A DNA stretch of 64,000 nucleotides, from NCBI RefSeq assembly GCF_024502345.1, contig NZ_JALDNN010000003.1. The stretch is one strand, 5' to 3'. The translations under genes were made by a program, and so were the position numbers. How positions within the stretch are numbered: position 1 is the stretch's first letter; each line of letters begins with the position of its first letter. Under the pieces are notes generated by a model. That model had not been told where the DNA came from, ran no database searches, and saw nothing but the letters and a program-made list of their open reading frames with translations. The stretch comes from Escherichia coli (GTDB taxonomy: Bacteria; Pseudomonadota; Gammaproteobacteria; Enterobacterales; Enterobacteriaceae). Shown piece after piece: positions 1 through 64,000 of the stretch.

Positions 1-2
1 AA

Positions 3-528
3 AAGCAGCAGTACCGAGCCATTTGGCTGCAAGCACTGGCTAATCACGGTGGAGCCAAGGCAGCCAGGCAAGACGGAGCAGGGGCATGTTACGCCTGGCT
101 CTATCGTCATGACCGACACTGGCTGATGGTTGCGAACCAGGTCAGGCAGCGCCGACAGGGCAACAACAGCCACATCGACTGGCGAGCGCGTGACATAAGG
201 TTGGTGCGCCTGCTGATCCGGATTGGTAGAGGTAGCGAAGAAGACCTGGGCCTTCCGCGCAGGAGTCGCAACTGGTTCCTGCAGCAGCTACCCCATCGGG
301 CATCAGTCGAGCACCGTCTCGATCAATTGCCTCTTTGCTGCACCTTCCTGGATCGCTATGCCGAGTCCGTCGGCGAGTATCAGATCCGTCGCCTGACTGC
401 AGCGATGCTGAAGGATGTACAGACAGGCATAACGTCTAGGCGCTGGGAGCTGGAAAAGCGTTGTGGATTGGAAAAAAGCAGGGTGGCACCACTGACCACT
501 GCGTTCATTCGATTGATAGGAAGATGGA

Positions 529-536
<8 letters not shown>
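3..536 (+). CDS. hypothetical protein, C-terminal part (gene begins upstream of the window)
   Basis: Frame is open from the first bases of the window to TAG at 534-536; no family recognised from the translation. Confidence 0.3.
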
Positions 537-2420
<1,884 letters not shown>

Positions 2421-2604
2421 GTGGCAGTTCGTGGATGCCGTTTCCCGGGTGCACGCGATCCGAGACCACGCGATCAAGCAGGAAAACAAGCACCTGGGCT
2501 TGCCTGACTGACCGCAGGCCGGCGACGACAAGGTGGAAAAGTTCGGCGTGTGGCTCTGGCGGCAACGATCCCGCGAAGGGCGGACGGTGCTTGAGCTGTT
2601 GAAC

Positions 2605-3007
2605 GTAAGCGTGCGGGCAGACCGTCTTGCGCGACTATGCCGGATGCCACCTATGCGGCAGCAGCTCTGCAATCTCACTCGCCCGCTGCGTCGGCAACCG
2701 TGTCAGCACATCCTTGAGATAGGCATACGGATCGTGCCCATTATTACGGGCCGACTGGATCAAACTCATGATCGCAGCAGCGCACTTGAGCATGCGATCC
2801 CGCGCCGAGCATTTGAGAAGGCAACGGGATGAACGCTGGCTGGATAGCCGTGGTTTTCTGGGTATGCAGCCGAATCCATTTGTGGACGAGGTTGGCATTG
2901 AGGCTGTAGCCCAAGGCGATGTTTGCGATGGAGGCACCGGGTTCAGAACACTCCTGAATGACCTGGGCCTTGAAAGATTTGCTGTAGGTACGGCGCTGAG
3001 GGGGCAT
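2605..3007 (-). mobile_element. Internally deleted IS66-family remnant (orfA-like N-terminus plus TnpC C-terminal tail and one terminal repeat)
   Basis: Minus-strand translations: ...RRTYSKSFKAQVIQECSEPGASIANIALGYSLNANLVHKWIR (orfA-like, 2744-3007) and ...SARNNGHDPYAYLKDVLTRLPTQRASEIAELLPHRW (matches C-terminus of the intact IS66-family TnpC at 39863-41455); GTAAGCGTG at 2605 lies 30 bp past the TnpC-tail stop, the same spacing as in the intact copy. Confidence 0.5.
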
Positions 3008-3447
3008 GGAAAATCCGCTTGATGGGCCATGGCCTTCGGCGGCGGTGTCGGGAAGGTGTGTTGGCAGGACGGATACTGTTGAACTACGTTGTCTGGGGCA
3101 ACGGAGGTTTTTCGGCCCGACTCTGGAACGCGATCCGCAGCGACGACTGGGCAATTCCGCACATTGGCCTGAGCAGCCTCGGGGAAATCGTCGGCTGGGC
3201 GCGCCCAGACGAGTTTCCGCCAAGGAACATGCGCACGAGCAAGGGGCTGCGGGCGCTCGGTTACAACGTGAGGATCGGTGTTTGATCTGCGGCCGTGGGC
3301 GGCGCCCGCAAGGTCCCGATCAACCCACCGTCCCCTGCGCCGGACCGGCCCGCCCTGGCATACCGTCCTTGAAGATTTGAGTCACATCAATCGGCCAGCA
3401 GATCGCTGGATGTTGACTCTTGACTTTTGGCATATTAGGCGCAATAT

Positions 3448-3465
3448 CTTGCAAAGTCTTGCAAG
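3448..3465. promoter_or_regulatory. Tandem palindromic TTGCAA hexamers upstream of the HTH regulator gene (candidate operator)
   Basis: cTTGCAAagtcTTGCAAg about 50 bp upstream of the regulator start; TTGACT -35-like hexamers at 3410-3424. Confidence 0.25.
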
Positions 3466-3512
3466 AACTTCCTCAGGCGAGGCCGCGTGACGACGGAACT
3501 TGTGGGGGTGGT

Positions 3513-3794
3513 ATGACAGCGCGCCAGCAGGCGATCTTCACACTCGACGAGTTGGCTACCTACTTAAAGGTCGGCAAGCGGACGCTCTACCGGCTCGCCG
3601 CGCACGGGGAGATTCCGGCCTTCAAGGTCGGCGGGACGTGGCGGTTTCGTCAAAGTGAAATCGATCGATGGATCAATGATCAGATCCAAGCAGGCAGAAA
3701 GAAGGAGGTGATACGTACAGATGAGCAGCCGAAGTCAGCGAAACATCCCGTGTTGCCTGGGCGCGCTATCCATAGCCGCAGGCAAACGGAGTGA
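3513..3794 (+). CDS. Excisionase/MerR-like helix-turn-helix DNA-binding protein (first gene of the heat-resistance locus)
   Basis: MTARQQAIFTLDELATYLKVGKRTLYRLAAHGEIPAFKVGGTWRFRQSEIDRWI is a typical excisionase-family HTH; GGTGG upstream of the ATG. Confidence 0.75.
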   Translation: MTARQQAIFTLDELATYLKVGKRTLYRLAAHGEIPAFKVGGTWRFRQSEIDRWINDQIQAGRKKEVIRTDEQPKSAKHPVLPGRAIHSRRQTE

Positions 3795-3829
3795 GCGAGA
3801 GTCTTCAATTTTTGTTCTGGAGGTGTGAC

Positions 3830-4399
3830 ATGGACATTGATTTCAAGAAGTTGGCTCCCTGGAACTGGTTCAAGAAGGAGCAGGAAGAACAACAGAGCAC
3901 TGCCTCGCTGCCGGTGCAGCGCAATGACCTGCCGGTAGCGGGTGGGCCCGTCAGTCCCATCCTGCAATTGCACCGCGAGATCGACCGCCTCTTCGACGAC
4001 ACGTTTCGAGGCTTCGGCTTTCCGGCGCTGGCCATGCCACGCTGGCCGTCGGACTGGCCGGGCCTGCTGAAGCCGGCGCTGGACATCCAGGAGACCGACA
4101 AGCAGTACAAGATTTCTTTGGAGGTTCCCGGCGTCGAGGAAAAAGACATCCATATCACGCTCGACAACGACGTGCTGCTGGTTCGCGGTGAAAAGCGTCA
4201 GGAGCAGGAAAGCAAAGACGGCGGTTTCCACCGGGTGGAGCGCTCCTACGGCAGCTTTCAGCGCGCTCTGAACCTGCCGACCGATGCCAACCAGGACACG
4301 ATCAAGGCCGCTTTCAAGAACGGCGTACTCACGATCACAATGGAAAAGCGCGAGGCCAGTGCGCCCAAGCAGGGCCGCTCGATCCCGATCAACGGCTGA
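3830..4399 (+). CDS. hsp20: Small heat-shock protein, Hsp20 family (alpha-crystallin domain)
   Basis: GGAGG RBS 6 nt before ATG; translation has the alpha-crystallin core (DIQETDKQYKISLEVPGVEEKDIHITLDNDVLLVRGEK...GVLTITMEK). Confidence 0.9.
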   Translation: MDIDFKKLAPWNWFKKEQEEQQSTASLPVQRNDLPVAGGPVSPILQLHREIDRLFDDTFRGFGFPALAMPRWPSDWPGLLKPALDIQETDKQYKISLEVPGVEEKDIHITLDNDVLLVRGEKRQEQESKDGGFHRVERSYGSFQRALNLPTDANQDTIKAAFKNGVLTITMEKREASAPKQGRSIPING

Positions 4400-4440
4400 C
4401 GCCGATCGGCTTGTTCTCTACAGAAAAACCAAGTGAATGG

Positions 4441-4467
4441 CGAGGCGCCGTGACCTTCGGCGCCTCG
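4441..4467 (+). other. Perfect 10-bp stem-loop between hsp20 and clpK (possible attenuator or processing site)
   Basis: CGAGGCGCCG-tgacctt-CGGCGCCTCG, 30 bp upstream of the clpK RBS. Confidence 0.4.
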
Positions 4468-4496
4468 TCAAATCAGTCCTCTCAAGGAGCATGAGC

Positions 4497-7346
4497 ATGG
4501 CCAGAAAACAATGCCAGGTCTGCGGCCAGCCCGCCACGGTGCGGGTGGAAGCCAATCTCAATGGTCGCCACAGCACCATGCTGTTGTGTGACGATCACTA
4601 TCGCCAACTGGCGCGCCAGCAAAAGCGCACCGTCTCGCCGCTGGAAGCCTTGTTTGGCTCGCGCAGCGGCTTGTTCGAAGACTTCCTCGGCAGCGACTTC
4701 TTCCGCATCGGTGACGATTCGCCGTCCATGGCGGCCGATACCGACGAGGTGGTCGATGCCTCGTTCGGCGAACCCGCCCCGGCCGGTACGGGCACTGCGC
4801 GCCGTCGCGGCAGTGGGCTCGCCAGCCGTATCAGCGAACAGTCCGAGGCCCTATTGCAGGAGGCCGCCCGACACGCTGCAGAGTTCGGGCGCGCCGAAGT
4901 CGATACCGAACACCTGCTGCTGGCGCTATCCGACAGCGACGTGGTGAAGACCATCCTGGGACAGTTCAAGATCAAGGTCGATGACCTCAAGCGACAGATC
5001 GAATCCGAAGCCAAGCGCGGCGAGAAGCCGTTCGAGGGCGAAGTCGGCGTGTCGCCCCGGGTCAAGGACGCGCTCAGCCGCGCTTTCGTGGCCTCCAACG
5101 AACTCGGCCACTCTTATGTCGGGCCGGAGCATTTCCTGATCGGGCTCGCTGAGGAAGGCGAAGGTTTGGCGGCCAACCTGCTGCGCCGTTACGGCCTCAC
5201 GCCGCAAGCGCTGCGCCAGCAGGTAAGCAAGGTGGTCGGCAAAGGGGCCGAGGATGGCCGCGCCGAGACGCCGACCAACACGCCCGAGCTGGATAAATAC
5301 TCGCGCGACCTCACCAAGATGGCGCGCGAGGGCAAACTCGATCCAGTCATCGGCCGTGCGCAGGAGATCGAGACCACCATCGAGGTGCTGGCCCGGCGCA
5401 AGAAAAACAACCCGGTGTTGATCGGTGAGCCCGGCGTCGGCAAGACCGCCATTGTCGAAGGGCTGGCGCAGCGCATGGTCGCCGGTGAAGTGCCCGAGAC
5501 GCTGCGCGACAAGCGTCTGGTCGAGCTCAACATCAACGCCATGGTGGCAGGCGCCAAGTATCGCGGCGAGTTCGAGGAGCGCGTGCAGAAGGTGCTCAAG
5601 GAAGTGACCGAGCACCAGGGCGAGATGATTCTCTTCATCGATGAAGTGCACACCATCGTCGGTGCAGGCCAGGGTGGCGGCGAAGGCGGGCTGGACGTGG
5701 CCAACGTGTTCAAGCCGATGATGGCGCGCGGCGAACTGAACCTGATCGGCGCCACCACGCTCAACGAGTATCAGAAGTACATCGAGAAGGACGCCGCGCT
5801 GGAGCGTCGTTTCCAGCCGGTGATGGTGCCCGAGCCGACGGTAGCGCAGACCATGATGATCCTGCGCGGCCTGCGCGACACCTTCGAGGCGCACCACAAG
5901 GTCAGCATCACCGAGGATGCGATCATCGCCGCCGCCGAGTTGTCGGACCGCTACATCACCGCGCGCTTTTTGCCTGACAAGGCCATCGACCTGCTTGACC
6001 AGGCGGCCGCACGCGTGAAGCTGTCGGCCACGGCTCGCCCGGTGGCGGTGCAGGAGCTGGAGTCCGAACTGCACCAGTTGCGGCGTGAGCAGGACTACAT
6101 GGCCTCGCGCAAGCAGTACGACAAGGCCGCCGAGCTGGGCAAGCGCATCGAGGCCAAGGAGACTGAACTCAAGCAGCTCGTCGAGGAATGGGAACGCGAG
6201 CGCGCCTCGGGCAGCGCCGAAGTCAAGGCCGAGCATGTCGCGCAGATCGTCTCGCGCCTGACCGGCATTCCGGTCAACGAGCTGACGGTGGAAGAACGCG
6301 AGAAGCTGCTGCATCTGGAGCAGCGGCTGCATGAGCGCCTGGTGGGCCAGGACGAAGCGGTGCGCGCGGTGGCCGATGCCGTGCGGTTGTCGCGCGCGGG
6401 CCTGCGCGAAGGCGACAAGCCGGTGGCGACTTTCCTGTTCCTTGGGCCGACCGGCGTGGGCAAGACCGAGCTCGCCAAGGCGCTGGCCGAGTCCATCTAT
6501 GGCGATGAAGGTGCGCTGCTGCGCATCGACATGTCCGAGTACGGGGAACGCCATGCCGTGGCACGCCTGGTGGGCGCGCCTCCGGGTTATGTGGGCTATG
6601 ACGAGGGCGGCCAGCTCACCGAGAAGGTGCGTCGCAAGCCCTACAGCGTGTTGCTGCTCGATGAGATCGAAAAAGCGCACCCCGACGTCTACAACATCCT
6701 GCTGCAGGTGTTCGACGACGGGCGGCTCACCGACGGCAAGGGCCGGGTGGTGGATTTCACCAATACCATCATCATCGCCACCTCGAACCTGGGCTCGGAC
6801 ATCATCCAGCGTCGGCTGAAGGCCGGTGGCGCCGCCGGCGAGGAATACGAGAAGACCAAGTCCGAGGTGATGGACGTGCTGCGCGGACACTTCCGCCCCG
6901 AGTTCATCAACCGCATCGACGAGATCATCGTCTTCCATGCGCTGGGCAAGGAGGAAATCCGCCATATCGTCGGCCTGCAGCTTGATCGTGTGGCCCGCAA
7001 CGCCGCCAGCCAGGGCGTGACGCTGACCTTCGATCAGACCTTGATCGACCACTTCGCGGAGGAAGGCTACAAGCCCGAGTTCGGCGCGCGTGAGCTCAAG
7101 CGGCTGATCCGCAGCGAGCTGGAAACCGCGCTGGCGCGCGAGATGCTGGGTGGCGGTATCGGCAAGGGTGATCACGCCAACGCCCGCTGGGACGACAAGG
7201 CCGAACGGGTGGTCTTCGAGCGCCAGGAGCCACCCGCGAAGTCGGCTGAGCCTGAAAAGCCCGATGCCGCGGACGTGGCCGAGGCACCGCCTGGCGACGC
7301 GAGCAAGCCTGCGCGCAAGAAGAAGTCAGCGGATGGCGAATCTTGA
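4497..7346 (+). CDS. clpK: ClpK/ClpG-type Clp ATPase disaggregase with N-terminal zinc-finger extension
   Basis: AAGGAG RBS; N-terminus [38 protein letters not shown] (Cys4 motif) followed by two AAA+ modules ([13 protein letters not shown]...; [19 protein letters not shown]...) as in ClpB/ClpK. Confidence 0.9.
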
Positions 7347-8793
7347 GCGATGGGAGGCTGTCGTGTCCGACCCCAATGGGCTGACATGGGCAGCCACCCT
7401 CGTGTCGCTGGCGGTCGCTATCCCCACAGCGGGGCATGCGGTCATCTACAAGCGTGACCCTCGATCGGCCACGCTGTGGGTACTGCTGATCGCCTTGCTG
7501 CCGCTGGGCGGTTCGCTGCTGTATGGGCTGTTCGGCATCAACCGTTACCAGCGGCGGGCGCGGCGGCTCTTCCCGGGGGCAGATCCTGCTGTTCGGCAGG
7601 ATCTCTCGCCCACGATACCCGAGGCTGTATCGCCGCCACTTGCCGGTCTGGCCCACCTGGTGGGACGCGCCACCGGCCAGTCGCTGACCGGCGGCAACCG
7701 CATCGAGCCGCTTGTCGATGGCGAGCAGGCCTACCCGGCCATGCTCGCCGCCATCGAATCGGCGCGGTACAGCGTCGCCTTGACCTCGTACATCTTCGAC
7801 AGCCAAGGTATCGGGGCGCAGTTCGTCGATGCGCTGCGCCGGGCTCATGAGCGCGGCGTGCAAGTGCGGGTGCTGATCGACGACGTGTATGCCCGCTGGA
7901 CGCCCCGCAGCGCCTACCGCGCCTTGCAGCGCGCCGGCGTTCCGGCGGCGACGTTCAACCCTACATTGATTCCCGCGCGCCTGCATGCCGCGCATCTGCG
8001 CAATCACCGCAAGCTGCTGGTGATCGATGGCGAGACGGGTTTCACCGGCGGATTGAACATCTTCAGCCCGTACTGGCGGCCCGATGCGCCGGACCAGGCC
8101 TGTCACGATTTGCACTTTCGTCTGCGCGGGCCGGTGATTGCGCATCTGATGCGGTGCTTCACCGATGATTGGTGCGATACCACGGGCGAGCGGCTCAGCA
8201 AGGGTTACTGGGGCGAACCGCCCGTAACGGCTGATGAGCAAGGAACCTCTTGGGCGCGCGGCATCGAGGCCGGTCCCGATGAGGCCCTGGACCGGATGCG
8301 CTGGACCTTCATGGGCGCTTTGAGCGCCGCGAAGCATTCGGTGCGCATCTGGACACCTTACTTCGTCCCCGATCAGCCGATGATCGCGGCGCTAAGCACG
8401 GCCGCGTTGCGCGGCGTGCGTATCGACGTGCTGACGCCCGCAAACGGCGACCATCCCACGGTGCAATGGGCCGCGCGCGCCCACTACTGGCAGGTGCTGG
8501 AGCACGGTGTGCGCATCTTCGAACGGCCTGGCCCGTTCGACCACAGCAAGCTGATGCTGGTAGACGGAGCGTGGTGCTGCCTGGGTTCGGCCAATTGGGA
8601 TGCACGCAGTTTGCGCCTCAACTTCGAGTTCAATGTGGAGGTGTACGACACCGCGTTGTCTACGCGGCTGTCATCCCTTTTTGATGCCGCTCGTGATGCG
8701 TCGGGCGAGATATCGGCGAAGGCGTTGCGCGCCCGCCCGCTGGCCATCCGCTTGCGCGACGGGGTGGCCCGTCTGTTCACCCCCATTCTCTAG
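7333..8793 (+). CDS. cls: Cardiolipin synthase / phospholipase-D family protein (two HKD motifs)
   Basis: ATG overlaps the clpK stop; HKD motifs HLRNHRKLLVIDGETGFTGGLN and FDHSKLMLVDGAWCCLGSANWD; N-terminal hydrophobic segment. Confidence 0.8.
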   Translation: MANLERWEAVVSDPNGLTWAATLVSLAVAIPTAGHAVIYKRDPRSATLWVLLIALLPLGGSLLYGLFGINRYQRRARRLFPGADPAVRQDLSPTIPEAVSPPLAGLAHLVGRATGQSLTGGNRIEPLVDGEQAYPAMLAAIESARYSVALTSYIFDSQGIGAQFVDALRRAHERGVQVRVLIDDVYARWTPRSAYRALQRAGVPAATFNPTLIPARLHAAHLRNHRKLLVIDGETGFTGGLNIFSPYWRPDAPDQACHDLHFRLRGPVIAHLMRCFTDDWCDTTGERLSKGYWGEPPVTADEQGTSWARGIEAGPDEALDRMRWTFMGALSAAKHSVRIWTPYFVPDQPMIAALSTAALRGVRIDVLTPANGDHPTVQWAARAHYWQVLEHGVRIFERPGPFDHSKLMLVDGAWCCLGSANWDARSLRLNFEFNVEVYDTALSTRLSSLFDAARDASGEISAKALRARPLAIRLRDGVARLFTPIL

Positions 8794-8820
8794 CGACACG
8801 ACTTGCGAGGAACATTGCCC

Positions 8821-10650
8821 ATGGAAAAGAAAGATCAATGGAACATAGGCTACTGGATCGTCGCCGGCCTGTTGCTGCTGACGCTGCAGAACTACTGGCA
8901 GGCGGCCAAGACCGTCGAGCCCGTGCCCTACAGCGAATTCGAGAAGGCGCTGGCCGAGGGGCGCGTCGCCGAAGTGCTGGTGTCGGACCGCACGGTCACC
9001 GGGCACCTGAAATCGCCGGACAGCCGGGGCAAGACCACCATCGTGGCCACCCGTGTCGAACCCGACCTGGCCGAGCGGCTGTCCAAGTACGACGTGCCCT
9101 ATGCGCGGGTGGTGGAAAGCACCTGGCTGCGTGATGTGCTCTCCTGGATTCTGCCGGCGGTGGCCTTCTTCGGCGTCTGGTTCTTCCTGTTCCGCCGCTT
9201 CGCCGAGAAGCAGGGCATGGGTGGCTTCCTGAGCATCGGCAAGAGCCGTGCCAAGGTATTCATGGAGAAGAACACTGGCGTGACCTTTGCCGATGTCGCT
9301 GGCGTCGATGAAGCCAAGGCGGAGTTGGTTGAGATCGTCGATTTCCTCAAGAATCCGCAGGAGTATGGACGGCTCGGGGCGCGCATTCCCAAGGGCGTGT
9401 TGCTGGTCGGCCCACCGGGCACCGGCAAGACATTGCTGGCCAAGGCTGTTGCCGGCGAGGCGGCGGTGCCCTTCTTCTCCATCTCCGGATCAGAGTTTGT
9501 CGAGATGTTCGTCGGCGTGGGTGCAGCGCGCGTGCGCGACCTGTTCGAGCAGGCCCGCGGGCAGGCGCCGGCCATCATCTTCATCGACGAGCTCGATGCG
9601 CTGGGCCGCGCGCGCGGCGTCGGCGGCCCCATCGGCGGCCACGACGAGCGCGAGCAGACCCTCAACCAGCTGCTCACGGAGATGGACGGCTTCGACAGCT
9701 CGGTCGGGCTGATCATCCTCGCCGCCACCAACCGCCCCGAAATCCTCGACCAGGCGCTGCTGCGCGCCGGTCGCTTCGACCGTCAGGTGCTGGTGGACCG
9801 GCCCGACAAGAAGGGACGGCTGGACATCCTGAAAGTCCACGTCAAGAAGGTGACGCTGGCTCAGGATATCGATCTCGAACAGGTGGCTGCGCTGACCACG
9901 GGCTTTTCGGGTGCAGACCTCGCGAACCTGGTCAACGAGGCCGCGCTGGCCGCGACCCGGCGCAAAGCGTCCGCCGTGGAGTTGCAGGATTTCACCGCCG
10001 CCATCGAGCGCATCGTGGCGGGCCTGGAGAAGAAGAACCGCGTGCTCAATCCCAAGGAGCGGGAAACCGTGGCCTATCACGAGATGGGCCATGCGCTGGT
10101 GGCGCTGGCGCTGCCCGGCACCGACCCCGTGCACAAGATCTCGATCATCCCGCGCGGCATCGGCGCGCTGGGCTACACGCTGCAACGCCCCACCGAAGAC
10201 CGCTTCCTGATGACGCGCGCCGATCTGGAACACAAGATCGCCGTGCTGCTGGGCGGTCGTGCGGCCGAGAAGCTCGTGTTCGGCGAGCTGTCCACCGGGG
10301 CTGCCGATGACCTCGCACGGGCCACCGACATTGCCCGCGACATGATCACCCGCTTTGGCATGGACGAAGGACTGGGCTACATCGCCTTCGAGGCGCAGCG
10401 GCCACGCTTTCTCGATACACCGGAACTGGCCCACGGCGGCTGCCGGGTGGCCGAATCGACCCAGGCGCGCATCGATCAGGCCATCCGCGACATCGTGATG
10501 GGCGTGTTCGAGCGCGCCTACCGGATCCTCGACACCAACCGCGCGGTGCTGGAGCGTTGTGCGCGCGAACTGCTGGCGCGGGAAACGCTCGACGAGAACG
10601 ACATCCTTCAATTGACCCAAGGACTTGTTCTAGATAGAAACGAAAAGTAG
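8821..10650 (+). CDS. ftsH: FtsH-family ATP-dependent zinc metalloprotease
   Basis: N-terminal TM helices, AAA module ([26 protein letters not shown]), zinc site HEMGHALVA. Confidence 0.9.
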
Positions 10651-10728
10651 TAGGCGCTATTCAGAGTGAGCCGGCGGCTCTGTTCGGTGCGTCATCCAAT
10701 TCGCCGGCATTGTTCAAGGAGAACCGAT

Positions 10729-11187
10729 ATGTCTGCATTGACTCCGTGGGACCCCTTCCGGGAACTGGATGAATTGCAAAACCGCCTGGCGACGATGTTG
10801 GGACGGACACCCCAGCGACAGGGCGCCCGTACCGGCAACGAAGCCCTGACCACGGCGGACTGGGCACCAATGGTGGACATCAGCGAGGATGAGAACGCAT
10901 TCCTCCTCAAGCTGGATCTGCCGGAGGTCCCCAAGGATGCCGTGCGCGTCAGCGCGGAAAACGGCGTGCTCACCATCAGCGGCGAGCGCAAACTGGAAAA
11001 AGAGGAGCAGGGCAAGAAATTCCACCGCATCGAACGTGCGTATGGCCGCTTTGTGCGCAGCTTTGTCTTACCTGACAACGTTGATCCGACCAAGGTGACG
11101 GCTTCGATGAAAGACGGCGTGCTGGAAGTGCGGCTTGTCAAGGCCGAGCAAGCCAAGCCGAAGCAGATTGAAATTTCAGTCAATTAA
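10729..11187 (+). CDS. Small heat-shock protein (Hsp20/IbpA-like)
   Basis: AGGAGA RBS; alpha-crystallin domain (DISEDENAFLLKLDLPEVPKDAVRVSAENGVLTISGERK). Confidence 0.9.
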   Translation: MSALTPWDPFRELDELQNRLATMLGRTPQRQGARTGNEALTTADWAPMVDISEDENAFLLKLDLPEVPKDAVRVSAENGVLTISGERKLEKEEQGKKFHRIERAYGRFVRSFVLPDNVDPTKVTASMKDGVLEVRLVKAEQAKPKQIEISVN

Positions 11188-11208
11188 CTTCAATTGGAGT
11201 CCAACATC

Positions 11209-12117
11209 ATGAATATCAAACAGCCCCAATACATCCGTTCCGCACTTGCCCTGGCGGTCTGCATCGGACTGAGTGGACCGGTTTTGGCCCAATCGGCGGC
11301 AAGTCCAAGCGCTGCAGCGCCCTCTGTCGCACCCAAGGCGGCGCAGCCACAAGTAGACGACAAGGCCGCCCAGGAAGCCGAAAAAAAGCGTTCCGAGCTC
11401 ACTCAGGACGCCATCACGGCGCTCACCAAGACCCAGGAGGCTTTGACCCTCCTTGATGCAAATAAGACCAAGGAGGCGCTCGCTGCGCTGGAACTGGCCA
11501 CCGGAAAGCTGGAACTGGTATTGGCACGCGACGCCAAACTTGCTTTGGCGCCGGTCGATGTACGCGTCATCACCCATGATATCCACGCCAACGTGGAATC
11601 GGTAAAGAAAGCGGTCAAGTTGTCTCGGGAGTTGTTGGGTGATGGCGAGGTGCAAAAGGCCCGGCCCATCGTTGCCAATCTGGCCAGCGAAATCGTGATC
11701 GAAACCGACAACCTGCCCATGGCAACGTACCCGGCAGCGATCAAGTCGGCTGCACGGCTCGTCGACAGCGGCAAGATCGACGAAGCCAAAGCAGAGCTCG
11801 CCCGAGCACTGAACACGCTGGTGGTCACCCAAGTTGTACTCCCTCTGCCCGTGCTACGGGCCGAAGCCGCGATAGCAAAAGCTGAAAAGCTGGCCGAGAC
11901 TGACAAGCGCGATGCCAAGCAGAACGAGGAGCTCAGCACCTTGCTGTCGTCCGTGCGCACGGAGATCGAGCTGGCGCAAATCCTGGGTTATGGCAAGAAG
12001 GAGGACTTCAAACCCATCTTCGATCAGGTGAAGTCCATTGAGCAAAAGTCGGCTGGTGGCAAAAGCGGCAATGGATGGTTCGACGAGTTGAAGACGCGCA
12101 TCCAAAAGCTGTTTTGA
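11209..12117 (+). CDS. yfdX: YfdX-family periplasmic protein (copy 1)
   Basis: Signal-peptide-like N-terminus (MNIKQPQYIRSALALAVCIGLSGPVLAQSA); repeat architecture shared with the next ORF. Confidence 0.75.
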   Translation: MNIKQPQYIRSALALAVCIGLSGPVLAQSAASPSAAAPSVAPKAAQPQVDDKAAQEAEKKRSELTQDAITALTKTQEALTLLDANKTKEALAALELATGKLELVLARDAKLALAPVDVRVITHDIHANVESVKKAVKLSRELLGDGEVQKARPIVANLASEIVIETDNLPMATYPAAIKSAARLVDSGKIDEAKAELARALNTLVVTQVVLPLPVLRAEAAIAKAEKLAETDKRDAKQNEELSTLLSSVRTEIELAQILGYGKKEDFKPIFDQVKSIEQKSAGGKSGNGWFDELKTRIQKLF

Positions 12118-12219
12118 GGTGATGAAGGGGCCGACTGCTCCATCGGTCAGTCTCGCGATATTCGCAGTCGGCCCCAATAGATTCCCCTATTTTCACTATC
12201 TCATACGAGGCATATCACC

Positions 12220-13107
12220 ATGAATGAGCAAACATCGAATCCCAACGCGATCAACGAAGGCACGAACGAACAGGCCGCGGTAAGCAGCCTTCCTGCCAGA
12301 CCAGAGCCCAAGCCTGAAGTCGTCACGGAGGTACAGCCTGAGGTTCAGAAGGAAACGGACTCGCAGGCGGCAGACAAACGTAAACAAGTCCTCGATGAGG
12401 CCGTCTCGGCCTTGGCGCTGACCAAATCAGCGCTGGCGGCCCTGGACGAAAAAGAATCCGCGCGAGCACTGGCAACGCTGGCCGAAGTGACGGGAAAGCT
12501 GGAGCTGATCGTTGCACGCGAACCCACGCTCGCCCTGGCCCCCGTTGATGTGCGCACCATCGTGCACGACTTGTTCGCCAACACGGAAACCATTGAGGCG
12601 ATGACCGACGAGGCGCTGGATGCCCTCAAACATGGCGAGGTGCAACAGGCTCGCCACGTGCTGGCTTTGCTGGCCAGTGAAATCGTGATCACGGTCACCA
12701 ACATCCCTCTGGCGTCCTATCCCGCAGCCGTGAAGGCAGTCGTGCCGCTGATCGATCAGGGCAAGATCGAAGAAGCCAAAGCCGCGCTGCAGTCAGCGCT
12801 CAGCACGCTGGTCGAGGAGCGCAGCGTGCTTCCGCTGCCCGTCCTGCGTGCGAAGCTGCTCCTGAAGCGCGCCGAGCCTCTGGTAGAAGATGGTCAGCGC
12901 AGCGAAGCATCCAATGAGCGCCTGGAGACATTGTTGAACGAAGCCCGGCAGCAGTTGGAAATGGCAGAACTGCTGGGCTATGGAAAAAGGAAGGACTTTG
13001 AGCCCCTGTACGCTGAACTCAAGAAAATCAAGGAAAAGACGGGAGGGGGAGGCTTCGGAAAAGGCTGGCTCGATGAAGTCAAGGCAAAACTGTCCAGGTT
13101 GTTCTGA
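12220..13107 (+). CDS. yfdX: YfdX-family protein (copy 2)
   Basis: Paralogous to the preceding ORF (shared ...GKLELxxAR(D/E)xxLALAPVDVRxIxHD...LLGYGKxxDFxP...). Confidence 0.75.
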   Translation: MNEQTSNPNAINEGTNEQAAVSSLPARPEPKPEVVTEVQPEVQKETDSQAADKRKQVLDEAVSALALTKSALAALDEKESARALATLAEVTGKLELIVAREPTLALAPVDVRTIVHDLFANTETIEAMTDEALDALKHGEVQQARHVLALLASEIVITVTNIPLASYPAAVKAVVPLIDQGKIEEAKAALQSALSTLVEERSVLPLPVLRAKLLLKRAEPLVEDGQRSEASNERLETLLNEARQQLEMAELLGYGKRKDFEPLYAELKKIKEKTGGGGFGKGWLDEVKAKLSRLF

Positions 13108-13115
13108 AACCGCTG

Positions 13116-13142
13116 GAGAGGGGGCGCATAGTGCCCCCTCTC
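13116..13142 (+). terminator. Stem-loop downstream of yfdX copy 2 (candidate terminator)
   Basis: GAGAGGGGGC-gcatagt-GCCCCCTCTC perfect 10-bp stem; T-rich tract follows only after about 20 nt. Confidence 0.45.
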
Positions 13143-13196
13143 TTGTCCCATGAGTGTTTGATTTTTTATTTTGTATAGATCTTTAGGAGATATTGC

Positions 13197-13808
13197 ATGA
13201 ACACAGACACCATCACCGATTCCAGTGCGGATGACCCCACCAAAGCACTGTGTTCGCTTAGCCAAAATTGGTGGCTTTTTGTGCTGCGCGGTGTCTTGGC
13301 ATTGATTTTTGCAGCCCTCGCGTTCTGGATGCCACAATCGGCTCTGTTGGCCATGACCATCATGTTCGGCGCATTTTCCTTGGTCAATGGCGCGTTCAAC
13401 TTGTTTGCAGCGGTGCGCCATATCCAGAAAAAAGAGCGCTGGGGCTGGTTGTTGTTCAGCGGCATTGTCGGCATACTTACGGGCGTCGTCGTCCTGGTTG
13501 CTCCTTGGGTCGCCACGATAGTCCTGGCTTCTTTTTTATGGGCTAGCGTGGGCTTCTGGGCGATTTTCACCGGTGTGCTGGAGATATCTGCCGCCGTTCG
13601 GCTGCGTCGGGAAATCAAGGGTGAAATCTGGCTTGCCCTCAGTGGACTGCTCTCGATTATCCTTGGTGCTATCGTCTTGTGGATATTTTTTACCCGCCCG
13701 GTCGAGTCATTCGTGGCCGCAGGCTGGCTGTTGGGTTTCCATGCGGCAGTCTATGGCGTCACGCTTTTGTTCTTGAGTTGGAGTCTTCGCAAAACGCGCC
13801 AGGGGTAA
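13197..13808 (+). CDS. hdeD: HdeD-family acid-resistance membrane protein
   Basis: Six hydrophobic segments; HdeD-like N-terminus (NWWLFVLRGVLALIFAALAF...). Confidence 0.8.
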   Translation: MNTDTITDSSADDPTKALCSLSQNWWLFVLRGVLALIFAALAFWMPQSALLAMTIMFGAFSLVNGAFNLFAAVRHIQKKERWGWLLFSGIVGILTGVVVLVAPWVATIVLASFLWASVGFWAIFTGVLEISAAVRLRREIKGEIWLALSGLLSIILGAIVLWIFFTRPVESFVAAGWLLGFHAAVYGVTLLFLSWSLRKTRQG

Positions 13809-13887
13809 GAGCGTGCCAAACCAAAATCTATGGATATGAGCATCCTCGATTCATGCCTCCATAGAAATGACATCGAAGGAGTCATAC

Positions 13888-14562
13888 ATGCAGATACAAT
13901 ATAGCTATCGAGCTATCGACAAAGAGTTTCATGAACCTTGGCAGAGAGCTTTGGGAAATGTGATCGAGCACGCCCTCAAGCCATTGCTCGACAAACACAC
14001 TAAAGATTCAGCGCGACTTCAAATCGTCCTTGATCGCGACAAGATCAAGCGGCAATTTCTGGCCAGTGGCTATATGCACCTGCCCGGCAAAAAGATTGTC
14101 AGTGTTACTGCATCACATGACGAGCTGACGCCCCTCGCGCAGATGCTCGCAAAGTCGTTGTTCCGTCAGGCCAAGAAGCATTTTGACCGACTGCATGCTC
14201 AGGATCAAATCAAGCGCAAAGCACGACGCGAGCGCTTGCGCGAGCTCAAGGTGCGGATTGCCGCAAAACCCGCATCAGCCGCCCATGAGGCCGAGGTGAT
14301 CCGAATGCCTCTACTGTCGAAACTTGAGGCTGTCGCAAGGCGTGAGCTGGCTTATCTGCGGGCCGTCGGCGATTTACCGCGCGATTATCCGACGCTGCGC
14401 GACGTGGTGGATGAAGCGATTGTCCAAGCTGAGGTGGAATGGCAATCCGTGCCGGAAGAAAAAGCGGTTCGGTATAAGACATGGGGGCAGCACCGTACCG
14501 GAAAGGTCAGGTGTTGCACTCAGTTTTTGCCGCCGCCAAGCATCAACCAGATAATCCGATGA
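13888..14562 (+). CDS. hypothetical protein (225 aa, basic/helical)
   Basis: AAGGAG RBS 6 nt upstream of ATG; no recognisable motif. Confidence 0.5.
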   Translation: MQIQYSYRAIDKEFHEPWQRALGNVIEHALKPLLDKHTKDSARLQIVLDRDKIKRQFLASGYMHLPGKKIVSVTASHDELTPLAQMLAKSLFRQAKKHFDRLHAQDQIKRKARRERLRELKVRIAAKPASAAHEAEVIRMPLLSKLEAVARRELAYLRAVGDLPRDYPTLRDVVDEAIVQAEVEWQSVPEEKAVRYKTWGQHRTGKVRCCTQFLPPPSINQIIR

Positions 14563-14645
14563 GATGCCGGTCTGTCTCACTCTCATGCAAAGGTAAGATC
14601 AACCATTTAATCCGCTTACCCCAGAATAATAGGGAGTGCATATAA

Positions 14646-15557
14646 ATGCATTTTTTGAATTTGCAGGTCACACAGGCAGAGCTCCTATCCGGCCTTATTT
14701 CCGTTTCCCAAACAGTTGCACAGATTGTGCTCGTCATGACCGTGGCGTGGCTCGTGTCCGCAGTGCTTTCGCGGGCCATCACACGCATCAGCAAAAGAAC
14801 CCGCACTTCCAAGAGATCTGCAGATGAGGTCAAACGCATTGAAACATCTCTTCGTCTGATCCGTTTCGTCAGTCGGCTGGTCGTGTGGGCCTTGGCCGTG
14901 ACCATTTCCCTCTCAATCCTTGGCATTTCTGTGGCACCGATCCTGACGACTGCGGGGGTAAGCGGCATCGCAGTGGGGTTTGCTGCGCAGAGCCTGATAA
15001 AAGACTATTTTTCGGGTTTGGTCTTGTTGCTGGAAGGGCAACTCCGCATCGGGGATATCGTGGATATTGGCGGTGTGGCAGGCCAAGTCGAAGAGATGAC
15101 GTTGCGCTATGTGCGCCTGCGTCAACTCAATGGTGACGTGGTCTATGTGCCCAACGGAGCCATCACCAATCTGACAAATAAGACAACGGACTATTCGATG
15201 GCCGTAATCGATGTCGGTGTCGCCTATCGCGAAAACCTTCAGGAGGCATTGAACGTTATGGAGAGTGTCGCCCGTGAGCTAGCTTCGGAAACAACCTGGT
15301 CAACGAGAATATTAGCCGAGCCAGAGGTCTTTGGGGTCGAAACGTTGGGTGACTCTTCGGTTATCCTGCGTCTTCGCCTCAAGGTCTTGCCAGGTGAGCA
15401 ATGGTCAATCCGGCGCGAATATCTGCACAGGATAAAACAGCGCTTCGACGAACTTGGCATCGAAATCCCTTATCCGCATCTGACGCTTTATGCCGGCCAG
15501 GACAAGGATGGAAAAGCCCCTGCCTTTCGGATCGAAGCTCCGGCTGGTGCCCAATGA
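14646..15557 (+). CDS. MscS-family mechanosensitive ion channel
   Basis: Three N-terminal TM helices and the conserved MscS core (GIAVGFAAQSLIKDYFSGLVLLLEGQLRIGDIVDIGGVAGQVEEMTLRYVRL). Confidence 0.8.
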   Translation: MHFLNLQVTQAELLSGLISVSQTVAQIVLVMTVAWLVSAVLSRAITRISKRTRTSKRSADEVKRIETSLRLIRFVSRLVVWALAVTISLSILGISVAPILTTAGVSGIAVGFAAQSLIKDYFSGLVLLLEGQLRIGDIVDIGGVAGQVEEMTLRYVRLRQLNGDVVYVPNGAITNLTNKTTDYSMAVIDVGVAYRENLQEALNVMESVARELASETTWSTRILAEPEVFGVETLGDSSVILRLRLKVLPGEQWSIRREYLHRIKQRFDELGIEIPYPHLTLYAGQDKDGKAPAFRIEAPAGAQ

Positions 15558-15568
15558 CACGGCCAAAA

Positions 15569-16388
15569 GGCACTGTTGCAAATAGTCGGTGGTGATAAAC
15601 TTATCATCCCCTTTTGCTGATGGAGCTGCACATGAACCCATTCAAAGGCCGGCATTTTCAGCGTGACATCATTCTGTGGGCCGTACGCTGGTACTGCAAA
15701 TACGGCATCAGTTACCGTGAGCTGCAGGAGATGCTGGCTGAACGCGGAGTGAATGTCGATCACTCCACGATTTACCGCTGGGTTCAGCGTTATGCGCCTG
15801 AAATGGAAAAACGGCTGCGCTGGTACTGGCGTAACCCTTCCGATCTTTGCCCGTGGCACATGGATGAAACCTACGTGAAGGTCAATGGCCGCTGGGCGTA
15901 TCTGTACCGGGCCGTCGACAGCCGGGGCCGCACTGTCGATTTTTATCTCTCCTCCCGTCGTAACAGCAAAGCTGCATACCGGTTTCTGGGTAAAATCCTC
16001 AACAACGTGAAGAAGTGGCAGATCCCGCGATTCATCAACACGGATAAAGCGCCCGCCTATGGTCGCGCGCTTGCTCTGCTCAAACGCGAAGGCCGGTGCC
16101 CGTCTGACGTTGAACACCGACAGATTAAGTACCGGAACAACGTGATTGAATGCGATCATGGCAAACTGAAACGGATAATCGGCGCCACGCTGGGATTTAA
16201 ATCCATGAAGACGGCTTACGCCACCATCAAAGGTATTGAGGTGATGCGTGCACTACGCAAAGGCCAGGCCTCAGCATTTTATTATGGTGATCCCCTGGGC
16301 GAAATGCGCCTGGTAAGCAGAGTTTTTGAAATGTAAGGCCTTTGAATAAGACAAAAGGCTGCCTCATCGCTAACTTTGCAACAGTGCC
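15569..16388 (+). mobile_element. IS26 (IS6 family), copy 1, intact 820 bp
   Basis: 14-bp terminal inverted repeats GGCACTGTTGCAAA at 15569 and TTTGCAACAGTGCC ending 16388; canonical tnpA inside; flanking 8 bp differ (no direct target duplication). Confidence 0.95.
15632..16336 (+). CDS. tnpA: IS26 transposase Tnp26
   Basis: MNPFKGRHFQRDIILWAVRWYCKYGISYRELQEMLAERGVNVDHSTIYRWVQRYAPEME..., 234 aa. Confidence 0.95.
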   Translation: MNPFKGRHFQRDIILWAVRWYCKYGISYRELQEMLAERGVNVDHSTIYRWVQRYAPEMEKRLRWYWRNPSDLCPWHMDETYVKVNGRWAYLYRAVDSRGRTVDFYLSSRRNSKAAYRFLGKILNNVKKWQIPRFINTDKAPAYGRALALLKREGRCPSDVEHRQIKYRNNVIECDHGKLKRIIGATLGFKSMKTAYATIKGIEVMRALRKGQASAFYYGDPLGEMRLVSRVFEM

Positions 16389-16709
16389 GAAGAAACAACC
16401 GCGTACTGGATGATTACCCCACCAAAAGGGAAAATATTAGGCGTTGTCAAAGGGAAACCTGCGTGGGTTGATATTCCTCCGCCAACACAGGAAGAGCTGA
16501 TCCAGGTCGCTGAGCGTGAGAAAAAGCGACTAATTAATGTGGCTAACGACTTCATTAATAGTAAACAATGGCCTGGTAAAGCGGCAATCAAACGACTGAA
16601 AGACAATGAACTGGTGCAATACAATCTGTGGCTTGATTATCTTGATTACCTTGAATCAACAGACGCATCAACAGCACCTGATATTGACTGGCCTGAGATG
16701 CCAATATAG
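16389..16709 (+). pseudogene. Phage tail-fibre assembly protein (Tfa), C-terminal fragment truncated by IS26
   Basis: Frame is open from the IS26 boundary; C-terminus ...LWLDYLDYLESTDASTAPDIDWPEMPI resembles Tfa C-termini. Confidence 0.6.
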
Positions 16710-16819
16710 GAACCTTTTGTGGATTGAGATTTTTAATGTCAGCGAAGCTCTTCGTCAAAAGTGAAACTCTGATAACCTGGTTCTACTGACGAACAGAAGG
16801 ATAAGCAGGAGATCGCTTT

Positions 16820-17380
16820 ATGATTATTGGGTATGCACGAGTATCAAGTAACCATCAGGACACCGAGCTTCAGATGCAGGCGCTCAGAGCTGCTGGCTGT
16901 AAGTTAATTTTTGAGGAAAAGGCTTCTGGCCGTAAGACGAACCGACCAATTTTGAAGAAAGTGGTTGAGATGCTTGAACCCGGTGACGAGCTGGTCATCT
17001 GGAAGCTGGATCGTATCGGTCGCAATGTGCTGCACGCATTATTGACGTTTCAGAGCCTCGCAGAACGCAATGTTAACATCCGTTCTATTACTGATGGCGT
17101 TGACCTGAGTACCGCCAGTGGGCGCTATAACTTCCGTAATATTCTCTCTGCGGCACAATATGAGTCTGATCTGAATAGTGAACGCACTTTGGCGGGGTTA
17201 GCGGTTGCCCGCGCTAAGGGGAGGATTGGCGGACGTAAGCCTAAGTTCACTAATGAGCACTGGGATGCGTTTGAACGGGAAATTAAGTCCGGCTGCTCAC
17301 ATCGTGATATAGCTCTCAAATATGGAGTCGGCCTGTCGACTCTCTACAAACGTTATCCGGCTCAGCAAGAGCATCAGTAA
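16820..17380 (+). CDS. Serine recombinase, DNA-invertase type (Hin/Gin/Pin/Cin-like)
   Basis: MIIGYARVSSNHQDTELQ... with catalytic Ser near the N-terminus and C-terminal HTH (GVGLSTLYKRYPA); position after a tfa fragment matches phage invertible-segment layout. Confidence 0.85.
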   Translation: MIIGYARVSSNHQDTELQMQALRAAGCKLIFEEKASGRKTNRPILKKVVEMLEPGDELVIWKLDRIGRNVLHALLTFQSLAERNVNIRSITDGVDLSTASGRYNFRNILSAAQYESDLNSERTLAGLAVARAKGRIGGRKPKFTNEHWDAFEREIKSGCSHRDIALKYGVGLSTLYKRYPAQQEHQ

Positions 17381-17622
17381 ACACTCTTTGCGTTCATTTT
17401 TGCACTGTGCAGAATGTGTCTTTTTGGCACCTTCCGACAGTGCAAAATTTATCGCGTTTTTGTGCAAAAAAAATCGCCGCGCTACAAAACGTGTGCTATA
17501 CTTGTGCTCATGCGGTTGGATTTCCTATCCCCCCGACCCGCGCTGCGGCGGGCCGAAAAATCCCAGGGATGGGTTTTTTCGGTGTTTTCCTCGTTGGCAC
17601 ATTCAAGAGTAAGGAGCGTTCC

Positions 17623-18231
17623 ATGAAGCTGTATTACACCCCCGGCGCCTGTTCCATGGCCCCGCACATCGCCCTGCGCGAAGCCGGCCTGAAATTCGAC
17701 CTGGAAAAGGTCGACCTGATGACCAAGAAAACCGAATCGGGCGCCGACTTCACCGCCATCAATCCCAAAGGCTACGTGCCGGCGCTGCAGCTCGACAACG
17801 GCCAGGTGCTGACCGAGGTCGGCGTGGTGCTGCAATACATCGCCGACCAGAAGCCGGGCAGCGGACTGGCCCCGGCCGCCGGCACGCTCGAGCGCTACCG
17901 CCTGATGGAGATGCTGAATTTCATCTCCACCGAGCTGCACAAGAACTTCGGTCCGCTGTTCAACCCGGCGGCCGGCGACGACGCCAAGAAAGCAGCCATC
18001 GAGATGATCGGCAAGCGCCTTGGCTACCTCGACCAGCAGCTGGCCGGCAAGCAGTATCTGCTCGGTGACACCTTCACGGTGGCCGACTGCTACCTCGCCA
18101 CCATGCTCGGCTGGTGCCAGTACGCCAAGCTCGACCTGTCGGCCTGGCCGAACATCGGCGCTTACGCCGGCCGCGTGATGAGCCGCCCGGCGGTGATCGA
18201 GACGATGAAGGCCGAAGGCCTGATGGGCTGA
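17623..18231 (+). CDS. Glutathione S-transferase
   Basis: AAGGAG RBS; MKLYYTPGACSMAPHIALREAGL... typical GST N-terminal thioredoxin-like fold; about 67% GC. Confidence 0.8.
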   Translation: MKLYYTPGACSMAPHIALREAGLKFDLEKVDLMTKKTESGADFTAINPKGYVPALQLDNGQVLTEVGVVLQYIADQKPGSGLAPAAGTLERYRLMEMLNFISTELHKNFGPLFNPAAGDDAKKAAIEMIGKRLGYLDQQLAGKQYLLGDTFTVADCYLATMLGWCQYAKLDLSAWPNIGAYAGRVMSRPAVIETMKAEGLMG

Positions 18232-18314
18232 GGGCCACCTGCCGATGCGGCGCGGGTCACGCCCGCGCCGCACGGCGTCAATCCATACCCCCCATCGATT
18301 CCCCAGGAGCCCCC

Positions 18315-19106
18315 ATGCTCGTCGAACGCATCTGGACCGGTAATTCGTACCGCAACTTCAACTACCTGATCGCCTGCCCCGAGACCGGCGAAGCGCTGGC
18401 GATCGATCCGCTGGACCATGAAAAAACCCTGAACACGGCCAGGGTCAAGGGCTGGCAGATCACGCAGATCCTCAACACGCACGAGCACCACGACCACACC
18501 GGCGGCAACGCGGCCGTGGTGGCGGCCACCGGCGCCAAGGTGATCGCGCACCACAAGGCCGCGGGCAAGATCGAAGGCATGGACCGCGGCGTGAAGGCCG
18601 GGGACGTGATCAAGGTCGGCCGGCACATCGAACTGGAATGCCTGGACACGCCCGGCCACACGATGTGCCACATCTGCCTGCGCTCGCACACCGACGAGCC
18701 GGCGCTGTTCTCCGGCGACACGCTGTTCAACGCGGGCGCGGGCAACGTGCACTACGGCGGCAGCGTGGACGAGCTCTACACCACCTTCGTGCAGCAGCTC
18801 GCGAAGCTGCCGGAGAACACCCGCGTCTACCCGGGGCACGACTACATCGAGAACAACCTGCGCTTCACGCTCGCGCGCGAGCCCGGCAACGCGGCCGCGC
18901 AGGCATTGCTGCCGCGGGTGACCGGGCATGACCCGGCCACTTCGGTGGTCACCACGCTGGCCGAGGAGAAGCGCTTCAACACCTTCTTCCGCCTGGCCAG
19001 CCCCGAGGTGATCGCCAAGCTGCGCGAGAGCTTTCCCGAGCTGCCGGAACAGCCCGACGCGAAGACCGTGTTCACCAAGCTGCGCGAGCTGCGCAACCAG
19101 TGGTGA
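18315..19106 (+). CDS. gloB: Hydroxyacylglutathione hydrolase (glyoxalase II), metallo-beta-lactamase fold
   Basis: AGGAG RBS; metal-binding motif THEHHDHTGGN; C-terminal glyoxalase-II-like region. Confidence 0.75.
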   Translation: MLVERIWTGNSYRNFNYLIACPETGEALAIDPLDHEKTLNTARVKGWQITQILNTHEHHDHTGGNAAVVAATGAKVIAHHKAAGKIEGMDRGVKAGDVIKVGRHIELECLDTPGHTMCHICLRSHTDEPALFSGDTLFNAGAGNVHYGGSVDELYTTFVQQLAKLPENTRVYPGHDYIENNLRFTLAREPGNAAAQALLPRVTGHDPATSVVTTLAEEKRFNTFFRLASPEVIAKLRESFPELPEQPDAKTVFTKLRELRNQW

Positions 19107-19151
19107 GCAGCGGCCGGCGCCGGCCCCTTACTTCAGCGTGAACCGCACGGT

Positions 19152-20165
19152 GTGCACTTCCATGTCTGCGCAGTCGATGGCGTGTTTGAGGAAGTGGCGG
19201 GCGAGGAGGGCGATGCTGCTGATGCAGCTTCTCAAAGCTCACCATCGCGCATCATCTTCCACCCCGCCACCGGCGTGACTGCGGATGCCGTGGGTCAGGT
19301 GCAGGCCAGCTTACGCAAACGCATCCTGCGCGCCTTTGTCGGACGGGGCCTGCTGGAGAGTTTCGAGGCCCAAGAGATGCTGGGCTACAAGCACAGCGGG
19401 TTTTCGGTGGACACCAGCGTGTGCATAGCGGCGCACGACCGCGCCGGGCTGGAGCGGCTGCTGCGCTACTGCGCCCGCCCGCCGTTTGCCATGGAGCGGC
19501 TGCGCAAAGCGGGCAGCGAGCTGGTCTACCGCTGCGCCAAGCAGCACAGCGAGCCCGGCAGCCTGCCTCACAACAAGCGCGGCGTAAAGGCCGATGAGAT
19601 CACCCTCACCCCGCTGGAGCTGATTGAACGTATCGCCAAGCTGGTGCCCCCGCCGCGCACGCACCGCCACCGCTACTTTGGCGTGCTGGCACCGAACTCA
19701 CCCTTGAGGCCTGCCGTCACGGCGCTGGCGCGTGATGCAGCGGTGAAACCGGCGCAGGTGCAAGCCGAGCCAGCCAGCACGGCTGCAGGCGAGGGCGCAC
19801 TTGGGGTAAGAAGCCCACTGCCAACCCAGACCGAGCCCGCCCAGCCGGTGCCACCCAAGCGCCCGGCGCACTATTTGTGGGCGGTGCTGATGGCCCGTAT
19901 CTACGAGGTGTTCCCGCTGCTGTGCCCCATCTGCGGCGGGCAAATGCACATCATCGCCTTCATCACACACAGTGCCGATATCCGCCAAATACTGGAGCAC
20001 ATCGGGGTGGAGACGGAGCCGCCGCACATCACCCCGGCACGCGGGCCGCCACTGTGGGACGAGTGCGACGCGCAAGCCGCAGAGGGCGTGGAGCCAGCCC
20101 CAGACTGGGATGAAGCGACCCAACCGGCCCCGGACTTCGAGGTCGATCAGCGCGTCAGTTGGTAG
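19152..20165 (+). pseudogene. IS91/ISCR-family (HUH, rolling-circle) transposase, N-terminally truncated
   Basis: ORF opens at an HUH-like motif (HFHVCAVDGVF) and contains HRHRYFGVLAPNS and a CPICGG zinc-ribbon-like motif; no N-terminal domain; abuts the gloB stop. Confidence 0.4.
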
Positions 20166-20582
20166 GGTGGCAACAGCGGTTAACAGTGGTTTTGCCAACG
20201 TTGCGAGGCAGCGCTGCGCCTGTCACCGCCAAAAACGGGTCATACCGAAAAATCTCGGGCAACTGGCTTTGAGAAATCAACCCAGCAGTCCCCTGTGTGC
20301 ATGCCTGAGACGCCCCAAACTGTGGGGAGGTGATCGTTTTTGCATGGGGGAGAGGTCTTGATAAAATGCCGGGAGGGCTTGCGGTAAGCGAGATTGAGAG
20401 AAAAACTGAGTTTTGCACTACTAAAAAAGAAATGAGAAAAAATAGCTATTTTTGCGTTTAATTTTGCACTTTTATGAAAGTCTTTAGATCCGTTTTAAAG
20501 ACCGTTTAAGCATTTATCAATGCCAGGCACTATACCGTATAGTAGGTTGGTATGTAAGAAGTTGGCTCTGACACCATCTAGC

Positions 20583-21215
20583 TTAAACGGCCTTCTTGTC
20601 TTCACTTGTTAGGCCAGATTCGGCTGCCTTCTGATCAAGTTCAGATGACCCTTTTTTCATCTGCTCATGTATTCGAAGTAAGCGCTCTTGTTCTGCTTGT
20701 GGTAGTTCTACCAGTACGCTGAGCGTATCGTTATATTTCGAGAGAAGATCTAGTACACCTCTAACCCCCATCCTTGCATAGATATCGATGAGTTTCTTTT
20801 TCTCATCGTGGTCTAATGCTTCAAAAAACATTGCCCATGTTAGAGATAAAAATTTGTCATCCTTAAGTGGCACTGCTGTAAATGCGAAAGGACTTGAGCC
20901 ATCGGTTAAACCATTCTCTATGATTGGTTGAGCCTGTCCATTGCTGCTATGAGCTTCATCCAACATGTAGACGCCATCCTTACCGGTCGCTAGCCACGCA
21001 AGGCTCACGTTTTCTATCTCTGAAATTTTCACCAGGATTTCCACACTCGGAGTGGCTGAACGTGCGAAGTAGTTGTTCAGCGTCGAGTATGGCAGGTCCC
21101 AATCTAGAGAAACTTTCCTGAGACTTCTCCCTTTGAAAAGAGACTTCATCCTATCGCGAATACTTTCTTTTCCTGATTGAGCAAAAGAAACATTCTCTTT
21201 CTTTACTGTATTCAT
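20583..21215 (-). CDS. Mu-like phage repressor (c/Repc family)
   Basis: 210 aa ending ...SEDKKAV (Mu repressor ends ...KKAV); divergent from ner. Confidence 0.65.
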   Translation of the reverse strand: MNTVKKENVSFAQSGKESIRDRMKSLFKGRSLRKVSLDWDLPYSTLNNYFARSATPSVEILVKISEIENVSLAWLATGKDGVYMLDEAHSSNGQAQPIIENGLTDGSSPFAFTAVPLKDDKFLSLTWAMFFEALDHDEKKKLIDIYARMGVRGVLDLLSKYNDTLSVLVELPQAEQERLLRIHEQMKKGSSELDQKAAESGLTSEDKKAV

Positions 21216-21397
21216 TTTCTTTTCCTTTTAACTGGTTGAAATAATTAATTAAAATTGATTTTCTCACCTGAGTTTTCTCACATGAGAAAAGAAAGAGCTT
21301 TATTTGCTTTACTCTTTCTCAAATTGGATCAATACTTATCCCAACGGATAACCCCTGCGGATTATCCGCCCGGTTAACTTTTTAGGGTAATCGAAGT

Positions 21398-21625
21398 ATG
21401 GAAATAAATGAAGTACAGCGTGACTGGCATCGCATTGATATTGTCGCCGAGCTGCACAAGCGTGGCGTCACTATGCGCGGCCTTTCCGCCAGCGCGGGAC
21501 TAAAACCCGACACGCTGAAAAATGCGCTGGCACGCTCTTATCCAAAAGGAGAGCGCATTATTGCAAATGCTCTCAATTTAGAACCCGCCAGTATCTGGCC
21601 AAGCCGTTACAACAAGGACCTGTGA
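21398..21625 (+). CDS. ner: Ner-like DNA-binding protein
   Basis: 75 aa; ...RDWHRIDIVAELHKRGVTMRGLSASAGLKPDTLKNALARSYPKGERIIANALNLEPASIWPSRY matches Mu Ner closely. Confidence 0.75.
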   Translation: MEINEVQRDWHRIDIVAELHKRGVTMRGLSASAGLKPDTLKNALARSYPKGERIIANALNLEPASIWPSRYNKDL

Positions 21626-21626
21626 C

Positions 21627-21742
21627 ATGTTCGTGACTGTTAACGAATTAGTTGGCGTCCCTGGACTGCCAACAACACAACAAGGACTGCGATACAGCCT
21701 TAAAAAAAGTGCAGGCAACTCCCCTGAACTGGTTCGCAAACG
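21627..21742 (+). pseudogene. MuA-like transposase, first 39 codons only (truncated by IS26)
   Basis: MFVTVNELVGVPGLPTTQQGLRYSLKKSAGNSPELVRKR starts 2 nt after the ner stop as in Mu; interrupted by the IS26 left repeat. Confidence 0.5.
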
Positions 21743-22562
21743 GGCACTGTTGCAAATAGTCGGTGGTGATAAACTTATCATCCCCTTTTGCTGATGGAGC
21801 TGCACATGAACCCATTCAAAGGCCGGCATTTTCAGCGTGACATCATTCTGTGGGCCGTACGCTGGTACTGCAAATACGGCATCAGTTACCGTGAGCTGCA
21901 GGAGATGCTGGCTGAACGCGGAGTGAATGTCGATCACTCCACGATTTACCGCTGGGTTCAGCGTTATGCGCCTGAAATGGAAAAACGGCTGCGCTGGTAC
22001 TGGCGTAACCCTTCCGATCTTTGCCCGTGGCACATGGATGAAACCTACGTGAAGGTCAATGGCCGCTGGGCGTATCTGTACCGGGCCGTCGACAGCCGGG
22101 GCCGCACTGTCGATTTTTATCTCTCCTCCCGTCGTAACAGCAAAGCTGCATACCGGTTTCTGGGTAAAATCCTCAACAACGTGAAGAAGTGGCAGATCCC
22201 GCGATTCATCAACACGGATAAAGCGCCCGCCTATGGTCGCGCGCTTGCTCTGCTCAAACGCGAAGGCCGGTGCCCGTCTGACGTTGAACACCGACAGATT
22301 AAGTACCGGAACAACGTGATTGAATGCGATCATGGCAAACTGAAACGGATAATCGGCGCCACGCTGGGATTTAAATCCATGAAGACGGCTTACGCCACCA
22401 TCAAAGGTATTGAGGTGATGCGTGCACTACGCAAAGGCCAGGCCTCAGCATTTTATTATGGTGATCCCCTGGGCGAAATGCGCCTGGTAAGCAGAGTTTT
22501 TGAAATGTAAGGCCTTTGAATAAGACAAAACGCTGCCTCATCGCTAACTTTGCAACAGTGCC
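21743..22562 (+). mobile_element. IS26, copy 2, intact 820 bp (one substitution versus copies 1 and 3)
   Basis: Terminal repeats at 21743 and 22549-22562; ACAAAACGCTGCC near the right end versus ACAAAAGGCTGCC in the other copies; no flanking 8-bp duplication. Confidence 0.95.
21806..22510 (+). CDS. tnpA: IS26 transposase Tnp26
   Basis: Identical translation to copy 1. Confidence 0.95.
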   Translation: MNPFKGRHFQRDIILWAVRWYCKYGISYRELQEMLAERGVNVDHSTIYRWVQRYAPEMEKRLRWYWRNPSDLCPWHMDETYVKVNGRWAYLYRAVDSRGRTVDFYLSSRRNSKAAYRFLGKILNNVKKWQIPRFINTDKAPAYGRALALLKREGRCPSDVEHRQIKYRNNVIECDHGKLKRIIGATLGFKSMKTAYATIKGIEVMRALRKGQASAFYYGDPLGEMRLVSRVFEM

Positions 22563-23246
22563 GTTTTACTTTCCCGCACAATCAACAAGCTGGAGCCGGG
22601 TTCTTGCACATTCCCGCAGGAGTTCAATCATAAGCGTTGGCTGGACCAGGAATTCAATGACGGAATGGCCAAAATGTTTGGCATCTCCTCATGGGATGAC
22701 TTACTGGATGGCCCGAAAAAAGCCATTTTGCCGAGTTCTGCGGCCTGGTATGACCGCAAATTTAAAACCCCCTCAGGAAAGTTTGAGTTCAGATCTGAGC
22801 TGTGTGAGAAAAATGGCCATACGGCGCTGCCGGAATACAAACCGGAGGCGAAAAGCACGCTGCCATTCCACTTGTTTACACCGCATGTGCAGTTCGGTAT
22901 CCATTCCCAATTTATCAACCTTGACTGGATGCAGGTCTTCTATCCGGAGCCGTTTGTCTATATGCATCCGATTTCCGCAGAAAAAAGAGGCATTGCCGAA
23001 AACGACCTGGTGAAAGTGTTTAACACCGTAGGTGAAGTAGAACTGCGTGCGAAGGTGACCGCTAACGTTCCGGAAGATTTCCTGGTGATGTACGAGGCGT
23101 GGTTCCCGAAAAGGAAATACAACGTTCAAAACGTGGTGGCAGATACCCCAGCCGATATGGGGTTGATGAAAACCGGTGCGCCAGGTGCGGCTATCCACAG
23201 TCAGTTTGCGGACATCATTTTGATCAGTAAAGGAGCAGCGGCATGA
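22563..23246 (+). pseudogene. Molybdopterin oxidoreductase catalytic subunit (DmsA/PhsA-like), C-terminal fragment truncated by IS26
   Basis: Frame is open from the IS26 boundary to the stop at 23246; overlaps the Fe-S subunit start (ATGA). Confidence 0.55.
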
Positions 23247-23800
23247 GACGCGCGTTTTTAGTTAATAGCGATAAATGCATCGGCTGCCGTGGCTGTGCAA
23301 TGGCGTGTAAGAGTTTTAACCAGTTGGAACCTGAACGTTTCTGGCGCTATGTCTACCCGCTGGATAAAGAAATTTATCCGCATGAAGAGCGGGCGTTCTA
23401 TTCGCTGGCCTGTAACCACTGCGAAAACCCGGCCTGTCTGGCGGCGTGTCCGGTAGAGGCGTACACCAAGCGTGAAGATGGTGTCGTGGTGCATAACCCA
23501 GAGCGCTGTATTGGATGCAAAAACTGTATCCGCAACTGCCCATACGGTGCGCCGCGTTTTAATGAGGAGACGAAGAAAGCGGAAAAATGCAGCATGTGCT
23601 ACGAGCGCCTTGATGTTGGTATGCAACCGGCTTGCGTGAATGCCTGTCCGGTAGGTGCGCTGACGCTTATCGATCTGGATGCCGATCCTATACCTGACAA
23701 TGCCGTACAGTATCCGCCGGGATTCCCGCGTATGCCGCAGCTTAATCCTGGCACGCGTTTTATCCTTGCGCGTCAGCCGAAGCAGCCGGAGGGTAATTAA
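23243..23800 (+). CDS. 4Fe-4S ferredoxin-type electron-transfer subunit of an anaerobic molybdo-oxidoreductase
   Basis: Four Cys clusters (CIGCRGCAMAC, CNHCENPACLAACP, CIGCKNCIRNCP, CSMC...CVNACP). Confidence 0.8.
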   Translation: MRRAFLVNSDKCIGCRGCAMACKSFNQLEPERFWRYVYPLDKEIYPHEERAFYSLACNHCENPACLAACPVEAYTKREDGVVVHNPERCIGCKNCIRNCPYGAPRFNEETKKAEKCSMCYERLDVGMQPACVNACPVGALTLIDLDADPIPDNAVQYPPGFPRMPQLNPGTRFILARQPKQPEGN

Positions 23801-24567
23801 TGGAAAAGTATGAACTTCCGCTGGTCATTTTTACCGTATTGAGCCAGATGTCGGTTGGGATCACGCTCATTCTGACGCTACGCACGCTGCAAGGAAAACT
23901 GGAAAGCAAACGCCTGTACTGGCTGGTAAGTGGGCTGGTTCTGGCGGTGGCGTCCGTTGCAGCGATCCTGCACCTTGCGCATCCGGATCGCGCCTACGAT
24001 GCCCTGATTAACCTGCAGCACGCCTGGCTGAGCCGTGAAATTCTTGGCGCCACCTTATACGGTGCGGCGGTCGGGGTGACGTTTTTGGCAAAAGGGCACA
24101 AAGCGCCAGCTGTTCTGGCCTCTGTTCTCGGTATCGCGCTGGTGGCGGTGCAGGGGATGACCTATGCTGCCCCGGCAATGGTGGCGATCGCCAACGGTCT
24201 GACAATGCTGTTGTTCTTTATCACGGTGTGGGTGATGGGGTGTGCGGCGATTCCACTGCTTAACCTTGCACCTGCCGTTGCCGCATTACGCCAGGGGATT
24301 GTTGTGTGTATGGCGGTCATGATCGCCGCGCCCATTATCTGGCTAAGCGGCGGCACCATCATGCAGATGACGGCGCATGCCTGGCTGACGTCGCCGCTTT
24401 ATCTGGCGAGTCTGGTGTGTCTGGCGGTGGCCTTTGTGCTAAGCCGTCAGGGAGAGCGTCGCGCAAAAGCGCTTTTTGTCCTGCTGTTTGTTGGCATATT
24501 CCTGAGTCGTCTGACGTTCTTTGGCGATACGATCAGCACCATCGTGAATATCGGTCATTTGTATTGA
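23800..24567 (+). CDS. Integral-membrane anchor subunit (DmsC/NrfD-like)
   Basis: 255 aa, about 8 hydrophobic helices, start overlaps the upstream stop. Confidence 0.6.
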   Translation: MEKYELPLVIFTVLSQMSVGITLILTLRTLQGKLESKRLYWLVSGLVLAVASVAAILHLAHPDRAYDALINLQHAWLSREILGATLYGAAVGVTFLAKGHKAPAVLASVLGIALVAVQGMTYAAPAMVAIANGLTMLLFFITVWVMGCAAIPLLNLAPAVAALRQGIVVCMAVMIAAPIIWLSGGTIMQMTAHAWLTSPLYLASLVCLAVAFVLSRQGERRAKALFVLLFVGIFLSRLTFFGDTISTIVNIGHLY

Positions 24568-24584
24568 TCGTGAGGTAATAAAAA

Positions 24585-24612
24585 CCCCTGTCAGGCGTTA
24601 ACCTGACAGGGG
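24585..24612. terminator. Bidirectional rho-independent terminator between convergent genes
   Basis: CCCCTGTCAGG-cgttaa-CCTGACAGGGG flanked by AAAA upstream and TTTTC downstream. Confidence 0.65.
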
Positions 24613-24636
24613 TTTTCTTTAGCGAATCAGTGGCTG

Positions 24637-25065
24637 TTAACGAACAACCAGCACTGGCAAAGTCGCGTGGCGGACAACGCTGGAAGCGTTTGAGCCGAGC
24701 AGATGGGTGCTGATTGATGGGTTACGCGACCCAATGACAACGACATCTGCATTCAACTCTTCACCCAACTCGTTGACCACATCACGGACACTGCCAAAGC
24801 GGACGTGTTGCTTAATACGGGAAGGATCGATGCTGAAGTGACCGACCATCGTTTGCAGACGGGTTTCCGCTTCGTGTTGCAGATGCTCTTCAAAACGACG
24901 GACATCGGCCGCAAAGCGGTGCAGGCTTAAGCTCGCTGAGCCTGGCAGCACATGCAGCAGATGGATAACCCCTTTATCCTGGGCCAGAAATTCTGCATGG
25001 CGAATAGCCTTGTCGCTCAGTTCCATTTCGAATACATCAACAGGCATTATGATTGTGTTGTACAT
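24637..25065 (-). CDS. uspG: Universal stress protein (UspG/UspF type)
   Basis: AAGGAG RBS; [48 protein letters not shown]...; adjacency to rnk favours uspG. Confidence 0.75.
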
Positions 25066-25248
25066 AAACATTCTCCTTGTCATTACATGAACACATAACA
25101 GCATAGTATTAAAAATGATTCTGTCAGTCACGACACAGATTTATGTTTTGCGAACAGGAAAGAAAGCGAGGAGCAGGGAGATCTAACCGGAAAGAGGATG
25201 CAGATGCATCCTCTGTAAGATAAAGCGAGTGGCTTTGATAAGACAGAG

Positions 25249-25659
25249 TTAGCGCAGGTAGTCGCCTGCAGCTTCAGGCTGGTACTCAAGCTCAATAACT
25301 TCGAGGTGCGTTGAGGTCCCGCCTGGCAGTTCCCAGTGAATGGTATCACCAACGCGCAGCCCCAAAAGTGCAGCGCCGACAGGTGCCATTACCGAAAGCT
25401 GTGTGCTGCTGTCAGTCATAGTGGCCGGATACACCAGGGTACGCACACGGACTTCGCCATCACTCAGATTGCGGAATTTCACGCGGCTGTTCATGGTCAC
25501 GACATCGTGCGGCATGGTTTCTGGAGAACACATTTGGGCACGATCCAGCTCGGCGTTAAGGGCGTCGGCAATCGGTAAACCAGCAAACGCAGGTTGCTCC
25601 AACAGGCGGTCAATGCGTTCCGCATCGAGGTCGTTAATGATGATAGTTGGTCTGGACAT
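25249..25659 (-). CDS. rnk: Regulator of nucleoside diphosphate kinase (GreA/GreB-like)
   Basis: [79 protein letters not shown]... Confidence 0.9.
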
Positions 25660-25889
25660 TTATTACTCCATGTCGTCGATACTGCGGGTGCGCAGGTAAA
25701 TAATCCCAAAAGAAAACCCTCACCGTCAGGCGGCAAGGGTTTAGCTTTTATGATGATACTGAGACTTACCCCATGTTTGAAGTGATTTAGTTCACATTCA
25801 GGCAAATCATCAATATTGTCGCGTATGGTGTAATGTCAGTCAGTTAACGAACCTAAGGTAATAAATCTGTTGCCTCCGTCGCATTGCTA

Positions 25890-26070
25890 CGTTCACCTTA
25901 TGTTATTCACTTCTCTGAAACCATCCTACCTGTGAACGTGTTAAGGGTACTATCGCCGTACCCTTAACAATCCCGGCGGGAGCCTGGGTTGCAAGGGAGG
26001 CGGCGGTGAGCCTCCCTTGCTCGTTCACGGGTATCAGTGCTTCAGAGAAGTGATACCGCTGAGGTGAACG
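25890..26070. other. Highly structured intergenic element: three nested long-range helices enclosing two perfect hairpins
   Basis: Pairings 25890-25898/26062-26070, 25907-25919/26041-26053 (13 bp), 25932-25938/26022-26028; hairpins GTTAAGGGTAC...GTACCCTTAAC (25940-25968) and GCAAGGGAGG...CCTCCCTTGC (25991-26020); stems conserved while spacers differ. Confidence 0.4.
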
Positions 26071-26238
26071 GAACCCTGAGCCGGGATCACATGTTCCCTA
26101 TAATGCTTAACTGACAAGCATTACGCGTATGGTGTGATTTTAGCCGAAAAACGTGATCGTTCTCCAATTTGCATTATGCTTTTTAAGCGCTCGCTGCGGG
26201 CGCGTCAAACAACTCAGTGTTCCGCGACAGGAGATCTC

Positions 26239-27069
26239 ATGAGCCAGTACGACAAACTTACCTTGAAAGACGGCAGCTATTTGCATTTTAAAGATTGGGG
26301 AAGTGGACAGCCCATTGTCTTCAGTCATGGTTGGCCGCTGACGGCAGATGCGTTTGAGGATCAGATGTTATTCCTCGGGTCGAAAGGATTTCGTGTGATC
26401 GCCCATGACAGGCGTGGGCATGGGCGTTCGGCCCAACCCTGGGATGGTCACAATATGGAGCAGTATGCTGACGATCTGGCTGAACTTACCGCGCATCTCA
26501 ATCTTAAAGATGCCGTCCATGTCGGACACTCTACCGGCGGCGGGGAAGTGGCGCGGTATATTGGCCGCCATGGAACGCAGCGGGTCGCAAAAGCGGTGTT
26601 AATTGGCGCGGTGACGCCCATTATGATCAAGACTGACTTTAATCCAAATGGCGTGCCGAAAGAGGTATTCGATGGCATCCGTGAGGGGGTTGTGAACGAT
26701 CGCGCCGCCTTTTTCTATGAATTGACCGCTGCATTCTATGGCTACAACCGTCCTGGCGCAAAAGAGTCGAAAGCCGTCAGGGAAAGTTTTGTTGAACAGG
26801 GTTTACAAGGTTCCATCAAAGCGTTGTACGACTGTATCCACGCGTTTTCGGAAACAGATCTGCGTGAGGATCTCAAAAAGATGACCATCCCGACGCTGGT
26901 GATCCACGGTGATGACGATCAGATTGTCCCGTTTGAAACCTGCGGAAAGGTCGCGGCGGAAATACTGCCTGATTCGCAGTTGAAGGTATATGTCGGCGGC
27001 TCGCATGGCATTTGCACCACCCATAAACAACAGATCAACGGTGACCTGCTCAACTTTATTCAGTCGTAA
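26239..27069 (+). CDS. Alpha/beta-hydrolase (non-haem haloperoxidase/esterase type)
   Basis: GGAG RBS; nucleophile elbow GHSTGGG; 277 aa. Confidence 0.75.
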
Positions 27070-27165
27070 TCGTTGGCAGATTGTTCTACGCTGATCTTCT
27101 TTTTCCAGGGGGATGAGCGAAGCATAATTTGTGCTGCGCTGACGTTAACTTCAACAGGGAACGCT

Positions 27166-27789
27166 ATGTATTTCTATCAACCGTCACAGGGACACGGCTT
27201 ACCGCATGACCCGCTAAATGCCATCATTGGACCGCGCCCGATTGGTTGGATTGCGTCGCGTGACGGCAATGGTCGGCACAATCTGGCACCATACAGTTTC
27301 TTTAACTGTTTTAACTATCATCCGCCGATTATCGGTTTCGCCAGCAGCGGCTGGAAAGACAGCGTGCAGAATATTATTGAAACCGGTGAATTTGTCTGGA
27401 ACCTGACGACTCTTGAGCTGGCCACTGCGATGAACGAAACGTCAGCCAGCTTGCCGCACGGTGAGGACGAGTTTTTTGCCGCCGGGCTTAGCAAGGCAGA
27501 TAGCCGGATAGTCAACGTGCCGCGCGTGGCGCAAAGCCCGGTCAATTTTGAGTGTCGCTTATCGCAAAGCCTGCAACTAACTACCGCTGATGGCTCACCG
27601 GTTGATACCTGGCTGGTATTGGGGGAAGTGGTGGGCATCCACATCGATGAAACGCTCCTGGAGGACGGCATCTATCAGACGGCGAAAGCGAAGCCGGTAC
27701 TGCGCGCAGGTGGGCCAACGGCATATTATTCGATCAGTGAAACACACCGTTTTGATTTAGTTCGCCCGGACGCCCGAGCAAAACGCTAA
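27166..27789 (+). CDS. Flavin reductase-like domain protein
   Basis: 208 aa with ...IGWIASRDGNGRHNLAPYSFFNCFNYHPPIIGF... typical of flavin-reductase-like FMN-binding proteins. Confidence 0.65.
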   Translation: MYFYQPSQGHGLPHDPLNAIIGPRPIGWIASRDGNGRHNLAPYSFFNCFNYHPPIIGFASSGWKDSVQNIIETGEFVWNLTTLELATAMNETSASLPHGEDEFFAAGLSKADSRIVNVPRVAQSPVNFECRLSQSLQLTTADGSPVDTWLVLGEVVGIHIDETLLEDGIYQTAKAKPVLRAGGPTAYYSISETHRFDLVRPDARAKR

Positions 27790-27830
27790 GCTTACGGACC
27801 GACGCCAGCTTGCAGCGTCGGTCGCAAGTT

Positions 27831-28637
27831 TCAATATCCCACTTTGTCGATAATAAACTGTTTACCGCAGATACCTGGATGCGGTTGCGGTAAGAATGAC
27901 TGTGCAGATAACGTCTGGTTGATGTTGTCGGCTTTCAGGGATAACTGGATCTCAGTGAGATACGCCGGATTGCCGTGGCAGCTTAGCTTCACAGCTTTGA
28001 CGTTCTCTTTGCCCCAGCTTTTGGCAACTGCGGCGTCAAATGCGTTACGGCTGACAGTTTTGCCGTAGTTTTCCGCCAGGAATTTGCCCACCTCGCTGTT
28101 CTTAACCTCATTATTCAGCCGTACCATCGTGCCAAAGTACGCGTCGGGATCAAAACCGAAACACGCGCCATGTTTGGCATACTCGTAACGTTCCAGACAG
28201 GATCTCCCTCCAGCGCCGGGCATTACGGCGCTGAGTTTTGCTGCGCTTTCCAGCGACAGCCCGGTTTCGGGGGCCGCGCATTTACGGCTGGCACGTGCTT
28301 CAGGCAGGTTGGGAATAGGGCGAGTCGCGCAGCCAAAACGCATCCAGCGGCGGTTGTCGACTCCACGGGCGGCAATGGATTTAGGCAGGCTGGGCCATAA
28401 ACCGTGAACGGTCAGGAAATCCGCTTTGTCTGCGCTCTCTTTTTGTAAACGACATTCGTCAGGCTCCTGACGATTACGCTCGTGTTGGCTCTGACAAAAT
28501 CCGGTTTGCCAGGAGAGGGCCAGCACGTAGCTGTCAAAATCAGTGTATTGTTTTGCCTGAAGTTCATCGGCCTGAGCTGCAGAAACTGGCAGCAGAAGCG
28601 CTGCCAGTAATGAAGAATAACGCCATGTTGATGTCAT
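27831..28637 (-). CDS. rna: Ribonuclease I (RNase T2 family), periplasmic
   Basis: Signal peptide then ...YVLALSWQTGFCQSQ...FLTVHGLWP...RYEYAKHGACFG...; near-full-length match to RNase I. Confidence 0.9.
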   Translation of the reverse strand: MTSTWRYSSLLAALLLPVSAAQADELQAKQYTDFDSYVLALSWQTGFCQSQHERNRQEPDECRLQKESADKADFLTVHGLWPSLPKSIAARGVDNRRWMRFGCATRPIPNLPEARASRKCAAPETGLSLESAAKLSAVMPGAGGRSCLERYEYAKHGACFGFDPDAYFGTMVRLNNEVKNSEVGKFLAENYGKTVSRNAFDAAVAKSWGKENVKAVKLSCHGNPAYLTEIQLSLKADNINQTLSAQSFLPQPHPGICGKQFIIDKVGY

Positions 28638-28747
28638 GATGATTTCGGATACTTATATAAATTCTGAATATCATCTATTTAATCATAAAAAATGCCAGTC
28701 AGGTTTAGCTGACTGGCATCATTTTCATCAGGTGTGAACCGAAATGA

Positions 28748-30211
28748 TTAGCTCCACATCGCCAGAATCGGCCAGCCGACCAGCAGAAGCATAGAGATGT
28801 AGATAACGCCGAAGATAGCACCCAGACGCCAGTAGTCTTTGGACTTCACATAACCACAGCCGTAGATGATAACGCCAGGGCCTGTTGCATATGGAGTCAG
28901 ACAGCCCATGATACCGATGGACAGTACCAGCAGGATACACAGGTGTTCCATCGGCACGCCCGGGATACCTTTACCGACAGCCAGAATAACCGGCAGCATG
29001 GTGGCAGTGTGTGCAGAAAGGCTGGCAAACAGGTAGTGAGCAAAGTAGAACACCAGCACCAGCACGATTACGGTCGCGTTAGGCGAGAAGCCTTCCAGGT
29101 GCGTGCTCATGGTGTTGGCGAACCAGTCGATGAAGCCTGAACGGGTTAAACCATTCGCCATAACGACCAGCGTGGCGAGGTTAACCAGGGTGTTCCATGC
29201 GCTGTTATAGCGGGTAATGTCTTTCCACGGTACCACATGCAGCGCCAGCATCAGGGAGACAGCAAGCAAACCCACTGCGGTTGCATCAATCAGTTTACCA
29301 CCGAAGACCCACAGGCCCAGGCTGAGCAGAACCAGACCGATCAGCGTTATCTCTTTACGGGTCAATTTACCCATGCCTTTCAGTTCATCACCGGCCCATG
29401 CGGCAACTTCAGCACTGTGAGTGACCTCTGGTTTGTACAGAACGTATGACAACCACGGAGCAACGATCAGCAAAATAATACCAACCGGCAGGAAGCTGAG
29501 GAACCATTGCAGCCAGCTGATTTGAATACCGGCAATTTTGTTGACGAATTCCAGACCCAGTACGTTTGGCGCAGCGCCGGTCACGAACATAGAGGAGCTC
29601 AGGCTGGTACTGATTACCATCATCCACATCAGGTATCCGCCGATACGGCGCGCGGAAGGATCGTTCGGGAATGATTTAAACAGCGGCGGCAGGTTTTTGA
29701 TAACCGGGAATACGGTACCACCGGTACGCGCGGTGTTAGACGGTGTAAACGGCGCCAGCAGAATGTCGATGATAACAATCGCATAGCCCAGCGTCAGGGT
29801 GCGTTTACCCATGAATTTCACCAGGAACAGCGCGATACGACGACCCAGACCGGTGACTTCATAACCCAGTGCGAAGATAAACGCACCAAACACCAACCAC
29901 ACGGTGGTGCTGGAGAAGCCCGCCAGACCCCATTTCAGCGCTTGCTTACCCGCTTTAAATGCCGGGTCGGCCAGTTCTGAAGCATCAAACAGCAGATAGT
30001 TGCTGCCGATAACGCAGATCGTTACGGCGATAAAGCTGATCGCTGTTGCCGGAATTGGCTCCAGGATCATACCGACGATCATCGCCACAAACACGGCAAA
30101 GTAGTGCCAGGCCTGTGGAGGCATTCCATCAGGGACGGGGATAAGAAACATGACGCCCATTACGACCAATGGGGCCAGTAACTTCCATATTTTATCTTTT
30201 GCTAAAGACAT
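28748..30211 (-). CDS. citT: Citrate:succinate antiporter (DASS family)
   Basis: 487 aa polytopic membrane protein; follows citG in the conserved cit cluster order. Confidence 0.9.
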   Translation of the reverse strand: MSLAKDKIWKLLAPLVVMGVMFLIPVPDGMPPQAWHYFAVFVAMIVGMILEPIPATAISFIAVTICVIGSNYLLFDASELADPAFKAGKQALKWGLAGFSSTTVWLVFGAFIFALGYEVTGLGRRIALFLVKFMGKRTLTLGYAIVIIDILLAPFTPSNTARTGGTVFPVIKNLPPLFKSFPNDPSARRIGGYLMWMMVISTSLSSSMFVTGAAPNVLGLEFVNKIAGIQISWLQWFLSFLPVGIILLIVAPWLSYVLYKPEVTHSAEVAAWAGDELKGMGKLTRKEITLIGLVLLSLGLWVFGGKLIDATAVGLLAVSLMLALHVVPWKDITRYNSAWNTLVNLATLVVMANGLTRSGFIDWFANTMSTHLEGFSPNATVIVLVLVFYFAHYLFASLSAHTATMLPVILAVGKGIPGVPMEHLCILLVLSIGIMGCLTPYATGPGVIIYGCGYVKSKDYWRLGAIFGVIYISMLLLVGWPILAMWS

Positions 30212-30236
30212 GTGTGTGATTCTCCGGAAAGGATCT

Positions 30237-31142
30237 TTAATTGTGATAATGATGAACTTGTGAAATCTGAGCTAAGAACCAGGTGACGATCAGCAGATCG
30301 GCGCAGCCTCCGGGACTGAGGTTGCGTTCAATGCACTGTTGGTCGAACTGGTGTAGGTATTCGAGATCGGCAGGGGTACGAATCCCCCCTTGCTGCATCA
30401 GGGCAGTGGCCTGCTGCTGTAGCCAACGCAGACCTTCTGCGCCGCCACGTGAAGCCACGTTGGTGTCGCCGTTGATAGACATCAGCAGCAATAAAGTGTC
30501 GAGTAACGCCAGTTCAGGGTCGCGGCCCTGAGTCAGCAGTGCGCGGTAGTGCGGCAGGGCATGCTGGATGACTAGCGGGTATCCCGCTTCGGCTTCGCCC
30601 CGTGCGCCGGTTAATCCCAGTTGCTTATAAAGACGTTGGCCTGCCGTGAGTTGTTGATTGTTCTGGCGCAGTTCGCGCTCGGTCAGACCACGGCAAAATG
30701 TCGCTGCCGTAGAGCAAATGGTTTCAGCGGTAACAGTTAGTTGGAGCTGGTGCAGGCGGCCAATGGCGGCGCACAGCAGGCCCAGAGAAAAGATGCTTCC
30801 TTTATGAGTGTTCACCCCGGCGGTGGCGCGGAACATATCAGCTTCGCAGGCCATGCCCAGCGGGCGCAGTCCTTTCAATACATCCTCAGGCGACAGCTGT
30901 GCGCTAAACGCCCCATATTCAATAAAACGTGGCAGCCAGGCCTGAATAGCCTCGGCGCTGCGATGAAAATCTTCCAGCGCCATATCTTTATGCGCGCCGT
31001 TGTTAATACGATCTACCAGACCGGGTTTGGGTGACAGGTTGACTTCAGTCAGCATGGCGCGCCACGCGAGCGTTGCGTAAGCATCAGGCAGATCCAGAGG
31101 AAGGACTGCATTATTGGTTGATGTTGCGGGAATCGGCATCAT
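30237..31142 (-). CDS. citG: 2-(5''-triphosphoribosyl)-3'-dephospho-CoA synthase
   Basis: MMPIPATS...[35 protein letters not shown]...; start overlaps the citX 3' end. Confidence 0.85.
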
Positions 31143-31665
31143 GCAGCAGTGCCTCCATCTGAGTGAGTAAGTCGGAAAGTGCGTGGGTTTTACCCCGCGC
31201 ACAGTCGGCAGCACTTTGCTCGCACAGCAGACAGCGGCGGGCAGGGAGTGCGAAATGACGCCGGGACAGAATTTCCCCTTCAGGGGTCAGGACATCGATG
31301 TCCCATAGCCGTCCCAGCGGGTGTGAATGCTCAAGTTCAATCGTGGCGAGCTTGAGGTCGTGGGCCGGAGCCTCAATAGACAAAAGACCTTCTGGACCGC
31401 TGGCAGAAACCAGCGCTGTTTGCTCCCTGACAATCCAGGCTGATTGTTCCGCCAGCGCGAGCAAGGCGGTTACGCCGTGATTAAAGATGCGACGGGTTAA
31501 TGCGCTGTCTTTAATCGGACCCGGTGCGACTACGGTGAACGAGACCAGTGGCGCAGAGTGGCGTGTCAGCCAGTCCTGTTGCCTTGCTTGTCTCTTATCG
31601 CGGCTGGCGAGCAGCTCGGGAATCGAAACCGCGTGTTGGGTGGCGAGTTCAGGGAGCAGGTGCAT
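31111..31665 (-). CDS. citX: Apo-citrate lyase phosphoribosyl-dephospho-CoA transferase (holo-ACP synthase)
   Basis: 184 aa, position between citF and citG. Confidence 0.8.
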
Positions 31666-31668
31666 GGC

Positions 31669-33201
31669 TTATTCCTTCACCTGATGCACAACGTCAATCA
31701 CTGAACCGTCGCGATAACGCACAACGGCAATCACGCGGTCAGTGAATTCGATAGCGCGTGGCTGACCGGTGAGTTGCTGTGTACGTTCGCGCAGCCATTC
31801 AATGGACACCACTTTCATACCGGCTTCTTTCAGTCGTTCTGCCAGTTCCGGACGTGCAGGGTTGACGGCGATACCATGGTCAGTGACCAGAATGTCAACG
31901 CTGGAGCCAGGGGTTACGCAGGTCAGCACGTTATCAACCAGCGTCGGGATGCGTCCGCGAACCAGCGGTGCGACGATGATGGAAAGCGCTGCGGCCACAG
32001 CCGTATCACAGTGTCCGCCGGATGCGCCTCGCAGTACGCCGTCAGAACCGGTCAGTACGTTCACATTGAAGTTGGTGTCTACTTCTAATGCGCTCAGTAC
32101 CACCACATCCAGACGGTCAACGGATGCGCCTTTTGAACCCCAGTTGGCATACTGGTTTGCACTGATTTCAATGTGGTTTGGGTTGCGGGCCAAGGACTCA
32201 GCCGCGTTACGGTCGAAGCTCTGCACGTCCAGCAGTTTGCGAATCAGGCCTTTTTCATGCAGATCCACGATGGTGGCGGTGATGCCGCCCAGCGCGAAGT
32301 CAGCACGGATATCGCGGCTGCGCATTTTGTCTTCCAGGAAACGCGTCACGGCCAGAGAAGCGCCGCCGGTGCCTGTCTGCAGTGAGAAGCCTTCATTGAA
32401 GTAGCCGGAGTTAGCAATGACCTCTGCCGCGCTACGGGCGATTAACAGTTCACGCGGGTTAGTGGTCATGCGGGTCGCATCAGCACCGATTTTGTCCGCA
32501 TCGCCGACCTGATCGATCTGCACGATCAGATCTACCTGATCCTGTGTAATGCTGGCCGGGTTATGTGGATAGGTCAGCAGTTGTTCAGTCAGCAGGACAA
32601 CCTGTTTCGCGTTTTCGGCATCTACGCGGGCATAGCCCAGTGAACCGCAGCATGCTTTACCGGTATAACCGTTGGCGTTACCAAACTGGTCGCAGGACGG
32701 TACGCCGAGAAACGCCACATCAATGCTGAGTTCGCCACTTTGTACCAAGTGTACACGTCCACCGTGGGAGTGAATCTGTACCGGTTCGGCCAGCAGGCCA
32801 CGGGAGATCTCTTCCGCCAGCGGGCCACGCAACCCGGAGGTATAAATACGGCTGACCACGCCCTGACGGATGTGCTCAACCAGCGGAGCATGGCAATCGC
32901 TCAGAGAGCTGGAGGCCAGCGTCAGATTTTTAAAGCCCATACTGGCGATGGCGTCCATCACCAGGTTAATCGTCAGATCGCCACCGCGAAAAGCGTGGTG
33001 GAAAGAGATGGTCATGCCATCCTGTAAACCTGAACGACGAATGGCGTCTTCCAGGTTAGCGCACAGCTTTTTGTCGCGCGGTTTTTGCGCCTGTAGTTCT
33101 ACTTTTGCGGTGCTCTGATAAGCGGAAAGCTCACTTTCTGCATGACGGCTCCAGGTCGCCACGCGATCCTGGCGTTGAGACTGTTCGATTTTCTGCGTCA
33201 T
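31669..33201 (-). CDS. citF: Citrate lyase alpha subunit (citrate CoA-transferase)
   Basis: 510 aa; conserved cluster position. Confidence 0.9.
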   Translation of the reverse strand: MTQKIEQSQRQDRVATWSRHAESELSAYQSTAKVELQAQKPRDKKLCANLEDAIRRSGLQDGMTISFHHAFRGGDLTINLVMDAIASMGFKNLTLASSSLSDCHAPLVEHIRQGVVSRIYTSGLRGPLAEEISRGLLAEPVQIHSHGGRVHLVQSGELSIDVAFLGVPSCDQFGNANGYTGKACCGSLGYARVDAENAKQVVLLTEQLLTYPHNPASITQDQVDLIVQIDQVGDADKIGADATRMTTNPRELLIARSAAEVIANSGYFNEGFSLQTGTGGASLAVTRFLEDKMRSRDIRADFALGGITATIVDLHEKGLIRKLLDVQSFDRNAAESLARNPNHIEISANQYANWGSKGASVDRLDVVVLSALEVDTNFNVNVLTGSDGVLRGASGGHCDTAVAAALSIIVAPLVRGRIPTLVDNVLTCVTPGSSVDILVTDHGIAVNPARPELAERLKEAGMKVVSIEWLRERTQQLTGQPRAIEFTDRVIAVVRYRDGSVIDVVHQVKE

Positions 33202-33210
33202 TTTTTTGCC

Positions 33211-34119
33211 TTATTCTTCGCGAATGCCGGAAAGTTCTGCACGGGAGATAACCAGAAGGGCGCGCTCGATAACCGGGCTGTCGACCATTTTGCCGTTCAG
33301 GGAAACCACTCCACGACCTTCGCGGGCAGCGGCTTCAGCGGCTTCTACGACCAAACGGGCGTGAGCCAGCTCTTTGCGCGTCGGGGCGTACAGGTTATGC
33401 AGGAGTTCGATCTGGCGCGGGTTGATGAGCGACTTGCCGTCAAAACCCAACTGCTTGATGTGTGCGGCTTCGTGCAGGAAACCTGCTTCGTTGTTGGCAT
33501 CGGAATACACGGTGTCGAACGCCTGAATACCGGCAGAACGTGCAGCCTGCAAAATAGAGCAGCGGGCAAACAGCAGTTCAGTACCCTCCGGCGAGCGTTC
33601 AGTGCGCAGGTTACGCACATAATCTTCAGCACCCAGAGCAATACCGATCAGGCGCTCGGAAGCGTGGGCAATTTCTACCGCACGGGTAATGCCTAACGGC
33701 GACTCAATGGCGGCTAACAGGCCGGTGCTGCCGGGTTCACGGCCACAGGCGTTCTCGATGCGCAGAATTTCACTTTCGATGTCGATGACATCCTGCGCGG
33801 TATCGGTCTTCGGTAAACGTACGATGTCAGCACCGCCGCGTACCACGGCTTCAAGGTCGTTGATGCCCCATTCGGAGTCGAGGGCGTTTACACGCACGAT
33901 AGTTTCAACGTCGTGATACAGCGGATGCTGCAGCGCGTGGTACACCATGCGGCGAGCGGTATCTTTTTCACGCAACGCGACGGAGTCTTCCAGGTCGAAC
34001 ATCAGTGCATCTGCCGGGTAGATGAACGAGTTGCTGACCATGGCGGCATTGGCACCCGGTACGAACAACATGCTGCGGCGAGTACGGGTTTTACGTTGTT
34101 GCAAAGATGCGGAAATCAC
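33211..34119 (-). CDS. citE: Citrate lyase beta subunit (citryl-CoA lyase)
   Basis: GTG start preceded by GGAGGA and overlapping the citD stop (GTGA); [30 protein letters not shown]... Confidence 0.9.
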
Positions 34120-34412
34120 TGGCAATCCTCCCATGGCAGTGCCGGAATACCGCCAGCGCGGGCCAGTAGTGCTTCCAGTCGCGCACGTAAAATGCAGTCC
34201 AGTGCGCCTTTATCATCAACATTTAATTGCACGCCGCGTACGTTGTAGCGGGACAGAACGTCCAGGATGGTGGTCCGAATGGCATCACCGAACTGTTTTT
34301 CGACGCTACTGTTAACCTGCAGGTCAATATCCTGCGAATCGAGTGGGGCGATGCGAATCATCACATCACCGGACTCGAGTGTGCCTGCGACGGCTGCCTG
34401 GTTTATTTTCAT
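34116..34412 (-). CDS. citD: Citrate lyase acyl carrier protein (gamma subunit)
   Basis: 98 aa, [24 protein letters not shown]... Confidence 0.9.
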
Positions 34413-35485
34413 TTTTCACCTGTTGCTAATGCGGGGGTATTTTGGCGGACTGCCGCACCCGATGAGGCTCGTTCAACCATGCTTTGCAGATAGTGCAGCG
34501 TGGCGTCAGGGACCAGGGATGCGATAGCCGTGAGATCTTTTTTAACCAGCAGCTTGCGCACCCAGGAGGCGGAAATCGGCATCTCCTGGAAGCACAGCCG
34601 CTCAATTTCCACCAGTTCAATCGGTGGGGCGGGAAGCGTTGGGGTCTCCAGCCAGTAGCGCATATCGTTGTTGTACTGGGAGGTGACGGAGCAATACGGC
34701 TCGGTACCGACGAAACGATGTGTAACGCCGAGAGCCGGTGCCAGGTACTGGCGGAAGATTTTCAGGTCTATTTCGGTGTAGCAGTGGTTAATAACGCTCT
34801 GCTCTTTGATGAAGTAGCACGGGAACGTGGCGCGGGAAATGATGTATTCCGAACCGCGATGCACGGTTAAACGTGGAATATCTTTTGTCCCTTTAAGCAC
34901 CAGATCCAACCGGTCTTCATACGGAAACCGTGAGGTATCCTCTTTGACCAAAAACAGATGCAGCCAGTCACATTGTGCGGCCGCCTGTTGGATCAGAAAA
35001 CGATGTCCGTTGGTGAAGGGGTTGGCGTTCATGACGATGCAACCAATTTTTTTCCCTTCACGACGCTGTTTTGCCAGAGATTCAGCGTAACGTTTCAGAC
35101 GCGTGGTGCTGTTTTCCATCAGCACCATAATGCCGGGAACGCTGGTCAGCGTAGAAAAGCCACACTGTTTAAACAGCGATTCGTACTCGGTTTTGGTATA
35201 GATGAAGAGGTGCGTACAGTGGCGCTCATAGGCGAGGTTGATTAACTCGGTCGCCAGCGTCAGCGCTAAGCCTTCGCCCCGTACGGATTCGCAGATGGCG
35301 ACACATTTTATAATATTCCCAGCGATACCGCCGCAGGCAATCAGGCGGTCGTCTCGGGTGACGGTGATAAATACTTCGACGGTGGTGTCAACGCTCAAAT
35401 CATTCTCTTTCAGAAATTGCGTGATAGCCGCCATCTTTTTATTTTCTGAGCGTTTAACTTGCGTGAATATATTATTACCGAACAT
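34409..35485 (-). CDS. citC: [Citrate (pro-3S)-lyase] ligase
   Basis: 358 aa, N-terminal acetyltransferase-like and C-terminal nucleotidyltransferase-like regions ([16 protein letters not shown]). Confidence 0.85.
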
Positions 35486-35875
35486 AGTGAATAGAGCCCC
35501 GATGCTATATTTGTTACTGGGTTTCTGTTTTTGTTGCTCTGCTTAGCAACCTGATAACGTTTTGTTTGCAATTGAAGGGAATGGTTTTTTATTACGGAGT
35601 ATTTCTTTTTTTCCCTGCTGCATACATCGTAAGGGGTATTTTGGAGGTAATTTTTGATTTATTTCACAATAAGTTAGAAGGTTTTAATGTGTTTTATGGT
35701 TTTAAGTTTTTTAATTAATTTAACCTCGAAATAGCGTGTGGTTTTAATTTGTTTAATTGATTTAAAGTGGGGAATCTGCAACGATCTTGTTTTATACACG
35801 TAACGTGTAAATAAAACATTTCTATTACAACTACAATGAGAAATAAGTTTCGGGCAACGTGGATGAGGAAGATAT
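35486..35875. promoter_or_regulatory. Divergent AT-rich control region between citC and citA
   Basis: 390-bp AT-rich spacer between divergent operons; cit operons are controlled from this region in enterobacteria. Confidence 0.45.
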
Positions 35876-37537
35876 ATGGCTGAGCAGAAAAATAAAACAC
35901 GGTTTCCTTTTTTCCGCAGCCTGGCGTTTCCTTTACGCATCTTTCTGCTTATTTTGGTCGTTTCTGTTTTTATCATCGCCGCCCTGGCACAATACTTTAC
36001 CGCCAGCTTTGAAGATTATCTGGCCGCGCATGTCCGCGATATGGCAATGAACCAGGCCAAAATCATCGCCTCTAACGACAGTATCATCACGGCAGTTAAA
36101 CATCGTGATTACAAGCGTTTGGCGACGATTGCCGACAAACTGCAGAGCGGAACTGACTTCGACTATGTGGTTATCGGGGATACCAACTCCATTCGTCTAT
36201 ATCATCCGAACCCGGAAAAGATTGGCTACCCGATGCAGTTCACCAAACCCGGTGCGCTGGAAAAAGGGGAAAGCTACTTTATTACCGGTAAAGGGTCCAT
36301 CGGGATGGCAATGCGCGCTAAAACGCCCATCTTTGATGACGATGGCAAAATCATTGGCGTAGTCTCAATTGGTTATCTGATCAGCAAAATCGATAGCTGG
36401 CGATCGGATTTCTTACTCCCGATGGCCGGTGTGTTTATCTTGCTGTTGTTGGTTCTTATGCTGCTATCCTGGTTTTTCGCTGCCCATATTCGTCGGCAGA
36501 TGTTGGGTATGGAACCGAAACAAATTGCGCGGGTGGTACGTCAGCAGGAAGCGTTGTTCAGCTCGGTATATGAAGGATTGATTGCCGTGGATCCTGATGG
36601 ATATATCACCGCAATAAACCGCAGTGCGAGGAAAATGCTGGGGCTGTCTTCACCAGGGCGAAAGTGGCTTGGAAAACCGGTGAGTGAGGTGGTTCAGCCA
36701 GCGGACTTTTTCACCCAACAGATTGCGGAAAAACGACAGGATGCGATGGTAAACTTTAATGGCCTGAGCGTTATCGCCAACCGTGAAGCGATTCGCTCTG
36801 GTGACGAACTGCTTGGGGCAATCATCAGTTTTCGTAGTAAAGATGAAATTGCTACCCTTAATGCGCAATTAACGCAGATCAAACAGTATGTAGAGAGCCT
36901 GAGAACGCTGCGTCATGAGCACCTGAACTGGATGTCGACCATCAATGGCCTGCTGCAAATGAAAGAATATGACAAGGTTCTGGCCATGGTGCAGGGAGAA
37001 TCCCAGGCGCAACAGCAACTGATTGACAGCCTGCGTGGCGCGTTTGCCGATCGTCAGGTCGCCGGTCTGTTGTTTGGCAAGGTTCAGCGCGCACGGGAAC
37101 TGGGCCTCACCATGACTATCGTTCCGGGGAGCCAACTGCATCAACTCCCCGAGGGGCTGGATAGCACAGAGTTTGCAGCAATTGTTGGCAATCTGCTTGA
37201 TAATGCATTTGAAGCGAGCTTACGCACCCAGCAAGGCAACAAGGTCGTAGAGCTCTATTTGAGCGATGAAGGGGATGACGTGATCATCGAAGTTGCCGAT
37301 CAGGGATGCGGTGTGCCGGAAGCATTGCGTGAGAAAATATTTGAACAGGGTGTGAGCACCCGTACCGATGAACCAGGTGAACATGGCATCGGTTTGTATC
37401 TGATTGCAAGTTATGTGAGGCGCTGTGACGGGGTGATTACGCTCGAAGATAACTCCCCTTGCGGTACCTTATTTTCTTTATTTCTTCCGAAAGTGAAAAA
37501 AAATAATGACGGAACCATTAACGCTGTTGATCGTTGA
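35876..37537 (+). CDS. citA: Citrate-sensing sensor histidine kinase
   Basis: Two TM helices flanking a periplasmic sensing domain, PAS, HisKA and ATPase (GIGLYL) regions. Confidence 0.9.
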   Translation: MAEQKNKTRFPFFRSLAFPLRIFLLILVVSVFIIAALAQYFTASFEDYLAAHVRDMAMNQAKIIASNDSIITAVKHRDYKRLATIADKLQSGTDFDYVVIGDTNSIRLYHPNPEKIGYPMQFTKPGALEKGESYFITGKGSIGMAMRAKTPIFDDDGKIIGVVSIGYLISKIDSWRSDFLLPMAGVFILLLLVLMLLSWFFAAHIRRQMLGMEPKQIARVVRQQEALFSSVYEGLIAVDPDGYITAINRSARKMLGLSSPGRKWLGKPVSEVVQPADFFTQQIAEKRQDAMVNFNGLSVIANREAIRSGDELLGAIISFRSKDEIATLNAQLTQIKQYVESLRTLRHEHLNWMSTINGLLQMKEYDKVLAMVQGESQAQQQLIDSLRGAFADRQVAGLLFGKVQRARELGLTMTIVPGSQLHQLPEGLDSTEFAAIVGNLLDNAFEASLRTQQGNKVVELYLSDEGDDVIIEVADQGCGVPEALREKIFEQGVSTRTDEPGEHGIGLYLIASYVRRCDGVITLEDNSPCGTLFSLFLPKVKKNNDGTINAVDR

Positions 37538-38186
37538 GGATGAAACGCTACTGGCGGAAATGCATGCTGAATATATCCGCCATATACCCGGTTTCAGCCA
37601 GATATGGCTGGCGGGTAATCTTGAGCAGGCGAGGATGATGATTGAGCGTTTTAAGCCCGGTCTGATACTGCTCGATAACTACTTGCCGGACGGCAAGGGA
37701 ATTACGTTGCTGCATGAGCTGACCCAGGCGCGCTATCCGGGCGGCGTAGTGTTTACCACGGCGGCCAGCGATATGGAAACGGTCTCCGAGGCTGTGCGCA
37801 GCGGTGCGTTTGATTACCTGGTCAAACCCATTGCCTACGAGCGGCTGGGGCAGACCCTGACGCGTTATCAACAACGTCGACGCATGTTGGCGGGGAATGA
37901 CAGCGCCAGCCAAAAGCAGATTGATGAAATGTTTAATGCCTACGCGCGGGGCGAACCGAAAGGGGATTTACCGACTGGGATTGATGCGTTAACACTAAAT
38001 GCAGTGTTGAAATTATTCGCCGACCCGACGGTACACCATACTGCGGAAACGATCGCCCAGGCGCTTACCATCAGCCGAACGACTTCCAGACGCTACCTGG
38101 AGTACTGTGCCAGCCGTCATTTGATTATTGCGGAGATTATTCACGGTAAGGTAGGCAGGCCGCAGCGTATTTATCATGGCGGCTAA
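37506..38186 (+). CDS. citB: Response regulator of the CitA/DpiB two-component system
   Basis: Start overlaps the citA 3' end; MTEPLTLLIVEDETLLAEMHAEYIRHIPGF... Confidence 0.9.
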   Translation: MTEPLTLLIVEDETLLAEMHAEYIRHIPGFSQIWLAGNLEQARMMIERFKPGLILLDNYLPDGKGITLLHELTQARYPGGVVFTTAASDMETVSEAVRSGAFDYLVKPIAYERLGQTLTRYQQRRRMLAGNDSASQKQIDEMFNAYARGEPKGDLPTGIDALTLNAVLKLFADPTVHHTAETIAQALTISRTTSRRYLEYCASRHLIIAEIIHGKVGRPQRIYHGG

Positions 38187-38200
38187 ATGCTGATTTCTGA

Positions 38201-38290
38201 CGTAGGCCGGATAAGATGTTTTAGCATCGACATCCGGCAACGGTGCGGTTTAAATGCCGGATGCGGCGTAGATGCCTAATCCGGCCTACA
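38201..38290. repeat. REP/BIME-type enterobacterial extragenic palindromes
   Basis: GTAGGCCGGATAAG...CATCCGGC and GCCGGATGCGGCGTAGATGCCTAATCCGGCCTAC match the REP consensus. Confidence 0.7.
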
Positions 38291-38302
38291 TTTCACTGAG
38301 TA

Positions 38303-39044
38303 TCAGCCGCCAACGACGGCTGAAGAAGAACCTGGTACCATCACTTCAGTTGCGATAATCACAACCAACAGCCCAACCAGAACCGGAACCGAGGTACGTT
38401 TCACCACTTCGAACGGAGAAATCTTTGCCATACCTGCGACAGCGACAACCACGCCGGAGACCGGGGAGATTGTGCGCCCAAGGTTTGACGCCTGCAGCAT
38501 CGGGATAACAAGGTAAGCCGGGTTAATGCCGGAAGAATGCGCCAGCTTAGGGATCATTTCAACGAAGGCGTAGAACGGGGCGTTACCGGAACCCGTAGTC
38601 ATTGCCGCCAGCATAGTCAGGATCACCAGCACCATCATCAAGATAATGCTCGCTGAACCAAACGAGGTGGCGATAGAAATCAGACTCTGAATAAAGCCGA
38701 TTGTGCTCAGACCCTGGGCAAAAACACCCGCAGCGACTAACAACATCACCACGTTAGCAAAGGCATCCGCCATGCCACGGTAAGCGACTTCCAGACCAGA
38801 GAAAACCTTTTGGGTGTTGAACCCACGTACGAACTCCAGAATAGCCGCGATGAGCATGCACAGAACCAGAATCGTAATGATGTGCAACTGCGGGCCCCAT
38901 TTACCATCAAAAATCAGGACGCCAACGATCGGGGTAAACGGCAGAATGGCGTAAAATGACGGGGCAGTCGTGGTGATTTCAGCCACATCTAACATTTCAT
39001 GAGAAATGTTCTCTTTTTTATCCAGAAAACGCTGCCAGAAAAAG
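38303..39044 (-). pseudogene. dcuC: Anaerobic C4-dicarboxylate transporter DcuC, C-terminal about 245 codons, 5' end removed by IS26
   Basis: Translation matches the C-terminal half of DcuC and runs into the IS26 left repeat at 39045. Confidence 0.8.
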
Positions 39045-39832
39045 GGCACTGTTGCAAATAGTCGGTGGTGATAAACTTATCATCCCCTTTTGCTGATGGA
39101 GCTGCACATGAACCCATTCAAAGGCCGGCATTTTCAGCGTGACATCATTCTGTGGGCCGTACGCTGGTACTGCAAATACGGCATCAGTTACCGTGAGCTG
39201 CAGGAGATGCTGGCTGAACGCGGAGTGAATGTCGATCACTCCACGATTTACCGCTGGGTTCAGCGTTATGCGCCTGAAATGGAAAAACGGCTGCGCTGGT
39301 ACTGGCGTAACCCTTCCGATCTTTGCCCGTGGCACATGGATGAAACCTACGTGAAGGTCAATGGCCGCTGGGCGTATCTGTACCGGGCCGTCGACAGCCG
39401 GGGCCGCACTGTCGATTTTTATCTCTCCTCCCGTCGTAACAGCAAAGCTGCATACCGGTTTCTGGGTAAAATCCTCAACAACGTGAAGAAGTGGCAGATC
39501 CCGCGATTCATCAACACGGATAAAGCGCCCGCCTATGGTCGCGCGCTTGCTCTGCTCAAACGCGAAGGCCGGTGCCCGTCTGACGTTGAACACCGACAGA
39601 TTAAGTACCGGAACAACGTGATTGAATGCGATCATGGCAAACTGAAACGGATAATCGGCGCCACGCTGGGATTTAAATCCATGAAGACGGCTTACGCCAC
39701 CATCAAAGGTATTGAGGTGATGCGTGCATTACGCAAAGGCCAGGCCTCAGCATTTTATTATGGTGATCCCCTGGGCGAAATGCGCCTGGTAAGCAGAGTT
39801 TTTGAAATGTAAGGCCTTTGAATAAGACAAAA
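39045..39832 (+). mobile_element. IS26, copy 3, positions 1-788 (interrupted by an IS66-family insertion)
   Basis: Left repeat at 39045; sequence matches copies 1 and 2 up to ...AGACAAAA and then switches to GTAAGCGT... Confidence 0.9.
39108..39812 (+). CDS. tnpA: IS26 transposase Tnp26 (intact)
   Basis: Same translation as the other copies. Confidence 0.95.
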   Translation: MNPFKGRHFQRDIILWAVRWYCKYGISYRELQEMLAERGVNVDHSTIYRWVQRYAPEMEKRLRWYWRNPSDLCPWHMDETYVKVNGRWAYLYRAVDSRGRTVDFYLSSRRNSKAAYRFLGKILNNVKKWQIPRFINTDKAPAYGRALALLKREGRCPSDVEHRQIKYRNNVIECDHGKLKRIIGATLGFKSMKTAYATIKGIEVMRALRKGQASAFYYGDPLGEMRLVSRVFEM

Positions 39833-39862
39833 GTAAGCGTTAAGTGAGCGCCGTATTGACGG

Positions 39863-41455
39863 CTATTTATTGGTGAGATCTACGTTCCATGGCAGCAGTT
39901 CGGCCACTTTGTTGATGGGCCACTCCGGCAATACGCTCAGGATATGGCGAAGGTAACCCTCTGGATCGATACCGTTCAGCCTGCACGTTCCGATCAGACC
40001 ATACAGCAGGGCACCACGTTCACCACCATGATCACTGCCGAAGAAGATGTAGTTTTTCTTGCCCAGACAGACCGCTCGTAGCGCGCGCTCAGCAGCGTTA
40101 TTATCCGGCTCTGCCAGACCATCATCGCAGTAGTAACACAGGGCATCCCACTGGTTCAGTGCATAAGCGAACGCCTCGCCTAACCGGGATTTTTTCGACA
40201 GAGTGGCTCTTTTCTCCACCAACCAGTCATGCAGGGATATCAGCAACGGTTTACTTCGGGACCGTCTGGCGGCCAGCCGCTGAGATGCCGGAAGGCCGCG
40301 TATTTCCTCTTCTATCGCGTATAACTCACTGATGCGCTTCAGAGCCTCCTCTGCTGTGGCCGTCCGGGTGCTGATATAGACGTCATGGATTTTGCGCCGC
40401 GCATGAGCCCAGCATGCCGCTTCTGTCAACGGGCCACCTTCACGCTCTGCGCTGAACAACCTGTCGTACCCTGCGAAGGCATCTGCCTGCAGCACGCCAT
40501 GATAGTGCCGAAGATGTTGCTGAGGGTGTTTCCCCTGTCGGTCCGGTGAGAAGGCGAACCATGCCGCTGGCGGATCTGATGAACCCGCGCTTCTGTTATC
40601 ACGGACATATGTCCAGATACGCCCGGTTTTCGTCTTCTTTCTGCCCGGCGCCAGCACGGGCACCGGAGTGTCATCCGTATGCAGTTTGCGGCAGTCCATC
40701 ACGTAGTGGTAGAGGGCTTCATCCAGCGGGGCCATTAACCGGCAGCACGCATCCACCCAGTTGGAGAGCAGCGCACGACTCAGATCCACACCCTGACGGG
40801 CAAAGATTTCGCACTGGCGATACAGCGGCAGGTGTTCACAGTATTTGGCCGTTAACACGCGGGCCAGCAGACCCGGCCCGGCGATGCCCCGGTCGATAGG
40901 ACGTGAGGGCGCTGGCGCTTCAACGACGCAGTCGCATCGGGTACAGGCCTTTTTCACTCTGACCGTGCGGATCACTTTCAGGGCGCTGGAGACCAGCTCC
41001 AGTTGCTCCGCGCTGACTTCGCTGAGATAGGCCATATCACTACCGCAACCAGGACAGCTGGTTTCAGCTGGCTCCAGTCTGTTTATTTCGCGGGGAAGAT
41101 GTTCCGGTAACGGGCGACGATGACGGGACTGGCGCAACTGACGCGGAACCTGCTGATCATTGTCCCGGCCGTTGTAACGATCGCTTTGCTGCTCCTGCTG
41201 TTTCAGCAGGGCTTCGGCTTCTTCGACCTGCCGGCGTAGCTTTTCTGAACGGGTACCGAACAGCATTCGGCGCAGTTTTTCTATCTGAGCCCGCAGATAT
41301 TCTATTTCACGCTCTTCGTTCTCTATTTTCTCTTCTGCGCGGGCCAGCGCCGAACGCAGGAACGACTCAGTCTCAGCAACGAGACTGAGCTGGCTGTCTT
41401 TCTGGCGAAGCGCGTCTTCCAGCGCAGCGATACGGGCGAGATAGTCCTGACTCAT
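39863..41455 (-). CDS. tnpC: IS66-family transposase TnpC
   Basis: 530 aa with N-terminal coiled coil, zinc-finger region and DDE core. Confidence 0.85.
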   Translation of the reverse strand: MSQDYLARIAALEDALRQKDSQLSLVAETESFLRSALARAEEKIENEEREIEYLRAQIEKLRRMLFGTRSEKLRRQVEEAEALLKQQEQQSDRYNGRDNDQQVPRQLRQSRHRRPLPEHLPREINRLEPAETSCPGCGSDMAYLSEVSAEQLELVSSALKVIRTVRVKKACTRCDCVVEAPAPSRPIDRGIAGPGLLARVLTAKYCEHLPLYRQCEIFARQGVDLSRALLSNWVDACCRLMAPLDEALYHYVMDCRKLHTDDTPVPVLAPGRKKTKTGRIWTYVRDNRSAGSSDPPAAWFAFSPDRQGKHPQQHLRHYHGVLQADAFAGYDRLFSAEREGGPLTEAACWAHARRKIHDVYISTRTATAEEALKRISELYAIEEEIRGLPASQRLAARRSRSKPLLISLHDWLVEKRATLSKKSRLGEAFAYALNQWDALCYYCDDGLAEPDNNAAERALRAVCLGKKNYIFFGSDHGGERGALLYGLIGTCRLNGIDPEGYLRHILSVLPEWPINKVAELLPWNVDLTNK

Positions 41456-41485
41456 GACCCCATTTATAATGCGGTCATGCGCTTT

Positions 41486-41836
41486 TTACAACATCGTCAG
41501 TGAGTTAAGGCGTGCAGTTTTAGGTTGCCGCCAGTCCAGCTTATCGAGGAGCATGGCGAGTTGTGAGCGGGTGATGGCGATTTTGCCGTCGCGTACAGCA
41601 GGCCAGACGAACTGTCCCTCTTCCAGACGTTTGGTAAACAGACACAGACCGTCAGCATCAGCCCAGAGGATCCTCACGGTGTCACCTTTACGACCACGGA
41701 AGATAAACAGGTGGCCGGAGAACGGATTGTCATCAAGAACATGCTGGACCAGTTCGCCCAGACCATTGAAGGACTTACGCATATCGGTGACCCCGGCAAC
41801 CAGCCAGATACGAGTGCCTGACGGTAAGGGTATCAT
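41486..41836 (-). CDS. tnpB: IS66-family accessory protein TnpB (orfB)
   Basis: MIPLPSGTRIWLVAGVTDMRKSFNGLGELVQHVL...; ATGA overlap with orfA. Confidence 0.8.
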   Translation of the reverse strand: MIPLPSGTRIWLVAGVTDMRKSFNGLGELVQHVLDDNPFSGHLFIFRGRKGDTVRILWADADGLCLFTKRLEEGQFVWPAVRDGKIAITRSQLAMLLDKLDWRQPKTARLNSLTML

Positions 41837-42240
41837 CGGCTCCTCCCGGTCAGCTCGCGGATCAGCGTTTTCAGAAGTGCAGGTGATAAATCCCCGGACA
41901 GACGCAGGCTGGCACCGCCGACAGTCACCTCGCATGTCATGGCCTCGCGGCAGGCTGGAGCGGCGGGTTCATAGTGCGGCTCAGCATGGTGTGACAGGGC
42001 CATATCAGGCAGGACAACGGGGATAACAGAGTCTTGCTCTCTGATTGACCGTTGTATTTCATCGGGCAGAAGATGTCTGTAACGCTGGCGCCAGGTAAAC
42101 AGCAGATTGTCATTAATTCCATTATCCCGCGCCAACCGGGCAACACAGGCTCCAGGCTGATATGACTTTTCGACGAGAGCCAGCTTAAAGTCCATTGAGT
42201 AGGACGCCCGCGCCCTGCGGGGCTGAAGAGTGTTTGACAT
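41833..42240 (-). CDS. IS66-family accessory protein TnpA (orfA)
   Basis: 135 aa, HTH-containing N-terminus. Confidence 0.75.
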   Translation of the reverse strand: MSNTLQPRRARASYSMDFKLALVEKSYQPGACVARLARDNGINDNLLFTWRQRYRHLLPDEIQRSIREQDSVIPVVLPDMALSHHAEPHYEPAAPACREAMTCEVTVGGASLRLSGDLSPALLKTLIRELTGRSR

Positions 42241-42334
42241 TGATAGAGTCCATTAACGTTAATAAGAGGACTCTATCATCGTCAATCGTTAGTAATCGCA
42301 ACAGGCGGCAGTGGCTTGACGCTTACAGACAAAA

Positions 42335-42366
42335 GGCTGCCTCATCGCTAACTTTGCAACAGTGCC
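42335..42366 (+). mobile_element. IS26 copy 3, terminal 32 bp including the right inverted repeat
   Basis: GGCTGCCTCATCGCTAACTTTGCAACAGTGCC resumes the IS26 sequence after the duplicated AGACAAAA. Confidence 0.9.
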
Positions 42367-44834
42367 GTCGCTGACATCGTGCAACGACACAGAGCTAACG
42401 CTTAGGGTGTCATTTCGCCCTCAGCCGGAACCGACCCCAAGGACAGCGACTCTCAGTGATGGAGCACCTAAAAAGAGGCCCTGTCACTATCAGCGGCCCC
42501 GCATTCACTGAAGCACTTGAACGTTACACTCGCCTGCGCAGCCTGGAATTTTCCTGCCTGAATTTCACTGGGCTGCCTGCCATACAGCTCCGCAACCTGG
42601 CACGCTATGCCGGAATGGCATCGGTGAAATATATCAGCAGAATGCCAGAAGAACGGCGGCTGGCTATCCTTACCGCGTTCGTGAAAGCGCAAGAAATCTC
42701 GGCGCTGGACGAGGCCGTTGACGTGCTGGATATGCTGATCCTCAATATTACCAGGGAGGCGAAGAAAACCGGGCAGAAAAAGCGACTTAGGACGCTCAAG
42801 GATCTTGACCGTGCGGCGTTGTTGCTGGCGCGGGCATGTGCACTTTTACTTGATGAAGATACTGGTGATGATTTGCTGCGAAAGACCATATTCAGCAGTG
42901 TACCTGTCGCCAGACTGGCAGAGTCAGTGGAAAAAGTGAATGAACTGGCCCGCCCCCAGGATACAAACTTTCAGGATGAAATGGTGGAGCAGTACGGACG
43001 GGTAAGGCGTTTTTTGCCCGCACTACTGCGCGATCTGCACTTCCGGGCGGCCCCAGACGGTGAACATACCCTCGCGGCCATCCATTACCTGGCAGAGCTA
43101 AACGGCTCGAAAAAACGGATCCTGGACGATGCACCTGAGCATATCATTTCAGGCCCTTGGAAACGCCTGGTGTACGATGCTGAAGGTCGGATACAGCGAG
43201 CGGGTTACTCGTTGTGTCTGCTGGAGCGACTTCAGGATGCGCTACGCCGTCGTGACATCTGGTTGGAAAACAGCGATCGTTGGGGTGATCCGCGCCAAAA
43301 ACTTCTTCAGGGGGAGGAATGGCAGGCGCAGCGGGTTCCAGTGTGCCGGGCATTGGGTCACCCCACCAATGGCAGTAAAGCATCGGTGCAATTGGCAGCA
43401 CGGTTGGATGAAACCTGGAAAACGGTGGCATCACGTTTTGACCGCAATACCGCCGTAGACATCTGCAATGAAGGTAAACATCCTTCGCTGACCATCAGCA
43501 GCCTGGATAAATTGGATGAGCCACCGGCGCTGATACGACTGAGCAGCCGAGTCAGACAATTGCTCCCACCCGTTGACCTGACAGAACTGTTGCTTGAGAT
43601 TGACGCCAGAACGGGTTTCACCCGTGAATTCAGCCATGTCAGCGAGTCAGGTGCCCGCGCGCAGGATCTGCATATAAGCCTGTGTGCGGTGATGCTGGCT
43701 GAGGCCTGCAATATCGGACATGAGCCGCTGATCAAGCACAATATCCCTGCACTGACCCGCCATCGCCTGAGCTGGGTGAAACAGAACTACATCCGAGCAG
43801 AAACGCTGGTCAGCGCCAATGCGCGGCTGGTTGATTTTCAGTCCTCGTTAGCGTTGGCAGGATACTGGGGTGGCGGTGAGGTGGCCTCCGCTGATGGTAT
43901 GCGTTTTGTCACACCAGTGAAAACGGTGAATTCTGGCCCCAACAGAAAATACTTTGGTTCAGGGCGCGGCATTACCTGGTACAACTTTGTCTCTGACCAA
44001 TATTCGGGTTTTCATGGCATAGTGATCCCTGGAACGCTGCGGGATTCCATTTTTGTGCTGGAGGGACTACTTGAGCAACAAACGGGACTAAACCCGGTTG
44101 AAATCATGACGGACACAGCAGGTACCAGTGACATTATCTTTGGCTTGTTCTGGCTACTGGGATACCAATTTTCACCTCGTCTGGCGGATGCTGGTGAGGC
44201 GGTGTTCTGGCGGGCTGACAAAGCAGCGAATTACGGGGCGTTGGACGAACTGGCTCGGGGTTGTGTTGACCTTTCTAAAATCGAAAGCCACTGGGATGAG
44301 ATGATGCGGGTTGCAGGTTCGCTGAAGCTGGGCACAATTCATGCGTCAGAACTCATTCGATCGCTATTGAGAAGTACCCGACCGTCAGGGCTTGCTCAGG
44401 CAATAATGGAGGTCGGAAGAGTTAACAAGACACTGTATCTTCTCAACTATATTGATGATGAGGACTATCGCCGCAGGATCCTAACACAGCTTAACCGGGG
44501 CGAAGGTCGCCATGCCGTGGCAAGAGCCATTTGCTACGGTCAGCGTGGTGAGATCAGAAAACGTTACCGCGAGGGGCAGGAAGATCAGTTGGGTGCGCTG
44601 GGTCTGGTGACAAACGCAGTGGTGCTGTGGAATACGCTTTATATGCAGGAAGCCTTGTCGCACCTGCGTAGCACTGGGGAAGGGCCAGAAGATGAACATA
44701 TCGCGCGGCTTTCGCCTCTGATGCATGGTCATATCAACATGCTGGGACATTATACGTTCACACTACCGGAGGATATTATGAAGGGGGAATTGAGGCCGTT
44801 AAATCTCAATTTAAACAATGAATTACCTCCTTAG
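42367..44834 (+). pseudogene. tnpA: Tn3-family transposase TnpA, lacking roughly the first 200 codons (truncated at IS26)
   Basis: Translation aligns with Tn3-family TnpA from about residue 210 to the C-terminus (...LGALGLVTNAVVLWNTLYMQEAL...MLGHYTFTLPE...); in-frame stop 30 bp from the IS26 boundary. Confidence 0.8.
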
Positions 44835-44867
44835 CGTGGTTTTTTACATCATTGGCCCTCAAACCCC
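44830..44867. repeat. Tn3-family 38-bp terminal inverted repeat (tnpA-proximal end)
   Basis: Reverse complement GGGGTTTGAGGGCCAATGATGTAAAAAACCACGCTAAG has the GGGG...ACGCTAAG signature; tnpA stop codon lies inside it. Confidence 0.8.
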
Positions 44868-45056
44868 TTATATGCGTTCTTAACGTTTGCTGCCCACTGT
44901 TCAATGCGGAGCATCATTGCATATGTTGCTGCGGCATCAAGATCCAGTTGTTCAGAGTGTTCAGGGAGCAGAATTTTACAATATTCCAGTCATGAGCCAC
45001 AGCTCCGAGCCGTTCATAAAGTGTAGATAGTTGCGTTATGGAATCATCAGTGCGGT

Positions 45057-45725
45057 TCATGAATAGCGCCGACTTCCAATAATATATTGAGCAAGTTTGA
45101 TGTTAAGACATACCATGTTGCTTGATAGTTGGCGCATCATACGGGATTCGCTACGAATTAAATAGGATTCAAGTAGTCCAGAATATTCCCCTGACGTTAC
45201 AACCGTCAACTGGGCAATGTGATTATTTAATTTGCTTACCCCTGCCAGGATATCATCCTCCGTCGCCTCGATATAAACGGGGGAGGCAGCGATAACATAA
45301 TCATCGAAAGGTCTTGCTGCCATCAATGTCTCAATAGATTTCGCCGTCCTTTCTTTCCCGAATGTATTTGTTAATTCCCGCCACCATTGTCGGTGACTGA
45401 ACGGTAAATCATGAAAGGTGGCTTCATAAGCGTCCACGAGGTCACGACTATTCAAAAAACCCAACCCGGCCGAGATCACCCACAACTCCAGGTTCTCAGT
45501 TGTCCGTAATATCTCTTTTGCCGTTGACCAGTGATTACCGGCATAGAGCGACAGGGCCGGTACCGGTGAAGCACTTTGCGACCGTTTAATCGTTGCTGCC
45601 CAGCTGGACATTGCCTCTTCTGGTGTCTGTCCAGACCGGATACTCAGTTCTGGCATGGAGCCGCACTGGCTGTGCTTACCTTTGGTACAGGACGTTATTA
45701 GGTGTGTAATTCGCGACGCCGCCAT
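45057..45725 (-). CDS. hypothetical protein (222 aa)
   Basis: ATG with GAGGG RBS; no motif recognised. Confidence 0.45.
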   Translation of the reverse strand: MAASRITHLITSCTKGKHSQCGSMPELSIRSGQTPEEAMSSWAATIKRSQSASPVPALSLYAGNHWSTAKEILRTTENLELWVISAGLGFLNSRDLVDAYEATFHDLPFSHRQWWRELTNTFGKERTAKSIETLMAARPFDDYVIAASPVYIEATEDDILAGVSKLNNHIAQLTVVTSGEYSGLLESYLIRSESRMMRQLSSNMVCLNIKLAQYIIGSRRYS

Positions 45726-45933
45726 TTTGTAGCCCTCAGCCAAATGTGTGTAATCACTGTCTAACTATCGTAACAGCCCCTCATCCGCCATAACGACAAA
45801 GAGGAAGCCCTAAACGTAAACGACTACCCCATTATACATTTAGTCATGCCTTTACTAATAACTAGATACCAAAGTAAACACCCCAGAGGTGACACCGTCA
45901 CGTTTTTCGGCTTTATTTAGTTCATTTTATGTA

Positions 45934-45965
45934 CTATGGGATTTAATTATGGGTAAATCCCATAG
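45934..45965. promoter_or_regulatory. Palindromic candidate operator in a 420-bp divergent intergenic region
   Basis: CTATGGGATTT-n10-AAATCCCATAG perfect 11-bp inverted repeat. Confidence 0.3.
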
Positions 45966-46233
45966 ATTTACACCTCTACTCAAAAGAGCCTAATAGAAAC
46001 TAAATCCTTATATATCAATAACTTGAATTCGCCATCACGCACCCATAGAGAGCACCCGTCTTTTGTCGGGCCGTAGGGTTGTTGGCCCCATAGTAACTGC
46101 ATGCTAATCTCTTTCATGCTTAGTCACTAGTAAAGGCTTTACTAATTGCGATGCTACGTGAATATTATTGACGGAGGAGGGGGTTGGGGCAGTGAAAATC
46201 TCTCAGCCAAAACAGTGGGAAAAGGATCGTGAA

Positions 46234-47046
46234 ATGAGCATGAATTATCAGCCGGAACTGAAGTTGAGTACCCGCACCGAACAACTCGCCAGTAGTCGTG
46301 ATGCCGCTATGCAAAAATTTCTGGACGGTATTATGCTGATTGCCGAAGCCTCAGCTATTTGCGGGTTTTCACTATTTAACAGCAAAATTATGGCCCCTAA
46401 TGCTTTTGGCCTTCCTGCGTCCCTGGCCGCAAGCATCGAGGAAGGGCGACAGCAAATAGACCGTAAGACATGGAACAATCTTTTTGAAGAAACGGGTATT
46501 GACCGATTCTGGAATCACAACCAGCGAGCGGAGTTCAGTGAGTCTCTCCGGTCCGCTCCGCCAATTGCGTCGTTAACCGTAATCCGTAGCACATTGCGCC
46601 AGGCAGTGGCCATTCGGAGCATCACGCTTGCTCAAGGGTTTGTTGATCTGCTATGCCAGCTTGATCGCCGGTATAAAACTAATGCCCAGCAATTTGTGAT
46701 GCCAAAAAAACTGGTACTACGTGGCATTTTTCCCGACTCGAACATGATGAGATATAACGGCTTTTCTCAGGATAATCTCTTCTATTTGAACGACTTTGAG
46801 AATATCGTTTGCATCTGCTCCAACGCAGCGACACCTCCTGTCGGCAGTGGATTGAATATGTACGACCGGCTTGCTGCCTTAAGGAAAACCGATTTTACTG
46901 GTGACATTACCGACCCGAAGGGCTGGAAGTGCCGATTGTTCGTAAATGGTAATGTCCATATTTCAGTTGAGTGTGAAAGCCTGCATAACACACTGAATGA
47001 CCTGATTAGCATTTATTTTGCCAACCAGATCCCGGCCAAAGGATAA
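46234..47046 (+). CDS. hypothetical protein (about 270 aa; alternative upstream starts to 46168)
   Basis: AAAGGA RBS 8 nt before ATG; stop 2 nt before the next gene start. Confidence 0.45.
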   Translation: MSMNYQPELKLSTRTEQLASSRDAAMQKFLDGIMLIAEASAICGFSLFNSKIMAPNAFGLPASLAASIEEGRQQIDRKTWNNLFEETGIDRFWNHNQRAEFSESLRSAPPIASLTVIRSTLRQAVAIRSITLAQGFVDLLCQLDRRYKTNAQQFVMPKKLVLRGIFPDSNMMRYNGFSQDNLFYLNDFENIVCICSNAATPPVGSGLNMYDRLAALRKTDFTGDITDPKGWKCRLFVNGNVHISVECESLHNTLNDLISIYFANQIPAKG

Positions 47047-47048
47047 GA

Positions 47049-48269
47049 ATGATGACTGACAATGAAAATTTGATGAACGGGGATGAACAGACAGCGTCCA
47101 ATTTAAGTGAAGAGACAACAAAAAAGCGCCCTCTCAGCCCCGAACTACTGAAGAATTCTCCTTATTCATCAATAGCTAAGGTTAAATATTTCACCGAAAT
47201 TGAACAAATCTGCCTCGATAAGGGCATCAGCACCGAAAACCTCGATCAGTTTTTCAAAGCCCACTGGCTGCGGGATAAAATGGGGGGGTCTTTTGCCCGC
47301 GCTCAGGAGATGCTGGCTGCCTACAAGCAATACGTGGACGAGGTGCCCGAGGAAGCGCGTGCGATTGAAATCCCTGACCAGATTAAAGAAGCATTTAGTG
47401 ATTTTACTGCGTTTATCATCTGGTACTTCCGCTTAAGCTATACGGCTATCCAGAGTGATAGCGTGAAAATTGCGAAGGCAGAAATTACTCAGTTAAGACA
47501 TCGGAATGCTGAAATTCTGGAAGAACTGTCACAGTCGAAAGAACAGGTTACAGTACTGAATAACGAAAAAGTTAACCTGATTAACCAGCTGGAACAACAG
47601 CGTGAACTCGCCAGTAAATTGGGGGATTCACTTCGGGAAGCAGAAGAAGCGCTGGCTACAACCCAAAGTGAATTACAGCATGCCCAAAACGAGATTCAGC
47701 TTATACAGCAGACAGTAGGGACACTGAACCAACAACTGAGTGAGCGCAAGCAGGAACTGGCCTCCCAGCAGGAGTACCAGAAGCAACTGAATGATGAGAA
47801 TAAAGAGCAGCAGGTAGAGCTGACAGCCCTCAAAAGCCAGAATGAACACTTACAACGGACCGTATCTGATTTAAAGGTCAGTGTCAGTCAGCTTGAACAG
47901 GACCTTTCCTCAGCACAAACCCATTCCTCTGAATTGAGCTCATCTTTAGCCGAAAAGGACACGGCCCTGACGCTCGTGCGGTCGGAGCTGTCAACAGCTA
48001 AAGGGGAGAATGAACAACTTCGAGCTGAAGCACAACGCTTAGGTGATGAGAGCCTGCTTGCCAAAAAGGTGCAAACAGCTCAGACAGAAGAACTTCGGAA
48101 GCTCCAGAATCAGATGATATCCATGGAAGCGACACTCAATGCGGAAAAGACCATTTCAGAGTCTTTACGAGGAACAATCAAGCAGCTTACCGAAGCTATG
48201 ACCGGCGCAGTTGCCATCAAACCTAAATCCTCTGGGGCATCAAAACCGCGAAACAAAAAGACGACATAA
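47049..48269 (+). CDS. Coiled-coil protein with KfrA-like N-terminal putative DNA-binding region
   Basis: N-terminal about 100 aa then about 250 aa of Q/E/L-rich heptad-like sequence (...LREAEEALATTQSELQHAQNEIQLIQQTVGTLNQQLSERKQELASQQ...). Confidence 0.4.
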   Translation: MMTDNENLMNGDEQTASNLSEETTKKRPLSPELLKNSPYSSIAKVKYFTEIEQICLDKGISTENLDQFFKAHWLRDKMGGSFARAQEMLAAYKQYVDEVPEEARAIEIPDQIKEAFSDFTAFIIWYFRLSYTAIQSDSVKIAKAEITQLRHRNAEILEELSQSKEQVTVLNNEKVNLINQLEQQRELASKLGDSLREAEEALATTQSELQHAQNEIQLIQQTVGTLNQQLSERKQELASQQEYQKQLNDENKEQQVELTALKSQNEHLQRTVSDLKVSVSQLEQDLSSAQTHSSELSSSLAEKDTALTLVRSELSTAKGENEQLRAEAQRLGDESLLAKKVQTAQTEELRKLQNQMISMEATLNAEKTISESLRGTIKQLTEAMTGAVAIKPKSSGASKPRNKKTT

Positions 48270-48540
48270 CTGCTCCCGCCAGGAATTTGCAATAGACTTA
48301 AATTCCTGGCGTCCACAGGCTCTTTATCCCGTTCGCAGGAGTTTACGTCCTTCCGACAGCATTAGGCTGATTTTCCCCGAATCACTGATCTCAATAGCAT
48401 CAACCAGGCTAGTGATCCCGCCAACAGCTTGCTGTTGTGAAATAGCTCCCAGTTTGTAGTCATCGAGTACTGCCGCCAAAAACGCCTTCAGTTTAACCTG
48501 CTCACTCATCGAAAGTATGTACGCCATTTTTAGCCCCATT

Positions 48541-49860
48541 TTAAGGTTGTGATTCGGGTGAATTGTATCGTCTAGCTTCCGGGAAATGAGGGAGTTCCTG
48601 GTATTCAGTCTTCTCCGTAGCATCCCAGTGCCACCATCCATAGGCCCCATATTCCTGGTTGTAATACGCCTTCTTAAGTTCCTTTCGCGCAAGATAGGCA
48701 GGTGTCGACATCCCGAAAACTTCCATCGGGAACGGCTTATCACTTCGTGTATCCAGTAAATAAAAATCTGGGAAAACATCGCTCACACTGGCGTCATACC
48801 GCATAGGCTTAACATAGTGCCGGTGTTCGGCATCAAGTTTACGGGACACTATCGCTTCGTAGGAGGAGTCCAGAGGTATCCAGTTATCACTCACCAGCAT
48901 AAGCACTATCTGATGAGCTCGTGCAGAGATACCTCTACTGGTCACCGATACGGGAGATGTAAGAGCAAAAACAACAACTTTGCCCCCATTTTTCCAGGCG
49001 GCATATTCCAGAGGGAATCGCCGCTTCACGCTATCCCAGTGCCCGTCTGAGTTAAAGAAGGTAAGGGGCATACCGCCGAAGTTACGCATAGGTAGAAACT
49101 TCAGCGGCTTCTCATGCTTTTCTGCGTCATAGCGCGGCAGTACTGATAGCAGCAGCAGTCGTTTGTCGCTCAGTTCCGCCGACGACAGCAGTTGAACCTG
49201 CTCACTGGCCACTTTGCTTTTAGAGTCCGCCACCCCGATAAAAAGATGGTCGCCAATACATGCTCTACCCGATCTAATCTGCTTTGCGGCTTCCAACATC
49301 CGGTATCGAACCAGCGAATCATTTCGCTTCCCGGCCATATTCGGATACCAGACATTAAGACCGGCTTCAGTCCACAACAGACTCAGAAGTCCGGACAGGG
49401 TCATTGAAGCCTGGCCACCTTCAGGTCGCTGGATTTGGGGCAGGGAAGGAACCTCAGACTTTTCCGGCGGATCTTTCTCCGTCATGCCTATTCCAAGGCG
49501 GATTGACATGGTCCCCTCATTGTTGATGCGTACAACATTGCTGGCATAACCCTTTAACCCTGTATGCCTGGCATCAAGGTCGAAAAACACACACGATGGA
49601 TCATGCTCAGTGCCGGTATTTGCAGCCTTAATCAGGATGAACGTATCACTGTTTGGTAGTGAGCGGACGTAGAGACGCTTTGCGCCTTTTCCCCGACATC
49701 CGCAGCTGATCACAGATTTCTGCCCGGACGTGTGGTGTGCTTTCTTCAGGGCCGACTGCCATCCCTTTACATACTCATCCTGTGTCTGAAATTCAGCCGA
49801 GTATCGTTTCGTGTTTGGTTCGTCATCGTAAGCAATAAAAACTGCAAACTTCTGGCCCAT
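48541..49860 (-). CDS. hypothetical protein (439 aa), last gene of the Dcm-like methyltransferase operon
   Basis: AGGAGG RBS; Cys/His cluster near the N-terminus (SCGCRGKG...HDPSC) and a possible D-x9-D-x-K segment (IGDHLFIGVADSKSK). Confidence 0.5.
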   Translation of the reverse strand: MGQKFAVFIAYDDEPNTKRYSAEFQTQDEYVKGWQSALKKAHHTSGQKSVISCGCRGKGAKRLYVRSLPNSDTFILIKAANTGTEHDPSCVFFDLDARHTGLKGYASNVVRINNEGTMSIRLGIGMTEKDPPEKSEVPSLPQIQRPEGGQASMTLSGLLSLLWTEAGLNVWYPNMAGKRNDSLVRYRMLEAAKQIRSGRACIGDHLFIGVADSKSKVASEQVQLLSSAELSDKRLLLLSVLPRYDAEKHEKPLKFLPMRNFGGMPLTFFNSDGHWDSVKRRFPLEYAAWKNGGKVVVFALTSPVSVTSRGISARAHQIVLMLVSDNWIPLDSSYEAIVSRKLDAEHRHYVKPMRYDASVSDVFPDFYLLDTRSDKPFPMEVFGMSTPAYLARKELKKAYYNQEYGAYGWWHWDATEKTEYQELPHFPEARRYNSPESQP

Positions 49861-49884
49861 GGGACCTCCTGAAATTTAAAAATA

Positions 49885-50052
49885 CTAATAGCCTAGCCAT
49901 ATCAATACTTCTTGCGCGTTGTACTCTTCCCTCTCACCCAACTCGGAAAAAAATACGTCTATGTCGCTGGCTACGACGCAATGTTTTGCAAGCTCTTGCA
50001 GAGCTCTCTGTTTTGAAATGGTGAGGTCTTCTGCTGAATCAAAATACGTCAT
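49885..50052 (-). CDS. small hypothetical protein (55 aa) between the methyltransferase and the 439-aa gene
   Basis: Not in the supplied ORF track (under 60 aa); GGAGG RBS 5 nt upstream of ATG; translation MTYFDSAEDLTISKQRALQELAKHCVVASDIDVFFSELGEREEYNAQEVLIWLGY. Confidence 0.35.
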   Translation of the reverse strand: MTYFDSAEDLTISKQRALQELAKHCVVASDIDVFFSELGEREEYNAQEVLIWLGY

Positions 50053-50183
50053 CATTACCTCCTGATGAAGGAGTTGACTGAAGCAGGCCTTTCTCTCCCT
50101 GCCCAGGTTTTTTTCTGTGCAAAAGTTACAATATTAGTGAAATAAACCATTACGTTAACCTGCAAAATCACACAGAAGAATTA

Positions 50184-51611
50184 CTATGATGCCGCTTCAA
50201 ATTCTCCCTTGAGACGAGCCGCAACGGCGATCTCAATACGGCTTCGAAGCAAACTGGCCACGGCCGCAAATACGTCGACGATGACCGAATTGCCGAACTG
50301 GCGATAGGCCTGGGTATCAGAGACTGGAATGCGAAAAGTAACTTTTCCCGGTTGCTCGAATCCCATAAGGCGGGCACATTCTCGCGGGGTTAAACGGCGC
50401 GGGCGCCTTGCCATATTTACAGGATCATTAAAGTCCTTTTCGCCTATGCTGTGATCCCATCCACGGTCTAGCAAAATTTCAGAGCCATCACGATAGTACC
50501 GTGCGCTGAGTGTTCTGCAAACAACTGATTTATCAAGTGGATTTACCAGTCCGAAGCCAAATCCATTACCTTTTGCCTGGTGCTTTTTAGCGTAGTTATA
50601 AAGGTACTCCCAGAGCTTTGGAGAAAGGATGTAACGGCTATCGACCTCAGCGTCCAGCAGCTCCCCAAGGGTTGGCCGTCGTGAAGGATAAAGAGCCGAT
50701 ACACCACTTAACGAAAAGCCATCATGGAGCTTCAGATCGCGCCTGAATCCAACCAACACGATACGTTCCCGGTGCTGAGGCCTGAAGTTCTTACCGTCAA
50801 TTATTTTGGGGTCCTTTGATCCGTGAGCATCGCAGTCGGCAACATCGTAGCCAAGTTCATCAAGCGCTTTCATGATGATGCGGAACGTATTTCCCTTATC
50901 GTGGCTCTTCAGATTTTTTACGTTCTCAAGAACGAAAATGGCAGGCTGTTTGGCTCGGATGATCCGGGCGACATCAAAAAAAAGGGTCCCCTGGGTGTCG
51001 CATTCAAAGCCGTGTTTTCGGCCCAAAGAGTTCTTTTTGCTGACACCGGCAATACTGAACGGCTGGCATGGGAAACCGGCGAGCAAAACATCATGGTCAG
51101 GAATGGATGCAGCGATAGAAGCATACGCCTGGTCTTCCGACACATCGGGAAGATTGCTGAGTGTAATGTCCCGGATATCTGAGTTGAAATGGTGCTCGGT
51201 GTCTTCGCAGTACCAGTTTGCACTGTATGTCCGGCGGGAGAACTGATTCCATTCGCTTGTAAACACGCATTTCCCGCCAATGGCGTCAAAACCACTCCGG
51301 AGGCCACCGATCCCAGCAAACAAGTCAATAAAACGGAAAAATTTCTGGTCATAGTCTGCTGGGCGTGAGGGGAGCAACGATCGAAGATAATGATATTCTT
51401 CCTGGGTTATTCGACATTCATTAACTGAACCTTTGATCTGGCGAATAAGTGATGCCCTCGACCAGTCGCTGCCGGTTGCAGCATTAAGTTGCGCAGCCAA
51501 ATCTTTTACGTCATAGATACTTGCAACCTGAACCAGTAATTTATGGATAGAGGAATGTGTCTCATCATTTAGCAATGCAGTTATTGCAGGCTCATTTCTC
51601 GCGCTGTACAT
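50184..51611 (-). CDS. dcm: DNA (cytosine-5) methyltransferase, Dcm/M.EcoRII-like
   Basis: Motif [16 protein letters not shown], motif [13 protein letters not shown], motif VI ENVKNL, motif X QFGNSV; full-length collinearity with Dcm (475 aa); GGAG RBS. Confidence 0.9.
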
Positions 51612-51833
51612 CCTTACTCCGTGAAATGTGATTAATTTAGGTTCTCAGACTACCACGCGCAGAAAATTCAATTTTTCTTTAAAGCCCTTTATTTTCATCT
51701 CCTGAAATAAATTTTTTATCCACTTAAATTGCCTCCGTTAACGGAAATTTGCCCGGGTTCTAATTGGTACAATAAGCACTTCTAATCACACGACTAATTT
51801 GTTACTACAAACCATCTAATTCAGGGAGAATGT

Positions 51834-52349
51834 ATGACTCTGTTGAAAAAGTTACTTTTGCCGACATTAATTGTCCTTTTCCCGGCGGCAGTTCTGGCTG
51901 GTCAGTCTTCATTTGAAGCAAAAGTGGTAAAAATTATCGATGGGGACACCATTACCGCGCTCGACGGTCAGAATACAAGCATCAAAATCCGTATGTACGG
52001 TATTGATGCCCCCGAAAGTAAGCAGGCCTTTGGACAAAAGGCTAAACAAGCGTTGAGCTCCGCGATTGCTGCACAGAATATTACGGTAATAGACCACGGA
52101 CCTGATATTTACGGCAGGATGTTGGGGACTATTTGGCTTGATGGTTATGACATCAACGCTTCAATGGTAGACAGTGGTTATGCATGGGTATATCGGTTTG
52201 ACGGTAATCCCATCGTCCCAAACTATCTTAAATTCGAAGCTTCAGCTCAGAAAGCCGTTAAAGGTCTCTGGGTAGATCCTAATCCCGTTGCTCCTTGGGA
52301 GTGGCGCCAGCAAAACCAGAAACCTCAAAAGACGAAAAGCAGGGGGTGA
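51834..52349 (+). CDS. Secreted thermonuclease (staphylococcal-nuclease/SNase fold)
   Basis: Signal peptide MTLLKKLLLPTLIVLFPAAVLAG; SNase-like core (VVKIIDGDTI...IRMYGIDAPE...). Confidence 0.7.
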   Translation: MTLLKKLLLPTLIVLFPAAVLAGQSSFEAKVVKIIDGDTITALDGQNTSIKIRMYGIDAPESKQAFGQKAKQALSSAIAAQNITVIDHGPDIYGRMLGTIWLDGYDINASMVDSGYAWVYRFDGNPIVPNYLKFEASAQKAVKGLWVDPNPVAPWEWRQQNQKPQKTKSRG

Positions 52350-52354
52350 GCGCG

Positions 52355-53287
52355 ATGACAAGCCAGCATCCTTTACTGAAAATTGCACTTAATGGCGATG
52401 GACTTCTTTCGTGGCCAAATTCACCCGGACAGACTATGCGCTGCCCAACGTGTATGCGAGATGTTATTACGGGTCCGGATGGTGATTTAATACATCAAAT
52501 GGAAGAGGGCGCTAACCCCTGCACGCCATCTGTTGATGTTGTCATTTCAAAGGCGATCATTGAACTACTCAGCACGGGTGAGCGCCTCTATGTCAACCCA
52601 GTTAAGAACGCGAATAGAACACTGGCCCCATCGTTTATCTTTCTGCATAAAGACAAGCAACTTCGACCATTCATAAATACGGAATATCAACCAGCAGGTG
52701 CCACCTGGAGAAGTGATAAAGGGAACAGGCTTGGTTTTTTCTATATGGATGCGCGAGCGTCTAAAATTAATAAGGACCAGTTCGATTTTATTGCTGTAAT
52801 AGACCCATCTACTTTTCAAGCAGAATTTAAGACCTTATGGTCCATGTGTGAATTCGATAACCCCCTTGCCGCGTTACAGCACTTATTGGTTTCAGAGAAT
52901 ATGTCTTCAGTCTGGGTGAAATGGCCTGTTAAAAGCCTACAACCGAGGAAAGAAGCAGTGAAGGCCGATTACTGGTATGACTATTATTCACCTCACTACC
53001 CAGCGCAGCAGGCAGCTTGCACAGCAACAGTGATTGGACTGGAAGGAAATGTATCCGGGGAAACTATTTACATGCTCCAGATCGCTGTAGACCGGTCGAT
53101 AGTTGAGTACCAGCTTGTAAAATCGCTAGGGGTTATATTGCTATTGGATAATACGGGAAATTTGGTATCGGAGACGCGCCCACACTTTGATATAATCATC
53201 AAAGCTTGCATCTCGGGTGTCAGAGACTTTGTACGTCAAAATCCTCGAATGCGAAGTGTGGAGCATCAGATTACCAGTGCAATATGA
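52355..53287 (+). CDS. hypothetical protein (310 aa)
   Basis: Starts 6 nt after the nuclease stop; no motif recognised. Confidence 0.45.
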   Translation: MTSQHPLLKIALNGDGLLSWPNSPGQTMRCPTCMRDVITGPDGDLIHQMEEGANPCTPSVDVVISKAIIELLSTGERLYVNPVKNANRTLAPSFIFLHKDKQLRPFINTEYQPAGATWRSDKGNRLGFFYMDARASKINKDQFDFIAVIDPSTFQAEFKTLWSMCEFDNPLAALQHLLVSENMSSVWVKWPVKSLQPRKEAVKADYWYDYYSPHYPAQQAACTATVIGLEGNVSGETIYMLQIAVDRSIVEYQLVKSLGVILLLDNTGNLVSETRPHFDIIIKACISGVRDFVRQNPRMRSVEHQITSAI

Positions 53288-53380
53288 GGAAATGGATCAG
53301 CGACTAAATCTGTTGCTCGCCGTAAATACAAGTGCGCACCATAAAATAAAAACACTTTATAAATCAATGACTTTGTCAAA

Positions 53381-53403
53381 GCTAAGTAGAGATGTCCGGG
53401 GTG
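53381..53403 (+). repeat. Left copy of a 23-bp imperfect inverted repeat
   Basis: GCTAAGTAGAGATGTCCGGGGTG matches the reverse complement of 60508-60530 at 20/23 positions; second ATGTCC motif 23 bp inward. Confidence 0.45.
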
Positions 53404-53781
53404 GGGCAAAGTTCAAATGTCCTTTGATAATATTGAATTCCTGGATAAAAATCGCATCTTAACCTCTTCGTTTGAGTACCTTGTTGGGTTGACCCCGTAT
53501 TCGCTTTATTTGTAGTATTGGGCTGCTTTGAAGTGTTTCATGTTCAAACGCGACGTGTTCTGTAAGTTCTTCCTGACAACAGAGCCGACAATATATACAC
53601 ATCCGCTATGGAGAATCTGACAACCGCTATGCGTATTACGCCACCCTGAGTTTTTCCTTCCTCTGTCGTACTGAGCAAGCCTCAGCACGCACTCAATAAC
53701 ATCCCGTCTGCGGATGTGCTTTACCGTACGTAAAAATGTAGCCCTCCAGGGCTGACTGTATCTAAAAACTGAGAAATTACT

Positions 53782-55260
53782 ATGTTGCTGTCCTCGACGC
53801 GTAAGGACTGGCTGGGTAACGTCCGTGGTGACGTTCTGGCCGGTATTGTTGTCGCGCTCGCACTCATTCCAGAAGCGATCGCCTTTTCCATTATCGCCGG
53901 TGTTGATCCCCAGGTGGGCCTCTACTCGGCGTTCTGTATTCCTCTCGTTATGGCCTTCTTTGGCGGACGTCCGGCGATGATTTCGTCCTCCACCGGTGCA
54001 ATGGCTCTCCTGATGGTGACGCTGGTGAAAGATCATGGCTTACAGTATTTACTGGCTGCCTCCATACTGACCGGGGTATTCCAGCTGATAGCCGGATATC
54101 TGAAGCTTGGCGGGCTGATGCGTTTTGTTTCACGCTCAGTGGTCACGGGGTTTGTTAATGCACTGGCAATACTGATTTTTATGGCCCAGTTGCCTGAGCT
54201 GACCAATGTGACATGGCATGTTTATGCCATGACTGCGGCAGGGCTGGGGATCATCTATCTCTTCCCTTATATCAACAAAACCATTCCTTCACCGCTTGTG
54301 TGCATCGTGGTGCTGACTGGGATTGCCATGTGGCTGCATCTGGATGTGCGAACCGTCGGGGATATGGGGAAACTTCCCGACAGTCTGCCGGTCTTCCTGC
54401 TCCCGGACGTGCCTTTAAATCTTCAGACGCTGCTCATCATCCTGCCATATTCTGCGGGGCTTGCGGTGGTTGGCCTGCTTGAGTCGATGATGACCGCCAC
54501 TATCGTGGATGACATGACCGACACGCCAAGCGACAAAAACAGGGAGTGCAAAGCTCAGGGCATCGCGAACATCTGCACATCCTTTATCGGAGGAATGGCA
54601 GGCTGCGCGATGATTGGGCAATCTGTTATCAACGTAAAATCCGGTGGACGCGGACGACTTTCAACCCTCACGGCGGGCGTGGTGCTGCTTTGCCTGATTG
54701 TGTTCCTGCGCAACTGGGTCTCCCAAATTCCGATGGCAGCGCTGGTCGCGGTGATGATTATGGTTTCCATCGGGACATTCTCCTGGCGCTCCATTGCCAA
54801 CCTGCGGACACACCCCCTTTCAACCAGCGTGGTCATGCTTGCCACCGTAGCGGTTGTGGTGGCAACACATAATCTGGCCTTCGGTGTGCTGACCGGTGTA
54901 CTGATTGCTTCGCTCAATTTTGCCACTAAAGTATCCCGGTTCATGCGTGTAACCTCAGTTCTGGAGGGGACGAGCCGGACGTATACCGTCACCGGCCAGG
55001 TATTCTTTGCATCAGCAGACCGCTTTACGAGCCACTTTGATTTCCGTGAAGCGATTGAGAATGTGGTGATAGACGTTTCACATGCCCATTTCTGGGACAT
55101 CACGTCCGTCAGCGCCCTGGATAAGGTGGTCATTAAGTTCCGCAGAGAGGGCGCCGGGGTTGAAATACGTGGGATGAATGAAGCCACCCGCACCATCGTT
55201 GACCGGTTTGGTGTTCACGATAAACCTGAAGAAGTCGAAAAACTGATGGGCGGTCATTAA
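53782..55260 (+). CDS. SulP-family anion transporter with C-terminal STAS domain
   Basis: 492 aa, polytopic N-terminal domain and C-terminal STAS-like region. Confidence 0.8.
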
Positions 55261-55278
55261 CAGACTGGAGGGAAAACT

Positions 55279-56106
55279 ATGAATAATACTGTTACAGCTT
55301 GTGTGGACGGTTCACTTTCAACGCGGTCAGTGTGTGAATATGCGGCGTGGGCAGCCCGCACTTTGCAATCACAGCTAGCACTGTTGCACGTTATCGAAAA
55401 AGACAGCACCCCGGTAGTGTCAGACCTGACCGGCACTCTCGGCATAGACAGTCAGCAATTGCTGACCGATGAGCTGGTAGAAATTGAAGGGCAACGTAAT
55501 CGCCTGCTGATGGCCCAGGGGAAAGCAATACTGGAAAGTTGTGCTGAACTGCTTCAAAAACAGGGAAGCCCGGATGTGCTTTTGATGCAAAAACACGGTA
55601 CACCGGATGAAGTTCTGGCAGAGCTGAGCGACCTTCGTCTCATGGTGCTGGGGCGTCGGGGTAGCCAGCATCCGGTAGGCTCTCATCTGGAAAGCGTTAT
55701 TCGTCTGCAAAAGAAACCCCTACTGGTTGTTCCGGAGAACTACTCAGTGCCTTCCAGAGTCATGCTGGCTTATGATGGCAGTGAAGAAAGCAGGAGTAAC
55801 CTGGAACGTCTGACGATGAGTCCCTTACTCAGGGGGCTGGAGTGCCACCTTGTCATGGTAAACGGTAAGAAGGAAGAGCTGCTGACCGCACAGCAAATTT
55901 TACGTGACGCGGATATAGAAAACAGCACAACACATCTTACCGGGCAATCAGTCGGGGACGCGCTTATTCGTTACGCCGAGGAAAATGCTGTCGATCTGAT
56001 AGTGATGGGGGCCTACGGTCATTCCAGGTTGCGGCAGTTCTTTATCGGTAGTCATACCTCCGAAATGCTGCAAAAGACGCAACAACCGCTTCTTATCCTC
56101 CGTTAG
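55279..56106 (+). CDS. Universal stress protein, tandem UspA-domain type
   Basis: Two Usp-like halves, C-terminal half ending ...DLIVMGAYGHSRLRQFFIGSHTSEMLQKTQQPLLIL. Confidence 0.75.
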   Translation: MNNTVTACVDGSLSTRSVCEYAAWAARTLQSQLALLHVIEKDSTPVVSDLTGTLGIDSQQLLTDELVEIEGQRNRLLMAQGKAILESCAELLQKQGSPDVLLMQKHGTPDEVLAELSDLRLMVLGRRGSQHPVGSHLESVIRLQKKPLLVVPENYSVPSRVMLAYDGSEESRSNLERLTMSPLLRGLECHLVMVNGKKEELLTAQQILRDADIENSTTHLTGQSVGDALIRYAEENAVDLIVMGAYGHSRLRQFFIGSHTSEMLQKTQQPLLILR

Positions 56107-56127
56107 CACTGATTATCTTAAATAAAA

Positions 56128-56149
56128 AAGGGCGAGTTCTCTCGCCCTT
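56128..56149. terminator. Rho-independent terminator between convergent usp and arsC
   Basis: GGGCGAG-ttct-CTCGCCC stem flanked by an A-tract on the plus strand (T-tract for the minus-strand ars transcript). Confidence 0.6.
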
Positions 56150-56165
56150 CGTCACAAGAACACGT

Positions 56166-56591
56166 TTAGTTCAGCCGGTTACCTTTTTCATCAACTACCT
56201 TCTCACCGTCCTCTTTCGTGAACGCGCTTTTCTGCGCATCGGGAAGAATATCCAGCACGACTTCAGAAGGGCGGCATAGCCGGGTACCCAGCGGCGTTAC
56301 CACGATAGGGCGATTGATCAGAACAGGGTGCTGCAACATAAAATCGATTAACTGCTCGTCAGTAAAGCGGTCTTCCGCCAGCCCTAACGCTTCAAAAGGT
56401 TCGACATTCTTACGCAGCAGCGCTCGTACCGTGATCCCCATATCCGCAATGAGTTTTACCAGCTCAGCTCGTGATGGTGGGGTTTCAAGATAATGAATAA
56501 CGGTCGGCTCTGTACCGCTGTTGCGGATCATTTCAAGGGTATTGCGTGACGTGCCGCAGGCCGGGTTGTGATAAATGGTAATGTTGCTCAT
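56166..56591 (-). CDS. arsC: Arsenate reductase (glutaredoxin-coupled)
   Basis: MSNITIYHNPACGTSRNTLEMIRNSGTEPTVIHYLETPP... with catalytic Cys12. Confidence 0.95.
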   Translation of the reverse strand: MSNITIYHNPACGTSRNTLEMIRNSGTEPTVIHYLETPPSRAELVKLIADMGITVRALLRKNVEPFEALGLAEDRFTDEQLIDFMLQHPVLINRPIVVTPLGTRLCRPSEVVLDILPDAQKSAFTKEDGEKVVDEKGNRLN

Positions 56592-56603
56592 ATCAGTATC
56601 TCA

Positions 56604-57893
56604 TTACAAAGTGAAAGACAGACGAAGCGCCAGTGCTGCAAGCGTGACAAACAGCACGGGGATTGTCATGACAATGCCCACCCGGAAGTAATATCCCCAG
56701 GTAATTTTGATATTTTTCTGCGACAGAACGTGCAGCCACAGTAACGTTGCCAGACTGCCGATAGGGGTAATTTTTGGCCCCAGGTCGCTGCCGATGACGT
56801 TGGCGTAAATCATCGCTTCTTTGATAACACCGGTCGCAGTGCTGCCATCAATCGACAGCGCCCCGACCAGCACGGTCGGCATATTGTTCATCACTGATGA
56901 CAGGAAGGCCGTCAGGAAGCCCGTACCCAGCGTTGCCGCCCACAATCCCTGCTCTGCCAGCTGATTCAGCAAGGAAGAGAGATAGTGGGTCAGACCGGCA
57001 TTTCGTAAGCCGTAGACCACCAGGTACATCCCCAGCGAGAAGATAACGATTTGCCAGGGCGCACCACGCAGCACCTTACCGGTGTTAATGGCATGCCCTT
57101 TTTTCGCAACAGCAAACAGAAGCAATGCACCAGCGGCTGCGACCAAACTGACCGGTACGCCCAGCGGCTCCAGTCCGAAGAATCCCACCAGAAGCAACAC
57201 CAGAACCAGCCAGCCGGTTTTAAAGGTATTCACATCACGTATAGCGTCTTTCGGTTCTTTCAACAGAGAAACGTCGTAAACGGCGGGAATGTCCTTACGG
57301 AAAAACAGATGCAGCATCACCAGCGTAGCCGCAATCGCGGCCAGGTTAACCGGGACCATCACGGCGGCATATTCTGAGAAACCAAGCTTAAAGAAATCCG
57401 CCGAGACGATATTCACCAGGTTTGAGACAATCAGTGGCAGGCTTGCCGTGTCAGCGATAAACCCTGCGGCCATGATAAACGCTAAGGTTGCCCCCCGGCT
57501 GAATCCCAGCGCCAGCAGCATCGCGATAACGATAGGTGTCAGGATCAGTGCCGCACCGTCGTTGGCAAACAGTGCCGCAACCATCGCACCAAGCAGGACG
57601 ATCCAGGTGAAGAGCAGCCGCCCCCGGCCATTCCCCCAACGGGCAACGTGCAGCGCGGCCCATTCAAAGAAGCCGGATTCGTCGAGCAGAAGACTGATGA
57701 TGATCACGGCGATAAAGGTGGCGGTCGCATTCCACACTATCTGCCAGACCACCGGAATATCCCCCAGATGAACGACGCCAGTCAGCAATGCCAGAATTGC
57801 GCCCAGTGAGGCACTCCAGCCAATCCCCAGCCCTCTGGGTTGCCAGATAACCAGGACGAGCGTGAATAAAAAGATAGCACCAGCCAGTAACAT
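56604..57893 (-). CDS. arsB: Arsenite/antimonite efflux permease
   Basis: GGAG RBS before the second ATG; 429 aa polytopic membrane protein collinear with ArsB. Confidence 0.95.
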
Positions 57894-57938
57894 CAGAAAC
57901 TCCATTCACATTTGTTTATTCGGATATATATATCGCCA

Positions 57939-58259
57939 TCAGCAGGAGACAGATGCCACGCTACTGAGCTTGTTGCGTATGTTTTCTCGTTCACAGTTCC
58001 AGGCTGTATCAATAATACCCGCAGCCCATGCTGGCATGTGTGGCGACAGTCGGTAATGCACCCATTTTCCTTCGCGACGGTCGATGACCAGCTCGGCTTC
58101 ACGTAAAAGGGCCATATGGCGAGAAATTTTTGGCTGAGACTCTGCGGTTGCCGCACAGATGTCACAGACGCACATTTCACCGGACTCCCTGAGAAGCATC
58201 ACGATAGTTGAACGGGTCTCGTCGGCGAGCAGTTTAAAAAGCTGAACAGGCTGTAGCAT
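57939..58259 (-). CDS. arsR: ArsR/SmtB-family arsenite-responsive repressor
   Basis: MLQPVQLFKLLADETRSTIVMLLRESGEMCVCDICAATAESQPKISRHMALLREAELV... with the ELCVCD metalloid-binding motif. Confidence 0.9.
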   Translation of the reverse strand: MLQPVQLFKLLADETRSTIVMLLRESGEMCVCDICAATAESQPKISRHMALLREAELVIDRREGKWVHYRLSPHMPAWAAGIIDTAWNCERENIRNKLSSVASVSC

Positions 58260-58285
58260 GCTTAACCTCGTAAAAAAATAACAAT

Positions 58286-58305
58286 ACATATGGTATTTCA
58301 TATGT
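58286..58305. promoter_or_regulatory. Candidate ArsR operator in the arsR-arsH divergent region
   Basis: Imperfect palindrome ACATATGgtatttCATATGT between divergent arsR and arsH. Confidence 0.35.
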
Positions 58306-58345
58306 GATAACTTTTAAAGCATAGCTTATGAAATGGAGATTTTTT

Positions 58346-59050
58346 ATGACCGACTTACCAGCAATCGAACCGGCTTATTTTGATGATGCGCTTGCCAGCA
58401 AACTTACGGGCAACAACGAAACCATGCCGCGAATTCTCATCCTGTACGGTTCAGTACGAGAGCGGTCCTACAGTCGTTTTGCAGCGGAAGAGGCCGGGCG
58501 GTTGCTGGCAAAGATGGGGGCTGAGGTGAAAATATTTAACCCATCCGGTCTGCCGTTACCCGATGATGCGCCCGAAAGTCACCCCAAAGTGCTTGAACTC
58601 CGCGAGCTGGTCAGGTGGTGTGACGGAATGGTCTGGAGTTCTCCGGAAAGACATGGCGCCATGAGCTCGGTGATGAAGGCCCAGATTGACTGGATACCCC
58701 TGAGTGAAGGTGCTGTTCGTCCTTCCCAGGGTAAAACGCTGGCCGTCATGCAGGTTTGTGGTGGTTCACAGTCGTTTAACACGGTCAATCAGATGCGGAT
58801 ACTTGGCCGCTGGATGCGGATGTTCACCATCCCCAATCAGTCGTCAGTGCCAAAGGCATGGCAGGAATTTGATGATGAAGGGCGCATGAAACCCTCACCC
58901 TGGTATGACAGGATTGTCGACGTTACCGAAGAGTTGTTCAAAATGACGTTACTCCTGAAAGGGCACACAGCCTACCTGTCCGACCGCTACAGCGAAAGGA
59001 AAGAGAGTCATCAGGAGCTCGCGGCACGGGTCAATCAGGCCAAAATCTGA
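58346..59050 (+). CDS. arsH: ArsH, NADPH-dependent FMN reductase
   Basis: GGAG RBS; ...[27 protein letters not shown]... flavodoxin-like fold. Confidence 0.85.
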
Positions 59051-59082
59051 CAGCCAGGCATGCCCGGATGGATTACCGGGCT

Positions 59083-60486
59083 TTAAATCGGTTTCTTCCC
59101 AAATATCTCTTCAGAGCGTGACTGAAGTTTCACCAGGGCATTGAACATATCGTCCTGATCCAGGGAACGCTGGGATTTCTTCGTCGTGGGAGCTTTACGC
59201 CTGCGAGAAGGGCCGTCTCCGGATGGTACGGATTGCGACCGGTTATTATCCCGCTCGGCCTGGACCAGCTGCGCCATTTCCAGGGCCCGCCCCAGACGTT
59301 TGTTATCCACAATGGCCCCCTGATCGATTTCAGAAAGCTTGTCATAGGTGGAGTAGGGAAGTGATACGCCATTAAGCCGGAGCTCTTTATGTCCATCCGG
59401 GTAATGCCAGACATCGATGTATTTACCAATCGCCCGACGACTGAATTCGCTGTCTTCAATCAGATAAAGGACTTTGTCGTATTGCACTGTGAGTGATTTC
59501 GACACTTTACGAGCTTCACGCCAGTTAAATACCATATCAAGATCGTCATCGACATCCAGTTCCCGATGAACATCAAACTCCTGGCGAGGCGCTTTTGCGA
59601 AACGACGGTTGTAATCGTTCATGAACTCTTCGGCAAATGCGTTCGCAGCTTCCATGGAACTGATGCCCTGGAGCCTGAGCTCCTTGACCAGTCGGTCCTG
59701 AAGCGTCAGGTGCGCCCGTTCAACGCGGCCTTTGGCAGCACTGGTTTCTGCACAAATGGTCTGAATGTTCAGTTCATGCATCGCACGGCCAAACTGGGTA
59801 TCGCCGTCGCCGCCGGTTGCATTTTTATTGTTGATCCTGAATACGCTGGCTTTGTCGCTGTACAGCGCAAGCGGTTTGCCATGTTTTTCAATATAGCCCC
59901 GGGTCGCTTCAAAATAGGTGAAAGTAGACTCAGATTTCACGAAAAGAAGCTGCATTAAACGACTGGTTGCGTCATCAACGTAAACCAGTGCCGTACACTT
60001 AGGTCCCCGATTTTCAAACCAGTGGTGGTCGCAGCCGTCGATTTGTATGAGTTCACCGGCACAGGCACGGCGGTAACGAGGTTGCTGAATTTTTGGCGCA
60101 CGTTGCTTACGTGGGACCCACAGACTGGCCTGAGTCATCAGCTTACGGACGGTTTCTTTGGAAAGATGAACACCGTGCACCTCAGACAGTTTTTCACAGG
60201 CCAGCGTCGGACCGAAATCGTTATAGCGTTCGCGAATAATGTTCAGCGCGTATGCGGCCAGTCCCTGAGGCAACTGGTTGTTACTGGATTTACCACGACG
60301 GCGGCTGGTCATGCCAATCGGACCATCTTCACGATAACGCGCAAGCAGACGACGGCACTGACGGTCGGAGATACCAAGCCGCTGAGCTGCCATTTGTGTT
60401 GTCAGACGCCGGTCGATGACATCCTGAATGATTTTGAGTCGGTTAACTTCATCCAATGTGAAAAACTCCGCTGCGAGAGCCGTCAT
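59083..60486 (-). CDS. DDE transposase with N-terminal HTH and integrase-core domain (IS481/ISNCY-like)
   Basis: 467 aa; HTH (MAAQRLGISDRQCRRLLARYRE); integrase-core residues (...LIQIDGCDHHWF...ALYSDKASVF...TSAAKGRVERAH...); AAGGA RBS. Confidence 0.7.
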   Translation of the reverse strand: MTALAAEFFTLDEVNRLKIIQDVIDRRLTTQMAAQRLGISDRQCRRLLARYREDGPIGMTSRRRGKSSNNQLPQGLAAYALNIIRERYNDFGPTLACEKLSEVHGVHLSKETVRKLMTQASLWVPRKQRAPKIQQPRYRRACAGELIQIDGCDHHWFENRGPKCTALVYVDDATSRLMQLLFVKSESTFTYFEATRGYIEKHGKPLALYSDKASVFRINNKNATGGDGDTQFGRAMHELNIQTICAETSAAKGRVERAHLTLQDRLVKELRLQGISSMEAANAFAEEFMNDYNRRFAKAPRQEFDVHRELDVDDDLDMVFNWREARKVSKSLTVQYDKVLYLIEDSEFSRRAIGKYIDVWHYPDGHKELRLNGVSLPYSTYDKLSEIDQGAIVDNKRLGRALEMAQLVQAERDNNRSQSVPSGDGPSRRRKAPTTKKSQRSLDQDDMFNALVKLQSRSEEIFGKKPI

Positions 60487-60507
60487 GGTAATCCTTACTT
60501 GATTATA

Positions 60508-60530
60508 CACGCCGGACATCTTAACTTAGC
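60508..60530 (-). repeat. Right copy of the 23-bp imperfect inverted repeat, 21 bp upstream of the transposase start
   Basis: CACGCCGGACATCTTAACTTAGC is the reverse complement of the 53381-53403 repeat (20/23); additional GGACAT motif at 60538-60543. Confidence 0.45.
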
Positions 60531-60780
60531 CATTATCGGACATTACAACTTTGCTACTACAGACTTTGTCAAAGCAAGTTTAAAATGTCACCTCTTTGTG
60601 CAAGATAGAAAGGGCACTTTCAGCCTATGTAATCATATTAATGTGACTGCTGCGTTATCCCACTCAACCAATTAATAAAGCAAAAGTTAAATATGAAAGA
60701 CTGGAATAAAAATATAACGAAAACATCTTAATATGGAAATATCTGTGTCAACGGGATCTTTAGTTATTGAATATCTGGTT

Positions 60781-61587
60781 CTAAATAGGTTCTACATTCA
60801 ACGGGAAGGGAAACCAAATATCTATATGTTTTTTATAAATACCATTACGTGGCAAACAACAATCTGCATATTTTTTTAAAGAATCTCCACATGGACAAAT
60901 ATTTTCTGGCGATAATACTCCATCATGTTCTTTCGCCTTAAATCTCCAGGTCGTAATATTGAAAATTTGATGTGGGGATTGTATGTATTTGACAACACTA
61001 ATTAAAGTTGAATAGTTATAATGATCACCATCATTGGAGAAAAAAACACTACATTTGTTAACGGGATTACTAACTATGTCATAAGTAATTAATTCAAAAT
61101 CGATCACTTCATCAAAGCAAAGAACTCCATTATAAAGTTTATTTTTAACATGACCACAATCATTAATAAAACTACGGGTTGTATTACATACTGAACATTT
61201 CACTTCTTTTATTATTTCACGAGAACTACCGAAGATTTTATATGGGAATAACGCCTGCCAATTACATACCATTCTCGCTAAGAAGTTAACACCATAGAAA
61301 TTAACCTCAGGCAGAAACTCATTATTTTCTTTAATATGTATTAAATCTATTTCTATCCTTTCAAGTTCTACCCATGCTTCATAAAAATCACCTCTTGTAA
61401 GTAAATTAATGACTTGAATATATTTTAAATGGGCTAGTAAAATTGTTTTGTATAAAAACAATCTGTTTGATTCATTATTCAAGCTCAAGGATTGAGCTTT
61501 TTTTAACTCAGCATTAAGATAATCAAGAATAGCACTATCTTCTTGAGTAATACACATCCAACGCTTTAACTTTTCGTGAATATTCAT
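60781..61587 (-). CDS. hypothetical protein with C-terminal SEC-C-like metal-binding motif
   Basis: 268 aa, about 30% GC; C-terminus CPCGDSLKKYADCC and an internal CSVCNTTRSFINDCGH cluster. Confidence 0.55.
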   Translation of the reverse strand: MNIHEKLKRWMCITQEDSAILDYLNAELKKAQSLSLNNESNRLFLYKTILLAHLKYIQVINLLTRGDFYEAWVELERIEIDLIHIKENNEFLPEVNFYGVNFLARMVCNWQALFPYKIFGSSREIIKEVKCSVCNTTRSFINDCGHVKNKLYNGVLCFDEVIDFELITYDIVSNPVNKCSVFFSNDGDHYNYSTLISVVKYIQSPHQIFNITTWRFKAKEHDGVLSPENICPCGDSLKKYADCCLPRNGIYKKHIDIWFPFPLNVEPI

Positions 61588-61604
61588 AATATCTATATAG
61601 ATTT

Positions 61605-62051
61605 TTATTTGATTTTGTTAATTACTTTTAAAACATCGTCTACTTTTCCAGAAACAGTGTATTTCACATGTTTTCCTGATTTATTTTTTTTAATTATAGA
61701 GACTTTAACGTCTATATCTCTAGTTCCAAAGTTATCAATTTTTTTCTGAATATAATTTGAAACAAGATTTACTAAAAAAGGTATCATTACTGATGTGGCA
61801 AAGAAAGTGCCTAACGCTAACGTTATACTGTTTAATTGCAGGTACGAAACACCATTAGAATCTCCGTACACTTTAACATTAGAATGTGATTGCTTGGTGA
61901 ACTGGAAAAAATCCAGTGCATTACCTCCAGTAATTTTTGAACTATCAAAAACGATCGCAATCTCATCATCTTGAGGTTCATATGAAGAAATGATTTTTAC
62001 CTCTTCATCTTCATCACTCATTTCACTCAAAGTAATGGGGTTCATTCTCAA
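61605..62051 (-). CDS. hypothetical small protein with one predicted transmembrane helix
   Basis: 148 aa; acidic N-terminus, hydrophobic segment ITLALGTFFATSVMIPFLVNLV, basic C-terminus. Confidence 0.5.
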   Translation of the reverse strand: MRMNPITLSEMSDEDEEVKIISSYEPQDDEIAIVFDSSKITGGNALDFFQFTKQSHSNVKVYGDSNGVSYLQLNSITLALGTFFATSVMIPFLVNLVSNYIQKKIDNFGTRDIDVKVSIIKKNKSGKHVKYTVSGKVDDVLKVINKIK

Positions 62052-62197
62052 CTCCTTGTTTTATATTTTTACATTCAAATTTTACTATACGACTGGTTAA
62101 TTGCTCCTGTCCAACACACACCAGAGTTCATATGCTTAGCATACAAGGGACCAATGCCAGTAGCGACAGGCTAGTGTGTCAAAAAACCACATGAAGA

Positions 62198-63559
62198 TCA
62201 ATCTCCTGCGGAAAATTTGGCCGCAATTAGTTTCATTGTCCTTTCCATGCCTTGATAAACTGTCGCATCTGTAATGTTTAACCTTGCGAGTTCCTTAAGT
62301 ATTCTAGCTTTGTTTCTGATCACTATTTTTTCTACTTTAAACTCTTGCATAGCATCATCAGGGTTTGAAACTAAATCGGGATAAACAGCATTATTCCCAA
62401 ATAATAAGAATGCACCTGACTGTGATGACATCCTTTCATTATTATTTCTTCCTTTAACGAAAATTAACCTTTCCAAATCTGATGGTATAATTACATCTTT
62501 AAAATAAGGTTTTTCATCTTTAATGTAATGTATGAGTTTTTGACAAGCTTCAGTTTTATTGAAAGCCTCCTTGTCCATTTTACAATCCAGCTGATCTTTC
62601 AGTGTTTGACTTAGCATTGATATATTTGATATGCAACTTACTGTATCAGAGTCAAAGAATTTTATACGATCCCTTTTTGTTTTGAAAATAATAACATGTC
62701 CATCAACCTCATTTGTATTTTCATTATTACTAATGTCGCAACAAGCGAAATACAGAGCGATTAGTGGATTTGATGTTATATCCAACAAACGAGTTGGTAG
62801 TCCGTAGTGTTGCATCCTTACTAACTTGTCTAGCATTGTTTTATCATCAACAAACTCAGTTGGCCTTGCTGTTAGGGCTTCACGGACTAAATTTGATTCA
62901 CTGTGCAAATGCTTGAAGTTACCTTTTTTGTTTTTCCTGAAAACTGATGGAGCCAACTCGTAAGATACATCAGAATGTCCACGATAAAATATTTCTGCAT
63001 CTTCTTCATGATCTTGTTCTAAAACACGCGCCATGAAACTTTGAACATTATCTATTATTGGGTAGTTATCAACTTCATCAGGAAGTGCTTCAGTAGGAGG
63101 AAGTGGTGTACTTCTTGTCGTTATATTTAGAAGTGCTAATGTTTGATTTAAATCACGTGCTTTTATTCCCCAGTGAGTCCGTTTCAGCCCATATGCACCT
63201 AATTCTAAAGCTGTTTGATATAACTCTTTGTTTATCACTACGACATCATCTTGTGAGTGAGTGATTCTGAAATCAAACTCAACATTTTTGTTAACTGTTC
63301 GTAGATTTGAAATTACACCAAGTCGCAAAGTAATGTATTCAACATTGTCTCGGGAATAAAGTTCTGACATAAAAAGCGTAGGTAATTTCTCAATATAAGA
63401 TAATGCTTTATCATTCAAAGGCGTTAACTTCAACCGGATGTCATCAGAGGTGCCTTCTAACATACGTGATATAGGAAAATCACAACTCCCACTAACCCGT
63501 TCATACATGGGCCAATGTTCAAAATAGTCAGGTTCTCCGCCCATAATTAGATTAAACAT
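62198..63559 (-). CDS. FRG-domain protein (453 aa)
   Basis: FRG signature IFYRGHSDVSYELAPSVFR followed by HYGLPTRLLDITSNPLIALYFAC; flanking N- and C-terminal regions unrecognised; AAGGA RBS. Confidence 0.65.
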   Translation of the reverse strand: MFNLIMGGEPDYFEHWPMYERVSGSCDFPISRMLEGTSDDIRLKLTPLNDKALSYIEKLPTLFMSELYSRDNVEYITLRLGVISNLRTVNKNVEFDFRITHSQDDVVVINKELYQTALELGAYGLKRTHWGIKARDLNQTLALLNITTRSTPLPPTEALPDEVDNYPIIDNVQSFMARVLEQDHEEDAEIFYRGHSDVSYELAPSVFRKNKKGNFKHLHSESNLVREALTARPTEFVDDKTMLDKLVRMQHYGLPTRLLDITSNPLIALYFACCDISNNENTNEVDGHVIIFKTKRDRIKFFDSDTVSCISNISMLSQTLKDQLDCKMDKEAFNKTEACQKLIHYIKDEKPYFKDVIIPSDLERLIFVKGRNNNERMSSQSGAFLLFGNNAVYPDLVSNPDDAMQEFKVEKIVIRNKARILKELARLNITDATVYQGMERTMKLIAAKFSAGD

Positions 63560-63572
63560 TAAAACTAAATCC

Positions 63573-64000
63573 TTATATTTTACTTAATGAATTATTTACA
63601 ATCCAATCAATTGCGCCAGAGGTGCGAATCCAAGGCTTTATATTATGATTCACATAATAAATGGCTTCATCCATTCCACCTAACGTGATATATCCACTGT
63701 TAGACTTGATCTGTAATCTGCACTTCGATAACAAGCCGGGGATGTGTCTATTAGAATCAATCGCAGCTTTAGCGATATCATCGGCATCCGGGGATGACTG
63801 TCGGTAGGCGAGTAGGGCGCGTGTATACTGAAAAAACGAACGCATATCCCCAGGATAATCGTCCAGTAGCAAGGCCAGATCATCCACCATTTCAAGCTCA
63901 AGGTAATAGTTCGCTAATAAATGACGAATCCCCTGGTTATCGTTCGGGTTGAGCTTCAGCATTTCGCGGCTATGAGCCATAGCCGGATAAAAATTACCAG
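63573..64000 (-). CDS. hypothetical protein, probably 5'-incomplete at the window edge
   Basis: Frame open from the window end; first ATG at 63980 lacks a convincing RBS; stop 13 bp before the FRG gene start. Confidence 0.4.
   Translation of the reverse strand, partial: GNFYPAMAHSREMLKLNPNDNQGIRHLLANYYLELEMVDDLALLLDDYPGDMRSFFQYTRALLAYRQSSPDADDIAKAAIDSNRHIPGLLSKCRLQIKSNSGYITLGGMDEAIYYVNHNIKPWIRTSGAIDWIVNNSLSKI

Follow-up and report, generated by a model that had tools for sequence, protein, structure and literature searches.

Nucleases of the staphylococcal type (SNase, or thermonuclease) occur on conjugative plasmids, where the RP4/RK2 ParB protein, a Ca2+-dependent nuclease and SNase homologue, is encoded in the parCBA stabilisation operon together with the ParA resolvase and ParC. 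Secreted nucleases paired with a cytoplasmic inhibitor are represented by barnase and barstar, Anabaena NucA and NuiA, and the colicin DNases with their Im proteins; for the SNase-type nucleases of bacteria, we know of no protein that serves as a dedicated partner or inhibitor. Restriction enzymes are typically orphan proteins that evolve rapidly and have a methylase as neighbor. The IncHI1 and IncHI2 plasmids, to which the locus described below belongs, rank among the main vehicles of multidrug resistance in Salmonella, E. coli, and Enterobacter, including typhoid multidrug resistance and mcr-1. Putative establishment genes of the pLS20 family include an SNase-like thermonuclease and a C5 methyltransferase (PMC8708921), and on the rhizobial plasmid pLPU83a a thermonuclease and a WGR-domain protein lie in one operon that is co-regulated with tra (PMC13055273).

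We analyzed a stretch of 64,000 nucleotides from Escherichia coli (contig NZ_JALDNN010000003.1 of RefSeq assembly GCF_024502345.1; hereafter the window), in which an SNase-family gene (51834–52349, plus strand, 171 aa) is preceded by the Shine-Dalgarno sequence AGGGAGA at 51823–51829. Its product matches PF00565 (E = 8.5e-23) with 81.3 bits against a gathering threshold of 21, the score that defines membership of the family, and the match spans positions 1–106 of the 107 in the profile HMM. A sequence search of the PDB returned thermonucleases at ~1e-9. In the alignment, D21, R35, D40, E43, and R87 of the S. aureus nuclease correspond to D38, R53, D58, E61, and R95 of the window protein, all of which are invariant in the 12 of 12 homologues aligned, while the position of T41, a backbone ligand, is occupied by A59. 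The protein scores below the NCBIfam equivalog cutoffs for EcnA (NF047969, 63.5 versus 180) and NucI (NF047694, 45 versus 250), and its dN/dS is 0.075. There is strong sequence support for a predicted staphylococcal-type nuclease that would degrade DNA and RNA in a Ca2+-dependent manner and without sequence specificity.

The nuclease N-terminus, MTLLKKLLLPTLIVLFPAAVLA followed across the predicted cleavage point by GQ, combines a KK n-region, a hydrophobic core (mean Kyte-Doolittle value of 2.0 over 19 residues), and a V-L-A cleavage motif, features from which a Sec signal peptide of 22 aa is predicted (51834–51899, plus strand, cleavage after VLA). All 12 homologues in the alignment have a comparable hydrophobic N-terminus or putative signal peptide, and export through Sec is a strongly supported prediction. 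The preliminary description of this DNA had proposed an SNase-like nuclease with a signal peptide, and both attributes hold in this more detailed comparison. Because the nuclease appears to be exported with a complete set of metal-binding and catalytic residues, its predicted site of action is the periplasm or the medium, away from the DNA of the cytoplasm.

The SNase gene is followed on the same strand by P310 (52355–53287, plus strand), an ORF of 310 aa. The junction between them (52342–52354, plus strand) reads as a site of translational coupling: the P310 Shine-Dalgarno sequence GGGGG (52342–52346) stands directly ahead of the SNase stop codon TGA (52347–52349), and a spacer of 5 nt (52350–52354), rather than the 6 nt given previously, separates this stop from the ATG at 52355. 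A longer, TTG-initiated version of 330 aa, possible from 52295 in a mechanical reading of the frames, is disfavored, as the N-termini of homologues align at the ATG and RefSeq carries the 310-aa form. With a dN/dS of 0.23–0.32, P310 behaves as a real gene in its pattern of substitution; the value is 3–4 times more relaxed than that of SNase, a difference typical of accessory or binding proteins. P310 is 78% identical to its IncHI1 counterpart, against 96–100% for the neighboring genes. Sequence analysis revealed neither a transmembrane segment nor a signal peptide, and a soluble, cytoplasmic protein is the strongly supported prediction; the pI ranges from 5.5 to 9.0 across the family.

The P310 family amounts to ~25 clusters among 5.8 billion proteins, and its members are present in 1410 PLSDB plasmids, which are of the IncHI type wherever inspected. 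No family match emerged from Pfam, NCBIfam, PADLOC, PHROGs, or the PDB sequences, whether the query was P310 by itself, the 21 family members, the full profile, or either of two profiles of sub-domains, and the 21 members matched nothing in Pfam at E values up to 10. An AF2 model (pLDDT 77.3) displays an N-terminal Cys/His motif (C30-x2-C33...H47...C56), a central alpha/beta region with invariant W118, S120, K122, and G123, a disordered loop (194–218), and a C-terminal four-strand sheet and helix that carry an invariant E236 and the motif E/D251-x-Q/K253. The Cys/His motif is missing from three homologues (P0017, P0018, and P0033). Foldseek returned nothing below E = 0.1 from the PDB, the best match in BFVD was the unnamed I3UKP0 (E = 1.8e-3), and no convincing fold match was found in either collection; the C-terminal domain shows a weak fold similarity to the DNA-binding protein SpoVG. 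The 310-aa frame, called unrecognised at the outset, thus remains so after both homology searches and structure prediction, which matched it to no known unrelated family. A weak phmmer match to P0039, an extracellular nuclease of 1252 aa whose domains are repeated, was judged spurious: the BLASTP likeness is confined to a motif of ~60 residues, 27–32% identical and found in three repeats, and is discounted because the motif falls on a helix in the P310 model and has no Pfam LTD match. Two apparent SNase-partner fusions, P0032 and P0036, are read-through or deletion products and not natural fusions, so they only confirm adjacency.

The SNase-P310 pair is transcribed divergently from a minus-strand operon across an intergenic region of 222 bp (51612–51833), the arrangement that had been reported from the sequence. 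The first gene of this operon, with its start at 51611, encodes a Dcm-type C5 cytosine methyltransferase (50184–51611, minus strand, 475 aa; PF00145 and PF18284), which the PADLOC orphan-methyltransferase model matches at E = 6.8e-212. It is followed by genes for a 56-aa protein (49885–50055, minus strand), a DUF1173 (PF06666) protein (48541–49860, minus strand), and a 67-aa protein (48324–48527, minus strand). DUF1173 is described as a combination of a Zn motif and a degenerate PD-(D/E)XK domain (PMC3045609). An alignment of seven loci shows the 222-bp region to be well conserved only among close relatives. It contains a 10-bp palindrome, CCGTTAACGG, at 51735–51744, and no strong sigma-70 consensus site was found within it. 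Its single-strand folding is not unusual (z of −1.7 and −1.3) and Rfam gave no match across 47–54 kb, on which grounds a single-strand promoter or structured RNA was rejected. The 56-aa gene, with about 1420 occurrences in enterobacterial plasmids versus 1410 for P310, was tried as a stand-in for the Dcm operon and rejected: Cereibacter and Burkholderia plasmids carry it by itself, and it is therefore an independent small gene.

These genes form part of a larger island, which runs from a DUF4942 gene (46192–47046, plus strand; identified from Pfam and annotation) and a gene for a 406-aa coiled-coil protein (47049–48269, plus strand) through DUF1173, the 56-aa gene, and Dcm to the divergent SNase and P310. 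The DUF4942 and coiled-coil genes are syntenic in six relatives (L003, L007, L009, L012, L020, and L023). DNA searches recovered the island in 704 PLSDB records; for IncHI2, at least 80% of a 4.6-kb block is present in 1108 records, and 1134 records match the block at 99% identity or more. Among the 14 P310-bearing places inspected, the typed plasmids are all IncHI with MOBH/MPF_F. Similarity to IncHI1 and pNDM-CIT-type plasmids ends at the P310 stop codon, where sliding identity drops from 72–98% to about 30% at 53283, and the interval 53288–53781 marks the end of the conserved backbone and the beginning of variable cargo. This cargo differs between plasmids: it comprises SulP, Usp, and ars genes in the window, and the site beside P310 is a hotspot for cargo and defense genes, occupied by Shedu in L001 and by SMODS+S_4TM in L023. 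The equivalent locus in L014 is adjoined by psiA and an H-NS-like gene, and neither tra genes nor a relaxase adjoin the locus in the plasmid contexts inspected. SNase and P310 together make up a two-gene unit that is conserved in the backbone of IncHI-type plasmids. The preliminary description had left open whether the nuclease and the methyltransferase are functionally linked or simply belong to the plasmid backbone; the second alternative is the better supported, and a nuclease/methylase pairing of the restriction-modification type is unlikely.

A P310 homologue lies directly after the SNase gene in 14 of 14 contexts sampled (the window and L001, L002, L003, L006, L007, L008, L009, L012, L013, L019, L020, L021, and L023), with a spacing in the relatives of 2–17 nt or an overlap of 4 or 8 nt, and the locus block is retained down to 27% P310 identity. 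Two extra genes lie between the pair and Dcm in L006, where SNase and P315 are still adjacent; this locus was considered as a pair without Dcm and ruled out, since tblastn places the N-terminal half of Dcm at the contig end. SNase homologues, in turn, are carried by at least 5000 plasmids, most of which have no P310, and relatives with ~49–53% identity and the same catalytic residues are carried without P310 by pNDM-MAR, pNB04, and pLVPK-type plasmids. The restriction of the P310 family to the position downstream of an SNase gene is strongly supported by these sequence comparisons. Because P310 stands behind SNase throughout while SNase is widespread without it, we infer an asymmetric dependence, of P310 on the nuclease gene and not of the nuclease on P310. 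Conservation of the wider neighborhood cuts both ways for the proposed link to the methyltransferase: many plasmid types among the at least 5000 have SNase homologues without Dcm, and Dcm lies near P310 in every sampled locus whose flank reaches that far. The sister IncHI3/HI5/pLVPK-type plasmids (pNDM-MAR, pNB04, and pLVPK types), with L014, L025, and L026, have neither Dcm nor P310, a pattern that amounts to one phylogenetic split and is weak evidence of a link.

Our tentative reading, with a probability of about 0.4, is that SNase and P310 constitute an autonomous operon in which P310 is a cytoplasmic protein accessory to the exported nuclease. The two genes would be transcribed and translated as a unit, with P310 translationally coupled, and the nuclease would leave through Sec to work in the periplasm or the medium. 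P310 might associate with the nuclease precursor before export and so keep it harmless or competent for export, or might instead tune the production of the nuclease. It would then be a helper of the nuclease and not a partner of Dcm, whose closeness would reflect a shared backbone island of DNA-handling or “establishment”-type genes (Dcm, DUF1173, DUF4942, and SNase). Several points count against P310 as an accessory. Close relatives of the nuclease occur without P310, and export of staphylococcal nuclease to the periplasm of E. coli is reported to succeed when no inhibitor is present (PMC5674116), so the nuclease needs no immunity protein. In addition, the 310 aa of P310 and its lack of acidic character are unlike the classical nuclease inhibitors, and P310 tracks Dcm across two IncHI architectures, which we treat as coincidence. 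A literature search on EcnA, the IncHI2 thermonuclease, and the R27 nuclease found no functional study of the SNase-P310 genes.

The adjacency of the two genes may also reflect simply the use of the SNase promoter by P310. The two could share a transcript while their products never meet, with P310 acting as an independent establishment or anti-defense effector or as a cytoplasmic nucleic-acid-binding factor. The predicted separation of an exported nuclease from a cytoplasmic P310 is consistent with such independence, as are the thousands of plasmids that carry the nuclease without P310, the rapid divergence of P310 relative to its neighbors, its place at the edge of the Shedu- and SMODS+S_4TM-bearing hotspot, and the company of other establishment-type genes (the orphan Dcm of the oMTase class; psiA and the H-NS-like gene in L014). 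We nevertheless find it doubtful, since P310 is never found away from SNase in the 14 contexts, the two genes stay tightly coupled or overlapping even in deeply diverged relatives, P310 matches neither PADLOC nor a known anti-defense family in Pfam or PHROGs, and, with no adjoining tra genes or relaxase, a leading-region position is not supported. A good deal less probable is a controller-like role in which P310 would act on the divergent promoter region as a transcriptional autoregulator, governing SNase, the Dcm operon, or both. The resemblance of the N-terminal Cys/His motif to a zinc ribbon, the weak SpoVG similarity, the palindrome CCGTTAACGG, and the correlated presence of P310 and Dcm all suggest it, but the motif is missing in P0017, P0018, and P0033, beyond close relatives P310 is conserved but the palindrome and the greater part of the intergenic region are not, P310 shows neither a helix-turn-helix nor another DNA-binding domain of known type, and a three-domain protein of 310 aa is large for this task.

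A restriction-modification-like link of the pair to Dcm is unlikely because the nuclease is predicted to be exported and non-specific, because Dcm is frameshifted in L009, and because recombination splits the locus. Type II restriction-modification places a cytoplasmic, sequence-specific endonuclease beside the methylase, and P310 has no nuclease-family or fold match. A methylase should be indispensable beside an intact endonuclease; in L009, Dcm is spread over three frames (−3/−2/−3) by two frameshifts while SNase and P311 are intact, although L009 is a metagenome assembly and a chromosomal dcm of the host could compensate for the broken copy. dS differs ~10-fold across the locus, which indicates that recombination separates its two halves. 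One version dispenses with the exported enzyme altogether: P310 would itself be a cryptic cytoplasmic nuclease or a 5mC/CCWGG-directed DNA binder, paired with Dcm in a restriction-modification-like or Vsr-like manner, and SNase would be a bystander. P310, Dcm, and the 56-aa gene do occur together in IncHI1, IncHI2, and pNDM-CIT-type plasmids and metagenomic relatives, with near-equal plasmid counts for the 56-aa protein and P310, and the pNDM-MAR, pNB04, and pLVPK types are without P310 and Dcm yet keep DUF1173 divergent from SNase; this presence/absence pattern is, however, a single phylogenetic split. P310 also has the orphan status, fast evolution, and methylase neighbor of many restriction enzymes, but Dcm scores as an orphan methyltransferase and P310 is co-translated behind the exported nuclease and not with Dcm. 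Acidic residues fall on consecutive P310 strands (the invariant E236, then E/D251-x-Q/K253), and the top profile alignment recurrently, though not significantly, covers the PD-(D/E)XK-like core of DUF1173; against this, hhalign probabilities are below 1% and the “PD” aspartate is not conserved, its position being filled by S, G, A, or D. Together with the broken Dcm beside an intact P311 and the uncoupling of the two halves by recombination, these points make the pairing of P310 with Dcm a distant prospect. That P310 would define a new class, either as a partner or inhibitor of SNase or as a CCWGG/5mC effector that makes Dcm and SNase-P310 an exclusion or restriction-like system, is improbable in our estimate.

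Returning to P310 as an accessory of the nuclease, its interest lies in being a conserved IncHI backbone gene, present in well over a thousand sequenced plasmids, without family or fold assignment. Control of the nuclease by P310, or cooperation with the methylase, would explain why the island is retained over deep divergence, and such a role might offer a handle on IncHI transfer. A restriction-like system, if real, would be shared by some 1400 IncHI1/HI2 resistance plasmids that have been sequenced; as a mere passenger, P310 would be a matter of ordinary backbone annotation.

Compared with described systems, the window SNase resembles staphylococcal nuclease (Nuc, PF00565) in its Ca2+-binding and catalytic residues and its N-terminal secretion signal, but it is only ~30% identical, is plasmid-borne in Gram-negative bacteria, and is followed by a coupled gene for 310 aa, of which S. 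aureus nuc has no equivalent. From parCBA of RP4/RK2, as generally described, the window differs in having no adjacent resolvase or recombinase and an unrelated partner. The SNases of other plasmids are homologous putative exported nucleases, 37–52% identical to that of the window and with the same catalytic residues; their backbones include finO-SNase-hha in IncF, DUF1173 divergent from SNase-PLD in pNDM-MAR and pNB04, Acinetobacter plasmids, and the pLS20-family establishment genes. These are without P310, and the downstream gene is instead hha, PLD, SRAP, or ccdA. The thermonuclease of pLPU83a (Rhizobium favelukesii) is, like that of the window, co-transcribed with an uncharacterised cytoplasmic companion, but this is a WGR-domain protein in which a relation to P310 was not detected (PMC13055273). 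DUF1173, encoded 2 kb away, shares with P310 an N-terminal Cys/His motif of metal-binding type followed by an alpha/beta domain, although the motifs differ (CxC-xn-H-x3-5-C versus CxxC-x13-H-x8-C). It also gives the best P310 profile alignment (67–98, on the PD-(D/E)XK-like core), which is not significant: three hhalign runs produced the same short alignment with probabilities of 0.2–0.95% and E = 0.06–0.3, and this alignment was rejected as evidence of kinship and kept as a lead only. Nuclease-inhibitor pairs have the same gene order, tight coupling, and faster-evolving second gene as SNase-P310, and P310 occupies the immediately downstream, co-translated position of an inhibitor; P310 is, however, 2–3 times larger than these inhibitors and not acidic, and where such a nuclease would never be without its inhibitor, SNase is found in at least 5000 plasmids against 1410 for P310. 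The plasmid nuclease is thus of an already known kind, and what is new at this locus is its orphan partner, P310.

The nuclease gene (51834-52349, + strand), placed by the ORF map and the sequence, encodes a 171-aa protein, SNase, and is preceded by a good Shine-Dalgarno sequence, AGGGAGA (51823-51829). SNase scored 81.3 bits (cutoff 21) with the staphylococcal nuclease family HMM (PF00565), and alignment to solved thermonuclease structures and 11 plasmid homologues showed that it retains all metal-binding and catalytic residues (D38, R53, D58, E61, and R95, equivalent to D21, R35, D40, E43, and R87 of the S. aureus-type enzyme, respectively). The N-terminus, MTLLKKLLLPTLIVLFPAAVLA followed by GQ, contains the component parts of a Sec signal peptide, and similarly hydrophobic N-termini occur in 12 of 12 aligned homologues; SNase is predicted from these features to be exported. 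The preliminary description of a signal-peptide-bearing thermonuclease homologue is borne out by the family match, the complete active site, and the predicted signal peptide.

The gene for the 310-aa protein P310 (ATG at 52355 to 53287, + strand, by the same ORF map and sequence) begins 5 nt after the SNase stop codon, rather than the 6 nt first counted, and its G-run Shine-Dalgarno sits immediately ahead of that stop. Compared with two relatives, P310 shows a dN/dS of 0.23-0.32, versus 0.075 for SNase; the constraint is 3-4 times more relaxed, yet clear, indicating that P310 is a real gene. We read 14 P310 contexts (the window and loci L001-L003, L006-L009, L012, L013, L019-L021, and L023 on other plasmids or metagenome contigs), in which P310 relatives fall to 27% identity. 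An SNase gene lies directly 5' of the P310 relative in all 14, with a spacer of 2-17 nt or an overlap of 4 or 8 nt. SNase homologues, by comparison, are far commoner, being present in at least 5000 of 72,556 PLSDB plasmids, and the window SNase is unremarkable within this very common family of plasmid genes. Genes other than P310 accompany the SNase homologues in other plasmid types: finO-SNase-hha in IncF, traX-SNase-finO in IncFII, SNase-ccdAB in a MOBC plasmid, convergent SNase and SRAP in a MOBP plasmid, and SNase downstream of DUF1173 in Acinetobacter plasmids. Since P310 always follows SNase while SNase is far more widespread, the dependence is one-way, of P310 on the nuclease gene, with the nuclease independent of P310.

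In a DNA search, large conjugative plasmids from Citrobacter, E. coli, Enterobacter, Klebsiella, and Salmonella, typed as IncHI with a MOBH relaxase and MPF_F, matched this region at 99.9% identity (704 matching PLSDB records). In their RefSeq annotation, one conserved island runs from DUF6884 to DUF4942 and a 406-aa coiled-coil protein (+ strand), through a 67-aa protein, DUF1173 (PF06666), a 56-aa protein, and the C5 cytosine methyltransferase Dcm (- strand), to a "thermonuclease family protein" and, as P310, a "hypothetical protein" (+ strand). These data strongly support SNase-P310 as a backbone operon, the alternative that the preliminary description had allowed. Similarity to other IncHI backbones ends exactly at the P310 stop codon in the identity profile, and the site that follows serves as a hotspot for cargo, which varies with the plasmid type: SulP-Usp-ars genes in the window (53288 onward), Shedu in L001 (11757-12557), PLD and DUF3800 in L013 (9980-12702), Ig-like Big_3 proteins and SMODS/S_4TM in L023 (8976-15285), and tellurite-cluster biosynthetic genes in L021 (9109-16251).

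On the opposite side, an IS66-family element and a truncated Tn3-family transposase (DDE_Tnp_Tn3; 39863-44834), just upstream of the island, form its left boundary in the window's plasmid. GC content is 0.62-0.68 in two blocks (4000-11000 and 18000-20000) and 0.29-0.35 near the 3' end (61000-63000), against about 0.45-0.55 in the backbone; transposons or other acquired cargo presumably account for the deviant blocks. The 406-aa protein (47049-48269, + strand), 2 nt after DUF4942, is predicted to be mostly coiled coil, has weak Fez1 and ATG16 matches only, and is the fastest-diverging island gene besides P310 (31-41% identity in distant relatives). The 56-aa protein (49885-50055, - strand) belongs to a small family whose genes also occur without Dcm or DUF1173 in Cereibacter and Burkholderia plasmids (L029 6001-6174; L030 5986-6156), among small hypothetical genes a few kb from a type IV coupling protein gene.

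P310 had been called unrecognised, and single-sequence, profile, and sub-domain profile searches likewise gave no match in Pfam, NCBIfam, PADLOC, PHROGs, or PDB sequences. The family is strikingly small: a search of 5.8 billion proteins gave 22 clusters, an exhaustive HMMER scan of 1.84 billion representatives recovered 21 of them, and a profile search gave 25 clusters; it is genuinely unassigned and lineage-restricted, in about 1400 sequenced IncHI plasmids. Alignments revealed an N-terminal C-x2-C...H...C motif, which is non-essential because three divergent members lack it, as well as invariant W118, S120, K122, and G123, a conserved strand FDFIAVIDP, invariant E236 followed by (E/D)251-x-(Q/K)253, and an LLDNTG turn. 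The AlphaFold model, built from 21 sequences, is usable (pLDDT 77.3, pTM 0.61): small hairpins occupy the N-terminus, the central region is alpha/beta, residues 194-218 form a disordered loop, and the C-terminus is a four-strand sheet with a helix. P310 is soluble by its sequence properties, without a signal peptide, and the family pI ranges from 5.5 to 9.0. DUF1173, described as combining a Zn motif with a degenerate PD-(D/E)XK domain (PMC3045609), was the recurring top profile alignment, never significant (probability <1%); a relationship would be a lead only. In the DUF1173 subfamily at 48541-49860 (- strand), a well-conserved C-terminal stretch, VFPDF..LLD...PMEVFGM, resembles a PD...E-x-(hydrophobic) nuclease-core remnant, in agreement with that published view.

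As first described, the SNase pair is divergent from the Dcm operon across 222 bp, the 475-aa Dcm starting at 51611 on the - strand in the ORF map. Backbone membership stood, while the proposed nuclease/methyltransferase linkage is unlikely in a restriction-like form: SNase is predicted to be exported and is non-specific, and the top-scoring PADLOC model for Dcm is that of an orphan methyltransferase (E=6.8e-212). Moreover, in the metagenome assembly L009 two frameshifts spread the Dcm homologue (5790-7163) across three reading frames (-3/-2/-3), whereas DUF1173, SNase, the P310 relative P311, and the other island genes are intact; this Dcm copy is probably a pseudogene, possibly an assembly error. 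Finally, dS between the window and an IncHI1 plasmid (DUF1173 0.01, Dcm 0.05, SNase 0.24, P310 0.55) indicates that recombination gave the two halves different histories. The island (48541-53287) is strongly mosaic against L013 and L002, and against pNDM-CIT the order of divergence differs, with P310 closest; such patterns imply recombination breakpoints inside these 5 kb.

It is improbable that P310 is a cryptic nuclease or reader linked to Dcm, even though Dcm lies near every P310 locus with sufficient flank, including L006, which carries an insertion of two further genes and retains a Dcm fragment at the contig end. Plasmids of the pNDM-MAR, pNB04, and pLVPK types lack both Dcm/56-aa and P310 and keep DUF1173 divergent from SNase; this joint absence represents one phylogenetic split, made up of two separate indels flanking the SNase gene, and is suggestive but weak evidence for a Dcm link. 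Counts within IncHI2 carry little information because the block is essentially clonal there (1134 records at ≥99% match). Two architectures of the island occur in IncHI-related plasmids, that of the window (DUF1173, 56-aa gene, and Dcm divergent from SNase-P310; 48541-53287) and DUF1173 directly divergent from SNase-PLD (L014 2523-5400; L026 3505-6380; L025 3850-5471), with the DUF1173/SNase pair the more widely kept core. Equally improbable is autoregulation of the divergent promoters by P310: the sole candidate operator, a perfect 10-bp palindrome CCGTTAACGG (51735-51744) in the divergent intergenic region, is shared unchanged by IncHI1 and differs at one position in pNDM-CIT, but cannot be recognised in IncHI2 or the metagenomic relatives.

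The data strongly support an active-site-complete SNase with a predicted signal peptide, whose gene is tightly coupled to that of an orphan protein that is cytoplasmic and subject to purifying selection. Mainly on the asymmetric dependence, we tentatively prefer P310 as a nuclease accessory, acting with or for SNase (probability about 0.4); it might bind the nuclease precursor ahead of export or, alternatively, tune nuclease production. Against this accessory role, SNase relatives about 49-53% identical manage without P310, P310 is neither small nor acidic, and staphylococcal nuclease is reported to be exportable into the periplasm of E. coli with no inhibitor present (PMC5674116). That P310 is instead an independent establishment or anti-defence factor merely sharing the transcript is doubtful, though the likeliest of the alternatives.

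Our literature search found no study of the IncHI SNase/P310 genes themselves. Parallels exist elsewhere: pLS20-family plasmids list SNase-like thermonucleases alongside C5 methylases among putative establishment genes (PMC8708921), and a rhizobial plasmid pairs a thermonuclease with an uncharacterised WGR protein in an operon co-regulated with tra genes (PMC13055273).

Follow-up and report, generated by a model that had tools for sequence, protein, structure and literature searches.

At the locus studied here, a set of arsenic genes and their neighbours sulP and usp lie beside a single transposase gene, in such a way that the question arises whether they are fixed parts of the replicon or the cargo of a mobile element, and where such an element would end. 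A preliminary description of the window (the whole stretch of Escherichia coli DNA analyzed, 64,000 nucleotides) had proposed a transposon-like unit of about 7.2 kb at 53369-60575, bounded by imperfect inverted repeats and a 14-bp direct repeat. Our analysis indicates with high confidence that positions 53374-60561 constitute a unit transposon of 7,188 bp from the IS1202 family, ISAjo2/ISAba32 subgroup, with ISKpn21 as its closest named relative.

Extent and Ends of the Unit

The mobile unit has termini 5'-TGT...ACA-3' (Table 1), and its homology to the other copies stops exactly at 53374. The proposal that the repeats delimit the whole cargo-bearing unit and not a simple IS was right, and its limits had to be moved to 53374 and 60561. 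The true terminal inverted repeats (53374-53397 and 60538-60561) are imperfect, with 17 of 24 positions identical, within the range of 15-25 matches over 22-29 bp published for the IS1202 family (PMC10132070). The 20/23 inverted repeat described before, between 53381-53403 (GCTAAGTAGAGATGTCCGGGGTG) and 60508-60530 (reverse complement GCTAAGTTAAGATGTCCGGCGTG), is present at these positions and ends 21 bp before the transposase ATG (60486, minus strand), but it does not hold as a terminal alignment, as its left arm is the outer site of that end and its right arm the inner site of the other.

A motif of around 17 bp is present twice at each end, once within the TGT-terminated 24-bp repeat (outer copy) and again some 24 bp deeper in the unit (inner copy). 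The second ATGTCC that had been pointed out at both ends was located at 53417-53422 and 60538-60543, 24-25 bp from the first. The two motif copies per end agree with the suggestion of multi-site transposase-binding ends, and TGT/ACA ends with extra internal binding sites are the architecture published for the IS1202 family (PMC10132070). A degenerate 17-mer (GCWAAGTNNNRATGTCC) had four occurrences without mismatches in the 64-kb window, all four at the ends of the unit, and allowing up to two mismatches gave no further sites in the window, where shuffled sequences averaged 1.4.

The TGT/ACA ends, the 17/24 terminal repeat and the second internal site are common to three related elements, and all the distal termini compared (unit and related elements) begin with TGTCAA(A/G)GC. 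Both motif copies of the left end have the form GCWAAGT...ATGTCC, which is the motif of the unit's own right end, whereas ISKpn21 and the Shedu element have GCTCA.T and the neighbouring element has ...ATGTCAC, neither of which is found there, so that from their motifs the two ends look cognate. As many other records contain these ends at an equal internal distance, these features are not due to chance. The unit is not an IS-flanked composite, having one transposase gene and a bare 50-bp end on the left.

Table 1. Features of the 7,188-bp unit and its surroundings (positions in the window).
Feature	Position	Strand	Remarks
Target-site duplication, left copy	53369..53373	.	GACTT; same 5 bp after the right end
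IRR, end distal to the transposase gene	53374..53397	+	starts 5'-TGT; TGTCAAAGCTAAGTAGAGATGTCC; doubles as outer binding-site copy
Inner putative transposase-binding motif, IRR end	53406..53422	+	GCAAAGTTCAAATGTCC; putative binding after the family description (PMC10132070)
sulP, SulP-family anion transporter, 492 aa	53782..55260	+	TIGR00815, 275 bits, under the model's 380-bit cutoff
usp, universal stress protein, 275 aa	55279..56106	+	PGAP name from identical copies; NCBIfam match weak
arsC, glutaredoxin-dependent arsenate reductase	56166..56591	-	NF007456, 298 bits, over cutoff
arsB, arsenite efflux transporter	56604..57893	-	TIGR00935, 740 bits; coordinates mapped from L006
arsR, ArsR/SmtB repressor	57939..58259	-	NF007528, 197 bits; open reading frame to 58301
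arsH, divergent from arsRBC	58346..59050	+	TIGR02690, 378 bits; open reading frame from 58328
Transposase gene, 467 aa, IS1202 family, ISAjo2/ISAba32 subgroup	59083..60486	-	NF033594 ISNCY_2, 513 bits vs cutoff 250
Inner putative binding motif, IRL end	60514..60530	-	GCTAAGTTAAGATGTCC; arm formerly paired with 53381-53403
IRL, end proximal to the transposase gene	60538..60561	-	reverse complement TGTAGTAGCAAAGTTGTAATGTCC; plus strand ends ...ACA at 60561
Target-site duplication, right copy	60562..60566	.	GACTT; directly beyond the right end
Second IS1202-family cargo element, outside the unit, cut by the window end	60567..64000	-	IRR TGTCAAAGCAAGTTTAAAATGTCAC

Copies of the Unit and the Empty Site

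The search for the unit in other sequences, which had been proposed as a check, gave exact 7,188-bp copies in several distinct plasmid backbones, and the duplication that flanks each copy matches on both sides and is particular to that context. Six copies, including that of the window, are each exactly 7,188 bp long. The full-length copies are 99.2-99.9% identical, with 5 positions differing from the window copy in R478 and 6, 6, 53 and 54 in the others, and their flanks are unrelated past 32 bp. At least 80% of the query is present in 433 PLSDB records. The duplication is GACTT in the window, ACTTA in IncHI2 plasmids (R478, pFF2-1h-mcr-9 and pSTm-A54650), CACTT at locus L001, CCCTT at L002 (a deleted copy) and the 6-bp TTTATA at L005. 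Its length is thus 5 bp in all contexts but one of the five, within the 3-6 bp that characterize the subgroup, and the existence of five different matching duplications argues against the descent of every filled site from a single event. The junction of right end, CCCTT and left end at L002 corresponds to a genomic tandem with a truncated copy and not to a circle.

For the empty site, also proposed as a check, a 1,000-bp query was reconstructed from the R478 flank, a single ACTTA and the Xer site. The exact empty site was found in 16 IncHI2 plasmids, with 99.9-100% identity over all 1,000 bp, and one ACTTA and one intact Xer site were read directly in pSJO-60984. These comparisons establish the termini, the duplication, the empty site and multiple independent insertions, along with the adjacency to Xer sites described below. 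The preliminary description had reserved two doubts, that the unit might not recur with the same termini or that the IS to which the transposase belongs might end elsewhere; both are settled, as the unit was found to occur independently with identical termini, and the ends of the transposase's family are these ends.

The 14-bp Repeat and the Neighbouring Element

As described, 53369-53382 and 60562-60575 are exact copies of a 14-bp direct repeat, GACTTTGTCAAAGC, and the window contains a single further near-match, with 2 mismatches. This repeat is not the target duplication, however, which comprises only the 5 bp GACTT. The remaining 9 bp, TGTCAAAGC, belong to a second, related element, whose terminus they form; it starts at 60567, abutting the right end of the unit. 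The left end of the unit shares TGTCAAAGC with this terminus, and this, joined to the GACTT duplication, produces the apparent 14-bp repeat. A true 14-bp duplication would point to the IS1202 subgroups with long duplications (16-28 bp), and both the exactness of the repeat in the window and the existence of such duplications in other subgroups (PMC10132070) could be adduced for it. However, where the right end directly abuts the Xer site, in R478 and L001, just 5 bp are repeated, and the extra 9 bp are found only where the TGTCAAAGC terminus of another element abuts (the window, L006 and L005). The 5-bp repeats in R478 and L001 and the 5-bp duplication revealed by the empty site refute a 14-bp target duplication, whose probability we consider practically nil.

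The neighbouring element is complete in pSTm-A54650 (L006), where it occupies 5.3 kb (22226-27545), carries four passenger genes and a transposase of the "ISLad2 family", and has cognate inverted ends with ACTTA on both sides, followed by the Xer site. The protein encoded at 62198-63559 of the window matches the PADLOC candidate defence family PDC-S15 (331 bits). At L005, a tandem array of three elements has TTTATA at all four junctions, in agreement with the arrays of family members described in the preprint of Siguier et al. The ars unit was distal to the neighbour in the three arrays seen (3/3), an order that fits sequential arrival but does not prove it. Most probably, the unit first inserted at the Xer-site locus in a backbone of IncHI1 type, with duplication of GACTT, and a second family member with candidate defence genes inserted later between the unit and the Xer site, duplicating the same 5 bp again and setting its TGTCAAAGC terminus beside GACTT.

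Transposase and Passenger Genes

The transposase is 100% identical to that of the R478 copy. Residues D150, D211, E256 and Q263 (Q at E+7) are invariant in an alignment with four to five relatives, and the family is recognized by a single DDE transposase of around 390-510 aa with Q, not K/R, 7 residues after the E (PMC10132070). The protein belongs to the IS1202 family and has its catalytic residues. Only N-terminal HTH domains were detected with Pfam, and no sequence relative was found in the PDB. A TnsB-like fold (two HTH domains, RNase H, beta-barrel and C-terminal domain) is attributed to the family, and an AlphaFold model built from 5 sequences was too poor (pLDDT 49.9) for such a fold to be recognized. 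A search at the transposase end revealed no sigma-70 promoter with a spacer of 16-18 bp. The unit's own transposase would catalyse its movement, probably through binding to the four end motifs, and by analogy with what is reported for ISKpn21 this may proceed by copy-out/paste-in through a circle.

Six passenger genes lie between the distal end and the transposase gene: sulP, usp, arsR-arsB-arsC and the divergent arsH, of which the ars genes presumably confer resistance. In all copies, the PGAP annotation of the sulP product is SulP family inorganic anion transporter, and the arsB open reading frame reaches 57905, 57893 being the PGAP start. The cargo is a mosaic, in such a way that sulP-usp (53577-56112) is also found inside a Tn3-family transposon with 95-96% identity. 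DNA at least 95% identical to the ars region is rare outside the unit, with 8 plasmid records at 95-99% versus 438 at 99% or more.

Insertion Next to Xer Sites

In R478, L001 and L002, 5 bp separate the right end from AGTGCGCATAA-N6-TTATGT(A/T)A(G/A)AT, a dif-like site whose XerC arm thus lies 5 bp from the transposase-proximal end, and the same distance was found at most of 11 loci from other species with the same terminus. A window-type IncHI1A backbone reads at the same locus GACTT followed by AGTGCGCATAA GATGGA TTATGTTAAAT. There is no Xer site within the 64-kb window, where another element intervenes at the right end, and the site of the window copy is predicted around 1.9 kb past the window end, beyond the neighbouring element. 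The position found in the other copies follows the rule published in 2023 for the subgroup, by which elements insert in one orientation, their transposase-proximal end towards the XerC arm and 5-6 bp away from it (PMC10132070). We infer that XerC or the Xer site itself directs the targeting.

Alternative Explanations

The transposase gene could belong to a simple IS of 1.5-2.3 kb inserted beside fixed backbone ars genes, with the left repeat as a solo relic or a product of chance. The ars locus is indeed listed as backbone in IncHI2 papers, one of which counts as backbone an "orf1404" that we take, from its 1,404 bp, to be this transposase gene, and a 2,194-bp IS form with the same ends is found in Raoultella planticola. 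Nevertheless, as noticed in the preliminary description, there is no inverted repeat on the other side of the transposase gene, where the stop codons of arsH (59050) and of the transposase gene (59083) are only 32 bp apart. The 16 IncHI2 plasmids lack the entire 7,188 bp and keep a single ACTTA, and the entire unit is found in other backbones with other matching duplications. A simple IS beside backbone ars genes is refuted by the empty site and the independent full-length insertions, and is hardly credible. Movement as a dif/xrs module through XerCD recombination, like the pdif modules of Acinetobacter, instead of by the transposase, would suit the constant proximity of the unit to a dif-like site. 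Such modules are flanked by two inversely oriented Xer sites, whereas the unit has an Xer-like core on one side only (beyond the right end in other copies, and none in the window). TGT/ACA inverted repeats and 5-bp duplications varying between sites are not products of Xer recombination, and the empty site retains one intact Xer site and one 5-bp copy; we regard this explanation as very improbable.

A further alternative concerns only the origin of the unit, which could have arisen by a deletion fusing two tandem family members, an older element that gave the cargo and the left end and an IS that gave the transposase and the right end, and would have moved as one unit since. Tandem family arrays at one Xer site are common, the shared TGTCAA(A/G)GC of the distal termini means that ends could be borrowed, and the mosaic cargo, with a sulP-usp segment that also travels in a Tn3-family transposon, points the same way. 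However, both motif copies of the left end carry the motif of the unit's right end and not those of ISKpn21, the Shedu element or the neighbour, and the two ends also occur together on the 2,194-bp form of Raoultella; we consider the fusion unlikely.

Relation to Known Elements

We compared the transposon with its closest named relative, ISKpn21, a 2,278-bp "transporter IS" of the same family and subgroup, which likewise encodes a 467-aa transposase (76.6% identical), has TGT/ACA ends and a 5-bp duplication, inserts in one orientation beside dif-like sites, at 5 bp from their XerC arm, and forms tandem arrays sharing the same 5 bp. At one published insertion of ISKpn21 (MN661402), the duplicated sequence next to a Xer site is likewise GACTT (PMC10132070). 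ISKpn21 carries one passenger ORF, in contrast to the six identified passengers within 7,188 bp of the unit, and its binding motif is GCTCAAT where that of the unit is GCWAAGT. Under IS naming conventions, 76.6% amino-acid identity is expected to make the unit a separate element.

ISAjo2 and the pdif-hunting IS of Acinetobacter share with the unit the two sites per end, the DDE residues with Q at E+7 and the location 5 bp from the XerC arm, but ISAjo2-type IS are cargo-free, 1.5 kb long and found in Acinetobacter dif modules (PMC10132070), whereas the unit carries a resistance operon and resides on enterobacterial plasmids of IncHI and other types, pWS3294A_133 among the plasmids, each time at a single Xer site. 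The likeness extends to Tn7 and Tn7-like elements (TnsB), which also have TGT/ACA ends, several transposase sites per end, a 5-bp duplication, cargo, oriented site-specific insertion and tandem pile-up at the attachment site, and the family transposase has been modelled on TnsB (PMC10132070). However, TnsA, TnsC, TnsD/TniQ, an AAA+ regulator and any further accessory genes for transposition are absent from the unit, all seven genes of which are accounted for, and Tn7-like elements target glmS, comM and similar sites instead of an Xer site. The Tn6019 backbone of the Acinetobacter AbaR islands has the same cargo trio of ars genes, uspA and sulfate permease (sup); it is Tn7-like, with five tni genes, targets comM and resembles the unit in its gene types. 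Tn2502, described in 1997, reportedly carries arsH with arsRBC. One preprint labels the IncHI ars operon as Tn2502, the arsHRBC transposon of Yersinia pYV, whereas the mobile boundaries found here are IS1202-type ends with an IS1202-type transposase, and no genes for a Tn3-family TnpA (around 1,000 aa) or a resolvase, which mark the Tn3 family together with a res site and 38-bp terminal repeats, are present within 53374-60561.

The insertion behaviour was already published for the ISAjo2/ISAba32 subgroup in 2023, and the novelty lies in the size of the unit and in its cargo of six genes. In the literature, no paper was found that names the 7,188-bp unit as a transposon. It is around 3 times larger than any member in two family surveys (maximum 2.5 kb, one passenger ORF), in which the 1.3-2.5 kb and at most one passenger ORF of the listed subgroup members are typical and not defining (PMC10132070; Siguier et al. 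preprint). The arsenic genes treated as fixed backbone in papers on IncHI2 plasmids are, in this light, the cargo of a mobile element.

Boundaries, target duplication and adjacent element

The junctions of the ars unit were compared with those of six other loci, namely an E. coli plasmid (L001), pWS3294A_133 (L002), pFF2-1h-mcr-9 (L003), the IncHI2 plasmid R478 (L004), the K. michiganensis plasmid p53828CZ_VIM (L005) and pSTm-A54650 (L006). In every copy compared, homology starts at TGTCAAAGC (position 53374 of the window) and stops at CTACTACA (position 60561). These independent insertions are flanked by short direct repeats, GACTT in the window, ACTTA in the IncHI2 plasmids L003, L004 and L006, CACTT in L001, CCCTT in L002 and the 6-bp TTTATA in L005. 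The full-length copies (the one in the window and five others) are each exactly 7,188 bp, and the window copy differs at 5 positions from that of R478 and at 6, 6, 53 and 54 from the remaining ones, while the L002 copy has a 1.68-kb internal deletion. At positions 3101-3198 of L002, a truncated transposase-proximal end lies head-to-tail with the left end of this internally deleted copy, with CCCTT between them and its other side cut by IS3; it is the remnant of a tandem pair.

To the right of position 60566 the window reads TGTCAAAGCAAGTTTAAAATGTCAC, which belongs to the distal end of another cargo element of the same family (hereafter, the neighbour). This element is complete in L006 (22226-27545), where it is 5.3 kb long and carries four AT-rich passenger genes and an "ISLad2 family" transposase, 49% identical to that of the ars unit, between cognate ends (TGTCAAAGCAAGTTTAAAATGTCAC vs TGTTAGAACCATTTAGTAATGTCAC), with ACTTA on either side and then a dif-like Xer site. 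No inverted repeat was found directly after its transposase gene, which places the cargo within the element. A protein with an FRG domain, encoded at 62198-63559 of the window, scores 331 bits against PDC-S15, a candidate defence family of PADLOC.

The preliminary description had pointed to an exact direct repeat of 14 bp, and GACTTTGTCAAAGC is in fact present at 53369-53382 and 60562-60575. Because the window past 60566 is the distal end of the neighbour, this repeat consists of a 5-bp duplication plus a 9-bp terminus common to both elements. The equivalent repeat in L006 (ACTTATGTCAAAGC) confirms it, as do R478 and L001, in which there is no neighbour between and only 5 bp are repeated, in such a way that a target duplication of 14 bp was rejected.

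For the analysis of the empty site, the 500-bp left flank of R478, which ends in ACTTA, was joined directly to the 500 bp on the far side of the right-hand ACTTA. The rebuilt sequence matched 16 IncHI2 plasmids along its entire 1,000 bp, 15 of them at 100% and one at 99.9%, and in pSJO-60984 it reads ...gaatcaata ACTTA agtgcgcataa cgagga ttatgtaagat.... The full 7,188 bp together with one copy of ACTTA are therefore a discrete insertion. The alternative of a simple IS next to backbone genes was rejected, as the whole 7,188 bp are absent at the empty site and only 32 bp separate the stop codons of arsH and the transposase gene, so that no IS end is possible between them. A window-type site, filled or empty, was also sought in PLSDB, where the exact left junction of the window with the ars unit was found in no record.

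Target site

In R478, L001 and L002 the 5-bp repeat lies immediately beyond the right end and is adjoined by a dif-like core (XerC arm, six nucleotides and XerD arm), which reads AGTGCGCATAA CGAGGA TTATGTAAGAT, AGTGCGCTTAA TCATTG TTATGTAAAAT and AGTGCGCATAA CAAAGA TTATGTTAAAT, respectively; the 28-bp site of the IncHI2 plasmids is AGTGCGCATAACGAGGATTATGTAAGAT. A scan for the proximal terminus with one genome per species gave 11 loci, from genera that include Buttiauxella, Phytobacter, Raoultella, Pluralibacter, Xenorhabdus, Pectobacterium, Cupriavidus and Noviherbaspirillum, and most of them have a site ending in TTATGTTAAAT 5 bp after the terminus. Raoultella planticola ATCC 33531 (L020, 1888-4081) harbors an IS-sized form of 2,194 bp with the same ends as the ars unit, a transposase 84% identical and a GTGCA duplication, in tandem with another copy. 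Xenorhabdus hominickii has, in loci from two contigs (L018, and L019 at 5136-6154), a 1,019-bp derivative that keeps both ends, with the transposase gene deleted and CCTAT as duplication.

The left flank in the window is a backbone of the IncHI1A type. In a Citrobacter plasmid with this same backbone (L008), the layout AAATCAAT GACTT (2.8-kb element) GACTT AGTGCGCATAA GATGGA TTATGTTAAAT indicates that GACTT is the 5 bp adjoining the XerC arm of the site in this type of backbone. No Xer site was detected within the 64-kb window at up to 3 mismatches. Xer-mediated movement of the ars unit as a module was considered and rejected. As the neighbour is 5.3 kb long, the site should be located beyond it, around 1.9 kb past position 64000, and the source contig is predicted to read there ...GGTTCTAACA GACTT AGTGCGCATAA-N6-TTATGTTAAAT.

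In the left flank, the backbone genes of IncHI type at 50184-53287 encode a DNA cytosine methyltransferase, a thermonuclease-family protein and a hypothetical protein, and their order is conserved across IncHI2, IncHI1A and IncHI1B records. Over the 32 bp nearest to the insertion, IncHI1-type and IncHI2 backbones can still be aligned with each other.

Other plasmids hold, at the backbone position of the window, other IS1202-family members with other cargo. The element of L008 (9501-12266; Citrobacter sp. CRE-46, IncHI1A plasmid) has GACTT on both sides, adjoins the Xer site and carries a Shedu nuclease gene (SduA, 382 bits), and a plasmid of E. coli 0H24 (L009) has a family member with three hypothetical genes; the transposases of both are 72-73% identical to that of the ars unit. 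L005 contains an array of the ars unit, the neighbour, ISKpn21 and the Xer site, with TTTATA at all four junctions.

Genes, transposase and ends

Genes of the ars unit (window positions)
Gene	Position	Strand	Support
sulP, SulP-family transporter	53782-55260	+	TIGR00815, 275 bits (below its 380-bit cutoff); PGAP name
usp, universal stress protein	55279-56106	+	PGAP name; weak NCBIfam match
arsC	56166-56591	-	298 bits
arsB	56604-57893	-	740 bits
arsR	57939-58259	-	197 bits
arsH	58346-59050	+	378 bits
transposase, 467 aa	59083-60486	-	NF033594 "ISNCY family transposase", 513 bits (cutoff 250)

The transposase has HTH domains at its N-terminus (Pfam), and its catalytic residues D150, D211 and E256, together with Q263, are invariant in the alignment with relatives. 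A structure prediction from a five-sequence alignment was unusable (pLDDT 49.9), and a sequence search of the PDB gave no match.

The mobile feature proposed in the preliminary description is real and was correctly spotted. The second ATGTCC that it had placed at both ends was found 24-25 bp from the first copy, and the transposase ORF, on the minus strand, does start (60486) 21 bp from the inverted copy of a 23-bp sequence. This sequence (53381-53403) does have an inverted copy at 60508-60530, 20/23 identical as claimed, but the two copies are not paired termini, the match being a cross-match between the outer motif copy on the left and the inner one on the right. Aligned from TGT, the true terminal repeats are 17/24 identical and the inner motif copies 14/17. 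The degenerate motif GCWAAGTNNNRATGTCC has four occurrences without mismatches in the 64-kb window, all at the ends of the ars unit, two per end.

The left outer copy of the motif is closest to the right inner copy (20/23) and the left inner copy to the right outer one (15/17), and the motif types stand in different order at the two ends (53381-53422 vs 60514-60554). In related elements, too, it is the outer copy of the transposase-proximal end that differs from the rest, keeping TAATGTC. This difference in order may be the basis of the fixed orientation of insertion.

Read outward, the distal terminus TGTCAAAGC is GCTTTGACA, with a perfect TTGACA at the very tip (53374-53382; 60567-60575, minus strand) that is conserved and that the ars unit shares with the neighbour, ISKpn21 and the Shedu element. 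The tip of the neighbour lies, in the window, 5 bp from the transposase end of the ars unit, an arrangement like that of a circle junction. TGTAAT, the -10-like hexamer closest to TTGACA, stands 19 bp from it across the 5-bp junction, and a scan of the transposase end for sigma-70 promoters and terminators detected neither; the idea of a junction promoter was not relied on.

Comparison with the IS1202 family

The IS1202 family was defined by two studies of 2022-23 (Harmer, Pong & Hall, PMC10132070; Siguier et al., bioRxiv 10.1101/2022.12.17.520857). Members of its ISAjo2/ISAba32 subgroup have TGT/ACA ends, imperfect terminal repeats of 24-26 bp with a second internal site, and duplications of 3-6 bp. 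Their DDE transposase has Q at E+7, and they insert in an oriented manner 5 bp from the XerC arm, forming tandem arrays that share the same 5 bp and in which the Xer-proximal copy is the newest (PMC10132070; bioRxiv 10.1101/2022.12.17.520857). The ars unit shows all these traits, and its closest named element is ISKpn21 (2,278 bp), the 467-aa transposase of which is 76.6% identical. Whereas the surveyed members are 1.3-2.5 kb long and have no more than one passenger ORF, whose function is unknown (same two studies), the ars unit has 7.2 kb and six identified passenger genes. It is a new, large, cargo-bearing member of a known and recently described family, and its mechanism is unsurprising.

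By analogy with the family literature, the transposase would bind the four motifs, XerC or the Xer site would direct targeting, and the unit would move by way of a circular copy like that reported for ISKpn21. As by the family rule each newcomer lands beside the Xer site, the ars unit would have reached the window first and the neighbour second.

The literature searched, with incomplete coverage, gave no name for the ars unit and no paper treating it as a transposon. IncHI2 papers describe the ars locus as backbone, and one of them places among the backbone genes "orf1404", which from its length of 1,404 bp we take to be the transposase gene of the ars unit. One preprint labels the ars operon Tn2501/Tn2502, which does not fit the boundaries found here, and reports just four differences among the copies of R478 and pNDM-CIT, "suggesting recent acquisition". 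An IncHI2 plasmid with arsBCHR, which may carry this same ars unit, increased the arsenate MIC ten-fold in transconjugants (PMC5073282).

Some "degenerate dif-like" targets of ISKpn65 (PMC10132070, Table 8) resemble the ends of neighbouring family members in tandem arrays; the target TTGTAACAGCA AAGTTG TTATGTCCGCT contains TGTAACAGCAAAGTTGTTATGTCC, 21/24 identical to the proximal end of the ars unit, TGTAGTAGCAAAGTTGTAATGTCC. Some of these published targets are probably ends of adjacent family members and not decayed Xer sites, a point on which the literature would need correcting.

Origin of the cargo, spread and significance

The sulP-usp segment (53577-56112) is also found, at 95-96% identity, as cargo of a Tn3-family transposon (tnpA-tnpR-sulP-usp) present in many E. 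coli plasmids and one chromosome (L010, L011), with IS5075/IS4321 annotated beside it; therefore, the cargo of the ars unit is mosaic. It is possible that cargo entered by fusion of tandem elements, but the two ends of the unit share a lineage-specific motif, which runs counter to such an origin. In locus L016, with a transposase 96% identical and different neighbouring genes, a left end was looked for and not found, so this locus is uninformative on cargo exchange. The ars segment is present at ≥99% identity in 438 plasmids, a count close to the 433 with most of the whole unit, and below this level similarity drops sharply.

The ars/sulP/usp unit (7.2 kb), the PDC-S15-candidate neighbour (5.3 kb) and, at the same locus, the Shedu carrier (2.8 kb) are examples of a possible broader class. 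We consider the chances about even that Xer-hunting elements of the IS1202 family form, beyond small IS, a class of cargo transposons with a single transposase, inserted in tandem stacks at the dimer-resolution-type site on IncHI and other large plasmids and at dif on chromosomes, and that these stacks are small islands of metal-resistance and anti-phage genes annotated as backbone. Each insertion parts the XerC arm from the flank on that side and might in this way alter the resolution of plasmid multimers.

The ars genes of IncHI2 plasmids (R478 and carriers of mcr-9, IMP and VIM), routinely called backbone, lie on a discrete and apparently still-mobile transposon, present in 433 PLSDB plasmids, and this mobility alters the reading of arsenic co-selection and of transfer between plasmid groups. 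The family, which in 2023 was described as small IS, thus includes a multi-gene transposon whose target is defined and short (28 bp), and this reach bears on the proposed use of such elements for site-directed gene insertion. The importance of the finding would rise if the broader pattern is true, with carriers of Shedu and of the PDC-S15 candidate stacked at the same plasmid site.

Follow-up and report, generated by a model that had tools for sequence, protein, structure and literature searches.

The window analysed here, a single stretch of 64,000 nt, ends in an AT-rich block of four tightly packed, co-directional minus-strand genes: the 3' part of a TPR/ST7-like gene, followed by genes for an FRG-domain protein, a small single-TM protein and a protein with a SEC-C motif (Table 1). 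The list of open reading frames bears out this layout, which had been described in the same way from the sequence alone, and gives the same intergenic gaps of 17, 146 and 13 nt. GC content is 0.27–0.37 over positions 60500–63750 compared to 0.48–0.56 in the adjoining 10 kb on the left, so that the block is indeed AT-rich, but its neighbours reach at most ~56% rather than the 65% that had been given. The view that this is foreign, AT-rich DNA belonging to a mobile element, lying between transposases and carrying defence-type genes, is also upheld.

The small gene, previously read as a 148-aa frame from a TTG, is open over that interval (61605–62051) but more likely starts at the ATG at position 62045, which is preceded by AGGAG and yields a product of 146 aa, the length also found in RefSeq. 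The expectation that the block continues past the window edge is correct as regards the remainder of the TPR/ST7-like gene (267 aa when complete; L001:14974–15777), but an ISNCY (ISLad2-like) transposase gene lies immediately after it and ends the block; an operon running far past the window was thus rejected.

Table 1. Features of the block and its left boundary, in window coordinates
Feature	Position	Strand	Basis or remark
ISNCY-family (ISKpn21-like) transposase gene	59083..60519	-	Left boundary of cargo slot; RefSeq annotation
Conserved ~98-bp segment, left transposase gene to SEC-C gene	60537..60634	unspecified	blastn
268-aa SEC-C-motif zinc protein	60781..61587	-	ORF
146-aa small single-TM protein	61605..62045	-	ORF, alignment, hydropathy
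Promoter-like site TGGACA-18-TATAGT	62084..62113	-	Consensus match only
453-aa FRG protein (PADLOC PDC-S15, phrog_4962)	62198..63559	-	ORF, profiles
3' part of TPR/ST7-like gene (267 aa full)	63573..64000	-	Window-edge ORF

A cargo slot on IncHI2 plasmids

The host replicon of the block is an IncHI2 resistance plasmid. Plasmids of the IncHI2 type are important vehicles of carbapenemase, mcr and heavy-metal resistance genes in Enterobacteriaceae, and defence genes residing on them would shape the encounters of their hosts with phages and rival plasmids, phage therapy included. A second IncHI2 lineage retains the four genes and both transposase genes, all co-directional, at 88–93% identity, while in an IncHI2 variant the same slot is occupied by other cargo (a 210-aa hypothetical and ISKpn21). 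The left ISKpn21-like and right ISLad2-like transposases are only 51% identical (tblastn), and a search of the candidate ends of either ISNCY element for terminal inverted repeats (9 bp or longer) found none; a composite transposon with two copies of one IS is thus not supported. The ~98-bp segment on the left (L001:11938–12035) recurs beside unrelated genes in two other plasmids, at L002:5648–5745 with 85% and at L003:4362–4430 with 87% identity (blastn). It may be an IS end or a recombination scar.

On the right, the ISLad2-like transposase gene has the TPR gene as its immediate downstream neighbour in several hundred plasmids, and homology breakpoints place the beginning of this shared unit at about window position 63589. 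This immediate proximity is a feature of passenger genes of insertion sequences and transposons, as is the location of a 43%-identical TPR homolog in Sphingomonadales, which has the Tn3 tnpA gene on one side and the resolvase gene on the other. The gene differs from typical IS passengers in that no terminal inverted repeats were found, the ends of the unit shift by some tens of bases from one record to another, and a copy in a Pectobacterium ICE has no adjacent transposase. Its placement inside an ISLad2-like element is therefore putative.

Modular anatomy of the block

We propose that the block is a mosaic of three independently moving accessory units in a variable, ISNCY-bounded IncHI2 slot, and assign this explanation, together with the roles given below for the units, a probability of roughly 0.6. 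The units are the TPR/ST7-like gene linked to the ISLad2-like transposase and outside any defence system; the FRG gene, a self-contained single-protein immune candidate of the PDC-S15 type; and the 146-aa single-pass membrane protein with the 268-aa two-zinc-site SEC-C protein, forming one conserved two-gene cassette. In a co-occurrence matrix of 29 loci the FRG gene is found alone, the TPR gene with its transposase is found alone, and the small-TM/SEC-C pair is found alone. The TPR gene and ISNCY transposase lack an accompanying FRG gene in > 200 plasmids, FRG is found apart from the other three in five lineages (homologs at 44–93% identity), and the pair is present with no FRG gene in 15 further lineages, FRG lying beside it only in IncHI2 among the lineages examined. 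Nucleotide homology breaks off at the stop codon of the FRG gene and within the final codons of the TPR gene.

The sequence-only reading had treated the block as a single four-gene system built around the FRG protein, and this is where it fails, as comparative loci break at every intergenic junction. Conservation of gene neighbourhood extends to the pairing of the small-TM and SEC-C genes but not to the four-gene combination, which is seen in no examined lineage outside IncHI2; the combination matched no named system because separate modules have come to lie side by side here. Cooperation of the TPR, FRG, membrane and SEC-C proteins in one defence operon would fit their common orientation and short spacing (gaps of 13, 146 and 17 nt), the survival of the entire block at 88–93% identity in the second IncHI2 lineage, and a scan that detected no terminator-like site on the minus strand within the block. 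However, every component is seen without the others in many independent contexts, homology to other plasmids stops exactly at the module junctions, and conservation in the two IncHI2 lineages is attributable to shared plasmid ancestry. We thus regard the four-gene operon as largely refuted by comparative anatomy and very improbable. Since the genes are co-directional and jointly retained in the second lineage, some co-transcription and functional interplay on the plasmid may nevertheless occur. The promoter-like site in the 146-nt gap suggests that the pair could be its own transcription unit, in a region where counts of promoter and terminator sites are no higher than in shuffled sequence.

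It is also conceivable, but improbable, that the block is inert cargo which persists by hitch-hiking on a successful IncHI2 backbone. Its DNA is 100% identical across ~200 IncHI2 plasmids, leaving no within-lineage variation in which selection might be seen; copies bear IS1, IS5 and ISSen4 insertions and one is degenerate; and only 23 of 5426 complete E. coli genomes carry it. Against this, every ORF is intact in the window, and homologs at 25–70% identity retain full-length ORFs, invariant cysteines and histidines, catalytic-looking motifs and the pairing, which argues for purifying selection on the families. In place of a loosely defined four-gene system, the three-unit explanation offers two units that can each be tested alone, the FRG protein and a broad, strictly paired family, and it is the small-TM/SEC-C pair rather than the FRG gene that is the most novel part of the block.

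The FRG protein

The FRG domain previously assigned to the 453-aa protein was recovered by Pfam (PF08867, aa 189–279, E = 1.5e-21); this was the sole match, and no nuclease family was found in that search. Fourteen PADLOC PDC-S15 profiles match the protein, the best being PDLC04936 (E = 1.7e-99, aa 167–450), as does phrog_4962 over its full length (1e-106), and it has > 4000 homologs of ~445–460 aa. The earlier suggestion that FRG domains recur in defence contexts is supported by the PDC-S15 match and by the presence of homologs in phage and defence hotspots. They stand alone in Peduovirus P2_2H1, phage Tritos and PhiR11_1 (P2-like and lambdoid phages), sit in the portal–gpA interval of P2-like prophages in E. 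coli, adjoining a type VI retron (RT_VI+HTH_VI), and adjoin SIR2-HerA in Morganellaceae. Although the protein resembles PDC-S15 both in the profile matches to aa 167–450 and in standing alone in such hotspots, it has an extra N-terminal domain of ~145 aa which the best profiles do not cover. PDC-S15 is itself a candidate family only, for which a literature search found no published validation; nor did it find any paper testing FRG function.

The N-terminal domain (~aa 1–145, nt 63125–63559) is PUA-like by predicted fold, its model showing the beta-barrel of the YTH/EVE/ASCH type. It differs from those readers in lacking sequence similarity to them, with no EVE, YTH or ASCH match to its alignment in Pfam even at E ≤ 10 and no sequence match in a PDB profile search. 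The C-terminal region (aa 167–450, nt 62210–63061) is FRG/ART-like. The Aravind group has assigned Frg to the ART superfamily and predicted it to be an NADase effector (PMC9503650); the resemblance of the predicted model to the ART fold of this clade (Burroughs and Aravind) is weak, its ART matches including the RNA 2'-phosphotransferase Tpt1 and RES/ParT. The invariant residues (Y192-R193-G194-H195, Q250-H251, T256-R257, D260, N264-P265, R376 and S379-Q380 among others) could not be mapped onto the canonical ART H-Y-E or R-S-E triad.

From the predicted folds we infer a biochemical sequence in which the PUA-like domain would recognise a feature of invader nucleic acid, most likely a modified base, and this recognition would activate the FRG domain, with its putative ADP-ribosyltransferase fold; the activated domain would use up NAD+ or modify a target by ADP-ribosylation, and so abort the infection. 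The proposed arrangement resembles Type IV restriction enzymes (McrB N-domain, VcaM4I, PD-T4-3) in its predicted N-terminal reader fold and in joining an N-terminal reader to a C-terminal effector within one polypeptide, but the effector here is an ART-like FRG domain and not a nuclease. Rather than depleting NAD+, the protein could act, like DarT, CmdT or Tpt1, as an ADP-ribosyltransferase of nucleic acids, with the PUA-like domain positioning it on DNA or RNA. The resemblance of the N-domain to readers of nucleic-acid bases and the inclusion of Tpt1 and RES/ParT among the ART matches are consistent with this, yet we consider it a rather unlikely alternative. The predicted combination of base reader and ART-like domain points to a specific test with modified-DNA phages.

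The small membrane protein and its SEC-C partner

The small protein has an acidic N-terminal part, one hydrophobic segment (aa 74–92, nt 61770–61826, Kyte-Doolittle 1.99) and a basic C-terminal region of ~45 aa, and no match in Pfam or PDB. The single TM segment that had been noted is thus present and is conserved among homologs, some of which carry K/N within it, so that membrane insertion is a prediction only. The SEC-C protein begins with a helical bundle (aa 1–112), followed by a beta domain with invariant C131-x2-C134-x9-C144-x-H146 (nt 61150–61197) and C157. Its end carries CPCGDSLKKYADCC, the SEC-C-like motif of the sequence-only reading; the four cysteines (C231-P-C233...C243-C244, nt 60856–60897) are invariant in an alignment of 14 homologs, although the Pfam model itself (PF02810) scores below significance on the window protein (E = 1, 9.8 bits). 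In searches of both proteins against Pfam, NCBIfam, PADLOC, PHROGs and PDB profiles only motif-length matches were obtained.

The two genes are paired in 16 of 16 lineages examined, with ORFs that overlap or nearly abut, and a homolog of the small protein lies upstream of every SEC-C family member examined. These lineages span Proteobacteria, Bacteroidota and one cyanobacterium. A scan of the genome collection with narrow peptide patterns gave 8 loci, and a search of IMG/VR for the SEC-C family gave two loci only; no homolog of the SEC-C protein was found in the phage genome collection. Eight of 14 informative contexts adjoin PADLOC-matching, defence-type genes, a raw count from a scan of chosen large neighbours. 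The neighbours include a type II RM system (1.4e-133), dGTPase (2e-96), PDC-S20 (1.6e-170), HEC-06 (1e-38), AriA/OLD-like (9e-25) and PDC-M68A-like (3e-28) genes and a KAP NTPase. Two further contexts are prophage lysogeny positions, the pair lying in one of them between the CI repressor and integrase genes of a Proteus P2/186-like prophage, and in the other at a prophage end beside the integrase. The remaining four have no defence neighbour, one lying between thrA and thrC.

From the strict pairing and these contexts we infer a defence phenotype, and the cassette has the appearance of a phage-defence candidate not described before. The zinc protein, in the cytosol, would be the sensor or an adaptor, while the small membrane protein would provide the anchor or the effector; phage exclusion or abortive infection would result, with a logic like that of lambda RexA/RexB. 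More tentatively, the pair would be an unnamed, widespread anti-phage (abortive-infection or superinfection-exclusion) system, in which the SEC-C motif would tether the sensor to the membrane or to some conserved machine of the cell; FRG, separately from it, would be a modification-reading enzyme which answers with NAD+ chemistry in place of a nuclease.

The pair may instead serve the element that carries it, through addiction (toxin-antitoxin) or another function such as membrane-linked regulation or plasmid entry exclusion, although we think this unlikely. Like toxin-antitoxin modules it is found on plasmids, islands and prophages, it combines overlapping ORFs with a small membrane protein that is potentially toxic, and some of its contexts lack a defence neighbour; the SEC-C gene is interrupted by IS1 in some IncHI2 plasmids and is therefore dispensable there. 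However, both proteins exceed typical type II partners in size and complexity, profile searches found no DNA-binding, antitoxin-like domain in either, and the eight defence-adjoining contexts and two lysogeny-module positions also speak against an element-serving role.

The anti-phage reading draws on a functional analogy with RexA/RexB, and with other two-gene systems that combine a cytosolic sensor and a small membrane protein, that we put forward as a possibility. As in RexA/RexB, a ~270-aa protein has a partner of ~145 aa, and in the lysogenic operon of one prophage the pair comes immediately after the CI repressor gene, other copies being found on mobile elements. The PADLOC and PHROG searches gave no family-level match that would tie it to RexA/RexB, and the gene order is reversed; the RexB-type partner has four TM segments compared to one predicted here, and the soluble partner differs from RexA in its two zinc sites and SEC-C motif. 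The validated lactococcal antiphage protein Rugutis (359 aa, single-gene, plasmid-borne, N-terminal SEC-C motif; PMC11381338) shares the zinc motif, an otherwise PDB-unmatched fold and plasmid carriage, but in the present protein of 268 aa the motif is C-terminal and the membrane partner obligatory, which sets it apart from Rugutis as described. A plasmid tblastn with the SEC-C protein gave no Lactococcus match.

PADLOC and PHROG profiles give no family-level match for either pair protein or for divergent homologs, and current libraries (Pfam, NCBIfam, PADLOC 2.0, PHROGs 4) are without a family-level model for the pair. If validated, it would be a new system for defence catalogues and would provide the first functional handle on many 'SEC-C motif / zinc chelation protein SecC' annotations; a literature search found no paper testing this SEC-C family. 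The family comprises ~1,000 clusters at 50% identity, its fold relatives in AFDB are annotated from several further phyla, and in its divergent homologs the SEC-C-length region matches the C-termini of PDC-S12 and CBASS E2 profiles.

Gene content of the block

All four minus-strand open reading frames that a sequence-only reading had placed in the AT-rich block were recovered by ORF scan, with intergenic gaps of 17, 146 and 13 nt. Its low GC content was likewise confirmed (0.27–0.37 over 60500-63750), compared to 0.48–0.56 measured in the neighbouring DNA to the left, for which 50–65% had been given. The 453-aa product is an FRG-domain protein as claimed (Pfam PF08867, aa 189-279, E=1.5e-21); the SEC-C-like motif reported in the 268-aa protein reaches only E=1 with Pfam, and the small protein has no Pfam match. 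The length of 148 aa assigned to the latter is that of the ORF from TTG, while RefSeq annotates 146 aa from an ATG at 62045 behind AGGAG. The block was also expected to continue past the window edge, and what continues is the rest of the TPR gene, which is complete in pCRENT-193_1 (L001; window coordinate = L001 coordinate + 48599), encodes 267 aa, gives weak matches to TPR_14 and ST7, and is directly preceded by an ISNCY 'ISLad2 family' transposase gene.

Genes of the block and the transposase gene on its other flank (window coordinates)
Feature	Position	Strand	Basis	Product
Second ISNCY transposase gene	59083-60519	minus
SEC-C protein gene	60781-61587	minus	ORF scan	268 aa
Small-protein gene	61605-62051	minus	ORF scan	148 aa from TTG
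FRG gene	62198-63559	minus	ORF scan	453 aa
TPR gene, 3' part	from 63573, off window end	minus	ORF scan

Three modules in a variable plasmid slot

The block consists of three modules which recombine independently: the TPR gene with its transposase, the FRG gene, and the small-protein/SEC-C pair. The TPR gene and ISLad2-like transposase form a recurring unit of about 2.2–2.3 kb, present without FRG in > 200 plasmids (Klebsiella and others, 82–96% identity), in which homology to the window stops 16–21 nt short of the TPR gene's 3' end. K. variicola plasmid pLY161 carries FRG, TPR and transposase at 91% identity without the two downstream genes, and there homology begins exactly at the FRG stop codon. 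The pair occurs without FRG or TPR on a Pseudoalteromonas megaplasmid (24% and 31% identity), a Rep3 plasmid, an AlpA/H-NS island, a Proteus P2/186-like prophage, a Pseudomonas chromosome and an IMG/VR prophage, in four distant metagenomic members, and in Flavobacteriales, Mucilaginibacter, Pedobacter, Flavobacterium and Calothrix genomes. Across the 29 loci of a tblastn matrix the TPR unit, FRG and pair are seen separately. The proposal of one four-gene system built around FRG is rejected, since each module occurs without the others; what survives of the defence interpretation is defence-type cargo, a defence candidate on a mobile element.

About 200 large conjugative plasmids from Klebsiella, Enterobacter, Citrobacter, Escherichia and Salmonella share the 3.4 kb block at 100% identity, and every record looked at in detail is typed as IncHI2A. 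The six genes of the array share the minus strand in the order transposase–TPR–FRG–small protein–SEC-C protein–transposase, and beyond the left transposase gene lie arsH, arsR, arsB and arsC. The two flanking transposases are just 51% identical to each other, and a search for terminal inverted repeats of their elements found none. In a sister IncHI2 plasmid (L029, NZ_CP030080.1) the same slot holds a 210-aa hypothetical protein and ISKpn21, and a diverged IncHI2 lineage (L005) carries the whole block at 88–93% identity with an S-4TM effector gene at the ars position. The block therefore occupies a variable cargo slot, bounded by ISNCY-family elements.

The L029 insert replaces the four genes and ISLad2 of L001 at the equal IncHI2 backbone position. 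In the window, arsR (minus) and arsH (plus) lie at 57939-59050 and adjoin the ISNCY transposase gene on its left, with arsB and arsC further left in matching plasmid records; in L005 (8548-10467, Salmonella pST_HI2_NDM-1) the place of the ars operon next to the left transposase gene is taken by the gene for an 'S-4TM family putative pore-forming effector' together with that for a 332-aa partner. A segment of ~98 bp between the left transposase and SEC-C genes (60537-60634) recurs at 85–87% identity in two other plasmids beside unrelated genes (after ISKpn38, before a TIR gene), and may be an IS end or recombination scar. Several IncHI2 plasmids have the block broken by IS1, IS5 or ISSen4 (e.g. 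IS1B within the SEC-C gene of NZ_CP109608.1). In one E. coli plasmid (L007:5600-7120) FRG is truncated by IS1 and the pair copies are frameshifted; this could reflect either genuine decay or faulty assembly.

The TPR gene and the FRG protein

The TPR/ST7-like family has at least 1476 homologs. In enterobacterial plasmids the gene lies directly downstream of the ISNCY transposase gene (L001:14974-17182, window 63573 onward), and a Sphingomonadales homolog (43% identical) lies between Tn3-family tnpA and resolvase genes; the TPR gene of a Pectobacterium ICE adjoins no transposase. A role as transposon accessory gene is possible for TPR, and FRG proteins elsewhere do without it. In a K. pneumoniae IncFIB/IncHI1B plasmid (L003:4495-5951), TIR-domain and macro-domain genes convergent to the ISLad2-TPR unit fill the position held by FRG in IncHI2, and are further genes tied to NAD+/ADP-ribose chemistry adjoining the same IS unit.

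FRG is already catalogued as a candidate: it matches 14 profiles of PDC-S15, a PADLOC candidate family (best 1.7e-99), which cover only aa 167-450, while the phrog_4962 match spans its full length. Nearly all of its > 4000 homologs are about 445–460 aa. Full-length homologs stand alone, on the strand opposite to the adjoining phage genes, behind the replication gene of Peduovirus P2_2H1 and near hokD in lambdoid phage Tritos; another lies beside an IS2 copy in PhiR11_1, and in Morganellaceae FRG adjoins SIR2-HerA. In E. coli P2-like prophages FRG adjoins a type VI retron (L022:7474-8710; RT_VI 1e-105, HTH_VI 6e-30) between the portal gene and gpA. This position is the old/tin hotspot for defence genes that Rousset et al. 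(2022) described in P2-like phages.

The modelled N-domain resembles EVE/THYN1 with 5mC DNA (7.0), the McrB N-domain with m5C DNA (5.6), the 5hmC-specific enzyme PD-T4-3 (5.2), ASCH and VcaM4I. Sequence searches with this domain returned no match, and its assignment as a predicted reader is therefore structural only. Experimental work on FRG in defence did not turn up in our literature search. The putative reader adds a testable idea to the catalogued candidate: the PUA-like domain would sense modified or unusual nucleic acid, and the ART-like domain would then deplete NAD+ or ADP-ribosylate a target, stopping infection. Such a single-chain sensor-effector design would resemble that of type IV restriction enzymes, with NAD+ chemistry as the difference.

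The small-protein/SEC-C pair

The small protein is acidic in its N-part and basic in its C-terminal region, with a single conserved hydrophobic segment, and its homologs (HMM scores 21–117 bits) lie immediately upstream of a SEC-C gene, overlapping or within 17 nt, in 16 of 16 lineages examined. For neither protein of this broad, strictly paired family do Pfam, NCBIfam, PADLOC 2.0 or PHROGs 4 hold a family-level model, and the pair is the more novel element compared to FRG; the only matches are a weak local one to phrog_16951 and motif-length ones at the C-terminal ends of PDC-S12 and CBASS E2 profiles.

The modules are carried by mobile elements and sit among defence-type genes. The Proteus prophage has the pair between its CI-repressor and integrase genes, all encoded on one strand, and the IMG/VR prophage has it behind the integrase gene, where the contig ends. 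PADLOC profiles run on selected neighbours, a survey that is suggestive rather than statistical, matched, immediately beside the pair, a type II restriction enzyme with methylase (L030, 1.4e-133), a dGTPase with HIT protein (L034, 2e-96), PDC-S20 (L045, 1.6e-170), HEC-06 (L044, 1e-38), an AriA/OLD-like ATPase with NYN protein (L043, 9e-25), a PDC-M68A-like HNH protein (L015, 3e-28) and, weakly, a KAP NTPase (L008, PifA, 1.2e-09), in addition to FRG itself on the IncHI2 plasmid; four informative contexts had no defence-type neighbour among the selected ones scanned.

By analogy to the cI-linked rexAB, the zinc/SEC-C protein may act as sensor or adaptor, with the predicted single-pass membrane protein as anchor or effector; the candidate outcome would be abortive infection or phage superinfection exclusion. 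The only SEC-C antiphage protein we found in the literature, lactococcal Rugutis (PMC11381338), differs in that it is encoded by one gene alone and carries its motif at the N-terminus. By itself, the SEC-C motif region (C-terminal 25–35 aa; L044:6001-6837, L047:5800-6792) matches the C-terminal ends of the PADLOC profiles PDC-S12 and CBASS E2 or E1-E2; unrelated defence proteins thus end in this motif as well.
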